Source of the DNA: Squalus acanthias
Lineage: Eukaryota
Reading direction: 5' to 3'
Assembly (NCBI GenBank): GCA_030390025.1
Contig: CM059432.1
Coordinates: 64,792,001-64,856,000 of the forward strand
Length of the DNA: 64,000 nt
The notes below the pieces were generated by a model that saw only the letters and a list, made by a program, of their open reading frames with translations, did no database searches and was not told the origin of the DNA. A program made the translations under genes and the position numbers. Positions 1-64,000 of the stretch are shown here, one piece after another. Every line of letters starts with the position of its first letter. The first letter of the stretch is position 1.

Positions 1-64
1 TGTGTTGAAATTCATTCGCCAATTATATGCCCATTCTGCAAGTTTATTAATGTCCTCCTGTCAT

Positions 65-518
65 TATTTTTTTATTCGTTTATGGGATCAGGACGTCGCT
101 GGCAATGCCAGCATTTATTGCCCATCCCTAGTTGCCCTTGAGAAGGTGTTGGTGAGCCACCTTCTTTAACCGCTGCAGTCCGTGTGGTGATGGTACTCCC
201 ACAGTGCTGTTAGGTCGGGAGTTCCAGGATTTTGACCCAACGACGATGAAGGATCGGCGATATACTTCTAAGTCAGGATGGTGTGTGACTTGGAGGGGAA
301 CTTGGAGGTGGTGGTGTTCCCATGCGCCTGCTGCCTTTGTCCTTCTAGGTGGAAGAGGTCACGGGTTTGGGAGGTGCTGCTGAAGAAGCCTTGGCGAGTT
401 GCTGCAGTGCATCTTGTAGATGGTACACACTGCAGCCATGGTACGCCGGTGGTGGAGGGAGTGAATGTTTAAGGTGGTGGATGGGGTGCCAATCAAGTGG
501 GCTGCTTTGTCCTGGATT
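65..518 (-). mobile_element. 3' fragment of a non-LTR retrotransposon (L2/CR1 supergroup, Crack/Daphne-like), same family as 55212-56095
   Basis: Closely similar to 55212-55660; minus strand encodes an RT C-terminal region (HCSNSPRLLQQHLPNP) and ends in an A-rich tail. Confidence 0.75.
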
Positions 519-940
519 TGTTACAGTCCTCCTCAGTATTGACAATCCCCTCCAATTTGGTGTCATCCGCAAATTTAGAAATTGTGTTTTTGATTCCAAA
601 GTCTAAATCGTTAATATAAATTGTGAACAACAGTGGTCCCAGCACTGATCCTTGTGGAACATCACTACCCACCTTCTGCCACTGTGAATAGCTACCCTTT
701 ACCCCTACTCTCTGCTTTCTGTCCTGAAGCCAGGCAGCTATCCATTCTGCTACTTGCTGCCTGACTCCGCATTCCTTGACCTTATTCATTAGTCTATTAT
801 GGGGTAGCTTATCGAAAGCCTGTTGAAACTCTAGATAAATTACATCTACTGCATTACCCTTGTCTATTCTCTCTGTTGCCTCTTCAAAAAATTCAATGAA
901 GTTGGTCAAGCAAGACTTTCCCTTTTGAAATCCATGCTGT
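519..940 (-). mobile_element. CR1 LINE reverse transcriptase fragment
   Basis: ORF 493..909: VDVIYLEFQQAFDKLPH, VPQGSVLGPLLFTIYINDL, SKFADDTKL. Confidence 0.92.
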
Positions 941-1057
941 TTTTAAGGTTTATTGCAGTTTAAAGAATGGAATTTAAATTTCTCCATTTGATACATTTAT
1001 CCTAGATAAAGTCCTATAACTTTACTCATCGGATAAATGAAGTATCCCCTGCAATAC

Positions 1058-1810
1058 GAGTCATCGAGTCATAACGGCAGAGAAGGAGGCCATTTGGCCC
1101 ATCGAGTCCATGTCAGCTCTCTGTAGAGCAATCCAGTCAGTCCCATTCTCCCGCTCTATCCCCGTAGCCCTGCAAGTTTATTTCCCTCAAGTGCCTATTC
1201 AGTCTCCCCTTGAAAACATTGAGTGTCTCCGCTTCCACCAATTCTGTTGGCAGCGAGTTCCAGGTCCTCACCACTTGCTGCGTAAAAAGGTTTTTCCTCA
1301 CATCCCTCCTGTATCTCTTGCCCAAAACCTTAAATCTGTGTCCCCTATTTCTTGCACCATCAACTAGTGGGAACAGCCTTTCCCCATCTAGCCTATCCGA
1401 ACCCGTCATAATCTTGTACGCCTCTATCAAATCACCCTTCAACCTCCTTTGCTCTAATGAAAACAGATCAAGCTTCTCCAACCTGTCCTTGTAGCTAAGA
1501 TCCCCCATCCCCGGCACCATTCTGGTAAATCTCCTCTGCACCCTCTCAAGTGCCTTCACAGCCTTCCTAAAGCGTGGTGACCAGAACTGGACGCAATACT
1601 CCAATTGTAGCCTAAGCAGCGCTTTATAAAGGTTCAGCATAACTTCTCTACTTTTGTACTCAATACCTCTATTTATGAAGCCCAAGATCCCATATGCTTT
1701 GCTAACCACTCTCAATATGTCCTGCCACCTTCAGAGATCTATGCACCTTAACTCCCAGGTCCCTCTGTCCCTGCACACTCTTTAAAACTGTGCCATTAAG
1801 TTTATAACTT
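1058..1810 (-). mobile_element. CR1 LINE 3' end, 5'-truncated
   Basis: ORF 1137..1715: LEYCVQFWSP, LERVQRRFTRM, RGHRFK, WNSLP, followed by CR1-type 3'UTR. Confidence 0.93.
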
Positions 1811-3065
1811 CTTCAATGTGTTCTTTTACTTTTATATGAAAACTTAACAGCATCGTCTAATCAAGTATCTACCACTTTTGAACTTAAAAGTTAAATCTTA
1901 ATAAATAAGGGAGTAAAATCAAGTGATTATGATTTTAAAGAATTATCTTATGAGGACATTCAGCTCCCAAAACAAAGAGAAGCACAAAAAAGACAAAAGT
2001 CTGTGGTAAATGAGCATTTCACAGATAAATATCCTGATTTAAATCCTGTTTCAGTTAGGGATAGCTTAAATGAAAATATAAATAATCTTTGTTTTATACA
2101 AAATCTTCTATAGTTTTGCATAATAGTAATGCTCTTTGCTTTTGCTCCTTCACACAGAACTTTGAAATGATCTTACTTTTTGCCTGACAGGATCTTAATG
2201 ACAAAAATTTTCTCCAGTTTGGGTATTATAACTATCTATCTGTTCTTTGCTTCTGTTACTTGATTTAGGACCCTGTTTTCACTTTATTCATCCATTTATG
2301 CAATTGTTGCTTTACTTTGAAGATATTTTAATGCAGAAAACATTTTATGCAATAAAACACATTTGTTATACAGTGTAATGCATCTGTTTTTAAGTTAACT
2401 GTAACTTACTGATTTGACTTAGTTCTATGCTCATTTTTTCTCCATCTTTCCAATTATCCATATCATATGGTTTGATCTTACACTCTAGAAATAATGAGGC
2501 CAACTTTAAAAAAATTGTAGTGCAAAATTCTATTCAACACATGACCATTTCTTCATGTACACAGTATATAATCTCAGCTCTCTTCCATTGTTGTCAGTAG
2601 TCAACATAGCATTGTGCTGCTGGCTGTGAAAGAATCATTATTGTGATAAAACACTTTTAAAATGTGTAAGCCTCAAGTCATTTTGTCAAGTGGATCTGAA
2701 AATATTTTTGAGAGGAATTAAATTGAAAGGAAGTTTAATTCCCTGTCCCAACTGTAGTACCTTAATTCTAGTTGCAAACAGTGATACTCCATCTCTGCCT
2801 ATATCTTTACCACAGCTTCAGAAAATAGATCTATGAAGCTTTGCTGCAGAAATGCTTAAGGGTTTACAAAAGAAAGCGAATAAGCATGCTGCTGTCATCC
2901 TCTCAGCAGGTTGCAAAGAGATGATGGCTTCTCAGAACATTTCTTAAAGCAATGGTCCTCATGTAACTTTTCCCATTCATTCAACAGCAGATATCAAGAG
3001 AGAAATATAAAATGTGGTCATTTTTATAATCCTAGTTTGTCATTAACAAATATGGTGGTAACATT

Positions 3066-3986
3066 CTGAAATTTTCCCCGAAAAAAACAGGTGGGTTTGG
3101 AGCGTGGGGGCAGTTAAATTCTTAAAAATGGGATTCCCGACCTGATCCTGCCTCCAACCCGCCCACTTCCAGTTTTGCCGGAGGCGGGTGACTAACCCAC
3201 TCCCAGAGGGCATTACCTTAATTTAAATATTGTAATGAGGCTGGAAATCTCTTTTTCCCCATCCATTTTGAATTCAACTGCCTGTGGACTGTCAGGTTTC
3301 ACACAATGTGTGAAACCCGGCAGTTAAACAGAGGCGGGGACTGCTGCATCCAAGAGGTAAGTGGCTTTATACCTACCTCCTGGATCCAGGGTCCCTACCT
3401 AACCCACCCCCTGTGATCGGAGACCCCACCACAAGGCTCCGATCACCACCTCCAGGCCTCTGATCCCCACCATGAGGCCTGCGCCTCACCCCACCGATGA
3501 TGCTGAGGCCGACCACAATCCTCCGATCCTTTCTCTGTTCCCCCCCTGCCGATCCTCCATCCCCCAGCTCCTGGCTGACCACCGCCCGCTGATCCCCGAT
3601 CCCGCTGATCCCTGGCCAACCAACCCCCTGCTGATCCCTGATCCTCGGCTGACCAACTGTTGACCCCCCCCCGCCACCGCGATCCCTGATGCCGACCCCC
3701 CGACCCCTCCGATCCCCGATGCCGAATGCAACCCCCCTCCCGCGATCCCCGATGCTGACCACCCTTCCGCAATCCCCGGTGCCCCATGCCGACGCCCCCC
3801 CCCCAATCCCCCCGGACCGACCCCTCGCATCTGGCTGGCTGTGGGCGGGAATCCGAGACATCACATGCAAATCAGGCCCTGCTGTTAAAGTTGGCAGGGC
3901 CTGCGGAAAAACTGTCCTCCCGGGTTTCCTGCCCACCTCGGAGACCCCCCCGCCCCCAACCCGCCACCCTGGAGAAAATTCCGGCC
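3066..3986. mobile_element. Non-autonomous DNA element (Harbinger-type MITE) with internal GATCCCC-type microrepeats
   Basis: Ends ctgaaattttcccc / ggagaaaattccggcc+aat; resembles the element at 8888-12668. Confidence 0.6.
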
Positions 3987-4219
3987 AATGTTATGCGATT
4001 GATGACTTGCCCAGGATCTTAGGTGTGACAAACTGTAATTGTGTTAAATTAAGGGTGCCAACAATCCCATAATATATATGAACCAAAGATGTTACCATTC
4101 ACTCAATACATAATTGGTCCTGATACACAAATTTTACCTGTGACTGTCCCATACCTGGATGAACACATGGCATACCCATGCTGCAGTAGGCATTTTTGCC
4201 TGCTGCATCTGAGCACCAT

Positions 4220-5916
4220 GGGGGGAATTTCTCGGGGGGCCAGTGGATGCGTTCGGTGGTGGGTCGGGTGGGAAAAAAAATTTTTTGACAGCGGGTCGGG
4301 ATCCCACTGTCAACCCGCCACCACGTGCCTTTCCCAGATGTCGGGTCTGTCAGTGCTGAACAGACCCAACACGCAACGGCGGGGGAGGTAATTCAGGTCA
4401 TTATGACTTTGTTAACAGCCCATTAAGAAGTATTTTGAGCGTACCTTTACATTTTACGAGGTCGTCCACGGGGTCCATGGTACTCAGGGATCACATCAGG
4501 TAAGCAGTTCGGGAGTTGTATGACAGTATTACTTGACAGCTGCAAATGTACTATAAAAGTTCCCATCTCACAGCTCCGAAGCTGTTGTTTACTGCATTTG
4601 GAAGACAGATTGAACTTTATACAGGTTGCAAGTGTTTGGAGTAAACTCTATCCAGTGTCACCTCATTGGAACAACCTCTCTCACCATTGACAGATCGCTT
4701 CTGTCATCTCAAGTTTGCCTGCCACCTATTACATCAGCATCGGTGCCCTTGAAACTATCTCACCTTGGTCCTCAGAATCCCACCACGATCAGCCCCAACA
4801 CCAGCAGCACCAACAACAACAACACCAACCTTTATCCACAATCAACTGATGTTGCACAGGACAGAGGGCATCAGCACCCGACCACATTGCTGCCCGGGAC
4901 GCCAGGGATGGCCTCAACATGGCCAGATTTACTTTACTTGATGCTGTACACCCTGGCTGCCACATGATGTGCCAGCTTGGCACCACCCCACACCAACACC
5001 ATAAAGCATCCCTACAATGCCCAATCCATTCCTTTCACACTCATCACCATTGCGGGGGGTTACCGTTATGTCTCACCATTCACTGCAACTCACTAAGCCA
5101 CTTCCAAAGGTGCACACAGATCTGTCTAAGAATGCAAAGTGTTGAAAATAAAGATTTAAATGTTTGACAGCACATTAACAGAAACTTTACATGAACATTG
5201 CATAAAACCCCCAAGTGCCTACCCTTGTGTGTTGTTAGTTGGTATGATTGGACTAGGATGAGGGTGAGTGTGAGGGGTGGCTAGTGAGATGGGGAAGTGA
5301 TAATGTAGATAGAGAGGGATGGTGGAGGTGCAAGGTAAGTTGATGTGAGTAAGGATGTGCAGGAGTAGGGCAGGGAAGACAGAGTGATGGGGATGTGATG
5401 AGTGGCACAGCAGGATAAGGTTGTGTAACTTTGCAGTAACATTTTGTGATCTACTGAGATCATTGAAAGGCTTGCACCACTGCAGCCAGGTCCTCCTGAC
5501 GACATCCCTGCTTGTGTCCTCCTGTGCAATGTGCAACCAGGCTGCGTTGGTCTCCTGGGGAGGTCTCTTCCGCCCATTGGAAGGGAAGAGAACCTCCCTG
5601 CGTGCTGTGACTCTCTCCATAAGCATATGGAGGGAGTCATGGGAGAGCCTGGGTGCAGCCCTGCGACTCTGTGCAGTGCTTGTCAGTGTTTGCAGCACCT
5701 GAATGCTGTAGAACACTGACAGCACAAATGTCAAAATAAATTTGCGCATGGTCCCTTTCAGGAAACCGACTGATGATGGGAAACGCACTGGGCGGGCTTA
5801 ACAAGCCCAATCAGGGGAAAATCATTTTGGACAACGGGCTGGAGCCGGCAGCGGGGCCGGGACCCGCTACTGAGGTCACCTGCCACGGACCCACCGAGCT
5901 AGCGGAAATCGCGGCC
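4220..5916 (-). mobile_element. Non-autonomous PIF/Harbinger derivative retaining a Myb/SANT-like exon
   Basis: ORF 5219..5788 (APRLSHDSLHMLME...AWLHIA...RTWLQWCKPFNDLSR); TIR-like ends; highly similar inverted copy at 33889-35661. Confidence 0.8.
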
Positions 5917-6249
5917 AATGAGTGAATGCATGTGCTGTGAATGATTGGAGGACTTAGTGAATCTGACGGGTTTTGTTTTTTCTAAAACCTGTGGTCTAAA
6001 ACCATGGCTCATAATCCCTTCACATAATCTAGGCACCTGCAGAGCATATGGACAACCCGGCAAACAGGATAGATTAAACATTCATCTGCAGCAGTAACTG
6101 TTTTGTCTTTGTCAGTGAGGGGTAGAGGGAGTGCTGTATAGTATAAGCTAACCTATGTTCAGAACGGTTGTGATGTTCATTTCTTTGCTACCCAAATGGC
6201 AATACAATTCAAATTCAGTGACGAATACATCCATGAATGCTTGGCATGG

Positions 6250-6765
6250 GCAACTCTTATATGAACATATAAAAACGAATGGCAAAAAAAGGCCTGGATG
6301 TCCATGAAGACTGTCCCATACTGTCATGGTGTGAATGATGCACACCGCAACCTCATCTGTCTCCCCCACTACCCACCAGCCAGCCACGGAATCTCCTGAG
6401 AGAGGCAAAAAACGGCAAAAAAAACACTAGGCCAATTTAGCGAATCTGTACGAGTTGGCAACTTGCTACATAGGTCAACGGCTGTTTGTGAAAAGAAATA
6501 CCTTTTAACATTTAACCTAGTTCTATGCTTATATAACTTAAACTGATGTCCCCATTTCCTCCCTAACCTATCTAACTCAACCAGCCAATCCACATGATCT
6601 CAGTCAAATTTCCTCAAAGTCTGTGCTGTTCCAGAGTAAAAAAACCCAGCTGTCTGAGCTTATTCTGGTAGCTGAGGGCTTTTAAACTGGGCATCAATCT
6701 AATGGCCCTCTTCTGAACCTTTATATCACCCACTATGTGAGGGGACTAAACCTGGACAGAGTGGC
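6250..6765 (-). mobile_element. Old CR1 3' fragment
   Basis: ORF 6369..6593 contains GHQFKLYKHRTRLNVKRYFFSQ; a related 3'UTR sits at about 49445-49590. Confidence 0.7.
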
Positions 6766-7661
6766 GTCTAAATTTAACATTGTTGCACCTGTTTTATGGG
6801 CATTCCTGCTCCACCTTGCCCCATCGAAAAGAATGCTAAGTTTTCTGGGATGTTTAGTGAACAGTCTCAAGCGGTCCCTTTAAGGACTGCTGGTTACCGC
6901 ACAGTGCATGCTCCACCAATTTGTATCTCGTAATTGCAATCGGGGTCCTATGGACATCACATTTGCATAGTTTAATGAAGCTTCCGCCTGACTCACTTGG
7001 GCACCAGGGCTGCCCTTATAAAGGCCCCCAGCAAAATGGTGGTGGGTGGGATCGAGCAAGAACAGGGGATGAGTGCAGCATTCCATTTTTAGGGCCACTA
7101 CCTCTCCGTTCCCGCCCGGCGGACCGAGATGTAAAAACTAAAAGTCAGTTCTGGATTTCACCATCTCATATACATAGCAAATTAAATGATTCAATGAATT
7201 TTAAATAAACTCCAAGCGATTGATTCAATATTCAAAGGAATACACTTGGGAATTTTTAACACTAGAAACTTGTTTAATTTCTACATGAGACTCTGTAAAT
7301 TATGCTCAAAAGTTTGGATTATTATGCAAAACATATTATTTACATTTAGGAAATTAGCATGATATCACCAGAAATGAAATACAGTTGCACCCTTTTATGA
7401 AAACTTATAGCATCTTTCAGATGAAATCTTTCTTGGATCTATTTAAATGTGCAATTATTTTATCTACTTTTAGTTCCTTGACATTGGTGCTAAAAATGCT
7501 TATACAGTATTTCTGATGGAAAATAATTTGTTTTTCTACTGTTTATATGTAGGTTGAAATTATGCTGTGCAGTATTAACTAACAAATACATAAACACATT
7601 ACTGTAAAATTCTTCTGCCCACTATTTTAACAGGGCATTAAGCCGTTTAACATAGATTAAT

Positions 7662-8480
7662 ATTAAAAAATGCTGGAAATACTCGGCGGGTCAGGCAGCA
7701 TCTGTGGAGAGAGAAACGGAGTTAATGGTCCCGACATTTACTCGGAGCCACATTGGGAGCGGGGGAGTCCGATATCGTGCGGGAAACTGGAAGTAAGTTC
7801 AGTGCGTCTGTCTGTGGCTTTTTAAGTCAGCCAGCTCATTAGCATTTTACTTCTGGGATTGTCATCCAATCAGCGGCAGCGGATGTGATGAAGACACGCA
7901 TGATGCAATCTCAACTCCAGTATTTAAAGAGGCAATCCGAAGATGCAATTTGGAAGGTTGGGATGTGGGTGTCGCTGGCAAGGCCATCATTTATTGCCCA
8001 TCCCTAGTTGCCCTTGAGAAAGTGTCTTGAACACCTTCTTGAACTGCTGCAGTCCGTGCGGTGAAGTGTAGAAAGTAACCTCTCAGCAGAAGTACAGTGA
8101 CCAAACTCTTTCCCAGGTAAGAAAGCAGCTGTGAGTACTGAGTATTTAGTGCAGCATTTGCATGAGTTTGATTAACCGCTCAATGCCTTCACTGGCAAGT
8201 TTCAGGAAGCTGGGGAAATCCGTGGATGCGCTGTTAAATTTAAAAGTCAGTTGAAATCGCTTCTCCCGAGGAGGTTGCGCACGCAGCCTAACACACTTCA
8301 GTTAAACGTGGAAGTTGGCAGGTTGGAGCCAGCTTCCCGACTCGCTGATATTTTTGCCGGTTTTAATCCCCCCTACAGGTTAAAATTCCCCTCAATGTTT
8401 CAGGTCAATGACCTTTGGTCATCAGATTTATCAGATCAGATGTATTTCAGATTTCCAACATCCACAGTATTTTGCTTTTG
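7662..8480 (-). mobile_element. Penelope pLTR-derived mini-element whose hammerhead is split by a MITE (7727-8393, AAT TSD)
   Basis: 15-bp TSD ttaacatagattaat at 7647-7661 and 8481-8495; antisense pLTR plus sense pLTR tail. Confidence 0.8.
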
Positions 8481-9213
8481 TTAACATAGATTAATGGCTT
8501 GTTCAGAATAGTGGATAGAGTGAAAGAAATACAAAACAAGAAGACAGCACTCGAGTGTAACACCAGCAACTTATTAAAATGCTAGTGGATATTTTGCTAT
8601 CAAGCATTGTAATATTGCACTGCCACTTGAACCCATGCACATTTTTTGACTGGTTCGCTGCCATTGCACACGCAACAGCATCAAGTCATCATCGTATCGT
8701 ATCTTCACACTCTTCCCTGCCACAAGGCTACACATGGCTTGGCATTATCATTGTATTTGGCGAGGTCAGTACTATTACAAGACTCAGACAGGAGTTCACA
8801 GTGGAGCAGATGGTCCATCGTTTGCGGCTCACGACCACAGTCGTACCTTACCGAATTACTGTCATTATAACTACGTTCCCACATTATGGGGGGAATTTTA
8901 ACCCCACAAAACAGATGGGTTGGAGTCGAGTGGGAGGTTACAGTGTAAAAAAACTGAATCCCGACCCCAACCCACTCACTTCCGGTTTTAACGGAGGCGG
9001 GACGGGGGGTGGGGAGCCAACCTGCTCCCAGGAGGCAAGTCGTCCATTTAAATATTATAATGAGGCTGGCATGCCTCATGGTTATAGACCATTACAGATT
9101 TAACTCTGTACAGATTCCAACTAAACTTCCACCCTTCGTGTTTCGGATCCACCCAGGATTACAAATATCTCCAAGATATTCATCGTTCCTCGAACTACTG
9201 CTCTCGCCGCATC

Positions 9214-11679
9214 TTGAGATCCACGCTCAATGCCATGCGGCGCCACATGAACACTCTCGACATCTCTCTTCAGCAGCACCGACGCACTCTATCTCAAAGC
9301 TGTCCAGGTCCACAGTTCCATTTCATCCTTAGACTCATCCGACGCTTCAACAAAAAACTTTTCTTCTTCCTTTCCGATGTCAAGGATCGCAAGCTTCAAC
9401 AACTCTTGGACACTAAAGCCCCTCCGGAACTTTCTTCCCCTTCACTTTCCTCTGACCCCCCTTCTCCCAATCTCACCCCCTGCCGCGTTTTCACTATCCC
9501 CTCTGACCTTCCCCTCTCTGACTCCGAACGATCAGTCCTCAGCAAAGGCCTGAGCTTCATCCCCTTACGCCCCCATCTCAATGAATTTCGAGCTCGGCAC
9601 GATGCTGAGCTCTTTTTCCGCCGCCTCCGTCTCCGTGCCCACTTCTCTGGCCAGGAGTCTTCCCCCCGCACGGCTGACCCTTTCTCCCGCTTTCAGAATT
9701 CTCGTTCCACCTGGACCCCTCCCTCTGGCCTCTTACCCTCTCTTGATCTTTTCATTGCTAACTGCCGCCGTGACATCGGCCAGCTCAATTTCTCTGCTCC
9801 CCTCACTCACTCCAACCTACCTCCCTCTGAACTTGCAGCACTCCATTCTCTCCGATCCAACCCTGACATTGTCATTAAACCTGCTGACAAGGGTGGCGCT
9901 GTTGTTGTTTGGCGAACCGACCTCTACCTAGCGGAAGTTGAACGCCAACTCTCTGACACCTCCTCCTACCTCCACCTGGACCATGACCCCACTACCGAAC
10001 ATCAAGCCACCGTGTCCAAGACTGTCACTGACCTCATCTCCTCTGGAGATCTTCCCCCCACGGCCGCCAACCTCATAGTTCCCCAACCCCGCACAGCCCG
10101 CTTCTACCTCCTTCCCAAGATCCACAAACAGGACTGCCCCGGTAGACCCATCGTTTCAGCCTGTTCTTGCCCCACGGAACTTATCTCTTCCTATCTCGAC
10201 TCTATTTTTTCTCCCCTTGTCCAGTCTCTTCCCACCTACATCCGCGACTCTTCCGATGCCCTCCGCCATTTTAACAGTTTCCAGTTTCCCGGCCCCAACC
10301 GTCTCCTCTTCACTATGGACGTACAATCCCTCTACACCTCCATTCCCCACCAGGATGGCCTGAGGGCGCTCCGCTTCTTCCTTGAACAGAGGCCCAACCA
10401 GTCCCCATCCACCACCACCCTCCTCCGCCTGGCTGAACTTGTTCTCACATTGAACAACTTCTCCTTTGACTCTACCCATTTCCTCCAAATTAAATGTGTT
10501 GCTATGGGTACCCGCATGGGTCCTAGCTATGCCTGCCTTTTCGTGGGATATGTGGAACACTCTTTGTTCCAGTCCTACTCGGGTCCCCTCCCTCACCTCT
10601 TTTTCCGGTACATTGATGACTGTATCGGTGCCGTCTCCTGCTCTCGCCCTGAACTAGAACATTTCATTCACTATGCTTCCAATTTCCACCCTTCCCTCAC
10701 CTTCACATGGTCCATCTCCGACTCTTCTCTTCCCTTCCTCGACTTCTCCATCTCCATCTCTGGGGATAGGTTATTGACTAACATTCACTACAAGCCCACC
10801 GACTCCCACAGCTACCTGGACTACACTTCCTCCCACCCCGCCTCCTGTAAGGACTCTATTCCATTCTCCCAGTTTCTCCGTCTCCGCCGCATCTGCTCTG
10901 ATGATGCCACCTTCCATACCAGTGCTTCCGACATGTCTTCCTTTTTCCTCAACCGAGGATTCCCCTCTACCGTGGTCGACACGGCCCTCGACCGTGTCCG
11001 TTCTATCTCCCGCACATCTGCCCTCACCCCTGCCCCTCCCTCCCGGAACCACGATAGGGTTCCCCTTGTCCTCACCTTTCACCCCACCAGCCTCCACATT
11101 CAACGGATCATCCTCCGCCATTTCCGCCACCTCCAGCGTGATCCCACCACCAAACACATCTTCCCCTCACCTCCCCTTTCAGCATTCCGCAGGGACCGCT
11201 CCCTCCGCGACACCCTAGTCCACTCCTCTACCACCCCCAGCACCCCTTCCCCTTCGCCCGGCACCTTCCCGTGCACGCGCAGGAGATGCAACACATGCCC
11301 TTATACCTCCCCTCTTCCCACTGTCCAGGGCCCCAAACACCCCTTCCAGGTGAAACAGCGATTTACTTGTACTTCCTGCAATTTAGTATACTGTATTCGC
11401 TGCTCACGATGTGGACTCCTCTACATTGGGGAGACCAAACGCAGATTGGGTGACCGCTTTGCGGAACACCTCCGTTCAGTCCGTAAGGGGGACCCCGAGC
11501 TCCCGGTGGCCTGTCACTTTAATTCACCGCTTCACTCCCACTCTGACCTCACCGTCCTCGGCCTAATACACTGTTCCACGGAAGCTCAGCGTAAGCTCGA
11601 GGAACAGCACCTCATCTTTCGTTTAGGCACGCTACAGCCCTCTGGACTCAATATCGAGTTCAACAATTTTAGATCATAA
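9214..11679 (+). CDS. Penelope-like RT - Cys-rich linker - GIY-YIG endonuclease polyprotein (frame open from 9088, native start missing)
   Basis: KPADKGG, FYLLPKIHK, PGRPIVS, TMDVQSLYT, AMGTRMGPSYA, RYIDD, CTRRRCNTC, VYCIRCSRCGLLYIGET..R..EH, GLN. Confidence 0.93.
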   Translation: MRSTLNAMRRHMNTLDISLQQHRRTLSQSCPGPQFHFILRLIRRFNKKLFFFLSDVKDRKLQQLLDTKAPPELSSPSLSSDPPSPNLTPCRVFTIPSDLPLSDSERSVLSKGLSFIPLRPHLNEFRARHDAELFFRRLRLRAHFSGQESSPRTADPFSRFQNSRSTWTPPSGLLPSLDLFIANCRRDIGQLNFSAPLTHSNLPPSELAALHSLRSNPDIVIKPADKGGAVVVWRTDLYLAEVERQLSDTSSYLHLDHDPTTEHQATVSKTVTDLISSGDLPPTAANLIVPQPRTARFYLLPKIHKQDCPGRPIVSACSCPTELISSYLDSIFSPLVQSLPTYIRDSSDALRHFNSFQFPGPNRLLFTMDVQSLYTSIPHQDGLRALRFFLEQRPNQSPSTTTLLRLAELVLTLNNFSFDSTHFLQIKCVAMGTRMGPSYACLFVGYVEHSLFQSYSGPLPHLFFRYIDDCIGAVSCSRPELEHFIHYASNFHPSLTFTWSISDSSLPFLDFSISISGDRLLTNIHYKPTDSHSYLDYTSSHPASCKDSIPFSQFLRLRRICSDDATFHTSASDMSSFFLNRGFPSTVVDTALDRVRSISRTSALTPAPPSRNHDRVPLVLTFHPTSLHIQRIILRHFRHLQRDPTTKHIFPSPPLSAFRRDRSLRDTLVHSSTTPSTPSPSPGTFPCTRRRCNTCPYTSPLPTVQGPKHPFQVKQRFTCTSCNLVYCIRCSRCGLLYIGETKRRLGDRFAEHLRSVRKGDPELPVACHFNSPLHSHSDLTVLGLIHCSTEAQRKLEEQHLIFRLGTLQPSGLNIEFNNFRS

Positions 11680-11955
11680 CCTCAGCTCCAATCACATTTA
11701 TATTTTATTTTATCCACCCTTTTATTTGTCCCCCCCACCTTTTTTTTCCTCCTAGAAGCTGGCAGCTGTCCTTCATTCTGCCAGTAGATTTCACACTTCA
11801 TTCAGCCTTAATCTGTCACATTAACACCACCTCTAGCCTTGCATATCTCTTAATGTCTCTTAATGTCTCTTCATCTCCTCCTTTGTTCCTTTATCCCCTC
11901 CCCCTTTTCCCAGCTTTACCCTGGCCTTAAATCTATTTGATTTCCAGCTCTTCCC

Positions 11956-11992
11956 AGTTCTGATGAAAGGTCATCGACCTGAAACGTCAACT
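11956..11992 (+). ncRNA. Minimal type-I hammerhead ribozyme in Penelope pLTR (GUC cleavage triplet)
   Basis: AGUU-CUGAUGA-A-AGGUC(AUC)GACCU-GAAA-C-GUC-AACU: conserved core, stem I AGUU/AACU, 5-bp stem II, vestigial stem III. Confidence 0.88.
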
Positions 11993-13784
11993 CTCTTTCT
12001 CTCTCCACGGATGCTGCCTGGCCTGCTGAGTTTTTCCAGCGTTTTCTGTTGTTATTACAGATTTAAATCTGGCTGGTCGGGTTTTCCGGGCCTAACAGAA
12101 CCCGCCAGCTAAAGGAAGGTGAGGACTGCTGGATCCAGGAGCTAAGTGTCTTTCCATTTACCTCCTGGATCCAGCGTCCCTGCCTCAACAACGCTCTGCG
12201 ATCGGACACCCCGAGGCCTCCGATCCCCCTCCGGCCCACAATTACCTTCCCGGCCTCACCCCTCCAGCCAATGCTCATCTGGCTCCTGAGTCCCGACCCT
12301 CCCCCCAATGCTCCTTTGGCTCCCGATGGTCCTGTGGCCCTCGATGCTCCTCTGGCTCCCGATTCCTAAGTCCCGAGTCCTGACCAGCCTTCCCCCGATG
12401 CTCCTCCAGCCCCCAACACTTCTCCGGCTCCCAAGTCCTGACCACCGCCCCTCCCCACTGATGCTCCACTGGCCCCTGATGCTCCACCGGCTCCTGACCA
12501 CCGCCCTCCCCACCTACCCGCCCACAGCCAGCCAGCATCTCCATCTGGCTGGCTGCGGCTGGGAAACAGAGGTTTGAAATGCAAATCAAGTCCTGCTGTT
12601 CTCCCAGGTTTCCCAACTGCTCTCTAGCACCCCTGCTCCTGACCCGCCTCCAGATTAAATATCGGCCCATTAGTTTTGAACAACCAGTACCAGTGCGTAA
12701 GCAATTGGCCACGGTTCAGAGTCGCCAGCTGGGAGATTCTCATTGGGTTTGATATTCAAACGATATGACTTAATCCATACATGTATTTATTCTCCACTGT
12801 TTTATATTGGAGTCAAGAGGGTTGATAGAGGGCAGGAAACTGCGTCTCGACTTCAGTCTACTCTGTGCAGCATGATGCTGGAACAAGGGACGGTGAGGGT
12901 CATTAGATTGTCTGTTTCTTTCAGCTGCTCTTTGTATGTCTAGCGGTGCAATACCTGACAGTAGGTAAGGATTGTCTATCTTGGTAGGTTTAGGGCAACC
13001 AGTAATGCAACAGCAGCAGGCATTAAGAACAGAATACAATTTCTTTGCATAGGTGCAGCGTTCCCATACATATTCGGCAGCCGAAGAATGGAGTGTCAGA
13101 GCTGTAGTCCTGATAGTGTTTGCCCACTTTCAGCTAGCCAGATTTCATAGGATGTTATTGCTAGCTCCAACTTTAGCTTTGATGATGTGTTTCATATAAC
13201 TCAAAGTGTAATGCAGTGTCACACAAAGATAGACAGAATTCAAACAATGATTAAGTCTATTCCCATATCACTCAATATGTAATTCCCGTTTAGCTTCTCT
13301 ATTCTTAAAGTGGAATGCATATACCTGTATCCTATCCAGATTGGCCCTTAGTAGATTGGAGGTATAGTATTGTTTCAGCCAAGATAGCACGTCACTCAGG
13401 GTTATTTCAATCCTATCAAAAGTCCAGCTTTGAGCCATAACATAAAGACCATCTGCATATAGGAAACTTCTAGTCCATGGATGGATATGTTGGTCGTTGG
13501 GGTATCTATTATACATATATATTGAATTGCATTGGTGCTAGCAAACTACCTTGTGAGAGTCAATTTCTTGCCTATGCCAACAGCTTTTTTTACCGTATGG
13601 TTCCATTAAAAATGGCGATTTGCCAAGAAAGTTTGGATGAGCTCTATGATAAGCATCCTTTGTCATATTGAAAGCCTTCTGCACAAGTATTTGGTGATTA
13701 GCAGTGTCATAGGCAACTGACAGGTCAAAAAAGCTCCAGTTATTAGGCCTTGTTCAAATCCATCTTCAACATATTAGATCAGAT

Positions 13785-14837
13785 CGCACTTCTGCTCTCA
13801 CCCCTTCCCCTCCCTTCCAGAACCATGATAGAGTTCCACTTGTCCTCACCTTGCACCCCACCAGCCTCCACATTCAACGGATCATCCTCCGCCATTTCCA
13901 CCACCTCCAGCGCGATCCCACCACCAAACACATCTTCCCTTCCACTCCCCTTTCAGCATTCCGAAGGGACCGTTCCCTCTGCGACAAACTGGTCCACTCC
14001 TCAATCACCCCTAATACCCCTTCCCTTCCCACGGCACCTTCCCGTGCAAGCACGGGAGATGCAATACCTGCCCTTTCACCTCCTCCCTTCCCACCGTCCA
14101 GGGCCCCAAACACTCCTTCCAGGTTAAACAGTGATTTACTTGTACTTCTTGCAATTTAGTATACTGTATTCGCTGCTCACGATGCAGTCTCCTCTACATT
14201 GGGGAGACCAAACGCAGATTGGGTGACTGCTTTGCGGAACACCTCTTCTCAGTCCGCAAGCGTGGCCCCAAGCTTCCGGTTGCCTGTCACTTTAATTCTC
14301 CGTGCCACTCCCACTCTGACCTCTCTGCCCTCGGCCTCTTACACTGTTCCAACGAATCTCAACACATGCTCAAGGAACAGCACCTCATCTTTCGATTAGG
14401 CACTTTGCAGCCTTCTGGACTCAACATCGAGTTCAACAATTTCAGACCATAACATCTGCCCCCATTTTTTCAGATGGCAGCTGTTAATGATTCTGCCATT
14501 CCCATTTACACCTATTCTAGACTCATATTTTATTTCTTTACTTGTCCCATTACCATCTCCTTTTGCTTTGTACAATCATACCTTTTGTCATTTAATCTCT
14601 CCTGCCTTCCACCCTATCACAGACCTTCCCTTTTGTTCTTTCCTCCGCCCTCCCACTTTCCCTGCCCTTGCACTTGCTTAAACTTGTTACATTCCTAACT
14701 TTTTCCAGTTCTGATGAAAGGTCATCCACCTGAAACATTAACTCTGTTTCTCTCTCCACAGATACTGCCTGACCTGCTGAGTATTTCCAGCTTTTTCTGT
14801 TTTTATTTCAGATTTCCAGCATCCGCAATATTTTGCT
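13785..14837 (+). mobile_element. 5'-truncated Penelope copy (frameshifted GIY-YIG, 3'UTR, pLTR)
   Basis: Similar to 11010-11680; TSD ttagatcagat at 13774-13784 and 14838-14848. Confidence 0.92.
14707..14743 (+). ncRNA. Decayed minimal hammerhead motif
   Basis: AGUU-CUGAUGA-A-AGGUCAUCCACCU-GAAA-CAUU-AACU; one stem II mismatch and CpG decay. Confidence 0.7.
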
Positions 14838-14956
14838 TTAGATCAGATTAAGTAGTCAGCTTGTGCAGGATCTTCAAGGCAGAATCCTGCCTGTTCTAGG
14901 ATAAGCTGCTGTTCCACATGGGGATAGAGCCGGTTCAAATAACATAACACTATTGG

Positions 14957-15062
14957 TCTGTAATAACAACAGACAACGCTGGAAAAACTCAGCAGGCCAG
15001 GCAGCATCCGTGGAGAGAGAAACAGAGTTAACGTTTCAGGTCGAAGACCCTTCGTCAGAACT
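14957..15062 (-). mobile_element. About 106-bp solo pLTR mini-insert with an intact hammerhead motif (15026-15062)
   Basis: Reverse complement AGUU-CUGACGA-A-GGGUC(UUC)GACCU-GAAA-CGUU-AACU; the rest is nearly identical to the pLTR at 11993-12062. Confidence 0.87.
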
Positions 15063-15769
15063 ATCGTACTATTTCTTTGACTATCTAGTAGAAGCTGGTG
15101 GGAAACTTGATCTGCTGCGACATTGTAGAGTGTGTTCAATTTTGTAATGTCATTGCTGAGTATTCCTATGGTCCTCCAAGCTTTCTTGCTGCTGTGAGTC
15201 AGTCGAGTCAACCAGCTGTTGCTGAGTTTTACATCATTCAGTTGTGATTGCAGTAATGAGTTTGTCACCTGCTGTTCCGGTATCAATAGCGGACGTTTTT
15301 TCTTCTGGAAGCATTCTATGTATTCCTTGTATAGCTCTTTAGCTTCATCAGATAATGCTGGGCTACAGCTTGTGGGATATATTCCTTCGAGCAGCCTTGT
15401 GTATCAATTTCCCAAAGTATTCCTAGTTCTCAGGTGTACCAGGTATATATTTGATGGCTGCATCCAGATCAACCGAGCAACATTCCCAATCTGGAACAAT
15501 GGCAAAACAAGATGGTCTTCAGGAAGATAGCTGCATGGATTTTAATTCCGATAGGGTGGTGTTGCAGGTTTGGGATTGAACCTAAAAAAATGTTTTGCAT
15601 TGATTGGCAATAGTGTTGCTGGCAAATACCAAGTTGGGGTTGATTCCACTTCTCCAATGGCCACTACTGAATGAGTTAGGAAGATTGGGGACAGCTGATT
15701 TGCTTCTGCCCAGACTTCCACCAATTCATCACCTTCATTCATCTCAGAATAGCCAAACAGCATGCTACA

Positions 15770-16405
15770 GTGAGAGGATTCGAGTACAGGAGCAAGGAGG
15801 TCTTGCTGCAGCTGTACAGGGCCTTGGTGAGACCACACCTTGAGTATTGTGTGCAGTTTTGGTCGCCTTATCTGAGGAAGGATGTTCTTGCCATGGAGGG
15901 TGTGCAGCGAAGATTTACCAGACTGATACCTGGGATGGCAGGAATGACGTATGAGGAGAGATTGGGTCGACTGGGCTTATACTCGCTAGAGTTTAGAAGA
16001 ATGAGAGGAGATCTCATTGAAACTTATAAAATTCTAACAGGGCTAGACAGACTGGATGCAAGAAGGATGTTCCCAATGGCGGGTGAGTCCAGAACAAGAG
16101 GTCACAGTCTAAAGATAAGGGGTAAGCCATTTAGGACAGACACGAGGAGGAGTTTCTTCACCCAGAGAGTGGTGAACCTGTGGAATTCTCTACCACAGAA
16201 GGCAGTTGAGGCCAAGTCAGTAAATATATTCAAGAAGGAGTTAGATATATTTCTTAAGGCTAAAGGTATCAAGGGATATGGGGAGAAGGCAAGGACAGGG
16301 TACTGAGCTTGGATGATCAGCCATGATCTCATCGAATGGCGGAGCAGGCTCGAGGGGCCGAATGACCTACTCCTGCTCCTATCTTCTATGTTTCTATGTT
16401 TCTAT
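15770..16405 (+). mobile_element. Young CR1 3' fragment
   Basis: ORF 15770..16306 encodes the CR1 C-terminus; (ctatgttt)n tail; near-identical to 24386-25130 and 46521-47788. Confidence 0.95.
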
Positions 16406-17270
16406 GGTTATTAAAATTGCCAATCATAACATGAACCCAGCAAGAGAGGACATAAGTGGAACAGCATGACAGAAAGGATAGGGGGACTAAAAAACAAGTG
16501 GAATAGGGGGACTGTGAGAAAGGCCACGTGGAGCAATGAAAAGAGGAATTGGGGGGAAGCAGCAGGTGGGACATATGGGGCAATGGCAGAGGTATTGACA
16601 TATGAACAGCAAGCAAAGATTAAGGTGGTATAGCGAGTCAAGGAGAGAGCAATCAATGTTAAGAGAGGGGCGATGAGTTGCAGCAACAGAAAGGGGCATG
16701 GGAAGCAGTGAAAGAGGGACAGAAAGTGAATGTAATAAGGGAACAGCAATAGAACTGTACATGGGCAGCATCAAAAGAGATGTGATGATGGGTCACGAAA
16801 GATGTGAACATATGGGGTCAGTGACAGACATAAGGATATAGTGAGAAAGGGTGCATATGTGGCCAGCAAGAGAGTAGCTCTAGGGGTACAGCAACAGAGG
16901 CTTATGTAGGAAAGTAGTCATCCAATTTACCATGAGCAATATCAGGGGAGATCAAATGGTCTTGTAAACATATTCTTTTCCTTCAGCATAATGCTGTGTT
17001 TATACACTTGCTTTGAAACCTTCATTCAACCTTGCGGGAGGATAAAATACGACACCTCCTGGAGCCTTTTCCAATAGATTATCTCTACCTTCTTCTCTGG
17101 CCAAGTATTCAATTCACATAGAATGCAATGTAACACCGCAGAGTCTAACCATATAGATGTTAAATTGTCAAAGCACAAGAGAATCTAAGTGACATATACT
17201 CAAAGATCTGAGGTTTCATTAAAAGGGTACATAGACATGCCATATGGCATCCTTGTACAGTGTAATACCA

Positions 17271-17625
17271 TCCTTACCTCTGTAATCTCCTCCAGCCCCA
17301 CAACCCCCCGAGATATCTGCACTCCTCTAATTCTGGCCTCTTGAGCATCCCTGATTTTGATCATTCAACCATTGGCGGCCGTGCCTTCAGATGCCTAGGC
17401 CCTAAGCTCTGGAATTCCCTCCCTAAATCTCTCCGCCTCTCTACCTCTCTTTCCTCCTTTAAGACACTTCTTAATACCTACCTCTTTGACCAAGCTTTTG
17501 GTCATCTGTCCAAATATCTCCTTATGTGGCTTGGTGTCAAATGTTTTGTCTTATAATACTCCTGTGAAGTGCCTTGGGATGTTTTACTACGTTAAAAGTG
17601 CTATATAAATACAAGTTGTTGTTGT
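17271..17625 (+). mobile_element. L2 LINE 3' end
   Basis: GGRAFRCLGPKLWNSLP..SFKTLLNTYLF; tail atataaatacaagttgttgttgt; same family as 37643-39315. Confidence 0.88.
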
Positions 17626-19379
17626 AGTTCAGTTAAATCTTTTCATAGCTTTGCTGACTCAAGGGTATTTTTATCTCTCTTATTTAATCAGACTAAAACA
17701 CTGGAGAAGTAGCCTGCTGCTACAAATTGTAGTTAAAATGTTGAAACACTATAAAACATTGCACAGCAAACATTGAATGCTGACCGCTAGACTTGCACAT
17801 TTATAGCAAAGGATTAATTCATTGAGTGGCAGAAATATGGTTTAGTGCTATAACAGAGCATTGTGAGCCTGGTAGTTGCCAAAGGGAGTTTTACATTATT
17901 CCTTTAATCAATGCTCTTTATGTAATTAGTTTAAAATGTTCTGACAGCTGTTCCATTGAGCAAGTACTCTGTACCATGCATCCCCAAAAGCGATATATTG
18001 CTGTTCTCAATGCTTCACCAGGATTGTTTACTGACTGTGGGAAACAAAAGTTCAGCAACAGGTTTAAGATCCTGTTGATAAAATGCACTCATTGTGGAGG
18101 GGGAGCCCCAGCCAGGGCGAGGTGTGGGGGGCGGGGGCAGGTGGCAGCAGCCCATATTGTTTTTGCGGAGCCTGGAGGAGCATCCCTGATCCTAGTTCTG
18201 CACAGTAGGCTATTCAAATTCCATCAGGGCCCTATGTACATCATAGCACCCCGATTTGCATGGATTATTAAGCAGACGCCGGGGCCACCCAGCAGCAGGC
18301 CCTGGGGAAAATGGGGGCAGAGTGGGAATGAAGCGTAAGTTTTTTAACTCTGCTACCGCCCATTTCCACCAAGCGGAGGGAGTTAAAATCTCCCCTTATA
18401 ATTGTCTGTGTGACAATTCCTGTAAAGACATTTAGATTTAAGAACTAATAATAACTTCTTAATTAGACATTGGTAAAGTTACAAAAGGGCTCCAGTTACC
18501 CAAGAATTACTGCAAATGCTTGACGTTCATACACTTTAATTGAACCTTCAAACTCATTACTGCTGTGCTAATCATTTCCAATGAAGTGCTAAATACTGGC
18601 ATATAAGACTTAAAAGTTAATTATTCCTCTCCCTCCATTAAAGAAGAAAATGCATATATAGTTGCTATGGTAATTAACTTGAAAGTGTCATTTAATGTAA
18701 CTTAATATTTGTAAGGAAAGGTTAATAGTTTTGTGAAAAAAGGTTTAAGAACATAAAAAGGAGATGCAATTTGGTACAGTAACTCCTCAAAGTCTGAACT
18801 TAAGGTCCTTTAAAGATTAAACCAAGTATTAAAGTGTATCTTATGTCTTACCTTAATATCTGAATTATTAAAAAGGGGAATCATCAGTGGAAAGTCTGCC
18901 TACAATGCTGTATTTCTATTCATAGCGTAATCAGAGTAGAATTTTATATGCACCATGGGGAGTTCTGAAAAAAACATTTGCTCTAAGTCTGCTTCCAATC
19001 AAGACTGCCAATCTGTAAGAATTGCCAAGTTCACTTCTGTTACAAGTTTGTTCTTTTCTTGGAAATCACATTGCGCAGAGAGAAATACTTTTGCCTCATA
19101 TAGAAGACATCTTCCTTGTAGAGTTGGGTGATAAGATGCTTTCTTATTCCCTCGAATGGGCAAGCTGATTAGATAATGTGGGTAGGAAGGAGATTGGAGA
19201 AGAAATTGATGAGAATTGAGGATTTAAGTTTAGGCCTAAGAGGGCAATGTGCTGTCTAACTGGGCTTTGCAGTTGCCTTGTGTAAAGCAACTTATTTAAA
19301 AATACCCAGCCACCATTAAAAGTAAAATGTAGCACTGGTGAGGATATTCTTTAAGTCCCTTCAAGGAAATCAAGGACAC

Positions 19380-19705
19380 AAAAGTAGAAAATGCTTGAAC
19401 ACTCAGCAGGTCAGGCAGCATCTTTGGAGAAAGGAAAAGACATATGTTTCCGGTCTAAAATAAAAACAGAAAATGCTGGAAATACTCAGCAGGTCAGGCA
19501 GCATCTGTGGAGAGAGAAACAGAGTTAACGTTTCAGGTCGATGACCCTTCGTCAGAACTGCAGTATTTTGCTTTTGTGTTTCCGGTCTAAACCTTGTTCA
19601 GAACATTTTTTCTCTTTCCACAAATGCTGGCTCGCCTGCTGAGTGTTCCCAGCATTTTCTATTTTTGTTTCGGGTTTACAACATCTGCAATATTTTGCTT
19701 TTTGT
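19380..19705. mobile_element. Nested Penelope pLTR mini-elements: 117-bp inner copy (19460-19576) inside an older inverted-pLTR copy
   Basis: TSD tgtttccggtctaaa at 19445-19459 and 19577-19591. Confidence 0.85.
19523..19559 (-). ncRNA. Minimal hammerhead ribozyme motif
   Basis: Reverse complement AGUU-CUGACGA-A-GGGUC(AUC)GACCU-GAAA-CGUU-AACU. Confidence 0.85.
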
Positions 19706-20267
19706 TTCACTGGACAAGACACAATGCAGCATATTGCTAAATACTACTGTATCTTTCCATTCTCTCTTAGCAGAAGCAAAAAGATTAAATAATATCATCT
19801 TGGTTTAAAACCTTTTTGCAATAACATTATCATGTCAAGTCGAAGATCAGCCCTGATCTTATTGAATGGCAGAGCAGGCTCGAAGGGCCGTATGGCTTAT
19901 TCCTGCTCCTAATTCTCATGTTCTTATGTATTAAGTTTGCTGCAGATTCTCCCAAAGCACATACTGTTAATTCAAGGGAATTCATTATGATGCCAAGATT
20001 GGTAGGATTCATTTGGAGAAGACTCAGATGCTGCAGATTGCTGTACTTTGAAATAAGACACACATTCTCCAACCATAAGGGAATTAGTTACTCAATTCTG
20101 TCTTTGCTTTCCAATCATTGGATCCTGACATAGGGAGGCTGGAGAATTTTAGTTTAAACATAGCAAATATTCAGCAGAGACTGAAAAAGGCAAAATAATT
20201 CTCTTGTAATCAGACTCTAGGCAGATCAATTCCAGTGACATTAGTGAATATATTCCAAGGGGTTTTT

Positions 20268-22220
20268 AACCCGTGGCCCCCTCCTCTTCCTCATCTACAT
20301 GCTGCCCCTTGGCAACATCATACAAAGAGGGGGTAATTTTAACCTAACTTGCTGGGCAGGAAACCCATGGGATTGGATGGAACGCCAATTTTACGCCCCA
20401 CCCAATATTACTCTCTGCTGATTTCAATGGAGAGTAAAATCTGGCAGGTTGTAAAACCAGCGTTGTACCTGATCCTGTCAGGTTCCTGACATGCGGCTTA
20501 GGTTAAACTTGCCCCCGACAGGTTCCATATTTACGCTAATGACACCCAGCTCTATCTCTCCACACCTGTATCAACCCCTCCACTGCCACAATTTCCTCCA
20601 GTTAAACACTGAGAAGACTAAAACCATCATCTCTGACACCAGCCACAAATTCTGTATGCTTACCACCAATTCCATCACCCCTCCCCGGCCACTGTTTAAG
20701 GTAGGACCAGACTATTCATAATTTCAGAGTCCTATTTGGCCCAGAGCTGAGCTTTTGATCCCATATCCTCTCCATCACAAAGCTCACCTACTTCCATCTC
20801 CGTATCATCGCCAGTCTCTGCCCCGCTGGAGTCTATCTGCTGCAGAATCCCTCATTTATGCATTTGTTACCTCCAGACTTTATTCTAATGCTCTCCTACC
20901 CGGCCTCCCATCCCCCACCCTCCATAAGCGTCAGGTCATCCAAAAACTCTGCTGTTAGTATCCTATCTTGCACCAAGTCTAACTCACTCATTATCCCTGT
21001 ACTTGCTGACCTACATTAGCCTCCTGTCTCCCAACATCTCAAATTTTAAATTCTTATTCTCATGTTCAGGTTCATTCATGGCCTCGCCCTTCTGTAATCT
21101 TTTCCAGCCGTACAACCCTCCGAGAACTCTGCATTTCTCCAACTTTGGTCTCTTGTGTATCCTGAAATCCCTTTGCCATCTGGGGACTAAGCTCTGGAAT
21201 TCCCTCCCTAAATTATCTCTTTGCCTCAGCACCTCACTGTCCTCCTTTAAGAGCCTCTTCAAAATCCACCTCATCGACCAAGCTTTCAGCCATCCCTACT
21301 AAGATCTCAGGGGGAGAAATTTGGTTGCTTAGCACCTCCCGTTAGCGCCTCAGCGGGGCACTAACGGGGCGCTAGGAACTTAGTGCCCGAACACGGCGAT
21401 TTTAGCGGCGCTCGCAAAATTGACCAGTCGTTTTGCGGCGGCGTTAAACAATACCGCCACGATCTCCTGCGCCCACAGATCATGACGTCAGTCAAGCATG
21501 CAACACCCCAGTAGCGCCCCAGACCGGATATTGAGTTGCGCCCCCTGCCTTAGCGCCTGCCGCTAGGAACGACAGGTAGAGGGGAACGTTTTCAAGTCGG
21601 GAAGGGGCTGGGGGAGCGCTATTTAGAGGCGGGCACTTCCTGCCTTTTCTTGTTGGGAAAATTTTTGGTCTTAACACTGTCCTAAGGAGTTTTGGCCCTC
21701 AGCACTGCTTTTGAGGTTCCTAAGTGCCGAGCACTTTCCGTGGGCCTATACATTAGTGCTTCCAACACAATTGCTTTTGAGGTCTCTCCAGGCCGAGATT
21801 CAAGGCTGCAATGAGCAGGGAGTGGCTGGCCAGCAAGATGGCCCCTCCCCTTTAAGAACTGGATGGCGCCAGTCTGTCTGGCTTCCATGGTAATTGTCAT
21901 CGCCTGAGCTTTGGTAGCGTTCAGAGGTAGCGCCTCGCTCCCTGATGTTTGCGCCTTAAGAGAGGTGTGTAGCGCCTGATTTAATGCTCAAATCACCTCC
22001 AGGGACGATAGAGGCAAATTTTGCAGTCAGAGGCAATAATTGGCGCTGGGCGCTAAAATTTGCACCCGGTCAATATTAGCGCCCCAAAATGGACGATACC
22101 GAATTTTTCCCCCTTAATCTTTGATTCTATGTCAATTTTTGTCTGATTATGCTTATATGGAACACCTTGGGATGTTTTCTATGTTAAAAGAGCTATATAA
22201 ATGCAAGTTGTTGTTGTTGA
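20268..22220 (+). mobile_element. Degenerate L2 LINE interrupted by MITEs (about 20327-20517 and 21310-22113)
   Basis: NFLQLNTEKTKTI, LIYAFVTSRL, KLWNSLP; (gtt)n tail at about 22208-22220. Confidence 0.8.
21310..22113. mobile_element. GC-rich Harbinger-type MITE (family of 48564-49284)
   Basis: TIR gggggagaaatt / aatttttccccc; repeated TAGCGCC motifs. Confidence 0.75.
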
Positions 22221-23821
22221 CGACTTGTGATGTGTTTCCTCTTGTTCTTCCTGAATAAACTTCTTTTCTTTTTTATCCAACTCAGAACCTCACTCAAACT
22301 TAGTAGCCAAAGTGTGTCAGGTTCTGCCATGGGTCAAAGTTATAAGGTAAGGCATGGTGTCCAACCTTTTTCCCTCCCGCCCCCCATGTAATCCATAGTG
22401 AGTCACGTGACAATTTATAGCAATGAGATAGAAACAGAGTGACTTAGGTCAGTCACTTAGGAGGAGTCAAATGAGATGCTAAGAAGTAAAGTCTGACCGA
22501 ACTCAAATCAGATATTCTTTGCTAACTCCAGCATAAGCCACCTATTGCTCAACTACTGTAACTAGCTAAATAAAAACACCAGTCAATAATAAATGTGCTT
22601 CTTTTTCCCAGTGTACCTCACTATAAGGGATTGTGACTGGCACATCAAGTTAGAGTACTATCTTCCCCTTCTGGTACCTGGCTTTAAATCCAATACATTT
22701 AAATGTGATGAAAATAATTTTCTGTGATGTTTGTTACAGAGAGTGGGCGTCATTTTCAACTTCACTGCCTGTGCGATAATGTGGTGGAGCAGATCGTCCA
22801 TCATTTGTAGAACACGTCTAATTTATATTGCCAATGGGAATGAAAGTTAGGCGGATTCTACACTGGCCGGGCGATCCACTCCACCACATTACTGTCCATG
22901 CAGTGAAGTTGAAAATTACCCCCAGTGAGTGAAAATAAATTATCCAGCCTGAAATCGTTCAAAGGGTATGTGCGCTTTTCACAAACTTCCTTTCAGTTTG
23001 GCAGGTGGGAAAGTTCCTTCAGAAAAACTATAAGGACAGCTTGGAAAACAGAATTGTCATGGTGTAACAATGAAAACTTTTATTCTCTCAGACTAGTTTT
23101 ATGAAACAATGTGGAAAGAACTCACAATGTATCACATGGAAGGGCTCAATTATATCGGGTATATTTTCCTACCAGCGCTGTTTCCATATCATACTCATGG
23201 GAGACCCTGCTGTGCATTTTTTAAATGCCCGTGTTAACCTATTTATTGGGCCAACACTTGCATTAAAAAAAACACACACACAGCGATTTTGTATAAGTGG
23301 ATTAAGCATTCTTATGGGAACTGTACCATTCAGAAAATATACTGCTGTAAGCACATAACAAAGCATTGAATGGGAAAAAGGCCTATTGAGCCTGCTCCTT
23401 CTATAGACCTTGTACCATATTTTGGACTTTATCCTACTTATTTAATTATTTTGGGAGAATTACTGCAAAGAAGAAATGGATCCCATTTCTCAGCACTGTT
23501 ATCTTTTAACTTGATTAGTACATTTCCAAAATAACTATTCTAGTTAGAAATACACATTATATTGGGAACTTGGAATCATTCACCAATTATTGGTCAGCAC
23601 ATATATCATCCAAACTGTAGACTGCACCACATCCAAAGTAACTGGAGCACAGCTTTTGCAGACATTCAATTTTGTGAGTATAAATAAAATGCAAAAAACC
23701 CCAATCAAGACGGCAAAATATTTCTGATTAATATTAAGTAAATTAAGTTTTACAATGTTCACTTTGTGGTTCTTTCTGATTGTTCTAGTCTTTGCCTGTG
23801 ATATGTACTTCACAAGGTAAA

Positions 23822-25418
23822 AGAACATAAGAACATAAGAAAAAGGAGCAGGAGTAGGCCATTCGGCCCCTCGAGCCTGCTCCACCATTCAATTAGATCA
23901 TGACTGATCTGATCTTGGCCTCAACTTCACTATCCCGCTTGCTCCCCATAACCCTCGACTCCCCTGTTTTTCAATCTGTCTATCTCCACCTTGAATATAT
24001 TCAATGACTCCACCACCACAGCTCTCTGGGGTAGAGAATTCCAAAGATTCACGACCCTCTGAGAGAAGAAATTCCTCCTCATCTCCGTTTTAAATGGGTG
24101 CCCCCTTATTTTGAAACTATGCCCCCTAGTTCTAGATTCCCCACGAGGGGAAAAATCCTCCCTGCATATAACCTGTCAAGCCCCCTCAGAATCTTATATG
24201 TTTCAATAAGATCACCTCTCATTCTTCTAAACTCCAATGAGTATAGGCCCAACCTGCTCAACCTTTCTTCATAAGACACCCCCTTCATCTCCGGAATCAA
24301 CCTAGTGAACCTTCTCTGAACTGCCTCCAATGCAAGTATATCCCTCCTTAAATAAGGAGACCAAAACTGCACGCAGTACTCCAGATAGAAGCATAGAAGA
24401 TAGGAGCAGGAGTAGGCCATTCGGCCCCTCGAGCCTGCTCCGTCATTTAATGAGATCATGGCTGATCATCCAAATTCAGTACCCTGTCCCTGCTTTCTGC
24501 CCATATCCCTTGATCCCTTTAGCCTTAAGAAATATATCTATCTCCTTCTTGAATATATTTAATGAATTGGCCTCAACTGCCTTCTGTGGTAGAGAATTCC
24601 ACAGGTTCACCACTCTCTGGGTGAAGAAATTCCTCCTCATCTCAGTCCTAAATGGCTTACCCCTTATCCTTAGACTGTGACCTCTGGTTCTGGACTCCCC
24701 CGCCATCGGGAACATCCTTCCTGCATCTAGTCTGTCTAGTCCTGTTAGAATTTTATACGTTTCAATGAGATCCCCTCTCATTCTTCTAAACTCTAGTGAA
24801 TATAAGCCTAATCGACCCAATCTCTCTTCATACGTCATTCCTGCCATCCCAGGTATCAATCTGGTAAATCTTCGCTGCACTCCCTCCATGGCAAGAACAT
24901 CCTTCCTCAGATAAGGCGACCAAAACTGCACACAATACTCAAGGTATGGTCTCAACAAAGCTTAGTACAACTGCAGCAAGACCTCCTTGCTCCTGTACTC
25001 GAATCCTCTCGCTATGAAGGCCAACATACCATTTGCTTTCTTAACCGCCTGCTGCACCTGCATGCTTACCTTCAGTGACTGGTGCACAAGGACTCCCAGA
25101 TCTCGTTGCACTTCCCCTTTTCCCAATCTATTGGTCTCACCAGCACCCTGTACAGTTGTAGCAAGAGTTCCCTATTTTTATACTCCATCCCCCTTGCAAT
25201 AAAGGCAAACATTCCATTTGCCTTCCTAATTACTTGCTGTACCTACATGCTAACTTTTTGTGTTTCATGTATGAGGACCCCCAGATCCCTCTGTACCGCA
25301 GCATTCTGTAGTCTCTCTCCATTTAAATAATAATTTGCTTTTTTATTCTTCCTACCAAAGTGGATAACCTCACATTTTCCCACATTATACTCCATCTGCC
25401 AAATTTTTGCCCACTCAG
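23822..25418 (-). mobile_element. Two nested CR1 fragments (young copy 24386-25130 inside another copy)
   Basis: ORFs 24106..24459 and 24476..24958; the outer copy resumes at ggtctcacc (about 25133). Confidence 0.9.
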
Positions 25419-25836
25419 TCTATTCGAGTCAGGCTTTTCACAATGTCCGAATAACCAGTGTTAATTATAATTAAAAAGTCAACACAAAAAAAACTCAACC
25501 AGGATGCCTGGGCTAACAAAATGGCCTGCATTTTCCCGCGAGGGAGATATCTAATGGGCAGACATCATAAATATCTGTTGTGTTTTGAGGAACATGTATG
25601 AATGCCTTACTGTGCAACAGCAGCTAGCAGTGGAATCTTAAGACAATGCTTTTCGCCCAGTGTCTGAGGAGTAGGCAAGAAGCTGTCAAAAGATTGTGCT
25701 GATCACTCCAGGGGCAAGCCTGTGTACTGAGCCCACAGTGGCCTGAGCCCAAATATAACCCACCTTCCGACCCCACATCAATATAATTAGCATTGTGACA
25801 CGCCTCGCAGAGTCAGCCGGGCATTACAAAGTCTTC

Positions 25837-26663
25837 GGGCTGGATTTTCAATGACCCGTGGAGTCGGGTTTGGAGGCGGGGGGGTCGGGGGGGGGGGTTA
25901 AAGTTGCAGATTTGGGGGTCCCGACCCCATCCCGACTCCAACCCGCCTCCATGCCAGTTTCTCTGGCGGCGGGTACCCGACCTGTTCTGAGACCCGACTC
26001 CCCGAGGCGGGAAGGGATTAGTGACAATTAACTGCCTGTTAACAGGTAGTTAACAGGCAATTTTTTGCATAATCCCTATTTTAAAAAGAAAAGTGTTGGC
26101 TTCCCGACGGGTGGCAACCACTCCAAGTTATCGGGGCGGGCCGTGGGTCTGCAGGGGTTGGAGGGGTCAATATGTCCGGTGGGCAGGTGAGTGTGTAAGG
26201 TAAGTGCTAAGTGATGAAAAAAGTTTTACTTACCTTAACCTCCTCCTGCAGGTGTCAGCCCTTCAGTTCTCGGGAGTTAGAAATCTTACCGGCACAGAAA
26301 GCAGGAAAGCCGTGGTTCTGTCAAAACCTGCAGCCTTCTGTTTTCTGTGCTGGAATGATTTCTAACTCAGCCTGAAAGGAAGGACTGAAGTTAGAAATCA
26401 TATTGTGAGTGTTTGACAGCTTCACAGAGCTGTCAAACGCTGATATTTCATCTGTCAAAAGCTCTTGACAGATGAAATGTCAGTCTGTGACGTCACCTGT
26501 TGCCGGGTGGCCCTTAATTGGCCTGCTGAGCCCACTGGGCGGGCTCAACAAGGTCAATCAAGGGAAAATACAGTGGGTTGGCCACATCTCGATGGAGGCG
26601 GGTTCACAAGCCAGAATGTGTGATTCCCGACCCCAACCCGACTCCAACTTCAAAAGCCAGCCC
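25837..26663. mobile_element. Harbinger-type MITE with 3-bp TTC TSD
   Basis: TIR gggctggatttt / aaaagccagccc; ttc on both flanks; one end shared with 32408-33177. Confidence 0.8.
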
Positions 26664-28275
26664 TTCATTTTTGTTTAGAATACACTAATTTCACACTTAC
26701 CTGATACTGAAAAATTACCCGCCCGAAACTCAAGAGAAGTACCCAAACATAGCAACGTGGTGATAACGGGTCGGATTTTTAAAAGCATTTTGTAAAGCAT
26801 TTTCGGATGCAGTGTATAGTTTTTGTAAAGAGTTGTGACTTGTTAGAGATTAAATAAAGCCACTAATATAGTTTATAAACCAACTGTCAATCTATATTGC
26901 TTGAGGTTTGAAAAAAATAGCAACTCATGATTTCTTACCAAATCTCATAATTTTTAAGAGTTTGTCTCATGATTTATGAGACGCTGGGGTTGGCATTACT
27001 GGATAAGGCAAAGCATCCCTGCTCCTCCTTGCCCCACATGAATCCTCCAAAAAGCTTACCTTTTGGGAGAGGCCTTCAACAGTCCCTTTGAGGGACCTCT
27101 CAATGCCTGGAGAAAGTGGGACTATCATTTGTCGCACATGCATTGCAATTGGAGTCCTATAACTGGGAAAGGGCTCTGATTTGCATATTGAAACTGCTTC
27201 CGGTCTGTTTTGGGCAGGAGTGCTGGGCACCAATTAAAGACCTGTCTGAAAGTTGATTCAGGTGGGCAAATGGGTGCAAAAGGTCCCCACCAAATTTTCA
27301 ACTGCCGGGCATCGGTTTTTCAGGCAGTTGAAAGTCTTAAAACAGATTACTTATTAGTAATTAGGTGTTTTATTTCATTATATAATGGCTGAAATTAGTA
27401 CACTGATTTCCATAGCGACAGGTTCCAGAGTGCAGTAATTCTCCAGTGAGATGAAAAGCCAATATCAAGTGTTTCAACATGTTTTATCTGGCTACATGTT
27501 ATGTCTCCAAATAACAGCAAAGATGGATTGTACAGAATCCTTTTGAAACAAATTGGGCTAAAAATTGGATAGGACGTGAAAAAGGGTGCAGGGATCGTGA
27601 TGCGAGATCAGCCTACGCCCGTTGAAAGGAATACAGGCAGAGTGTGATCTTCATGCTGCCTGCTAATTAATATGAGTTCCCAGCAGGGGGCCCAAGTTCG
27701 TGCAAGGCTAGCTCCAATTAAAACTAGTCTCCACTTCTTAAAGGCAATGTCAACCTCTTAAAGGGGAGGTGTATTCTGCCTGCAGCAGCTGCTGGAAAAG
27801 GTTGTGGAGGCAAATGTGACTGAATAATGGCTTAACAGGCCAGAGAAAGGACTCCAAGGACAAAGGCAGTAGGAGCAGATAACCGCCACTGTCAATGCCA
27901 GCAGTGTTGCCCCGAGGACATGGATGCAGTGCCAAAAGAAGTTCAATGACCTCACACAAGTGGTCAAGGTCAGTGAATGCATCTTTAAATGCCGTCTCCC
28001 ACAACTGCACCACTAGCCTCACACACTGCTCAATGCACCACACAAAAGAACGTAAGAAATAGGAGCCGGAGTAGGCCATTTGGCTCTTCGAGCATACAAC
28101 AAGATCACACCCCCATCACTCACCTACCAACAATCTCTAGCAATCACGATTCAAACCTTACATTCATAGCTTCACCTCACCCTCACACATTTACCACTGC
28201 TGTAAGCTTCACACCCACATCTCACACCTTGCACACACTGCCAGTTATTCAATCATGACAGGCACATCACCCTAA

Positions 28276-29355
28276 CACATTGCACCACACTCACTCACAC
28301 ACACATCACCCAATCACATTGCACCACACTCACTCACACACACATCACCCAATCACATTGCACCACACTCCCTCACACACACATCACCCAATCACATTGC
28401 ACCACACTCACTCACACACACATCACCCAATCACATTGCACCACACTCACTCACACACACATCACCCAATCACATTGCACCACACTCACTCACACACACA
28501 TCACCCAAACACATTGGTGCAGAAATTCCGACCCCTACGGGCGTGTACGCGCTGTGTACTCACCCGTAGGGACATCGGAAATGCCAGTTTCAGGCATGCA
28601 CTGTGCATGCGCTGGAAACCGGCATTTCAGATCGGTCAAGAAAGCGCTCGACAGATCCTCCGGCTGCCCGGGAGAAGGGCCTTTGCGGGCGGAGAGTTCC
28701 GCTTTTTGGAGACCCTCTGCCCGCAGAAAACACGTACAATTCTTGCGCCTGGTAAAAGCAGGATAAGAGTTGAGAAAAGTTTTAAAAAAAATTTCCACTG
28801 ATTTATATTTATCATTTAAAAATACTTTAAAGAAAGGTAAGTTTATTTTTAGCCCCGTTAAAAATTTTAATTATTTTTTTCAAAAAATAAAATTTTTGTT
28901 TAAAATACTTAATTTATTGTAATTTAAAGTCATTTTAAAAATGTGATTTAAAATTTTTTTTTTAAAGTTTTACTATGTTTTGGGGGTGATCGCTATTCAT
29001 ATATTTGACATGTCTTCCTGTCAAATGTATGAAGGGAGATTCCCTTCTCTGATTGGCTCCCCATGGCCCACGTGATCCCAGGGACGCTGCGAACCGCCTG
29101 CGTCTATGGGATACGTGGGCCCTGCGCACCAGCAGTTTGGAGAGGCCCAGCAGCGGAACTCTGCACCTCCCGGGAGCCCTCCGGTCTTGGCGCAGATTTT
29201 TCCAGATCGCAGCCCTCCGCCCACGGGAGGCCTGCGATCGGAATTTCTGGGCCATTTGCACCACACTCACTCAGAAACACACATCACCCAATCACATTGC
29301 ACCACACTCACTCACACACACATCACCCAATCACATTGCACCACACTCACTCACG
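28276..29355 (+). repeat. 39-bp minisatellite (cacattgcaccacactcactcacacacacatcacccaat), about 6 + 2.5 copies, split by a MITE
   Basis: Read directly; lies in intron 1 of the Myb/SANT gene. Confidence 0.95.
28516..29253 (+). mobile_element. ATT-TSD MITE (about 740-760 bp family), divergent copy 1
   Basis: att|ggtgcagaaattccg...cggaatttctgggcc|att; AT-rich core shared with three other copies. Confidence 0.88.
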
Positions 29356-30929
29356 CACTTCCCTCTCTCTTGCAGGGCAAGATGGCTCATAACCGCAGGC
29401 AGCAGCAGCTAACCGGCGGGGGATAGGCAAGCCTGCATATCCTTAACCAGGTCGAGGAGACGGGGCTCGACATTATTGGAGGAGCCGTCACTGAAGTTGT
29501 GGTGAGCGGTGAGGCTGAAACCATTGAAGATGACGGTATGCTCATACCTAATCCTCCTTCTTACATCCCACTTCCCCCTCGTTCCACAATCTCTTCTCAC
29601 TAACAAGCTGCTGATGGTGTACGCATGCACATCTTGTTTTCTTCCCACACAACAACCCTACCCTTGTGCCTTTCTCCTTTCAGATACCCAGGAACTCCAA
29701 ACTGACCAGCTAATGCAGTAAGAGCAAGAGGAGAGTGATGGAGAAGAAAAGGCACCATCACTCGAATTCACACGCGCAGGCACCAGCTCAGGTACTGGCA
29801 CTGCATGTAATTTAGAGGCTAGTTTAGAGGCATGATCTGCACATGATGAGTCACCAGGCATGAGTGGGCTATAGCCAGGACAGGGGAAAAGGGTAACGCA
29901 GGTGCCAGCTCCCCGGAGGACGAGGTCGCACATGTGTTCTGCTACAGAGGACTCAGATGACAACTTTGATGGAGCGGCCTACAGAAGAAGGGTGACGGGC
30001 ATGCACACAAAAAGTATTGGTGCATTGGCAGGCCTGCCAGTGAGCCTGTTGTCACTGTCAAGGATCATGGAGGTGTCCGACACCAACCTTGCACAGGACT
30101 TCGCACAGAGCTTGGAACCCAGGATTTCCAGGATGGAAGTGATGGGCAACTCCATTAGAGCACTTGTGGACCCAACTATTATGCAGAGTCTGATGGTCGA
30201 TGTCTCAGCTTGGCTTGCAGCACAAGCGGAAGCGACCCAACATCTGAGTGCTGCAGTGGAAGCTCAGCCTTCTGTCATGCAAGCTCAGACTGCTCTCATG
30301 CAGATGCAGTTTGCTGCCATGCAAGCACAGATTGCTGCCTTCATGGCTGCATTTACCAGTGTTGAAAGGGGCTTGCAGGGTATCACAGCAGTCCAGCAAT
30401 CTGTCCTCCAAAAGCTTATGCGAATTGCTGACGCGCCACCCCGGGGGAGTGGCAGTGGCTCCATGGAGCACAAACCTGCTGTCCTCCCACCACTGCCACT
30501 CCGCCAGTGCCCTTGATGCTGCATGCCAGCCAGCCAGCCCAGACTGATGCCGGCCATGACAAGGTGGTGCAGTCCGCAGCCAGGCCTTCTAGGTCCAGAG
30601 CTGCTCGAGGTCGTCCTGCAAGACCATCTGCAGTCTCCCCCACTGAAAGTCAGCTACCTTCCACCAGCCGTGCTGCAACCGCTGGGGTAACACTTCGTAG
30701 GAGCACGAGGACAGGCAAAGGCACATGGAAGACAGACACTAAGGGAATGCACAAGGGTGATTGGTTGACTTTGCTTTGTAATATTGGATTGATTGATTTA
30801 TAAATTTGCTTTGGAATATTTGTTTTGTGGTGGCTTTCATTTCAACATTGTGGCCAAGAGGACATTGTGATGTTCCATGACAAAGGGATGGTAAGGTGGG
30901 GAAGTGTTGAGCAACGGGGATCTGGGATT

Positions 30930-32050
30930 TCATTCAGGGGAACCGGACTCTGATGATGCGCTCATGGACGGTCCGTCTGAAACGTGGATATGCAGGCTGC
31001 CTCCTCCCTTCCTCCTTCTCCTCCTCCTCCTCCTGAGGCGGTCGCAGAACCTGTGATGGCAAGGGCTATGCCCTCATGATGGCCAAGCTGTGGGGGAGGC
31101 AGCAGACCACCACGAATTGGGACACCCGCTCCAGTGATTACTGGAGGGCTCCTCCCAACCGGTCAAGGCAGCTGAACTGTTAATTCAGCACCCCAAAGAT
31201 CTGCTCGATTACTTTCCACATGGCATCATGGCTGTCTTTATATGAGTGCTGGCCATGCGTGGTGAGGTTGCGGAGGCAGGGGGGTCATCAGCCAGGTGTA
31301 GAGCGGATAGCCCTTGTCACTGAGCAGCCACCCTTGGGTTTGACGTGGTGGCTGGAAGATTGCTGGCACAGCGGACTGGCGCAGGATGAACGCATTATGA
31401 TTGTTGCCAGGATAGCGGGCATTTACCAGCATGATGTATTGGGCATGGTCGCACATCAACTGTACATTAAGTGAGTGGTAATCTTTGCAGTTATGGAACA
31501 TCTCACCATTGAAATGCGGCATCCACAAAGCCACTTGTGTGCAGTCGATGGCACCCTGCACCATGGGGAAGCCCGCTCTCCTGGCAAAGCCACTTGCACG
31601 CTCCTCCTGCTTCTCTCTGTTTAGAGAGAAGACAATGAAGTCCTTTCTCCTAGCATACAGACCCTCTGTGACCGCCTGGATGCAGTGCTGGACGACGAAC
31701 TGCAAAATGTTTGCTATGTTGCCTGTTCCAGCCTGGAAGGATCCACTGGTGAAAATATTCAGGGCCACAGCCACCTTGAGGGCCACTGGCAGTACCGTCA
31801 TCGCCCTGCTCTGAGGCTGCAGGTCTGGTTCCAAGTTCTGTGACCCCTCCTTGGCGAAGCGGAGCTGACAAACACACTGCTCCTGGCTTAGGTGCAGGTA
31901 GGAGAAGTGCTCCCTGAAGACCCCAGGTTGGTAAGGCCTCCCACTGAGAGCCCTCCTCCTCCCTTTGTGAGCAACTTGTCTTTTTTGCTGCCTCTGCTTC
32001 ATCTCCCTGTCATGCTGCAGCACAAGGGGGACTACAACTAGACCCTCCAT
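30930..32050 (-). pseudogene. Harbinger (HARBI1-like, DDE_Tnp_4) transposase, frameshifted
   Basis: GFPMVQGAIDCTQVAL, YHSLNVQLMCD, ARYPGNNHNAFIL, GWLLSDKGYPL, then IEQIFGVL*..FSCLD in another frame. Confidence 0.92.
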
Positions 32051-32407
32051 GACTGGGAGTCAGTGGTGTACTCAAAGGCCTTCCAGCAACAGCCAATGCC
32101 TTCCCAATGTATAGCAGTACTCCCTGCACACTTTACCAACTTTTCAAATCTCTTCCAGCAACTCAGTACTCCTACAAACTGTGCAAGAGCCAGTACATAG
32201 CAATAAGCAACTTACCGGCAAGTTGGATTTAAGTAGCACTGGTGGCGGGCTCCCTTGTGCAGCTGAACACATGTTCAGCTGTGCATGTTTAGGAGAGGGC
32301 GTTGAATGGAGCAGCGAGGTTGAAAATGGCAGGTCGTGCGTCGAATCAGCGATACACGCTGACTGATGTCACGATCTGCCTACTCTGCATACTGCCGGCG
32401 CATGCAC

Positions 32408-33177
32408 GGGCTGGATTTTGTCTTGGGGTCGGGTTGGGGTCGTGTCATCCGCATTTTGTGTTCCCCCCCGACTCCAGATTAATGTGGATGAATGATGGAA
32501 TTTTCACTTAATTGGGCAATTGAGTTCCAGCATGTGGGAACCCATGAACCAATTAGTGGTTTCAGTGGGAAAGTCGCCTCTGATGATGTCATCATTGCTG
32601 CTGCATTGCAGGTCAGAGACTGCCTGCTTGTTGGTGAGAGAGGACCTGCTGGCTTTTGCTGTGAGTGGACCTGGATGCAAAATGAGAGAGAGAGAGAGAG
32701 AAAGATTTTTTTCCCCATCCAGGGCCTCTCACAGCAAAGCCAGATAGTCTCTCAAGACACTGCCGCAGCAGAGGCGACTTTCACACCTAATACTACTACC
32801 CATCACAATACTACTGCTATCTTCATCACATCTCCATTGTAATAGTGGACCTGCAGCTGATAGTCAGCTATCCACTTGTGCTCCCGCCAGGTTTCACTGG
32901 AGTGTTTCACATCAGGCGTACTTCACGTCGGAAAAGGGTTAAACTAGCTAAAACGTTTCAAAATGGCATTACAGAGCCAATTTAGGGCTTGTTAAGGGCT
33001 TTAATGGCCTCTCCCGCCTCTTGGAGGCGGGACGGAGTCGGGAACTCCATGACCGATTTTGTCAAAATTGTGTGGAGGCGGGATGGAGTCGTGATGGGGT
33101 CGGGACCCCCGACCCCGCAACTTTAACCCCCCACACGCCTCCAAACCCGACTCCACAGGTCATTGAAAATCCAGCCC
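32408..33177. mobile_element. MITE nested in the Harbinger right arm
   Basis: TIR gggctggatttt / aaaatccagccc. Confidence 0.78.
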
Positions 33178-33284
33178 GTACTGTCTGCACTATCGCCCTT
33201 ATCAGCGCGGGTCTTGCTGGAAGTGGGCGGAAGCGAGGCGGGCACCATTTTTTCTTCAAAACCAGCCAAAACTAAAACAAATAA

Positions 33285-33690
33285 AAATACTTGCATTTAT
33301 ATAGCGTATTTCACGACCACTGGACGTCCCAAAGCGCTGTACAACCAATGAAGTACTTTTTGAACTGTAGTCACTGTTGTAATGTAGGAAACGCGGCAGC
33401 CAATTTGCACACAGCAAGCTCCCACAAACAGCAATGTTACAGTGATCAAAAATCTGTTTGGTGATGTTGATTGAGGGATAAATATTGGCCAGGATACCAG
33501 GGATAACTCCCCCGCTCTTCTTCAAAATAGTGCCATGGGATATTTTAAGTCCAACTGAGAGAGCCTGGTTTAACGTCTCATCTGAAAGACGTCACCTCTG
33601 ACAGTGTAGCACTCCCTCAGTACTGCACTGAAGTGTCAGCCTAGATTTTTGTGCTTAAGTCTCTGGAGTGGGACTTGAACCCACAAACTA
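33285..33690 (-). mobile_element. Deu-domain SINE (SacSINE1/AmnSINE-like) with L2-type tail
   Basis: Reverse complement has a B-box-like ggttcaagtcc, a Deu-like core (cagtactgagggagtgct...cccatggcactatt) and a tataaatgcaagt tail; another tail fragment at about 58700-58787. Confidence 0.75.
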
Positions 33691-33888
33691 CAGGCGCTAT
33701 GCTGCTGAATTTTGCGGACATTCCGTCTTAGAGCATAAAAACTTGAAATAACAATATCAAATTTCTGATCGTGTGTAGGCAAATGCATGTAGGCAAATGC
33801 TTTGTCAATGCTCAGAAGGACCAATGAAAAACGCTACTGACAGTTTCAGCTGCCCTTGTCAGAACTGTTGATAAAAAAGGAACACAAT

Positions 33889-35661
33889 AGCCGGGATTTT
33901 ACTCACCTGGGCGGGTCCAGGGCGGGCGAGGTCGCTGGCGGGTGGCGGCGCCGCTGCTGGCTGCATCCCGCTGTCTAAAATGAATTTACCTCAATGGGGC
34001 TTGTTAAGCCCACCCAGCACGTCTCCCAGCCCAGTTAGAGGAAGCGGGTCTGGTCACATCATTCATGACGCGTCATCAGCCAGTTTCCTTAAAGGAACCA
34101 TGGCCAACTTTCTTTTGACGGTTGTGCTGTCAGTGTTCCACAACATTGAGGTGCTGCAAACACTGACAATGACTGCACAGAGGCAGAGGGCTGCACCCAG
34201 GTTCTCCCATGACTCCCTCCATATGCTTATGGAGGGAGTCACAGCACGCAGGGAGGGAGTCACAGCACGCAGGGAGGTTCTCTTCCCTTCCGACGGGCGG
34301 AATACACCTCCCCAGGAGACCAAAACTTCCTGGTTGCATATTGCACCGGAGGGCACAAGCAGGGATGTAGTCGGGAGGACCTGGCTGCAGTGGCACAAAC
34401 CTTTGAATGATCTCAGTAGATCACGAAACGTTAATACAAAGCCACACTCAACCTCATCCTCCTGTGCCTCTCATCACATCCCCATCACTCTGCCTTCCCT
34501 ACCCTACTCCTGCACATCCTTACTCACACCAACTTACCTTACACCTCCACCCATCCCTCTCTATCTACATTATCACATCCCCATCTCACTAGCCACCCCT
34601 CACACTCACCCTCATCCTAGTGCAATCATACCAACTAACAACACACAAAGGTAGCTACTTGGGTGTTTTATGCAATGTTTATGTTAAGTTTCTATTAATG
34701 TGCTGTCAAACATTGAAATCTTTATTTTCAACACTTTCCAGTCTTGGACAGATTTGTGTGCACCTTTGGAAGTGGCTTAGTGGATTGCAGTGAATGGTGA
34801 GACATAACGGTACCCCCCGCAATGGTGATGAGTGTGAAAGGAATGGCTTGGTCATTGTAGGGATGCTTTATGGTGTTGGTGTGTAGTGGTGCCAAACGTG
34901 GCGCATTATGTGGCAGCCAAGGTGTACAGCGTAAAGTTAAGTAAATCTGGCCATGAGGAGGCCAACCCTGGCCTCCCGGGCAGCAATGTGCTCGGGTGCT
35001 GATGCCCTGTGTCCTGTGCAGCATCAGGTGATTACAGAGAAGGTTGGTGTTGTTGGTGCTGCTGGTGTGCCTGGTGATGCTGGTGTTGGGGCTCATCGTG
35101 CTCCAATTCTGAGGACCAAGGTGAGACAGTATAAATGGCACCCATGCTGATGGAATAGATGGCAGGTGAAGTAGAGATGACAGAAGCGATCTGTCAATAG
35201 TGAGAGAGGTAATGAGGTGAGACTGGATGGAGACTTGTGCAAAGACTTGCAGAATGCTGAATCTGTTGTGGAAATGCAGTGGCTGAGGAAAGTGATCTTT
35301 GTCAGGTGGAAGCTTTTACTGTACATTTGAAGCTGTCAATTAATTCGCTGGACCAATGGCCACTGAACTCCCGCCTCAGGTTGACAGAAGTGGTCACCGA
35401 ACAGCGTGGTTCACGTGGCCATGAAGTTAGAGTTAAAATTAAGGATAAAAGCCTGCCAAGGGTATGTTAAGTACATTATAATAGTTTATTTGGGTCATCC
35501 GCCGCTGCCTGTCGGGGCTGCTCAGCGCTGGCAGACCCGACATTGGGAAAGGCGTGTTGCGGCGGGTTGACAGTGGGTTCCTGACCCACTGTCAAAAAAA
35601 ATCACTTTACCACCCAACCCGCCACCGATCCTGCCCGCTGACACCCTGGAAAACTCCGGCC
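33889..35661 (+). mobile_element. Second copy of the Myb/SANT-bearing non-autonomous Harbinger
   Basis: ORF 33980..34654 paralogous to 5219..5788; ends agccgggatttt / aaaactccggcc. Confidence 0.82.
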
Positions 35662-35793
35662 AGTGAGACAACACCTTTCAGGCAATTGTTTAGTACCAAC
35701 CACCAGACTGACTACATATCTACTCTAGTGGGGTTTGCCACTTCATACAGTTACTGTACTTGTAACAGTTTTAAATTTGCACTCTTTAAACTA

Positions 35794-36137
35794 CAGGAAA
35801 CTCTAGTTTAAACGGCACCTAAATATCTGGAATTCTCTATTAACCGGCAAAATTCATACTCCGAAAACAACACCTCAATAACCGGAAATGTTGCCGAGTC
35901 CGAGTCCGAGTCTCCCGCGGTGGCCGAGTTAGTCCTTGGGGGTAGTTCTCCAAACCGCCACTACTCGGCTTCTTGGCGCCGTCGGAAGTTCAATTACTGT
36001 ATACTGCACATTTCTTGATTTTTTAATTTTTGTTTGTTAAAAATAGCCTCGGTAGATAACCCTCTCTGTCATCCAGAATTTTTAATCAACCGGCACCATC
36101 CCGGTCCTGTCGGTGCCGGATACCAAAGAGTTTCCTG
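35794..36137. mobile_element. Tc1/mariner (pogo/Tigger-like) MITE
   Basis: TA|CAGGAAACTCT...AGAGTTTCCTG|TA. Confidence 0.85.
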
Positions 36138-36349
36138 TATTAATCTCTCAGCCTACACCTGCTAAAATCAGCTAGACATATTCATGAATAACCAATGCAA
36201 CATTATACTGCATTTTTTATCAGTGCAGAATTGTGTTGATATGGTGTAAAAGCACAGATTAAAACTGATTCATGCATTTATCGTGACACTGCCTGAAAGT
36301 GGTCCTGCACCATTAATGATGTGCATCAGCTATAGTACAAAAGCAGCTG

Positions 36350-37175
36350 TTATGCACCACCTTCTCCTGCAAGAAAGCAGGAAGTGTGTCAGTGAGTGTC
36401 CTGCAATGAATTTGGGTGATGTGGCTGTCATGCTTGAATAGCTGCCAATGTGTGCAAGCTGTGAGTTGTGGGCGCTAGGCTTGCAACAGTGCTAAGTGTG
36501 TGAGTGTGAGGTAAAGCATATGAATGGTACGGTTGAGTCATGATTGATAGAGATTGTTGTTAGGTAAGTGATGGGGGTGTAGTGAATTGTGCAGTGGATG
36601 AGGCTCGTGGTGCAGGTGGCAGGATATGCTACTTGAAGATGAACTCACTCACTTTGACAACTCATGTGAGATCATTAAACCTCTTCCTGCACTGCATCCA
36701 TGTTCTTCGAGCTACACTCCTGGCATTGACCTCTGGCGCTACTTCTTCCCACTGTCACCTGAGTATGTGTCTGGAGGGACATTTCTCCTCATTTCCACCT
36801 CTTCCACCAAGGCCTTCAATGCATTATTGGAAAACCCTGGTGCACGCTCTCTCACATGTTCAGCCATTTTTCAATCTTTCACAACACAGTTTCAGTTCAC
36901 AAAGGACTTCCACCACTTCTTGCAGCCACAATGTACCTCCCTGTTAAGAGGTGTGTGCTGCCTTTAATTAGCACTAGCCACCCATGATATTAGGCCACCT
37001 GCTGATGCGTACAGCCAACGAACAGCATGGGTAGCGCTGGCAGCATGCAGTAATTATTCAAAACAGCAGGCAACACGAATTTAACATGCTGGCTGCAACG
37101 CAATGACCAGGCACGGGTTAATTGTGCAAAGTGATCCCCATGCCTTTTTTTGGGTCGTATCCAATTTAACCCCCT
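36350..37175 (-). mobile_element. Harbinger terminal remnant with a Myb/SANT exon
   Basis: Minus strand VNARSVARRTWMQCRKRFNDL; end tatccaatttaacccc resembles the reverse complement of the 27555 end. Confidence 0.72.
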
Positions 37176-37642
37176 TTTAGCTAACTCACCATTGCTTTTC
37201 AATCATTAACTTTCCCAACTTAGTGACTGAAAAGGAAGTGACAATGTGATTTCTCGATGAAAATAAAATCAATACTGAACTTTTGTTGCAGAAAAAGTGC
37301 CACAATTTCCAAACTCTTGTTTGGTTCTGCCTATTTCTGTTGCGTTTGAAATTTTTGGTTAAGCATTGATAATATCAGAAATATTGACCCTGAATGTGTA
37401 AGCTTTCCGAATATCACATAAGTTGTTTTGCTGTTCATCTAATTTGAATTCAGCATGTTAATGCATCAATTTTGAGTTCTGTGAGGAGATTAAAACCCAC
37501 AATTTAAATTAAATACTAAACAGAACGGACGTTGCAGTTAAAGATTTGTTTGCATCGCTTTGACTTTTAATCGGGATTCTGATGGTGTGATGCCCTCCTT
37601 AAGTGAAATTTATTTTACATTAATTAGGATTACATAGGATAT

Positions 37643-39315
37643 ACAACAACAACAACTTGTATTTATATAGCATCTTTAACGTAGTAAAACACCCCAAGGC
37701 ACTTCACAGGAGTATTATAATACAAAAATGTTGACACCAAGCCACATAAGGAGAAATTAGGGCAGATGACCAAAAGCTTGGTCAAAGAGGTAGGTTTTAA
37801 GGAGCGTCTTAAAGGAGGAAAGAGAGGTAGAGAGGCAGAGAGGTTTAGGCAGGGAATTCTAGAGCTTAGGGCTGAGGCAACAGAAGGCACGGCCACCAAT
37901 GGTTGAGCGATTATAATCAGGGATGCTCAAGAGGTCAGAATTAGAGGAGCGCAGATATCTCGGGGGGGGTTGTGGGGCTGGCGGAGATTACAGAGATAGG
38001 GAGGGGCGAGGCCATGGAGGGATTTGAAAACAAGGATGAGAATTTTGAAATCGAGGTGTTGCTTAACCAGGAGCCAATGTAGGTCAGCGAGTACAGGGGT
38101 GATGGGTGAACAGGACTTGATGTGAGGCAGCCGAGTTTTGGATGACCTCAAGTTTACCTACGGTAGGATGTGGGAGGCCAGCCAGGAGTGCGTTGGAATA
38201 GTCAAGTCTAGAGGTAACAAAGGCATGGATGAGGGTTTCAGCAGCGGATGAGCTGAAGCAAGGGCAAAGACGGGCGATGTTACAGAGGTGGAAATAGGCA
38301 GTCTTAGTTATGCTGTGGATATGTGGACGGAAGCTCATTTCAGGGTCAAATATGACACCAAGGTTGCAAACAGTGTGGTTCAGCCTCAGACAGATGTTAG
38401 AGAGAGGGATAGAGTCAGTGGCTAGGGAATGGAGTTTGTGGCGGGGACCAAAAACAATGGTTTCGGTTTTCCCAATATTTAATTGGAGAAAATTTCTGCT
38501 CATCCAGAACTGGATGTTGGACAAGCAGTCTGACAATTTAGAGACTGTGGAGGGGTCGAGAGAAGTGGTGGTGAGGTAGCGTTGGGTGGAAACTGATGCT
38601 GTGTTTTCGGATGATGTCGCCGAGAGATGTGAAATAGGAGGGGGCCAAGGATAGATTCTTGGGGGACAGCAGAGATAACAATGCAGGAGCGGGAAGAGAA
38701 GCCATTGCAGGTGATTTTCTGGCTATGATTAGATAGATAAAAATGGAACCAGGCGAGTGCAGTCCCACCCAGCTGGACAATGGTGGAGAGGCGTTGGAGA
38801 AGGATGGAGTGGTCAACCATGCCAAAGGCTGCAGACAAGTCAAGAAGGATGAGGAGCTATAGTTTATCTTTATCAAAGTCACAAAGGACGTCATTTGTGA
38901 CTTTGATGAGAGCCGTTTCAGTACTGTGGCTAGGGCAGAAACCTGATTGGACGGATTCAAACATGGAATTGCGGGAAAGATGGGCACGAATTTGGAAGGC
39001 GACAACACGTTCAAGGACTTTGGAGAGGAAAGGGAGGTTGGAGATGGGGCGGTAGTTTGCAAGGACGGAGGGAACAAGGGATGTTTTTTGAGGAGAGGGG
39101 TGATGACGGCAGATTTGAGGGAGAGGGGGACAGTACCTGAGGAGAGAGAACCATTAATAATATCAGCTAACATGGGAGCCAGAAAAGGAAGTTGGGTGGT
39201 CAGCAGTTTGGTGGGAATAGGGTTGAGGAAGCAGGAGGTGTGTCTCATGGACAAGATGAGCACAGAGAGGTCACGAGGGAAGATCGGGGAGAAATTGGAG
39301 AAAGATGTGAGTTCA
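37643..39315 (-). mobile_element. L2 LINE, 5'-truncated
   Basis: ORFs 38538..39359, 38500..38838 and 38084..38536 (SAAFGMVDH, VPQESILGP, WMSRNFLQLN, LIHAFVTSRLDY); (caa)n tail. Confidence 0.92.
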
Positions 39316-40507
39316 ATGACCAGTTGGGACTTTAACCTGTGCAAATTAGCAGGTGGCAAATAACCCTAACCTAACCCTAACCCTCGCCCAAAGCCAATGG
39401 GACCTTTGTTTACATAGGGTGTCATCGGGACCTGACTGCAATTTTAACTTAGCAGCCTGAGCTGGAAGCCACAGGAGTGAATTGGTGTTGGAAGATGTTC
39501 AAAAAAGCTAGGTTTTTCATCTTTCTTTTTACTTTCTTTGTGGGGCCTGGAGGTACAGGCGTGCTCCTCTAGCCTCCCACAAGGAAAACTCAGGCCTTCC
39601 CTGCCACAGACTCACTCCCCCTTGCCAATTCGGGTGGGAAGTTGGTCAGCAGGATTTAAATGAGGCCCTGGAGTTAAAATACACAGGACCTCATTTCTGA
39701 AACAAATGGGTGAGTTTCCAACTCACACTGCTGCCCACTCTCCCAAAACTGGCCTGGAATTAAAATCGGGATCCAAGAATCAAATAGAAATTACGTTTGG
39801 GCAATTTTTTTTTGAAAAGTACAAAAATAATAAGGAAGGGATATATATTCTAATTATACGGAAGCAAGGGGAAGTGGCAGATGCAGTGGCATAGTTGTTG
39901 CAGCTAAAATGCACTGGACCACTGAAACATATGACATGGGTTCCATGATATCCTCCATATTGAGTTCTGGATTACAGAGGAAGAAGGGATGAAAGAAAGG
40001 TAAAAGTTGGAATGAATAACTCCACGTCATTCTCACACATCTGATAGATAGTTGCAGATCAGCATTAGTAGAGGCTTTCATTTGGAATTAATTGAAATGC
40101 TGAAAGATGAAAGAGAAAGATAGAAAAAAATACCTTAAAACATAGGCATCCCACCCTCAAAAAAACAAAACGACGCTTGTCCCTGTCCAGTCTTCACCAG
40201 AGTTTATGATATGCAGTGATAAAAAATGTGCATTTTGTAGAAATGATAATGTTATAAACCCTTAACAGGCCTATAAATCTCAAATAACCATTTCCAATAG
40301 CAAAATTTACATTCTGCAACAGGCAACATTATCTCCCTGTAGTCACATTTTGTGTCATGTTCAAACTATAATAGCATGATTAATTTTCTAAAGTCTTTGC
40401 TATAAAAAGGGTTCTAGTAATAGCATTCTGTTCTCACTCTATTCTACAGTATTCAGTATGATGAAGAATAGTTTAAAAAATCTGATCAAAACATAAGGTT
40501 GAATCAT

Positions 40508-41500
40508 TGGGCAAGAAATTGCTTAGGTGTTGTGGTTCGTCGGGAAATAGGGAAAGCAATCGCTCATGCGAGTGCAAGAGGCACGTGGATGAAAGGCACG
40601 TGGGCGAGGATGAGAGACCCGAGCCATATTAGTGCTCTTGCCTCATTTGATAAAAATAGTTAAGCTGCTGGTGCTGCTTACGCTGTTTATTGGCAGCTCA
40701 TCTAATGGGGGGAGAAGGAAAATCGATCGTCCCTGATACCATTTAAAGGCAGCCTGCACCTCTTAAAAAGGAGGTGAAATTTAGCTGCATGCAACTTAGC
40801 TTGAGTGGATGGGTGCCCAAATGTTCAGACGCCGCTTTGGTGATCATTGTTGAGGAGGTCAGCAGGAGAATGGAAGCACATTTCCTATGGCGAGGGAGAG
40901 GGGGCAGAAGGGTCTCCAGACCCTCCCCATCAGTTACTGAACAATTCAATGCCAGGAGAGTTGCACCGAAGACCTGGCTGCAATGCAGGAAGCATTTTAA
41001 TGATCTGACCAGGGTTGCTAAGATGAGACTTGCAACTCTTATCTTTGTTATTCTCTGCTGAGCCCTGCTCCATCTGTAGCCCCAGTACTCATGAGCCTTC
41101 CCTCCCCTCATTCTCCTCCAATCACAGAGCACACTGCCACACTCTGCACCTGGTACAGACTACACAATTACTTTATTCACTTACCCACACCTGTGCCATC
41201 TTTCACACAACAGCCACACTATTCTACCCTGACATGCATCTTCTCAAAATATCTCACTAGGCTACCACTACCGTACTCTCTTCTTTCTTGCAGAAGAAGC
41301 TGGCTCACAATACCAGGGAGCAGGAGGGCCACCATCCATTCATATCCTGTCCCCATTCGAGGAGCTGCTGAACATTGTGGGCAGGGGGTGCTCCAGAAGT
41401 GTGACGACTGGTGAGACTGGAGGAAACGTCCTGCAGTTTCTGGACATCTTACCTTCTTTCTCCCTTCTCACTGGAAGTCCCACCCTCATACAATCTTCAT
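40508..41500 (+). mobile_element. Harbinger remnant with a Myb/SANT exon and decayed second exon
   Basis: ORF 40774..41061 PKCSDAALVIIVEEV...KTWLQCRKHFNDLTRVAK; ttgcag acceptor at about 41293. Confidence 0.72.
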
Positions 41501-43673
41501 GACAAAGTCCTACTGCCAGCATTCTAGTGTATAGTTTTCATCTGTTCTTGCATATGTTCCTGAAGAAAGAAGAGAAGCTACTATGCAAACTCCATTCAAT
41601 GTGTTATCTGAGGCAAAAGCAGAAACAATCGGCTAGAAATTGGATTGCTCAGCATCTGTTTTTCATCCAAAAATCAGATGCTTAAGGGTCCAATATCACA
41701 TGCTGGGATCTTGCGCCTGACATGCGGTGGCAGCATGGACTCCCTGAAACTTTTCAGCTTCTTTCAGGGCTCCCTGGTGGCCACCTGGAAACAACGCTGG
41801 CCATATTTAAATATGCAAAGTAGGGTTCTGCGCCTGTTGTAGGACCCTGCTGCCATATTAGGTAAAAATCCCTCAGAGCTTGCGCCATGCAAGATTTAAC
41901 AGGTTTTCTTGTTTCTACAGCAGCTTAAGTGACGGTCTATAAAGGGCCTACTGGATGCTACAGAAGAAACACAAAGGTCAGTCATGAGGAGCAGATTAGA
42001 AACTGCCCCATCCCCCCACCAGAATTAACTTCAGCCCAGACAACCGATTTTGCTTCTCTCTGTCATGGCGAACTGCCTCTTGGGCTCCTGATGATGCAAT
42101 GTTTGACTAGTATTGCATAGTTCTCTCAGGCATCAGTTTAGGTGCGGCGGTCATTAGTTTGTGCCCAAAACTGGCCGCAAACAAATTTCCAGGTCATTCT
42201 TCCCTCCTAAGAGCTTTTGCTGGAGGGAGACAAGAACGCATCAGGAATGCAGTGTAAACCCACCTGCTTTCTTACCTACCCCCACCGCACTGTATTTAAA
42301 ATTGGTCTTAAAGTGTTTCATTACTCCGGCTGTACTAATACACTACAAGGTTCAACTAATAAAAACCGACTGATTGCAGAATGTTAAAGTTGGTGTTTAT
42401 GCAAAATGTTAAAGTTGGTGTTTATGCTAAATTATTGTACGCGCCTGCTCGTCGGTGCTACTCTTGCCTATTTTCTGGATCAGATTCCCTCTTTACATCA
42501 GCATGGATGTCGCTGGTAGGAGAAGCTTTTGAAATCACAATTTTGCCTTTTTTGCAACAAAGAAATTTTAAAACATAGGAAACACTGAAAAAGTATTGGG
42601 GGTTATTTTGGTGAAAGGGTGAAAACAGGCGCTAAGTGGGTGCTGTGCTAATAAGACACGTCTGTTTGAAAGTCTGGTTTTAGCAAACAATTTTGTTCCT
42701 AATTGCTGATTACCTTAATTTGAATTTGCCTTGAGGTGCTAAAGCAGACACCTGCAGGTTATACTAGCCGCATGCATTGACTGCCCCAGCATCCTCTGAA
42801 ACCGTTGAGCATCCACAAGAATCTGCATGCTGGTCCCGAATTTCTGCAGGGTTGTCCCCATCGTCTGCTGTAACTACACTGACAGATTAGCAGAACTTCT
42901 GGAGAAACAGCTTAAATGGTCATTTTCAGCAGTTTCTCTGGGGTTCCCGCTGAAGGTTATGGCAGGAGAACAGGAGAATCCCTGCAGAAATTCAGGGCTG
43001 CTGTGCTTCACACCACATGTGTGTCTGTGCATTCATGCTGATGTTGATAGTTTTGGAGGAAACTAAAGTTTGCAGTGCAAATTGATTGCCTGTGATTTCT
43101 GCATTTTATACCCCATTCAATTTTAAAGGTTAGTTTAAAACTACCCCATTGTCTTTTGAACTAAGGCAGAGGACGCATACCCATGGACATATTTAAGAAG
43201 TTTTGACAGCATTGGTGCCATTATGTTGGCTTTTCAGAGTGGTTACATTACTCTGCTACCAGACTATTACCACGGGAGGTTTCAGCAGAACAGTGGGAGA
43301 TGCTTTAGATTCAGCAGATTTGACACTTCATTTATGCTATGACCATGCACACAATGCAAAAATGTTACAGTAAAATGTTATAAGATATGCCTTTGAAGTA
43401 CAAGAAATTAAGTGAAAATGTTACTGTATGCAGCTCAAAAAAGACTTTGCACCAAATGGAAAAGTAACCACACTACAAATGTTATTTTTGTGAAAATAAA
43501 AGAATGTCTGCTATCAGTAATCCACCATTTGCTATTGTATCAGCTTACATATTGTATGCCATACTTTTCATCAGAACACAAGGTAAATACTGTCTGAATC
43601 GGAGAATCTATTAAACAAAGGCAGTTAAGTATCGCGATTTTGTTTAGAGGATCTCAGTAATACAAATAACATT

Positions 43674-44434
43674 GGGCCAAAAATTCGGCGCTTGTCGGGT
43701 GAGTACGCGCTGTGTACTCACCCGTAAGGCCTCCTGAAGTGCCGGTTTCCTGCATGCACTGCGCATGAGCGGGAAACCGGAACTTCCGGTCTCGTGAAGG
43801 GAGGGGTTTAGAGGTGAACCGTGTGCGCGGGAGAGGCTGCGCACACGCAGCGAACTTAGGTTATTTTTCAGGTTTCTCCGGGAAGGTAAGTATGGAAGAA
43901 GCTGCGCTTTTCAAAAGGAGGCGCAGGACCCGTTTTTAACAAGGTAAGTGGTTAATTAATTACAATTTAAAAAAATTTTCAACAGGTTTATCTTTTTTAG
44001 ATACTTTAAAGAAAGGTAAGTTTATTTTTAGCACTGTTAAAAAGTATTTTAATTTTTTCAAAATTAAATTTTTGTTTAAAGTAGTTAATTTATTTAACTT
44101 ATAGTTATTTTAAAAATGTGATGTTTTTTTAAAATTATTTTAAGTTTAGGTGTTGTTTTGGGGCCGATTTCAATTCATCGATTTGACAGGTCTTCCTGTC
44201 AAATCTATGAATGAAAGATGGTCTGCTGCCATTGGCTCTCCATGGCCCACGTGATCCCAGGGGACGCATCGCACTAACTACGCCCCTGGGATACACAAGC
44301 ACTGCGCGCCGGCAGCTGCAAGAGGCCCAGGAGCTGAAGTCCCCGTGGGCCCAGAGGTCAACGGCAGGCGCGGTAGGTAGGTGCGCGTGCGATCCTTGCA
44401 CCCGCGGGAAGCCAGGGAGCCTAATTTCTGGGCC
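43674..44434 (+). mobile_element. ATT-TSD MITE copy 2
   Basis: att|gggccaaaaatt...aatttctgggcc|att. Confidence 0.9.
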
Positions 44435-44738
44435 ATTAAGGTACACCTCTCTCCAAACTACAAGCTTCAAGGTCACCCAAGCAAAGCTTTTGATATCAGA
44501 TGATGCATACTTTCCTCTTCTCTGAAGAATGTCACAATTCTGATGGCCCAATCTAGTTCAGCAACTGGCCTTGTCCTCTGAGAAATTGCAGATGCAAATC
44601 CAGATTTACCATTTATGGTGCAGCAACAAATTATGTGCTAGCTATCAGTTCCAGATTTGTCAATTAAAATAATTACAAAATTAGGCAAGCTGGCCCATTT
44701 CCTATTGACCTACATGACAGGCCTATTAACAAGTCAAC

Positions 44739-45433
44739 TGTTAGTCAACCTCCTTCCATCTGTGGTTCACAATGACACGCTTGGAGTAAGCACAAGGTAC
44801 TTGATGATGGAGTATATGGAACAGACTTTATTGATATCCAGCATAGGTGATCGATCTATACTGTACACAGAGAGTGGCTTTCGGTTTCTAGTTCTGTCTT
44901 TCGAGCCCTCCGAAGAACTGTTGAAAACCATGCTCCTTTATACACCTTAGTTTGTCTACATCAAAGGTACATGTCACAGACAAGACCTTGTGGCGTATCT
45001 GTTCCTGAATCCTTTGAAAACAATCTATTCATGTAAACAATTGTATTTGTTTATTTAAAAGCTACTTTTCTCAAACAAGTCTTCATGACTTAACTGTTCT
45101 TGAATCCTTTGGAGAGTAGGCTTTATTAACCGTTATCTTTCCACACTATAGTTAATGGATTTTTCTACCTATGTTTATTACCCTAGCCAACAAAGTTACA
45201 CCTTAATCACTCATGGCTGACGTCATTACTGTTACTTATTTCCTTGCACAAGCATTTCTCATTTACAACACTCAGACATCAACAGCAGAAGACAAGCTAT
45301 GCTTTCTCCTGTGGCACCCCAAAGCTACCTTGTTTATATAGGAAAGCCTGTTGTTCCAAGATACAAGGAAGTGTGATTATTAACCCTTAACTCTCCAAGA
45401 TATCTAACATATAACTCTCCAGAATGTCCAACA
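44739..45433 (-). mobile_element. Probable retroviral-type LTR preceded by a polypurine-tract-like sequence
   Basis: Minus strand: AGGTGAGGGGTCT then TGTTGG...CTAACA; TATA-like site at about 44940 followed by AATAAA at about 44830; no TSD or second LTR seen. Confidence 0.5.
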
Positions 45434-46520
45434 AGACCCCTCACCTGAACACCTTAATAACTCCTTTCATGGGAGGTTTGTAATCCATACAATTCTCCTG
45501 CTTGACTGCACAAGATCTGTAGCCCACAAACAGCCCTGTGCCCTTAAGAAGCAATGGTTGACCATTCGTCTACACTTGTACTCATTTTTCTATGTACCAA
45601 TGCCAGCATTCACCAGTTGCAAAAAGGGGCAGGGAGACATGTCAGGTCTCTTTCCAACCTGTGCTGCCTATCATTTCCTGGAGCTTCTTCTGGACATATA
45701 ACTGGACTTGCACTTGTAGTAAGTATAGCCCCAGCACAGCTATGATGATGAGACAGAAGAGAGCATTCCAGGTCTCCCACTTCATTCTTACTCTCCCAAT
45801 ACTCATTCAGTACCCCTGCAGGGAGTGCCTGCAAGAAGCTGGCACAAGGGCCTAACCCTGGACCTCCACAGACCAGAAGATCTGCGGGAGTCACAGGGAT
45901 ATGCTAAAGAATCTGGTGGTAGGTTAGGATCCTCTGAGGAAATCTCCCACTCCATGGCTGATTTCCAGCAATTTCAGAAAGTGTGTTAAGCTAAGAGAGA
46001 GAAACAAAGAGACAGAGTGAAAGAAAGATAGACCGAGAGATAAACCCCCAATTTTCCGCTGGAATTTTGAAAAGTTTCAGGTGCATCTGGGATCGGCAGA
46101 GGTTGGAGATTGGCCAAAGAGGCATTCTGCTGGCACTTCACTGATTATCATCACTTCTGCAATTTTACACCGGAAGAAGTAGCAGCCATTGATTCTTTCC
46201 ACCCAAATATGGATGAATGTATTCAAATTGCGTAATAATGATGGAGTAACATCAGTTGACACATTTTGCATCTTTACTGCCAATAGCAATACTGGATGTA
46301 GGCAATGACAGCAGTACCTACGATCCAGTATTACTATAGCTTACAGGAGGAGGGGGGGAAGGAGTGATTATTTAAATTTTAAAAGCTTTCTAGCCAGCCT
46401 CCTCAGATGGCTGCTCAAGTTGGTATCAGGAAACAGGTCCATGCCGCCCACACACCTGCGTAACGATGAAGCTTTCCAAACAGCAGCCCCCCAGAACTCA
46501 AAAGTCTGGAGGTGAAGGCC

Positions 46521-47788
46521 ACATAGAAACATAGAAGATAAGAGCAGGAGTAGGCCATTCGGCCCCTCGAGCCTGTTCAGCCATGATCGCATTAAATGGC
46601 GGATCATCCAAATTCAGTACCCTGTCCCTGCTTTCTCCCCATATCCCTTGATCCCTTTAGCCTTAAGAAATATATCTAACTCCTTTTTGAATATATTTAA
46701 TGAATTGGCCTCAACTGCCTTCTGTGGTAGAGAATTCCACAGGTTCACCACTCTCTGGGTGAAGAAATTCCTCCTCATCTCAGTCCTAAATGGCTTACCC
46801 CTTATCCTTAGTCTGTGACCCCTGGTTCTGGACTCCCCGCCATCGGGAACATCCTTCCTGCATCTAATCTGTCTAGTCCTGTTAGAATTTTATAAGTTTC
46901 AATGAGATCCCCTCTCATTCTTCTAAACTCTAGCGAATACAAGCCCAATCGACCCAATCTCTCTTCATACGTCATTCCTGCCATCCCAGGTATCAGTCTA
47001 GTGAATCTTCGCTGCACTCCCTCCATGGCAAGAACATCCTTCCTCAGATAAGGCAACCAAAACTGCACACAATACTCAAGGTGTGGTCTCACCAAGGCCC
47101 TGTACAACTGCAGCAAGACATTCTTGCTCCTGTACTCGAATCCTCTCGCTATGAAGGCCAACATACCATTTGCCTTCTTAACCGCCTGCTGCACCTGCAT
47201 GCTTACCTTCAGCGACTGGTGCACAAGGACACCCAGGTCTCGTTGCACTTCCCCTTTTCCCAATCTATTGCCATTCAGATAATAATCTGCCTTCCTGTTT
47301 TTGCCACCAAAGTGGATAACCTCGCATTTATCCACATTATACTGCATCTGCCATGCATCTGCCCAATCACCCAACCTGTCCAAATCATATTGGAGTTTCT
47401 CTGCATCCTCCTCACAGCACACATGCCCACCCAAGTTTGTGTCGTCTGCAAACTTGGAGATATTACATCTAGTTCCCTCGTCTAGATCATTAATATATAT
47501 TGTGAATAGCTGGGGTCCTAGCACCGATCCTTGTTGTACCCCACTAGTCACTGCCTGCCACTCGGAAAAATACCCGTTTATTCCAACTCTTTGCTTCCTG
47601 TCTGCCAACCAGTTCTCTATCCAAGTCAGTACCTTACCCGCAATCCCATGTGCTTTAACTTTGCATGCTAATCTCTTACGTGAGACCTTATCAAAAGCCT
47701 TTTGAAAGTCCAAATACACCACATCCACTGGTTCTCCCTTATCTATTCTACCAGTTACATCCTCAAAAAATTCCAGTAGATTAGCCAC
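46521..47788 (-). mobile_element. Young CR1 with RT core and 3'UTR
   Basis: ORF 46808..47788 YLDFQKAFDKV, QGSVLGP, KFADD; frameshift near the end. Confidence 0.95.
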
Positions 47789-48563
47789 CTTAGTTCAAAA
47801 AGGCTCATGCTACCACAGGTCAGCCAAACACAACTGGAAGCCCTGTCTCTCAGCTAGCACCCCGGCACAGCACCAGGATAGGCTTAACAACAGCACAGAG
47901 AGGCACCAGAAGTAACCACAGTGGTAAAAATAAATTGTAAATATATACATACACAGTAAAAATCACTTTATGACATGAGGTCCAGTATTCTAAAGTAAGT
48001 CTGTTTGCTTTTTGTGTTTGAGAAGATGTTTGGAGGACAAAGGCCTGGAAATTCCTATATCCCCAATGCAAAGCTGTAAATGCAGCCGTGTGGGACTTAC
48101 ATGTGCTGACAATGGAGGAGACTGACCCTGTCAGAAATCCTAAGGTCAGCTAATTTAAATAATGCTGGCAGGACAAGAGTAAGACTTCCAGCAGCAGAGG
48201 GCCAGATATACTGGGAGAGTCCAGAAAGGAGAGGAGCAAGGGCTGTATTTAAAGGGCTAAGCAGCCCCTTGACAGAGGGACTGAATTGTTGGTGATACAG
48301 ATGGGAAAAAGCAAGCATCTAACTTTTCAAAGGCTGATGTGGAAGTGCCTCTGTTACAAATTAGAAAAAAGGAGACATGCAATAGATGGAGTATCAGGGA
48401 ACAAGCCATCACATGCAGCAGCATAAGCCATATACATGGAGGTGGCTGTAACCGTGAGTGGGACCTCCATAACCCCAAGGACCCCTTTGCAGTGTTGAAT
48501 GAAATTAAATGACTTCACTAGGTTAGTCAAAGACTGTCCCTTGAGGAATCACAATGGCACCAT

Positions 48564-49284
48564 GGGGGAATAATTGGGTCGGTTTGCGTCTCTTGTTAGC
48601 GCCCCTGGGGGGGGGGGGCGCTAACGGGGTGCAAATCCCCATGTGCCCGGGTGCGGCGCTGCTAACGCCTCCTGCAAAATTCAGTGGGAGGTTAACGGCA
48701 GCGGTAACCGGTAGAGCCTCGCGGCGCTGCGCCGCCTGCGATGGCGTCATCGCCGTGCGCAGCGCCCCGCTTGCGCCCTGGCCACAAACTTCCCTTGCGC
48801 CCCCTGACCTATCGCCAGACGATATATCCGGCAGGGTCAGGGAGCGTTTTTGCAGCAGTGGCGGCGCTACTTAAAGGGCAGGTGTCGGGCGACCATTTTT
48901 ATTTTGGCTGACTGCCAGCACCTACCCACTTTCCCTTTTTTATGCGGGGTGCCGGCCGCGATCACTCCTCTTGAGTGCCGGGCTGTTTTCCCGGCACCTC
49001 TCTCCCCTGGTTGTCCAGCAGGGCCCCGGTGCATGCAGCGCTAGGCCCCTCCCCTTTAATCAGGGGAGGAGGCCTGCAATACCACGGCGCGGTTGCACGT
49101 AACGCCGCAAACTTCAGTAGTAGCGCCCCAAGAAGGAGGTGAAGCACTTCCAGTAGCGCCCCACCCCCTGCTTGGGGTGCTACTACTGAATTTATGGCGG
49201 AGGGGCACTAACTTTTTCGGGACGCTAAGATTAGTGCCCCTGCGACATTAGCGCCCCAAATGGGCGCCACCCAATTTTTCCCCC
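48564..49284. mobile_element. GC-rich Harbinger-type MITE with CAT TSD, inside an older Myb/SANT remnant (about 48300-48530)
   Basis: cat|gggggaataattgggt...acccaatttttccccc|cat. Confidence 0.82.
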
Positions 49285-52200
49285 CATGTTCCTTGAAGCA
49301 ACGTAACTTGGTGGTACTCATGTCAGGTATCTCACGTCCTGCAATGCATTGAAGTCTCACAATCCAGAGCTTGTTCCTTTCCACCTATCATTAGTACCAT
49401 CGATTCCATGAATCCTGATAGATCGTGACTGTAGCTCTGCAGCATATGAACACAAGAACATACGAAATTGATGAGCAAGAAAAGACCAGCTGGTCCATCA
49501 AGCCTACCCCACACCATGATGGTCGGAGTATCATGAGCAAGCACTTCTTCCCTCCCCGCACCTCCCACCACCCCCACGGCCATGTATAAAAGCAGCCAGT
49601 TGACACCATGCATTTCTTTTGCAGCAGAAGGCAGCACACAATGCCAGGGAACAGGCCACTGTGGGAGAAAGTGTCAACATCCAACAGTTAACAACACATG
49701 AAGACAAAGCGAGGGCAATGATTTGTCTCTTTCTCTGGAATGTCACTTGTGGATGGAAATGTGGGAAGCTCTGAGCCTTCAGTAGGTTTGTTCTATACCT
49801 TTTCTTATTTAATATTTTTATCTATTCTTCAACGTCTTCACTGGCTACCATTTTCCTTCTAAGAGATCCACAAAGTAGCTGATTATGATGAAATACTGCA
49901 CCAGCAGACCAAAGTTAACAGCAAGATCCCTCTACTTTGAACAAAATTGGCAACCACTCGCCCACCCGAAATTAACCCTCTTCCTTCTACTCAGCAGCCC
50001 AGGGACACCCAAAGAAGGGGGTACAAATAGTATAGATGAGACACAGAGCATGAGGAAGCCAGAGGATGCAGATACAAGTCGAGCCTGATGTAGTTGAGTA
50101 GAGGCGTAAGACACATCAGCCCCTGGCTGAATAGCAAGCAGATGAATCTCTGGGGTCCTACGATTAAGAGAAAGATGCAAGCAGAGCAGCAGACACGTGG
50201 GGAAGTTCTGTGTGGTTTCTCCAAAGATATGCAGCAAATGGCTGGGACAGCAGTGGTGTCCACTGCCCTGCGGTACGCCAACATCTAAGAGGGATTCAAC
50301 TCATTGCCGGGTAGCCTGAAGAAATTGTCAGCCGCAGGAGCACCTGCAAACCTTGTCTGGCTTCAGAGAAATACAGACAGGTTAGTCAAGTTAATGTGGA
50401 GGCATTAAATGAAGGGCTACAGGTCTTGGGGAACCATTGGATAGTTCAATGTTAAATTGATTGCAAAGTGTAAAGGGCAAAATTTCAGCAGGATTAAGGG
50501 TTTTCCATTAACTCTCTCTTTCTGATTCCGTGGGGTCTGCTCTCCCGCTGATTGCTGGCAGAATCCTGTACCCAGCGCTACCACAATTTGCAAGATGTCG
50601 TTTCAACCATACAACCCTCCAGAACTTTCTGTTCCTCTGATTCTGGCCTCTTGTGCAGCCCCCCCCCCCCCCCCCCCCACCCCCACCACCTCCCTTCGCC
50701 CCTTTCCCCTTAGTGCCCATGCCTTCAGCCATCCAGGCCACGTGCTCTGGAATTCACTCCCTAAGATCCTCTGCCTCTTCACCTCCCTCTTAAGACCCTT
50801 CTTAAAACCCACCTGTTTGACCAAGCTTTAAAATCACCTCTCCTAATATCTATATCAATGCCTGTTGTTGTCTAAATCAAAAAGGTGAATGTAAAGGGGA
50901 GAAAGGGAGTGCTATGTGAATGATGAATCTTGGTAACGGCTGACGAAGGCAAACTTCAGAAAATGAAATTCTATATGACAGCAGCTGTTTCACATAAACA
51001 AAGTAGCTATCTTTGAGACACTGAAATGAATCATTTTTACATCACAGGCTGATGGATTTAAGTGCATTTATCCCAATTACTCAAAGGTTATTTCTTCTTT
51101 CTCGACATGTATTATGATGTCAAACAGTAAATAGGCACTCAGAATTCATTATTTAGAAGATATGGTGCTACTAATGAAGATTTCAGCTAGCCGTTTAGTG
51201 CTTACAGTTTTTAACACACTTGTTAAACAATACACTTCCAGAATGGACAATTCACAGGCTAATAAAAATAGTAAAAGGACAGAGCGAATAGGAAAGAGAA
51301 CAGGAGTGAAATAGGGAAGTCAGGGCAACTAGAATTAAGGTGTTTCATTTTTTAAATTTCAAAATGCTTTTTTATTACTGTGATATCAATTGTAAAATGA
51401 TATAACAAATAAATTCCTTGTGTTGGAATACATTTATCACTGCGCTGTTAGTAATATGTTGGGTGCATGGCCTGAAAATGTGCTGAACAGGGATTTACTT
51501 GGACCTGCTGTCAGTCTAAGTGATCCAGGGTGAGGAGAGAAAATCACGTTGGGCAGAAAATTGGGCTTAGGAACCCAAACCGTCGCACACGCTCCTGCTG
51601 CCATTTTTACGGAGGCAGATATCGGGGTGTCTGAGAGTCTCAGCGTGGAGAGGCGGGGCGCTTATTAACCTATTTAAATCGGGCTCCTACAGTGCAATTA
51701 GGAACATAGGAACAGGAGTAGGTCATTCAGCCCCTCGAGCCTGTTCCGCCATTCAATGAGATCATGGCTGATCTGTGACCTAACTCCATATACCCGTATT
51801 TGGCCCATATCCCTTAATACCTTTGTTTAAGAAAAAGCTTTCAATCTCAGATTTAAAATTAACAATTGATCTTGCATAAATTGCCATTTGCGGAAGAGAG
51901 TTCCAAACTTCTACCACCCTTTGTGTGGAAGTGTTTCCTAATTTCGCTCCTGAAAGTCTAATTTTTAGACTATGCACCCTAATCGTAGAATCCCCAACTA
52001 GCGGAAATAGTTTCTCTCTATCTACCCTATCTGTTCCCCTTAATATTTTGAAAACTTCGATCAGATCACCCCTTAACCTTCTAAATTCTAGGGAATACAA
52101 CACTAATTTGTGTAATCTCTCCTCGTAACATAACCCTTGAAGTCCGGGTATCATTCCAGTAAACATACGCTGCACTCCCTCCAAGGCCAATATATCCTTC

Positions 52201-52741
52201 CTAAGGTGTGGTGCCCAGAACAGCTCACAGTACTCCAGCTGTGGTCTAACCAAGGTTTTGTATAGCTGCAGCATAACTTCTAACCCCTTGTATTCTAGTC
52301 CTCTAGATATAAAGGCCAGTATTCCATTAGCCTTTTTGATTATTTTCTGTACCTGTTCTGTGAAGGAATTCTACTATATAACCTGTTTAGAAAAATATAC
52401 TATATAAGATAAATACACTATAGCTTTTTTAGAAAAATACACTATATAACTTTTTTAAAGGAAGGCATGGCAAGCTGGATTTGGAAATCCTACCTTCTGA
52501 AAGAATTTTGGCCTCATTGAGATAAGACAGTGGTTAACCCTGAAAAGTACCTTATAAGGAACTCTACCTTATAAATTCTTTGGAACATGACAAACTGGGT
52601 TTGGAAATTTAGAAACCTAACAATGAAATAGCTATGAAAGAATTCTGGCTATTGAAATAGGACAAGTTGTTGACCCTGAATAAGTAACCTTATTGAAACA
52701 GAAGAATGGGTGGCCCCGAATAGGTAACCTTATTAAAATAA

Positions 52742-53293
52742 AAATGAGAAGTCGCACAACACCAGGTTATAGTCCAACAGATTTATTTAAAATTACAAGC
52801 TTTCGGAGCTGTCGCCCCTTCCTCAGGTAAAGTTACAATGAGTGAATCTACAATATTTCACAGTATATAGACACAGAAACTGCAGAGATACAATCTTTCA
52901 GGGAAGGTGTCTTTACATCAAAGACACACCAAGAGCACAGCCAAGACAATGAGATGTGTCACAGGGGGGGTCCAATGTGTCAAATCCTGCTGTCTGCAGT
53001 GGTTTTTTTTGGGGGGGTTTTTTAGGTTTGGTTTTTTAGTGTTTTTTTTTAAAACTGGAAAGACAGACAACGATGTCGAGTTACGTTCTGTAGCGTGACA
53101 TGAACCCGATATCCCTATTGAGGCCGTCCTCATGGGTGCGGAACTAGATTCACTCATTGTAACTTTACCTGAGGAAGGGGCGACAGCTCCGAAAGCTTGT
53201 AATTTTAAATAAATCTGTTGGACTATAACCTGGTGTTCTGCGACTTCTCATTTTTGTCCACCCCAGTCCAACGCCGGCATCTCCGCATCATGA
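52742..53293 (-). mobile_element. Second-family Penelope fragment with inverted pLTRs
   Basis: Minus strand FRTHEDGLNRDIGFMSRYRT* (GIY-YIG C-terminus); 110-bp inverted repeats; TSD ttattaaaataa at 52730-52741 and 53294-53305. Confidence 0.88.
53165..53202 (+). ncRNA. Minimal hammerhead ribozyme, family 2 (identical antisense copy at 52793-52830)
   Basis: UUAC-CUGAGGA-A-GGGGC(GACA)GCUCC-GAAA-GCUU-GUAA. Confidence 0.8.
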
Positions 53294-55211
53294 TTATTAA
53301 AATAAGACAATGGTCAGCCCTGGATGAATTATCTTGATTAAAACCTCTTGAGAATGAAATGATGTAAGGTACATCTGCCCTTTGCCCACATATGGTAAAC
53401 TCCCAATAGCTATTGATGATGTGGCTGTAAGAATTTCAGTCGGTCAGCTAAAAGATGATTAGTGATAATTAACTTGGATCAACAGAAACCTTATAAAAAA
53501 CAACTGAAAAAGGGGTATAAATATTGGAGTCTCGAATGAGAAAATCAGACTCGCTTTAATCGGGCAAAGCGATTCTCGACTACAGCAGCAGCTCTGTAGT
53601 CCTTCACTCTTTTGTACCTCGGGGATTGAAGGTAACTGCTACCTTGATAATTGATGGATATCCTGTAATAGACAAGTTTAAGAACGGTAATACTGTGGCG
53701 AAGTTAAGATTTATAAGTAGGATTCTCTGTTAAGGATAAGATTGTATTTTTTCTCTTTTTAAAACTGTTAACATTGCAATGGACTGATTCACCAACTGTA
53801 AATTGCATGTCGTTTTTTTCAATAAATCTCTATATATTTTTAGAATTGTCTCATATAAGTCTTCTGTGTCAATAACTCGCGAACCCAATCTTTGTACACT
53901 CTTTGGTGAAGAGTTACAATTTCTGAAGGAAATCTCCGGACCCTCATCCGGGACTTTACTGTCTGGCTAAACTTATTAAAAGTGCTATCTGGAGGACGGT
54001 AACATTCTCGGGTTGTTCCTTTCCTTTAGGGAGAGATAGCCCAGACCTTTAGACCCAGTTAAGCGTCTTTAGGATTCGGCTACCTCAACCTTTAGTTGAA
54101 AGTGAACATCTGAGAAATACGCCTGATCCGGGGTAGCCCCAAAGGGGCTGGGACTAGTAAATATCCTTTCAGTTAAAGACATTTTAATGATCTATGTACC
54201 TGGACCCCCAAGTCTCTTTGAACCTCCACTGTTTTTAGCTTTTCACCATTTAGAATGTATCTTATTCTATCCTTTTTAGATCCAAAGTGGATGACCTCAC
54301 ATTTGCTTACATTGAAATTGGGAGCCTGATTTGAAGTTAACTGCTGCTGCATGGGTTTCCCAGGGGTCAGGAAACTTGGCAGTGAAACATAGGTGGGAGC
54401 TGCCAGCTCCACAAGTTAAGTGGCTGTGCCAGCGCTCGTTGTAGGCCAGGAGTGGCAGGAGTGCTTCCCTCCAATCCACTCAAGGAAGCTTTCGGCCTCC
54501 ACCAGCCCCGATTGCCAGCCTATCCCCAGCCCTCTCGATCGCAGGCATCCATTCCACGATTGTCGATATCCCTCCTCCTTCCAATTGCCAACCTCAAGCC
54601 ACCCCCCACCACCTGATTGTTGACCTGCCCCCTCTGATTGTCCAGGACCGTCCCCAAGGATCCCGGGCTGCGAGCTCCTGGTGCTAGTGCTTTTTCCTGC
54701 CTGCTGGGCAGGCTGTCCCTTTAGCCAACTCCTGGGTGGGAGGCAGAGCTGTAAAATGTCTCCCTTCTTCCCGGGTTCTTTGGCTGTTTTAAGCTTCACT
54801 CAAACCCTTCCCACTTCCCTGTAAATAACAAGGTCATTATTTGTGTTTTCAATTTCACCCATTTTCTCACCTGTTCCATGGGTGTGCCTCTCAAACGTTC
54901 TTTGTTTCTTTAATATTGTTAATTTTTTTGATGCTTCTTTCCATTACCTGACTGAGATCATCTGTCGCATCATCTAGCAATCATTTCTCCAAATCCTTCC
55001 TTTTTCAGATTCTATTAAATGTTTGTTCATCATCTCTCAATTTTTTTCAGTTCTGAAGAAGGGGCCAACCTGAAATATTGACTGAAAGGCTTTGAAACCT
55101 GCTTGGTTCCTAGTATGTCATGTTGAGAAATGCCCTCATATTTACCCTAAATTTTACTGCAACGCAAGCACTAACACAACGACCAAGAAGAAAATTGATT
55201 CTGTGCTAACC

Positions 55212-56095
55212 TTTTTTTTATTTGTTCCTGGGATGTGGCATCGCTGGCAAGGCCAGCATTTATTGCCCATCCCTAATTGCCCTTGAGAAGGTGGTGATGA
55301 GCTGCCACCTTGAACTGCTGCAGTCCGTGTGGTGAAGGTGCTCCCACAGTGCTGTTAGGGAGGGAGTTCCAATACTTTGAGCCAGTGACGATGAAGGAAC
55401 GACGATATATTTCCAAGTCAGGATGGTGTGTGACTTGGAGGGGAACTTGGAGGTGATGGTGTTCCCATGCGCCTGCTGCCCTTGTCCTTCTAGGTGGTAG
55501 AGGTCGCGGGTTTGGGAGGTGCTGCCGAAGAAGCCTTGGTGATTTGCTGCAGTGCATCTTGTAGATGGTACACACTGCAGCCACGGTGCGCCAGTGGTGG
55601 AGGGAGTGAATATTTAAGGTGGTGGATGAGGTGCCAATCAAGCGGGCTGCTTTGTCCTGCACGGTGTCGAGCTTCTTGAGTGTTGTTGGAGCTGCACTCA
55701 TTCAGGTAAGTGGAGAGTATTCCATCACCCTCCTGACTTGTGCCTTGTAGATGGTGGAAAGGCTTTGGGGAGTCAGTAGGTGAGATACTCACCGCAGAAT
55801 ACCCAGCTTCTGACCTGCTCTTGTTGCCACAGTATTTATGTGGCTGGTCCAGTTAAGTTTCTGGTCAATGGTGACCCCCAGGATGTTGATGTTGGGGGAT
55901 TCAGCGATGGTAATGCCATTGAATGTCAAGGGGAGGTGGTTAGACGCTCTCTTGTTGGAGATAGTCATTGCCTGGCACTTGTGTGGTGCGAATGTTACTT
56001 GCCGCTTATCAGCCCGAGCCTGAATGTCATCCAGGTCTTGCTGCATTCGGGCATAGACTACTTCATTATCTGAGGAGTTGCGAATGGAACTGAAC
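55212..56095 (-). mobile_element. Crack/Daphne-like LINE 3' fragment
   Basis: ORFs 55789..56112 (QQDLDDI..VTFAPHKCQ..ILGVTID) and 55273..55701. Confidence 0.8.
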
Positions 56096-56113
56096 TGAAC
56101 TGTATTTAACATT

Positions 56114-56875
56114 GGCCCGAAAATTAAACCTAATACGCGAGAGTACGCACTGTGTATTCTCGCGCATTAGATCCCGAATTGCCGGTTTCCTGCATGCACT
56201 GCGCATGCGCGGGAAACCGGCACTTCGTGAATTGAAAAGGGGGCGGTTCCTAAGTGAACCGCGTGCGCATTACAGGCTGTGCGCACGCAGTGCACTTAGT
56301 TTTTTTTTCAGCTTTGAACGCGCAGGTAAGTGGTGAAGATTTTACACACAAAGAAAGCAGGCGTAGGACCCCCTTTTAACAAGGTAAGTAGTTAATTAAG
56401 TGTTACTTAAAAAAAATTTCAACAGGTTTATCTTTTTTAGAGACTTTAAAGAAAGGTAAGTTTATTTTTATAACTTTTAAAAAGATTTTAAATTTTTTCA
56501 AAAATTTAATTTTTGTTTAAAGTGGTTAATTTATTTAACTATACTTAGTTTATTAATGTGATGGCTTTTTTAAAATTTAATTGAGGTTTAGCTGTTCTTT
56601 TGGGGGTTTGTAGTATTCATAGCTTTGACAGCTCTTGCCGTCAAAACTATGAATGAAAGATGGTGTGCTGCCATTGGCTCTAGCTGAATCACGTGATCCC
56701 AGAGCTCGCACGAACTAATTGCGCCTCTGGGTAACGCAAGCACTGCACGGTTCCAACAGAGAGAGCCTTTGAAACTAAAGTTCGTGTGGGCCCGGAGCAA
56801 AAAGGTAGGCGCGGAGTGCGATATCGCGGGGAATCCTTACCCCCGCGGGAACCATCACTGTTTAATTTCTGGGCC
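56114..56875 (+). mobile_element. ATT-TSD MITE copy 3
   Basis: att|ggcccgaaaatt...aatttctgggcc|att. Confidence 0.9.
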
Positions 56876-57399
56876 ATTATGTGAAAGCCCCTCCTGTCGT
56901 TGACCTCTGTGTATCATTTCCAAAGTTTCAAAAACAGGAGGGGACAGGAGGAGGGATGTGATTTACAGATAAGGAACTACACCAGCCCACATGATCGTCT
57001 ATAAGGTAAGCCCCACTTGGGGGTGGGGGGGAGGGGGCGGGAGTGGGAGGTAGTCCAGGGAATTAGCCTGGACCCGCGAAGATTGCAATACAAATTGCAG
57101 GCCTCTCAAAGGTTAAAGACTGGCCACGGATGCCAATTTCTTTGTTCCCGGTGGGGAGAAGGGAAGACAAATACCCACCCACATCCTTCCTCCACTAGCC
57201 ACAGATGCCCGACTATCCTGCAGTGTGAGCCAGGCAAGCATCTGAGATCCACTCATAATGCCCATAAGGGCACAGGGGGCCAGCAGCCCCATGTAAGATT
57301 GGGTAACTTCCCCGATCCTGCATACTCCAGTGGGACCAGTGCTGGAGGGCATCGGAACTTATAACTCCCTGCATTACATTCCATGCAAATTCAGTCCAA

Positions 57400-58285
57400 T
57401 CTTCTTAGGCAGTCCCTCGGAACCGAGGATGACTTGCTTCCATGCTAAAGATGAGTTCTCAGGTGACTGATGAGTCCAATGCGGGACCTACAGTCTCTGT
57501 CACAGGTGGGGCAGACGGTGGTTGAAGGGGTGGGTGGGTGGGGTGCTTGGGTTGACGTGCGCTCCTTCCGCTGTTTGCGCTTGGCTTCCGCTTGCTCCCG
57601 GCGAAGAGCACCTTCCCGGATGCTTCTCCTCCACTTTGTGCGGTCTTGGGCCAGGGATTCCCAGGTGTCGGTGGGGATGTTGCACTTTTTCAAGGAGGCT
57701 TTGAGGGTGTCCTTGAAGCGCTTCCTCTGCCCACCTGGGGCTCTCTTGCCGCGTTGGAGGTCCGAGTAGAGCGCTTGTTTTGGGAGTCTCGTATCGGGCA
57801 TGCGGACGATGTGGCCCGTCCATCGGAGCTGATCGAGCGTGGTCAGAGCTTCGATGCTGGGGATGTTGGCCTGAGTGAGAACACTGACGTTGGTGCGCCT
57901 ATCCTGCCAATGGATTTGCAGGATCTTGCAGAGGCAGCATTGGTGGTACCTCTCTAGTGCTTTGAGGTGCCTGCTGTACATGGTCCATGTCTCTGAAGCA
58001 TCCAGGAGGGCGGGTATCACTAGTGCTCTGTAGACCATGAGCTTAGTGCCGGGTTTGAGGTCCTGGTTTTCAAACACTCTCTTCCTCAGGCGACTGAAGG
58101 CTGCATTGGCACACTGAAGGCGGTCATCGACGTCTGCCCTTGTTGACAGTAGGCTCCCGAGGTATAGAAAGCGGTCCACGTTGTCCAAGGCCTCGTCATA
58201 GATTTTGATAATCGGGGGGCAGTACTGTGTGGCGGGGGCAGGTTGGTAGAGGACCTTTGTCTTACGGATGTTTAGTGTAAGGCCC
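57400..58285 (-). mobile_element. RTE-clade (BovB-like) LINE 3' part
   Basis: ORF 57445..58350 GLTLNIRKTKV, FLYLGSLLS, ASETWT, QLRWTGHIVRM, C-terminal C2H2; short 3'UTR with GAA tail. Confidence 0.9.
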
Positions 58286-58787
58286 AATGTACTATTCATT
58301 TCAGCAGGAGTTCTCCCGATCGTCTGCCATAACTTCAGCAACAGATCCATGGAAGCCTGGGAGAAAGAACATGAACACCATTTCTCTGGTGTTTCTGTAG
58401 TTATTCTGCCAAAGATGCAGTGGATAATTGGAAGGACCGCTGCGGAAATTCAACCATACTTTTTAACTTCACTGAAATCCCTGAGGAGCTTTAAGAAAAT
58501 GTGAGAAGAAATACATGAAGAAGTAGACTTCGTTTCAAGGCTAGAGAATTAAGTGTCAATTCAATTTTTAACTCCTTCTAGTAAGTCCAACCCTTCAAGC
58601 AATCCTGTTAAATATACATTTTTGTCCTCCATCATTAGTTTCTGGCTGGGCTGCTGGGTGGAACACTTTGAAGCAAAGAAGCGTTTTCTATTACAACAAC
58701 CTACATTACAATAATAACTACACTTCAAAAGTACTTCATTGGCTGTTAAGCGCTTTGGAATGTCCTGAGGTCTTGAAAGGAGTTATA

Positions 58788-59291
58788 TGTCTGGTCACCT
58801 CACTATAGGAAGGACGTGGAAGCATTGGAAAGAGTGCAAAGGAGATTTACCAGGATGCTGCCTGGTTTGGGGGGGAGGTCTTATGAGGAAAGATTGAGGG
58901 AGTTGGGGCTTTTCTCTTTAGAGCGGAGGAGGATGAGAGGCGACTTAATAGAGGTTTATAAGATGATGAGGGGGATAGATAGAGTGGATGTTCAGAGACT
59001 ATTTCCTCGGGTAGAGGCAGCTGTTACAAGGGGGCATAACTATAAGGTGCATGGGGGGAGATATAGAAGGGATGTCCGAGGTAGATTCTTTACTCAGAGA
59101 GTGGTTGGGGTGTGGAATGGACTGCCTGCTGTGATAGTGGAGTCGGACACTTTAGGAACTTTCAAGCGGTTATTGGATAAGCACATGGAGCACACCAGAG
59201 TGATAGGGAGTGTGATAGCTTGATCTTGGTCTCGGACAATGCTCGGCACAACATCGAGGGCCGAAGGGCCTGTACTGTGCTGTACTGTTCT
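58788..59291 (+). mobile_element. CR1 3' fragment inserted into a Deu-SINE tail
   Basis: ORF 58816..59223; the SINE tail tatat|...|aaatgcaagt is split by the insert. Confidence 0.9.
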
Positions 59292-60959
59292 AAATGCAAG
59301 TCTTTCTTTCTTTATATAGTCTGAGAAGAAATATTAATGGGGCTCATCTTGTTCTGTAGGATCCCAAGATCTAGCAATTAATCATGGAGCAACAAAGTGC
59401 TGTGACAGAAGGTAATTATGAGAAAATAAAGAATAATACGTGAATTCATTAAAATAAAAACATAACTCCATCCGTTTGATAAATTTCCACCTAGTTGCAT
59501 GGGGGCAATTAATCCACAGGTGGGGTGGCACTTCCTTACATAATGTGCCAAGCTGGGACTTCCACTGCTGACCCAGCCAAAGTTTGCAAAGCCAAAGAGA
59601 GATTGCTTCATTGGAATGGCATGGGCAGGAACCTACGCCACTTGGGGGCACATCACCTCACCCCCCCCGCCCCCCACCGTCTGCCAGAAAACCCAGAGGG
59701 GGTGATCTTTGACTTCCAGCTGAAACAGGCATGAAGTCAGCGGAGTGGTCCCGTCACCTGCCCAAAACCGGCGTCAGCAAGCACAGACCATTTTCGGTTT
59801 GAGCCTCATTTGAGTGCTGTCAGCGAGCTACATGTGCCAAATGAGCACCTTGCCGCAGCTCGCTAGTTGTGTGAGGGTAGAAAATTGGTTGGTTCACATT
59901 CTGAGCTGGCAGGTGGGTACGGACAGGGGGTGGGACCTTACACAGGCTGGCAGCAGACTAGAGTTTTTTTACAGGCCTAGGAAGAGCAGGACTGTTATCT
60001 TCTGGCCCCACAAAAATTAAAATTAAAACTTTGCTGGGCCGTTCTAGAGCGCCCTCCAGTCTACAAGGACCATTGGTTAGGCCGTTCAAGGCATGATACA
60101 AATGGCGGTACAAGCTCTGTCATTTTGCACCTGGAAATTACAATCGGGGTCCCACAACTGGCGTATTTAAACAGCTTCCCACCATGTTGCTTGCCCATTT
60201 ACAGACCCACCTGAAAATTGCATCGGGCAGACCTTGGGTGTCAATGGAACAGCCAGGCAGTTTATGCCAGTGGCCTTGTTTGGGTCAGGTGCAGGCTCCA
60301 CCCCCAGTAAGCCATCCCAGATATTCTAGCCTTAGACCACGATATGGCCTATCTGGATCCCGTCCTTATTTCCGGCCTCTCTGGCACACTCTTCGAAGTT
60401 ACAGTAGGAATACACTGGGATGGCCGCAGACTTTTGGCCACATAGTCTTCAAGGATCATATTTAGCAATTTAATGTACAGTACTATATAAGTTAGTCACA
60501 AAGTATTAACTGGCATACGCTAAAGTTAGATTTAAAATGTAAAAGTGGCATCATTTAGGAAAATTTTACTCTTATACCTGATAACACACAAATTATTTAC
60601 ATATAATTGATCCTTCTTCAGGCTATGGTAAGTTTATTATATCTTCTTGGCAGTCCCTTGGAAGAGGAACTTATTATATGCTCTTAAATCTCTTACCACC
60701 AGGCTGTATTCTCTGTGGGGAAAAAAAACAAAAGGCCTTTCCTATGTGAGAAGTTGTTACAGGTCAAACGGGAGTTGATCTATATCTATTCTGAACTCCA
60801 TAATAGAGAAAAGGTGGCTAAAATGAAGCTTAATATTACTTACTGGAGACTAATCAATGTCGGTAGAGCTCGAACAACTCCCCAGTTACTGCTATAATAG
60901 TGAATACAAGTTGATACAAAAGCTGTTACTAGACATCACTCATTCATGTATTAAATATT

Positions 60960-61320
60960 GGCCCAAAAATTCGGCCGTTCTCGGGTGAGTACTCAGTGCG
61001 TACTCACCCGTATTCGTTCCCGAAGTGCCGGTTTCCTGCATGCACTGCGTATGGTGAAGGGGGCTGTTCCTATGTGAACCGCGTGCGCACTAGAGGCTGC
61101 GCGCACGCAGCACACTTAGGTTCTTTTTCAGGTTTCAACGCGAGGGTAAGTATGGAAGATTCTACGCTAGTAAAAAGGAGGCGTAAGACCCCTTTTGAAC
61201 AAGGTAAGTAGTTAATTAAGTATAATTTTTAATTTTTTTCAACAGGTTTATCTTTTCTAGAGACTTTAAAGAAAGGTAAGTTTATTTTTATAACTTTTAA
61301 AAAGTATTTTAATTTTAATT
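60960..61320 (+). mobile_element. ATT-TSD MITE copy 4, right half deleted
   Basis: att|ggcccaaaaattcgg; collinear with copies 2 and 3 up to the AT-rich core. Confidence 0.85.
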
Positions 61321-61589
61321 TCTTCAAAGTGTGCAAAAGATCAACTTTAAAAAATAAAAGCTGCATCAAGGATCACACCTATAGGCTGATTTTCAAAAAA
61401 GTCAGAATCTTCTGCATATTCTCAGATGCAACAATCTCAACCAAGAGAATGTGCTCCTTCCATGGGGAAAAAAACAGGCTCTGTTCTTAGATACTTGCAG
61501 ATATTGCCTTGGCATCTGCAGAATAAAAAATGTGGGACTGCTTTTTCTTCATGTAGAGTTCCATTTTGAATAAGATTACTCTTTAAACA

Positions 61590-62560
61590 CATGGCTTTGT
61601 GGGTAAATAAACTGAGTGGTATAGAATTAAACCTTTCAGCCAGGTAGGCTTCAGGTTCAATCCTTAATCTGTGTTGAGTCTGCTAATTGCAGCTGGGATG
61701 TGATAGAGGCACTAAAATTGTCCTCAGTGCTCTGGGCTAGAGAAGTTTTCTGCTTCTCAACATTATCCACTGACCCTTGCTGAAGTGTGTGTGCGCAGAT
61801 TGAATGAGGCAGATTGGGCTTGCCTGTGATGCTCTCAATGGTTAAATAGTCCACCATAACTCACCATCAAGCATCACACATAGAGAATAGTCTGTTGAAC
61901 CTTGCCCCAGCTTGAGTCAGGAGTGGAGAGAAAAAGATGAGAAAATTGAGAGCAGAAGACAAACAGCAATCTTTAAACATAGACAGAAAGAGATGAAGTA
62001 TTTTTTAAAATTTTCATGAAGTTTATAATGTCACTTAGAGAAAGTGTGTTTAGCACATTGGGGGTCTAATTCGTCTTGGCGGAAATGCAAAACGGACAAT
62101 AGCGAATTGGCAGCCCATTTTACACTCTAGCCGATTTTCTTTTCCAATGGTTCCACTGACCTAGGTAATTTTTCCTAACAAAAGGTTCCACTGATCGCTA
62201 GATGCACCACATGCTGAGACATACAGAGCAGAAAGGTCTGAGGTTCAATCCCTAGTCTGTGCTGAATAGGCTAATCAGTAGTGGGGGGTCACAATTGACT
62301 CCAGTGTGCCCAAGCATGGACAGGGAAAAATAATCAGCAGTCTTCCTCTCATTGTCATTATGCATTGACCCCTGTCAGAAATAGTGCATGTGTGGAAAAT
62401 GGTAGATGGTAGGACTGAGATTGGATTCGGAGCTCCCATGATTAAATAGCCCACTGACACTCAATTCCAGGGCTCACACATGAAGAATGGTTACTTAGGC
62501 CAGTCATGGATGCCCTTCGATCTTTACACCAGTAGGTCGGCATTCTCAAAAGACAAGTAG
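61590..62560 (+). mobile_element. Two old tRNA-derived SINE-like copies (about 61590-61950 and 62200-62560)
   Basis: Both have a B-box-like aggttcaatcc followed by collinear similarity (tgaccc..., gattgg, ttaaatag, tcacacat..agaat). Confidence 0.55.
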
Positions 62561-64000
62561 TAAAAATGGGGGTGGAGAAGAGAAATATAGATTGCTATTA
62601 CTGTGTTACAAATCCATCAGAAACCAATCCCATTGTGCTGCATCACTAGTGGTGATATATGCCTTATTCTTCCTAACTTTTCAGATTTGAATGCGGAAAT
62701 TGCCTGAGTGCACTGTAGAAATGGTGCCATTAATACTATAGATTCTTTTCAACCATCCACATTGCGACTTTTCATTATTGTACTTATGAAGGTAAAAGAT
62801 GACAATAGTGGAGAATAGAGCATTTCAAAAGATACCTAGGACAAGTATTGGTGAAGTTTGTATAAGCAACCTTACCATGCCACAATAAAACAGTGTAAAT
62901 TCCAATCTGCGAGTAACAAACTCCGCCGTGACAAATGACACTGCAATTTGGCTCACTTTCAGTTCACTGAAGGCTCTACTGTTGGATAAAGTCCCAAATT
63001 CAGTGCATTTTGTACGAACATGTTCATTGAGAAGGGGATTAAATATGCCATAACTCATTTCAGTCTTATCAACCATATTTGACAAGAGGCTAACATTTCC
63101 TTTTGCTGCAATAGAGCTGATCTGATGCCTCTGGACAAAGGATTGGAATTGGGTTGCTTCAAAATGTGCCACTCAGCAAAGTTACAGCTTTGTATAGTTT
63201 TAATTGAAAAAACAACTCTTACATTCTCATCCAGAGCTGCTTTAACTGTTTGAGCATCAAATCTGCTTTGAAGCTTTTGAAATCTATCATGTACATCCAC
63301 AGGAATTTCTTTAAAGATATTTTTTGTGAATGTGTTATTGTGAAAATGAAAACGTCAATCCTAGAGATTCAAACATCTTTTTTCCGTTTTTACCAGCTGT
63401 CAGCATCAGGCACTCTCAAGTCAAGTTATACATCTAAACTAGGTATTTGGAAAAGTTTCCTTCGCTTTACCCCAATAATGAGCTGGAATACTGTGTGCCA
63501 TTAGTAAAAAAATATGTTTACTTATTCATAAAGTTCCTCTGCCCACTATTTTAATAAAAGTGTTCATTACTAATCTCGCACACTGTGATTTCAACCCTAA
63601 TATGATTTGACCACAACTCGGAAGCAAACCTATTGCGCAAGTATGACATTTTCATTTCCCATGCCAACCCTTCCCATAAATTGTCTGAGCAGAAGTATCA
63701 ATTAATGATACTTCATGCAGGTTTGTCCTCAGAAGAGAGAGAAAAGGAGAGAAAGAGAGGAGTTCAGATCACAGTTTATGCTGATTCTACCTGAGGTCTC
63801 ACTAACAGTAGCTCAGAAAGAAAGTAAAACATAGAAAACGTGAAGACCCACAGACTATGCATTTACAATTAAATAGCAATTTTGCTTTTTGTTTCCACCC
63901 AGAGATGTCAATTTACTCCTCAAAGAATTAACATATAACACAAAATCACCATTTACGACTGTTAGCTGAATTCACTAAAATTAGAATGTAGTAAGAGACA

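What the first reader, a model, noticed from the sequence alone, without database searches (positions are those of the whole stretch)
7662..19705. Family of tiny hammerhead-bearing Penelope-derived inserts (ribozyme + inverted tail + long TSD)
Seen: at least four non-coding inserts (7662-8480, 14957-15062, inner 19460-19576, outer 19380-19705) consist of little more than an antisense pLTR segment. In the two cleanest copies the 5' edge stops at or within 1 nt of the start of hammerhead stem I. Most are joined to a short inverted pLTR tail, and two have clear 15-bp TSDs. Established: Penelope pLTRs carry minimal hammerheads and often show inverted 5' pLTRs. Inference: the recurring boundary suggests a retrozyme/SINE-like non-autonomous unit mobilised in trans by the Penelope RT-EN, or a ribozyme-defined stop or template-switch point, rather than random 5' truncation.
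Basis: partly seen in the sequence, partly recalled or inferred. Interest (0 to 1): 0.8.

Follow-up and report, generated by a model that had tools for sequence, protein, structure and literature searches.

The report
Penelope stubs end at capped start
These tiny repeats are stubby insertions of an abundant Penelope-type jumping gene, about a third of which stop at the edge of its hammerhead ribozyme, likely because the copying enzyme runs off the capped start of the RNA there, whereas copies that have already run through a whole element almost never stop at that spot, which would mean long copies are made from a different, possibly circular, RNA.

Summary
The four inserts are real and end within -5..+5 of hammerhead stem I. 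They are short insertions of a young, high-copy Neptune-type Penelope element: one arm from each of two RT start sites (67 of 68 inverted-arm records), TSD 10-17 bp. The boundary is a true hot spot: 72 of 204 arms at risk end in those 10 nt against 6.6 expected, from either start site, none at the ribozyme cut site; an unrelated second Penelope family shows the same. No shared mini-element was found (39 of 39 inverted junctions differ; the 19460 junction is unique genome-wide). In both families the edge is an initiator A about 30 nt behind a TATA-like box, with an excess G before it (20 of 36; 65 G:35 A against 41:59 at a control), the footprint expected from copying a cap. Copies that had already run through a whole element stop there in 1 of 43 cases. 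Best reading: likely dead-end run-off at the capped start; long copies need a template without that end, possibly a ribozyme-made circle. No RNA data were obtained. The scan noted similar stubs before on other DNA (e1-9825222); the lines shown mention no hot spot.

The parts
7647..7661 (.). left TSD (15 bp) of insert 1; right copy 8481-8495
7662..7725 (-). insert 1, antisense arm from RT start site 1, element about +95 to +30
7726..8393 (.). later, unrelated insertion into the ribozyme of insert 1 (3-bp AAT duplication; contains a repeat also seen at 83-149 and 55228-55294)
8394..8421 (-). insert 1, rest of antisense arm, element +31 to +4 (ends in the hot spot; ribozyme mutated)
8443..8480 (+). 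insert 1, sense arm (tail +96..+134) ending at RT start site 2
9088..12064 (+). long copy of the young parent family: 863-aa open frame (9088-11679; RT and GIY-YIG, cut at the 5' end), 3' UTR, hammerhead, end at RT start site 1
11927..11931 (+). TTAAA, TATA-like box 29 nt before the initiator A
   Evidence: promoter function inferred
11954..11960 (+). initiator-like CCAGTTC; A at 11956 (-2) = predicted capped start and first base of stem I
11956..11992 (+). minimal type I hammerhead motif; predicted cut between 11988 and 11989
13785..14839 (+). 5'-truncated sense copy of the older subfamily, ending at RT start site 2
14957..15068 (-). insert 2: antisense arm from site 1 to -2 (ends 15062) plus 6-8 nt of sense tail (to 15068); young subfamily
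19375..19702 (.). insert 4 (outer, old): antisense arm 19375-19444 and 19592-19604 ending at -1, sense arm about 19602-19702
19460..19576 (-). insert 3 (inner): antisense arm 19460-19559 from site 1 to -2, sense tail 19560-19576; TSD 19445-19459 / 19577-19591; junction unique in the genome

Best explanation
The inserts are short, likely dead-end insertions of a young Penelope-like retroelement, and their shared edge is likely the capped 5' end of the element's RNA, where reverse transcription would run off the template. Shown in sequence: both target ends carry an arm, one starting at RT site 1 (about +100) and one at site 2 (about +135), with a TSD near 14 bp; ends pile up at an initiator A about 30 nt behind a TATA-like box, with excess G in front; the A is at or 3 nt before stem I. 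Inferred: Pol II starts there, so the precursor RNA begins with the hammerhead; the RT-endonuclease primes internally at the two start sites of the 5'-most pLTR, copies 100-135 nt, copies the cap as one C and falls off; host repair joins the cDNA end to the target or to the second cDNA through 0-5 nt of microhomology. The stubs lack the upstream box, so they would not be transcribed again unless an internal promoter exists. Long copies pass this point on both passes, so they would come from a template with no 5' end there; a unit-length circle made by cutting at the two hammerheads and ligation is the simplest such template (inferred, about 0.4 on its own).
For: Hot spot 72 of 204, same for site-1 (36 of 111) and site-2 arms (36 of 90), so fixed by position and not by length. 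Sharp fall upstream: 0.035 ends per nt against 0.0025. Second family with unrelated sequence: 12 of 36 arms at risk end in -6..+5 (one of the 12 is a mis-mapped long arm), none in -19..-6. TTAAA 29-32 nt before the A in 112 of 117 long arms across subfamilies with different spacers; TATATA 30-33 nt before the A in 17 of 24 second-family arms. G before the A: second family 20 of 36 against 4 of 22 at the next start, Fisher p 0.006, background 0.20 (hand tally of the 100 rows); first family 65 G:35 A against 41:59 at the -4 control, p 0.001, background 0.46 (hand tallies). An untemplated G plus a YR initiator is read as a capped start for L1 (PMC9341517, passages). Second pass: 1 of 43 examined against 26 of 97 first-pass arms of the same family, p 3e-4. 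Two RT start sites bounding the tail, and the need for ORF sequence beyond them, were shown in vitro for an anole element (PMC11167929, parts 1-3 of 4 read).
Against: No RNA evidence was obtained. In the first family the most frequent apparent end is -1 (31 of 100 rows), not -2 (17), and about 21 rows reach -3..-5, more than chance extension from one start would give, so the start is dispersed or the edge has another component. About 20 of the 65 G cases could take their G from the partner arm. Stub arms of the young family carry more rare alleles than long arms (1.0 vs 0.41 in 48 nt, p 0.0015) and 24 of 63 stub arms have only stub nearest neighbours; this is unexplained (age, or templates from aged copies). 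In the anole element ribozyme cleavage was not needed in vitro and no reads ended at the cut site. D. virilis Penelope has an internal promoter (PMC2377424, passages), so stubs may not be silent. My test of unit homogeneity within arrays was underpowered.
Confidence: 0.7

Rival explanations
1. The stop is set by the initiating ribonucleoprotein: the RT stays tethered to the folded pLTR/hammerhead module and often falls off at its 5' foot (like a telomerase template boundary), or a nuclease trims the RNA or cDNA to that edge; no cap is involved.
For: Position fixed to stem I in two families; first pass only; soft, roughly symmetric peak in the first family; the monomer can fold into a hairpin spanning -3..+38.
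Against: Does not predict a G excess that is specific to the initiator A, nor TATA spacing in both families; in the second family the edge is 3 nt outside stem I and sharp (3 of 36 reach one base further, as chance gives); local folding is no better than shuffles (z -0.2 to -1.5); the anole enzyme's product length followed the template's 5' end in vitro.
Confidence: 0.13
2. Same run-off at the capped start, but the templates are short transcripts from the many truncated, promoter-bearing copies, mobilised in trans, so stubs are a non-autonomous output of dead copies.
For: About two thirds of arms keep the TATA-like box; young-family stubs carry more rare alleles than long arms.
Against: The two arms of short inverted inserts share few rare alleles (5 shared, 82 unshared over 2011 sites; long inserts 3 and 33 over 1315), which argues against one diverged template, though two different RNAs cannot be excluded; truncated copies lack the ORF sequence beyond the start sites that the anole enzyme needed.
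Confidence: 0.09
3. An independent retrozyme/SINE-like mini-element that amplifies as a unit.
For: Thousands of copies of similar length; a few junction types recur in the second family (about 8-10 of 100 rows share one); 24 of 63 stubs have stub-only nearest neighbours.
Against: 39 of 39 inverted inserts have different junction pairs; the 19460 junction 24-mer occurs once in 3.7 Gb; 4 of the 5 commonest haplotypes occur in both stubs and long arms and no stub-only haplotype has more than 2 members; 3' ends are the parent's two RT start sites; no tandem arrays; the recurring second-family junctions match short microhomologies between the two arms.
Confidence: 0.05
4. The edge is a splice acceptor (pyrimidine tract + CAG, as at the D. 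virilis intron end), a ribozyme cleavage end, or a microhomology artefact between the two arms.
For: CAG precedes +1 in all subfamilies of the first family; the D. virilis intron ends at helix I (PMC4209133, parts 1-2 of 4 read); several window junctions use short microhomology.
Against: The second family has no AG there; single arms at the hot spot abut their TSD with no extra exon (17 of 39 with TSD of 10 bp or more, against 13 of 53 upstream); 48 of 130 single arms end in the hot spot with no partner arm; no ends at +31..+33.
Confidence: 0.03

Closest known systems
Endonuclease-bearing Penelope-like elements, Neptune clade (insertion structure as in Craig et al. 2021, PMC8557442)
   Same: RT + C-terminal GIY-YIG ORF with DKG motif and CX4CX2C linker; partial tandems, 5' truncation, inverted 5' copy, 30-40 bp tail, hammerhead in the pLTR.
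   Different: A position-fixed, first-pass-only truncation peak at a TATA/initiator start with a cap-type G, and the strict pairing of one site-1 arm with one site-2 arm, were not found in the passages read.
Poseidon element of Anolis carolinensis, PAc (Frangieh et al. 2024, PMC11167929)
   Same: Two internal RT start sites bounding the tail, both target strands primed, ORF starting inside the hammerhead (here ATG at +6).
   Different: Different clade; that work mapped where RT starts, not where cDNAs end; its supplementary figure 2 (coverage of genomic copies) is a picture I could not see.
Minimal hammerheads of metazoan PLEs (Cervera and de la Pena 2014, PMC4209133)
   Same: Minimal type I motif, extra base before stem II, palindromic helix III, single motifs widespread and pairs on opposite strands attributed to truncated PLEs; circular RNA template proposed.
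   Different: No breakpoint analysis there; the circle was a proposal, for which the missing second-pass stop is indirect genomic support.
Non-LTR retrozymes (Cervera and de la Pena 2020, PMC7229834; Li et al. bioRxiv 10.64898/2026.07.22.740005)
   Same: pLTR-derived, non-coding, hammerhead-bearing.
   Different: Retrozymes are head-to-tail tandem units with two or more ribozymes that make small circles; these stubs are solitary or inverted, each with its own junction and TSD.
Cap-derived extra G at 5' ends of full-length L1 insertions; minus-strand strong-stop DNA of LTR elements (the latter recalled)
   Same: RT runs to the capped end and leaves a G; a short cDNA is made from an internal priming site near the 5' end.
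   Different: Here the short product is integrated as a stub, and full-length copies do not end at the cap.

Membership tests
EN+ Penelope-like element, Neptune clade (parent) | single ORF with RT and C-terminal GIY-YIG | tested here: met
   Pfam RVT_1 and GIY-YIG, both below curated cut-offs; 971-aa ORF with DKG, RT and GIY-YIG motifs
EN+ Penelope-like element, Neptune clade (parent) | CX2-5CxxC linker before the endonuclease (Neptune/Nematis, per PMC8557442) | tested here: met
   CTRRRCNTC
EN+ Penelope-like element, Neptune clade (parent) | RT phylogeny placing it in Neptune rather than Nematis | not tested
   no tree built
EN+ Penelope-like element (insertion form) | partial tandem pLTR, inverted 5' copy, 30-40 bp tail, TSD | tested here: met
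   3' ends at about +98..101 and +133..136; units 3199 bp apart
Minimal type I hammerhead | CUGANGA and GAAA cores, stems I and II, palindromic helix III, UH triplet | tested here: met
   descriptor scan, two families with compensated stems; no Rfam match
Minimal type I hammerhead | self-cleavage | not testable with these tools
   needs an assay
Non-LTR retrozyme | tandem repeat with a ribozyme in two or more consecutive units | tested here: not met
   no such array in window 7000-20500; stubs are single or inverted
Non-LTR retrozyme | small circular RNA | not testable with these tools
   no RNA data obtained
SINE-like non-autonomous family | copies descend from a master with fixed ends and private mutations | tested here: not met
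   residual: 24 of 63 stubs have stub-only nearest neighbours
SINE-like non-autonomous family | own promoter inside the unit | tested here: inconclusive
   TATA-like box lies outside the stub; a downstream internal promoter was not tested

The most novel reading that the evidence does not exclude
Vertebrate Penelope elements place their promoter so that the RNA begins with the hammerhead; priming on the uncut, capped precursor leaves ~100-135 bp stubs, while ribozyme cutting at both pLTRs and ligation make a unit-length circular RNA that is copied by rolling-circle reverse transcription into the partial tandems and multi-unit arrays. The genome would thus hold thousands of footprints of both templates, answering how pLTRs are regenerated and what the ribozyme is for.
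Probability: 0.4. Interest if true: 0.8.

Novelty: new variant of a known kind. Interest (0 to 1): 0.55.

Why it matters
How Penelope elements regenerate their pseudo-LTRs and what their hammerhead does are open questions (PMC2377424: no obvious mechanism other than tandem formation; PMC11167929: cleavage not needed in vitro). The stubs themselves are ordinary, but their ends predict the transcription start to the base in two families without RNA data, and the contrast between first and second pass says that short and long copies use different templates. That gives three cheap tests (CAGE, RT-PCR across the ribozyme junction after RNase R, in vitro run-off) and a count that can be repeated in any genome rich in these elements. 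It also warns annotators against calling these stubs a SINE, MITE or retrozyme family.

Tried and rejected
Rfam found no ribozyme. The first DNA search was biased towards the query's junction and its 30 loci were left out of all counts, as were the 20 loci chosen for full length and the window. Cleavage-end model: 0 of 262 arms end at +31..+33. Length-limited RT: same peak from both start sites. Splice acceptor and partner-arm microhomology: see rivals. Mini-subfamily: junction 24-mer unique. Shared rare alleles between paired arms did not separate cis from trans templates. Within-array homogeneity as a test of a circular template was underpowered: one locus with two comparable units. No sequencing reads were examined, so transcription start, splicing, cleavage and circles remain untested. 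No tree was built. Both supplementary figures of PMC11167929 gave almost no text and may bear on the novelty claim; Pyatkov et al. 2004 was not held; Arkhipova 2006 and Evgen'ev and Arkhipova 2005 were not seen.

Full report
Setting. The window lies in a 3.7-Gb genome rich in Penelope-like elements. The window's long copy (9088-12064) has an 863-aa frame with weak RT and GIY-YIG hits. A search with its N-terminus listed 150 matches at 99-100% identity, many in 1004-aa stop-to-stop frames, some in head-to-tail units 3199 bp apart. The 971-aa protein starts at an ATG inside the hammerhead core and has a CX4CX2C linker, the Neptune/Nematis mark described in PMC8557442. Exact pLTR pieces occur 10,216 times (older subfamily, 46 nt) and 17,479 times (young subfamily, 38 nt). 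I number the element with +1 at the first T after CAG; stem I is -2..+2 and the predicted cut is +31/+32.

The four inserts. All are present as described. Mapped on a long copy, their antisense arms end at +4 (7662), -2 (14957), -2 (inner 19460) and -1 (outer 19380). Two have exact 15-bp TSDs; 14957 has only a 6-bp match and the outer copy none that I could find. Rfam has no match, but a minimal hammerhead descriptor finds the motif, and a second family with the same core and compensated stems.

Sample. I took the first 100 listed places of two exact-pattern searches on contig 1 (as 60 loci and 124 stretches of 10 kb, covering all but places that fell in shared stretches), 20 evenly spaced 10-kb stretches and one stretch beside the window. 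The patterns lie downstream of the ribozyme, so they do not select for 5' ends. Of 379 arms found, 361 were distinct, 359 aligned, 299 lay in this unbiased set (loci and the window left out), and 262 passed filters of 92% identity and 200 nt of flank.

Anatomy. 3' ends cluster at about +97..101 and +133..136, the two ends of the known tail, which in the anole element are the two RT start sites (PMC11167929). In inverted inserts one arm comes from each site in 67 of 68 arm records, and 58 of 68 have an adjacent TSD of 10-17 bp, median 14. So the form is the known Penelope insertion with both target ends primed.

Hot spot. 72 of 204 arms at risk end within -5..+5: 0.035 per nt against 0.0039 downstream and 0.0025 upstream; 6.6 expected. 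The peak is the same for site-1 (36 of 111) and site-2 arms (36 of 90). No arm ends at +31..+33. It is present in single arms joined directly to target DNA (48 of 130), which abut their TSD at least as often as other arms (17 of 39 against 13 of 53 and 4 of 15). Genome-wide, 36,354 copies hold an exact 28-nt ribozyme core; 6,775 lack the element's T at -7. From hand tallies of the first 100 rows of each list (88 and 6 truly ended), roughly 7,500-8,000, about a fifth, end within -6..+1. The second family, unrelated in sequence and with other distances to its start sites, shows 12 of 36 arms at risk ending in -6..+5, one of them mis-mapped, and none in -19..-6; genome-wide 5,246 of 18,922 core matches lack the T at -7.

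No separate mini-element. The 24-nt junction of the inner 19460 insert occurs once in the genome; 39 of 39 inverted inserts have different pairs of end points; four of the five commonest haplotypes hold both stubs and long arms, and no stub-only haplotype has more than two members; there is no tandem array. Against: 24 of 63 stubs have only stub nearest neighbours, young-family stubs carry more rare alleles than long arms (1.0 vs 0.41 in 48 nt, p 0.0015), and a few junction types recur in the second family, where they match 2-3 nt microhomologies between the arms.

What the edge is. In the first family the A at -2 lies in CCAGTTC, a match to the initiator consensus YYANWYY (consensus recalled), and TTAAA stands 29-32 nt before it in 112 of 117 long arms, across subfamilies whose spacers differ (these arms are related, so this is conservation and not 112 independent cases). 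In the second family the A at -5 lies in TCACTTC with TATATA 30-33 nt before it in 17 of 24 arms; a similar TATA/TCACT pair was noted in a rotifer pLTR (PMC3846280, passages). Among second-family arms reaching that A, the base before it is G 20, A 7, T 6, C 3; at the next start G is 4 of 22 (hand tally; p 0.006). Only 3 of 36 match the element one base further, as chance gives, so the edge is sharp. In the first family arms starting at -2 have G:A = 65:35, against 41:59 at -4 and a background of 0.46-0.49 (hand tallies; p 0.001); about 20 of the 65 could take the G from the partner arm, which leaves a smaller excess. An untemplated G with a YR initiator is taken as the mark of a reverse-transcribed cap for L1 (PMC9341517). 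The first family's peak is softer: +1 19, -1 31, -2 17, -3 about 9, -4 about 7, -5 5, long 12 in 100 rows.

First pass against second pass. Of the 150 near-full-length matches I aligned 79 (19 of the first 20, and 60 chosen because their frame was not 1004 aa, which enriches early ends). 43 reach +5 or beyond, and 1 ends within -5..+5; the nearest others end at -6, -8, -12, -17 and -20. Against 26 of 97 first-pass arms of that family, p = 3e-4. A further 62 unfetched matches (hand count) have the 1004-aa frame, which opens at -94, and are inferred to pass; 8 were not examined. A sequence or fold that stops the RT should act on both passes, and a linear RNA starting at the cap should end whole-unit copies there. 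Neither is seen.

Mechanism. Shown: two start sites, paired arms, TSD, position-fixed first-pass peak, TATA/initiator spacing, G excess. Inferred: transcription starts at the foot of the hammerhead; priming at the 5'-most pLTR of the capped RNA gives a 100-135 nt cDNA that runs off and is joined by microhomology; the 3' pLTR, which stops at the tail, may lack the downstream ORF sequence that the anole enzyme needs; long copies use a template without this end. A circle made by cleavage at both hammerheads was proposed in PMC4209133 and would also explain the absence of ends at +32 and the exact multi-unit arrays; far-upstream read-through multimers or efficient end-to-end jumping are alternatives. 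My test of this step was underpowered, and the anole work found cleavage dispensable in vitro.

Literature. Nine searches were answered. Seen: PMC11167929 parts 1-3 of 4 and two near-empty supplement PDFs; PMC4209133 parts 1-2 of 4; bioRxiv 10.64898/2026.07.22.740005 parts 1-3 of 5; passages of PMC8557442, PMC3846280, PMC2377424, PMC7229834 and PMC9341517. The insertion form and the widespread single or opposite-strand ribozymes are described there. A truncation peak at a capped start, or a first/second-pass contrast, was not found in what I read; the anole paper's figure S2 and older subscription papers were not seen and may show it.

Verdict. Observation confirmed; the stubs are a known kind of Penelope insertion and not a family of their own; the boundary is real and most likely the capped transcription start (0.7). 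Novelty: new variant of a known kind. Interest 0.55.

Noticed in passing
window 52730-53305: Insert of a second, unrelated hammerhead-bearing Penelope family: two inverted arms, one with and one without the tail, 12-bp TSD; used as the independent test family.
   Followed up: yes
window 7726-8393: Later insertion with a 3-bp duplication inside the ribozyme of insert 1, next to the cleavage triplet; similar intruders near +28..+34 are seen in L097, L119 and L162. An earlier scan note reports Harbinger elements favouring this spot.
   Followed up: no
window 19445-19591: The inner insert landed inside the degenerate ribozyme of an older Penelope copy; Penelope-into-Penelope nesting also appears in L110 and L261.
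   Followed up: no
window 19510-19535 (minus strand), older subfamily, element +30..+53: Branch-point-like TTAAC, pyrimidine tract and CAG directly before an in-frame ATG, a textbook splice acceptor; the young subfamily has CGG instead.
   Followed up: no
L018:1250-1610: One insert holds two sense segments in a row that both begin at -3/-4 (one running to +245, one to +101), as if the RT ran off, jumped to another RNA and ran off again.
   Followed up: no
L133, L035, L184, L178: In a few inverted inserts the two arms differ at subfamily-diagnostic, non-CpG positions, hinting that two different RNAs served one insertion.
   Followed up: partly
L007, L008, L010-L015: One stub with identical flanks recurs on at least eight small contigs, so it sits in a larger repeated unit.
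   Followed up: no
G000:C3:100478360-100478813: An 84-bp piece of the ORF is repeated at least five times in tandem at the 5' end of a long copy, suggesting repeated RT slippage.
   Followed up: no
window 28219-28569 and 29236-29391: 39-bp tandem repeat inside a larger dispersed repeat (related copies near 43650, 56090, 60940).
   Followed up: no

What the first reader, a model, noticed from the sequence alone, without database searches (positions are those of the whole stretch)
11956..11992. Hammerhead ribozyme whose variation across copies preserves the fold
Seen: between the copies at 11956, 15026 and 19523, differences fall at the free N7 position (U/C), the stem II loop (AUC/UUC), an A-U to G-U pair and the cleavage H (GUC/GUU). 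The CUGANGA/GAAA core and stem I are invariant, and all copies have an extra A before stem II. Established: minimal hammerheads with a palindromic stem III (AACGUU) cleave mainly as dimers. Inference: the fold was under selection while the family was active. The copy attached to the intact ORF has the favourable GUC triplet.
Basis: partly seen in the sequence, partly recalled or inferred. Interest (0 to 1): 0.7.

Follow-up and report, generated by a model that had tools for sequence, protein, structure and literature searches.

The report
Penelope retroelement minimal hammerhead, known type
The motif is a real minimal hammerhead-ribozyme sequence in the end repeat of a Penelope-like jumping gene of a shark-like genome, a kind described in 2014, and the few local copies do not by themselves show that its fold was selected.

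Summary
The 37-nt motif at 11956-11992 is real: a minimal type I hammerhead (min-HHR), 277 nt downstream of the RT + GIY-YIG ORF of a Penelope-like element (PLE) with a Neptune/Nematis-type linker. This arrangement was published in 2014 (PMC4209133), and the scan has noted it before on other shark DNA, including this genome.

Two omitted copies (14707; the split copy at 7700/8400) break the fold. Over four full copies the motif differs as much as its 3' flank (9.0% vs 9.1%), with no compensatory change. GUC is a rare variant: 94-100% of contig depth in four runs reads GUU, including an ORF-linked contig. The 'intact' ORF is 5'-truncated and has no upstream hammerhead.

Selection on the fold does show between families: other PLE families here and in related loci keep the core, the extra A and a pairable 15.2-16.2 with different stems. 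Most likely an inert copy of a weak, dimer- or protein-dependent ribozyme. Cleavage untested. One open lead: many roughly 100-nt copies begin at the edge of stem I, not at the cut site.

The parts
11956..11992 (+). Minimal type I hammerhead: 4-bp stem I, core, extra A, 5-bp stem II (A10.1-U11.1), no own stem III, GUC triplet, predicted cut after 11988
9112..11679 (+). 5'-truncated PLE ORF (RT with YIDD, CX4CX2C linker, GIY-YIG-type endonuclease). Frame open from 9088, homology from about 9112; about 55-60 N-terminal residues of full-length relatives are missing
   Evidence: (RVT_1 and GIY-YIG both below gathering cut-off)
11680..11955 (+). 3' untranslated / pLTR part upstream of the hammerhead, ending in a pyrimidine tract and CAG
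11993..12064 (+). Conserved pLTR part downstream of the hammerhead, shared by all copies
9092..9104 (+). 13-bp sequence repeated at 12053-12065: probable target-site duplication with microhomology to the element end
13785..14840 (+). Second, shorter 5'-truncated PLE copy (80-85% amino-acid identity to the ORF end); its hammerhead 14707-14743 has a broken stem II top pair and a broken 15.2-16.2 pair
14957..15062 (-). Solo unit of about 105 nt that begins exactly at stem I; hammerhead 15026-15062, GUU
19386..19700 (.). Complex PLE remnant: unit 19459-19560 (minus; hammerhead 19523-19559, GUU), partial tandem 19386-19455 (minus), inverted head-to-head piece 19609-19678 (plus)
7667..8426 (-). Decayed copy split inside the hammerhead by an insertion of about 660 bp with a 4-bp repeat at both ends; pieces 7667-7723 and 8397-8426
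52740..53255 (.). Second min-HHR family as a head-to-head inverted pair (C3 at 52826 minus and 53169 plus; arms 111 nt, 99% identical), with different stems, G10.1-C11.1 and G-C at 15.2-16.2
55047..55086 (+). Third, more divergent min-HHR-like copy (C3 at 55053), U-A at 15.2-16.2, weak stem II, preceded by a pyrimidine tract and CAG

Best explanation
It is the minimal type I hammerhead in the pseudo-LTR of a Penelope-like retrotransposon of the Neptune/Nematis type. It has no stem III of its own, so one copy cannot fold actively. In tandem element RNA two copies would pair their self-complementary A15.1-C15.2-G16.2-U16.1 segments and swap stem I strands, or the element's protein would chaperone the fold, giving slow cleavage after H17 (11988). 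The family form is GUU; GUC here is a rare variant. This copy is a 5'-truncated insertion with no upstream repeat and no intact same-strand partner nearby, so it is most likely inert, and genomic copies decay neutrally. SHOWN: anatomy, position behind the ORF, majority GUU, truncation, broken copies, covariation between families. INFERRED from published relatives: dimer or protein dependence, weak cleavage, a role in processing element RNA.
For: ORF relatives at 66-70% identity named from Chiloscyllium and Rhincodon; CX4CX2C linker (definition from passages of PMC8557442). The published min-HHR features are present: extra nucleotide after A9, palindromic 15.2-16.2, no helix III (PMC4209133). 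In 20 related PLE loci, 9 of 11 sequence-only core matches fold, against 0 in 200 shuffles. Across 12 motifs, 2.1-1.1, 2.2-1.2, 10.1-11.1, 10.2-11.2, 10.3-11.3 and 15.2-16.2 pair in 12 of 12, with 3-5 pair types each. All 8 of 8 loci that reach the ORF end and hold 400 nt or more after it have such a motif 110-1030 nt downstream. Monomers were inactive and dimers weak for the S. mansoni min-HHR; the Anolis PLE hammerhead cuts only with protein added and is not needed for insertion in vitro (PMC11167929).
Against: No Rfam hammerhead hit. Nearest-neighbour energies disfavour the active forms: hammerhead monomer -5.9 vs MFE -9.1/-9.5; double hammerhead -8.5/-9.9 vs dimer MFE -22.9/-23.7 kcal/mol; stem I pair probability 0.01-0.12 in a 105-nt context. 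The 10.1-11.1 pair is A-U or G.U, not the consensus G-C. Within the family the motif is no more conserved than its flank. Three of the 8 loci (one family) have U4 changed to C. No cleavage was tested, and no contig end at 11989 is among the 18 loose-end rows shown (575 not shown).
Confidence: 0.85

Rival explanations
1. The shark family's motif is a catalytically dead descendant: a true min-HHR by ancestry, kept as an RNA-processing or protein-binding signal at the pLTR (splice acceptor, transcript start), with GUU, a weakened 10.1-11.1 pair and an inhibitory monomer helix.
For: Majority GUU; A-U or G.U at 10.1-11.1; the monomer MFE pairs U4-G8 with 15.2-1.1; short copies keep the uncut site and start at 11956; hammerhead mutants did not affect PAc insertion in vitro; 8 of 9 Xenopus retrozyme dimers showed no cleavage.
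Against: C-G-U-U at 15.2-17 stands in 15 of 56 published representative motifs (my count from Fig. S3 text), and A-U or G.U at 10.1-11.1 occur there too. The inhibitory helix is generic: it is in the MFE of about 6 of 12 motifs. The 11 core positions are intact in 4 of 4 full copies.
Confidence: 0.1
2. One reading: the 11956 copy is a still-functional master element whose GUC triplet was selected for efficient cleavage.
For: Uninterrupted 821-codon frame with RT and endonuclease motifs; GUC and GUA are the fastest triplets (passages of PMC3138052); in the three chosen copies all four differences are tolerated (P 0.004-0.033).
Against: C17 is at most 6% of depth in any of four runs; all six X7 contigs over 11988, including a 1203-nt one that runs into the ORF with 3 other letters, read T. 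The ORF lacks its N-terminus, and no hammerhead or pLTR lies upstream. U to C is a common transition.
Confidence: 0.04
3. A chance hammerhead-like pattern inside a repeat.
For: No Rfam hit; fold z-scores not significant.
Against: 0 hits in shuffles; same position and architecture in unrelated PLE families with different stems.
Confidence: 0.01

Closest known systems
Minimal hammerheads (min-HHR) in pLTRs of metazoan Penelope-like elements (Cervera and De la Pena 2014, PMC4209133)
   Same: Type I, CUGANGA and GAAA boxes, extra nucleotide between 9 and 10.1, no helix III with palindromic 15.2-16.2, 4-bp helix I, 3' of an RT-EN ORF, many solo and opposite-strand copies; GUU is common in their alignment.
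   Different: 10.1-11.1 is A-U or G.U instead of the consensus G-C (both also occur in their Fig. S3); no cartilaginous fish among their 56 rows; no cleavage data for this family.
PAc hammerhead, Poseidon element of Anolis carolinensis (Frangieh et al. 2024, PMC11167929)
   Same: pLTR hammerhead with stems I and II only; uncut RNA is the template, which fits copies here that keep the uncut site; tail downstream.
   Different: Poseidon clade, hammerhead overlaps the ORF start; the element here has the Zn-finger-like linker, and its ORF start was not found.
Drosophila virilis Penelope hammerhead with an intron ending at helix I (PMC4209133; PMC2377424)
   Same: A pyrimidine tract and AG abut the 5' strand of helix I (11957/11958; also at 14708 and 55051).
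   Different: No GTRAG donor in the 3' untranslated part here, only two inside the ORF end; splicing not shown.
Non-LTR retrozymes of animals (PMC7229834; bioRxiv 10.64898/2026.07.22.740005)
   Same: Short non-coding type I hammerhead units related to PLE pLTRs; reported in one chondrichthyan genome.
   Different: Copies here are solo or inverted, not tandem arrays (none at these places), and minimal rather than canonical.

Membership tests
PLE min-HHR | Core C3-U4-G5-A6-N7-G8-A9, G12-A13-A14-A15.1, U16.1-H17 | tested here: met
   4 of 4 full copies; the fifth, split copy has a 2-nt insertion beside the core
PLE min-HHR | Helix I of about 4-5 bp and a pairing helix II | tested here: met
   helix I 100%, helix II 95% of cells paired; stem I is weak in the predicted ensemble
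PLE min-HHR | Unpaired nucleotide between 9 and 10.1 | tested here: met
   A11967 in 4 of 4 copies; A in 12 of 12 motifs across families
PLE min-HHR | Palindromic 15.2-16.2, no helix III | tested here: met
   C-G in 3 of 4 full copies; C-A in 14707
PLE min-HHR | G10.1-C11.1 (consensus above 80%, not invariant) | tested here: inconclusive
   A-U in 2 and G.U in 2 copies: not the consensus pair, but both occur in published members
PLE min-HHR | Located in the pLTR of a PLE | tested here: met
   277 nt after the ORF stop; also behind the second ORF remnant
PLE min-HHR | Self-cleavage as dimer or with protein | not testable with these tools
   bench assay needed
Rfam hammerhead families (canonical HHR) | Covariance-model score; own helix III and loop I-II contact | tested here: not met
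   no match at E<=1; no helix III in the monomer
EN+ Penelope-like element | Single ORF with RT and C-terminal GIY-YIG endonuclease | tested here: met
   (weak, below cut-offs)
EN+ Penelope-like element | Partial tandems, inverted 5'-truncated copies, tail | tested here: met
   19386-19700 and 52740-53255; tail as loose end behind 12064
EN+ Penelope-like element, full-length | Complete ORF flanked by two pLTRs | tested here: not met
   N-terminus and 5' pLTR absent
Neptune/Nematis clades | CX2-5CxxC linker between RT and EN | tested here: met
   CX4CX2C; definition
Neptune/Nematis clades | Placement in an RT tree with reference elements | not tested
   no named reference sequences were fetched
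Non-LTR retrozyme | Tandem array of two or more hammerhead-bearing units | tested here: not met

The most novel reading that the evidence does not exclude
The 5' edge of stem I is a defined RNA boundary of this family (transcript start on an initiator-like CCAGTTC, or a 3' splice site at AG/UU as in D. virilis Penelope). The uncut hammerhead, self-inhibited by pairing of its core with its own cleavage site, is the template of an abundant non-autonomous unit of about 100 nt (11956 to about 12056). Hammerhead and 3' flank also reassort between subfamilies, possibly near the cut site: N7 and 10.1 group 11956 with 14707, while flank sites group 11956 with 15026.
Probability: 0.15. Interest if true: 0.45.

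Novelty: new member of a known kind. Interest (0 to 1): 0.12.

Why it matters
As it stands, little: one more family of a ribozyme class described in 2014 and present in very many copies. The role of PLE hammerheads is still open (passages of PMC8557442; PMC11167929). A young, high-copy vertebrate family with a GUU majority and sharply defined short copies would be a convenient system to ask whether cleavage, splicing or transcript start sets the 5' end of retrocopies.

Tried and rejected
Rfam scan at E<=1: four weak miRNA matches, no hammerhead. No whole genome is held, so no genome-wide census. Flank pattern in viral contigs: 0 matches. Flank pattern in metagenome contigs: 11 loci, all 21-22-nt chance matches without the motif. 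PLE relatives in viral contigs: 0 of 79 candidates. One search counted pairs with mis-registered columns and is discarded; one search replaces it. Contig depth was not used as copy number or expression; X3 may be the source of the window, and RNA status of X16 is a guess. Joints that skip 320-345 nt were rejected as intron evidence: the letters between are unknown and another subfamily's untranslated region explains them. The inhibitory monomer helix was rejected as family-specific. Look-ups of earlier findings by sequence and by place were empty.

Full report
Observation. The motif stands at 11956-11992 on the plus strand as described: 4-bp stem I, CUGAUGA, an extra A, a 5-bp stem II with a 3-nt loop, GAAA, then C, G, U and C17 at 11988. 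A degenerate pattern found 4 matches in the window against 0 in 100 shuffles, and a structural descriptor 6 against 0 in 50. The copies at 15026 and 19523 are on the minus strand. Rfam gave no hammerhead match at E up to 1; that the models miss it because helix III is absent is my inference.

Context. The motif lies 277 nt after the stop of an ORF (9214-11679) with weak Pfam RVT_1 and GIY-YIG matches, both below cut-off. Its best relatives (66-70% identity) are named from Chiloscyllium and Rhincodon, among 1993 hits of 7999 candidates scored. An alignment with 8 of these shows the RT motifs, a CX4CX2C linker and the endonuclease end; passages of PMC8557442 assign that linker to the Neptune and Nematis clades. 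The frame opens at 9088, homology starts near 9112, and about 55-60 N-terminal residues of full-length relatives are missing. No hammerhead or pLTR lies upstream. A 13-bp sequence stands at both ends (9092, 12053), probably a target-site duplication. The copy is therefore uninterrupted but 5'-truncated. The other copies show partial-tandem and head-to-head inverted forms typical of PLEs.

Does variation preserve the fold? With the fourth copy it is 4 of 6, P 0.04-0.22. Over the four full copies the motif differs by 9.0% per pair and the 68-nt 3' flank by 9.1%; variable sites 6 of 37 vs 10 of 68 (p=1.0); core 0 of 11 vs flank 10 of 68 (one-sided p=0.20). None of 10 pairs has a two-sided change. 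N7 C/U and the 16.2 G to A change sit at CpG sites (seen in the sequence). The split fifth copy was not in these counts.

GUC or GUU. I laid contigs of 4 of 21 listed runs on 11560-12080. T at 11988 carries 94% (X3, possibly the window's source), 100% (X7), 99.6% (X10) and 96% (X16) of contig depth, although the reference reads C. All six X7 contigs over the site read T, including a 1203-nt contig that runs into the ORF with 3 other letters. N7 is mixed (C 47%, 44%, 67% in X3, X10, X16). GUC is thus a rare variant, not a mark of the ORF-bearing form. GUC is the faster triplet (passages of PMC3138052), but C-G-U-U stands in 15 of 56 published representative min-HHRs (my count from Fig. S3 text).

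Where selection does show. A protein-based scan of genome contigs gave 20 PLE loci from 105 candidates. A sequence-only core pattern matched 11 times, and 9 of the 11 form stems I and II with a pairable 15.2-16.2; 200 shuffles gave 0.86 cores on average and no folding one. Across 12 motifs (3 window families, 9 loci) six helix positions pair in 12 of 12 with 3-5 pair types, and three others in 10-11 of 12. Dropped from that table: the non-folding cores at L012 and window 46406, the broken copy at 8425, and duplicate copies within a family. All 8 loci that reach the ORF end with 400 nt or more after it carry a motif 110-1030 nt downstream; in three of them (one family) U4 is C, which my pattern first missed. 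The window itself holds a second family as an inverted pair at 52826/53169 and a divergent copy at 55053.

Mechanism. With no helix III, the active fold needs two copies pairing A15.1-C15.2-G16.2-U16.1 and swapping stem I, as proposed for min-HHRs, where monomers were inactive and dimers weak (PMC4209133). For the Anolis element the hammerhead cut only with protein added, and cutting was not needed for insertion in vitro (PMC11167929). My energies point the same way. The monomer prefers a rod in which U4-G8 pairs with 15.2-1.1 (-9.1/-9.5 vs -5.9 kcal/mol), and the double hammerhead (-8.5/-9.9) lies far above the dimer MFE (-22.9/-23.7); these models ignore the non-canonical core. The only same-strand copy of this family near 11956 is the broken 14707. 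I conclude: a weak, dimer- or protein-dependent ribozyme of the element, inert at this locus. Cleavage was not tested.

Open lead. Contigs with unlike flanks end just before 11956 (81 in X3, agreement 0.35; 11 in X16) and after 12055-12056 (141 in X3; 4 in X16); no end at 11989 is among the 18 rows shown, 575 being hidden. Window copies 15026 and 19523 also begin at stem I. The edge matches an initiator-like YYANWYY (consensus recalled, from no call) and a pyrimidine-tract/CAG acceptor. In D. virilis the Penelope intron ends at helix I. No GTRAG donor lies in the untranslated part here. Both readings are untested.

Known or new. Papers seen: PMC4209133 parts 1-2 of 4 and supplement parts 1-2 of 3; PMC11167929 parts 1-2 of 4; bioRxiv 10.64898/2026.07.22.740005 parts 1-3 of 5 (its supplements are closed and may list the chondrichthyan families); passages of PMC8557442, PMC3846280, PMC2377424, PMC3138052, PMC6155905, PMC7229834. 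Searches for Penelope-like + hammerhead + shark (one irrelevant hit) and hammerhead + Penelope + cartilaginous (none) found no description of this family in the held library, and no cartilaginous fish is among the 56 rows of Fig. S3. Earlier notes of this scan report the same class in this and other shark genomes; they are leads, not support. Verdict: new member of a known kind, interest 0.12.

Noticed in passing
window 52740-52850 (-) and 53145-53255 (+): A second min-HHR family as a head-to-head inverted pair, arms 99% identical, with different stems and G-C at 15.2-16.2; no PLE ORF remnant next to it by tblastn.
   Followed up: partly
window 55047-55086 (+): A divergent min-HHR-like copy with U-A at 15.2-16.2, a longer stem I and a pyrimidine tract plus CAG at its 5' edge.
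   Followed up: partly
window 11956, 14707, 15026, 19523: Incongruent haplotypes: N7 and 10.1 group 11956+14707 against 15026+19523, while six flank sites group 11956+15026 against 14707+19523. Recombination, conversion or template switching; only four copies.
   Followed up: no
window 7728-8396: Insertion of about 660 bp inside a hammerhead copy, with a 4-bp repeat at both ends; looks like a non-autonomous DNA transposon remnant.
   Followed up: no
L012, L014, L018, about 110 nt after the ORF match: One PLE family whose min-HHR has C instead of U at position 4 in 3 of 3 copies; otherwise like the Acropora digitifera row of Fig. S3 in PMC4209133.
   Followed up: no
L012-L031: Eukaryote-type PLE ORFs with hammerheads in bacterial genome records, probably host DNA in the assemblies; L016 has the same hammerhead on both sides of the ORF.
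   Followed up: no
window 31238-32050 (-): DDE_Tnp_4 (Harbinger-type) transposase remnant; many LINE RT remnants elsewhere, e.g. 46808-47788.
   Followed up: no
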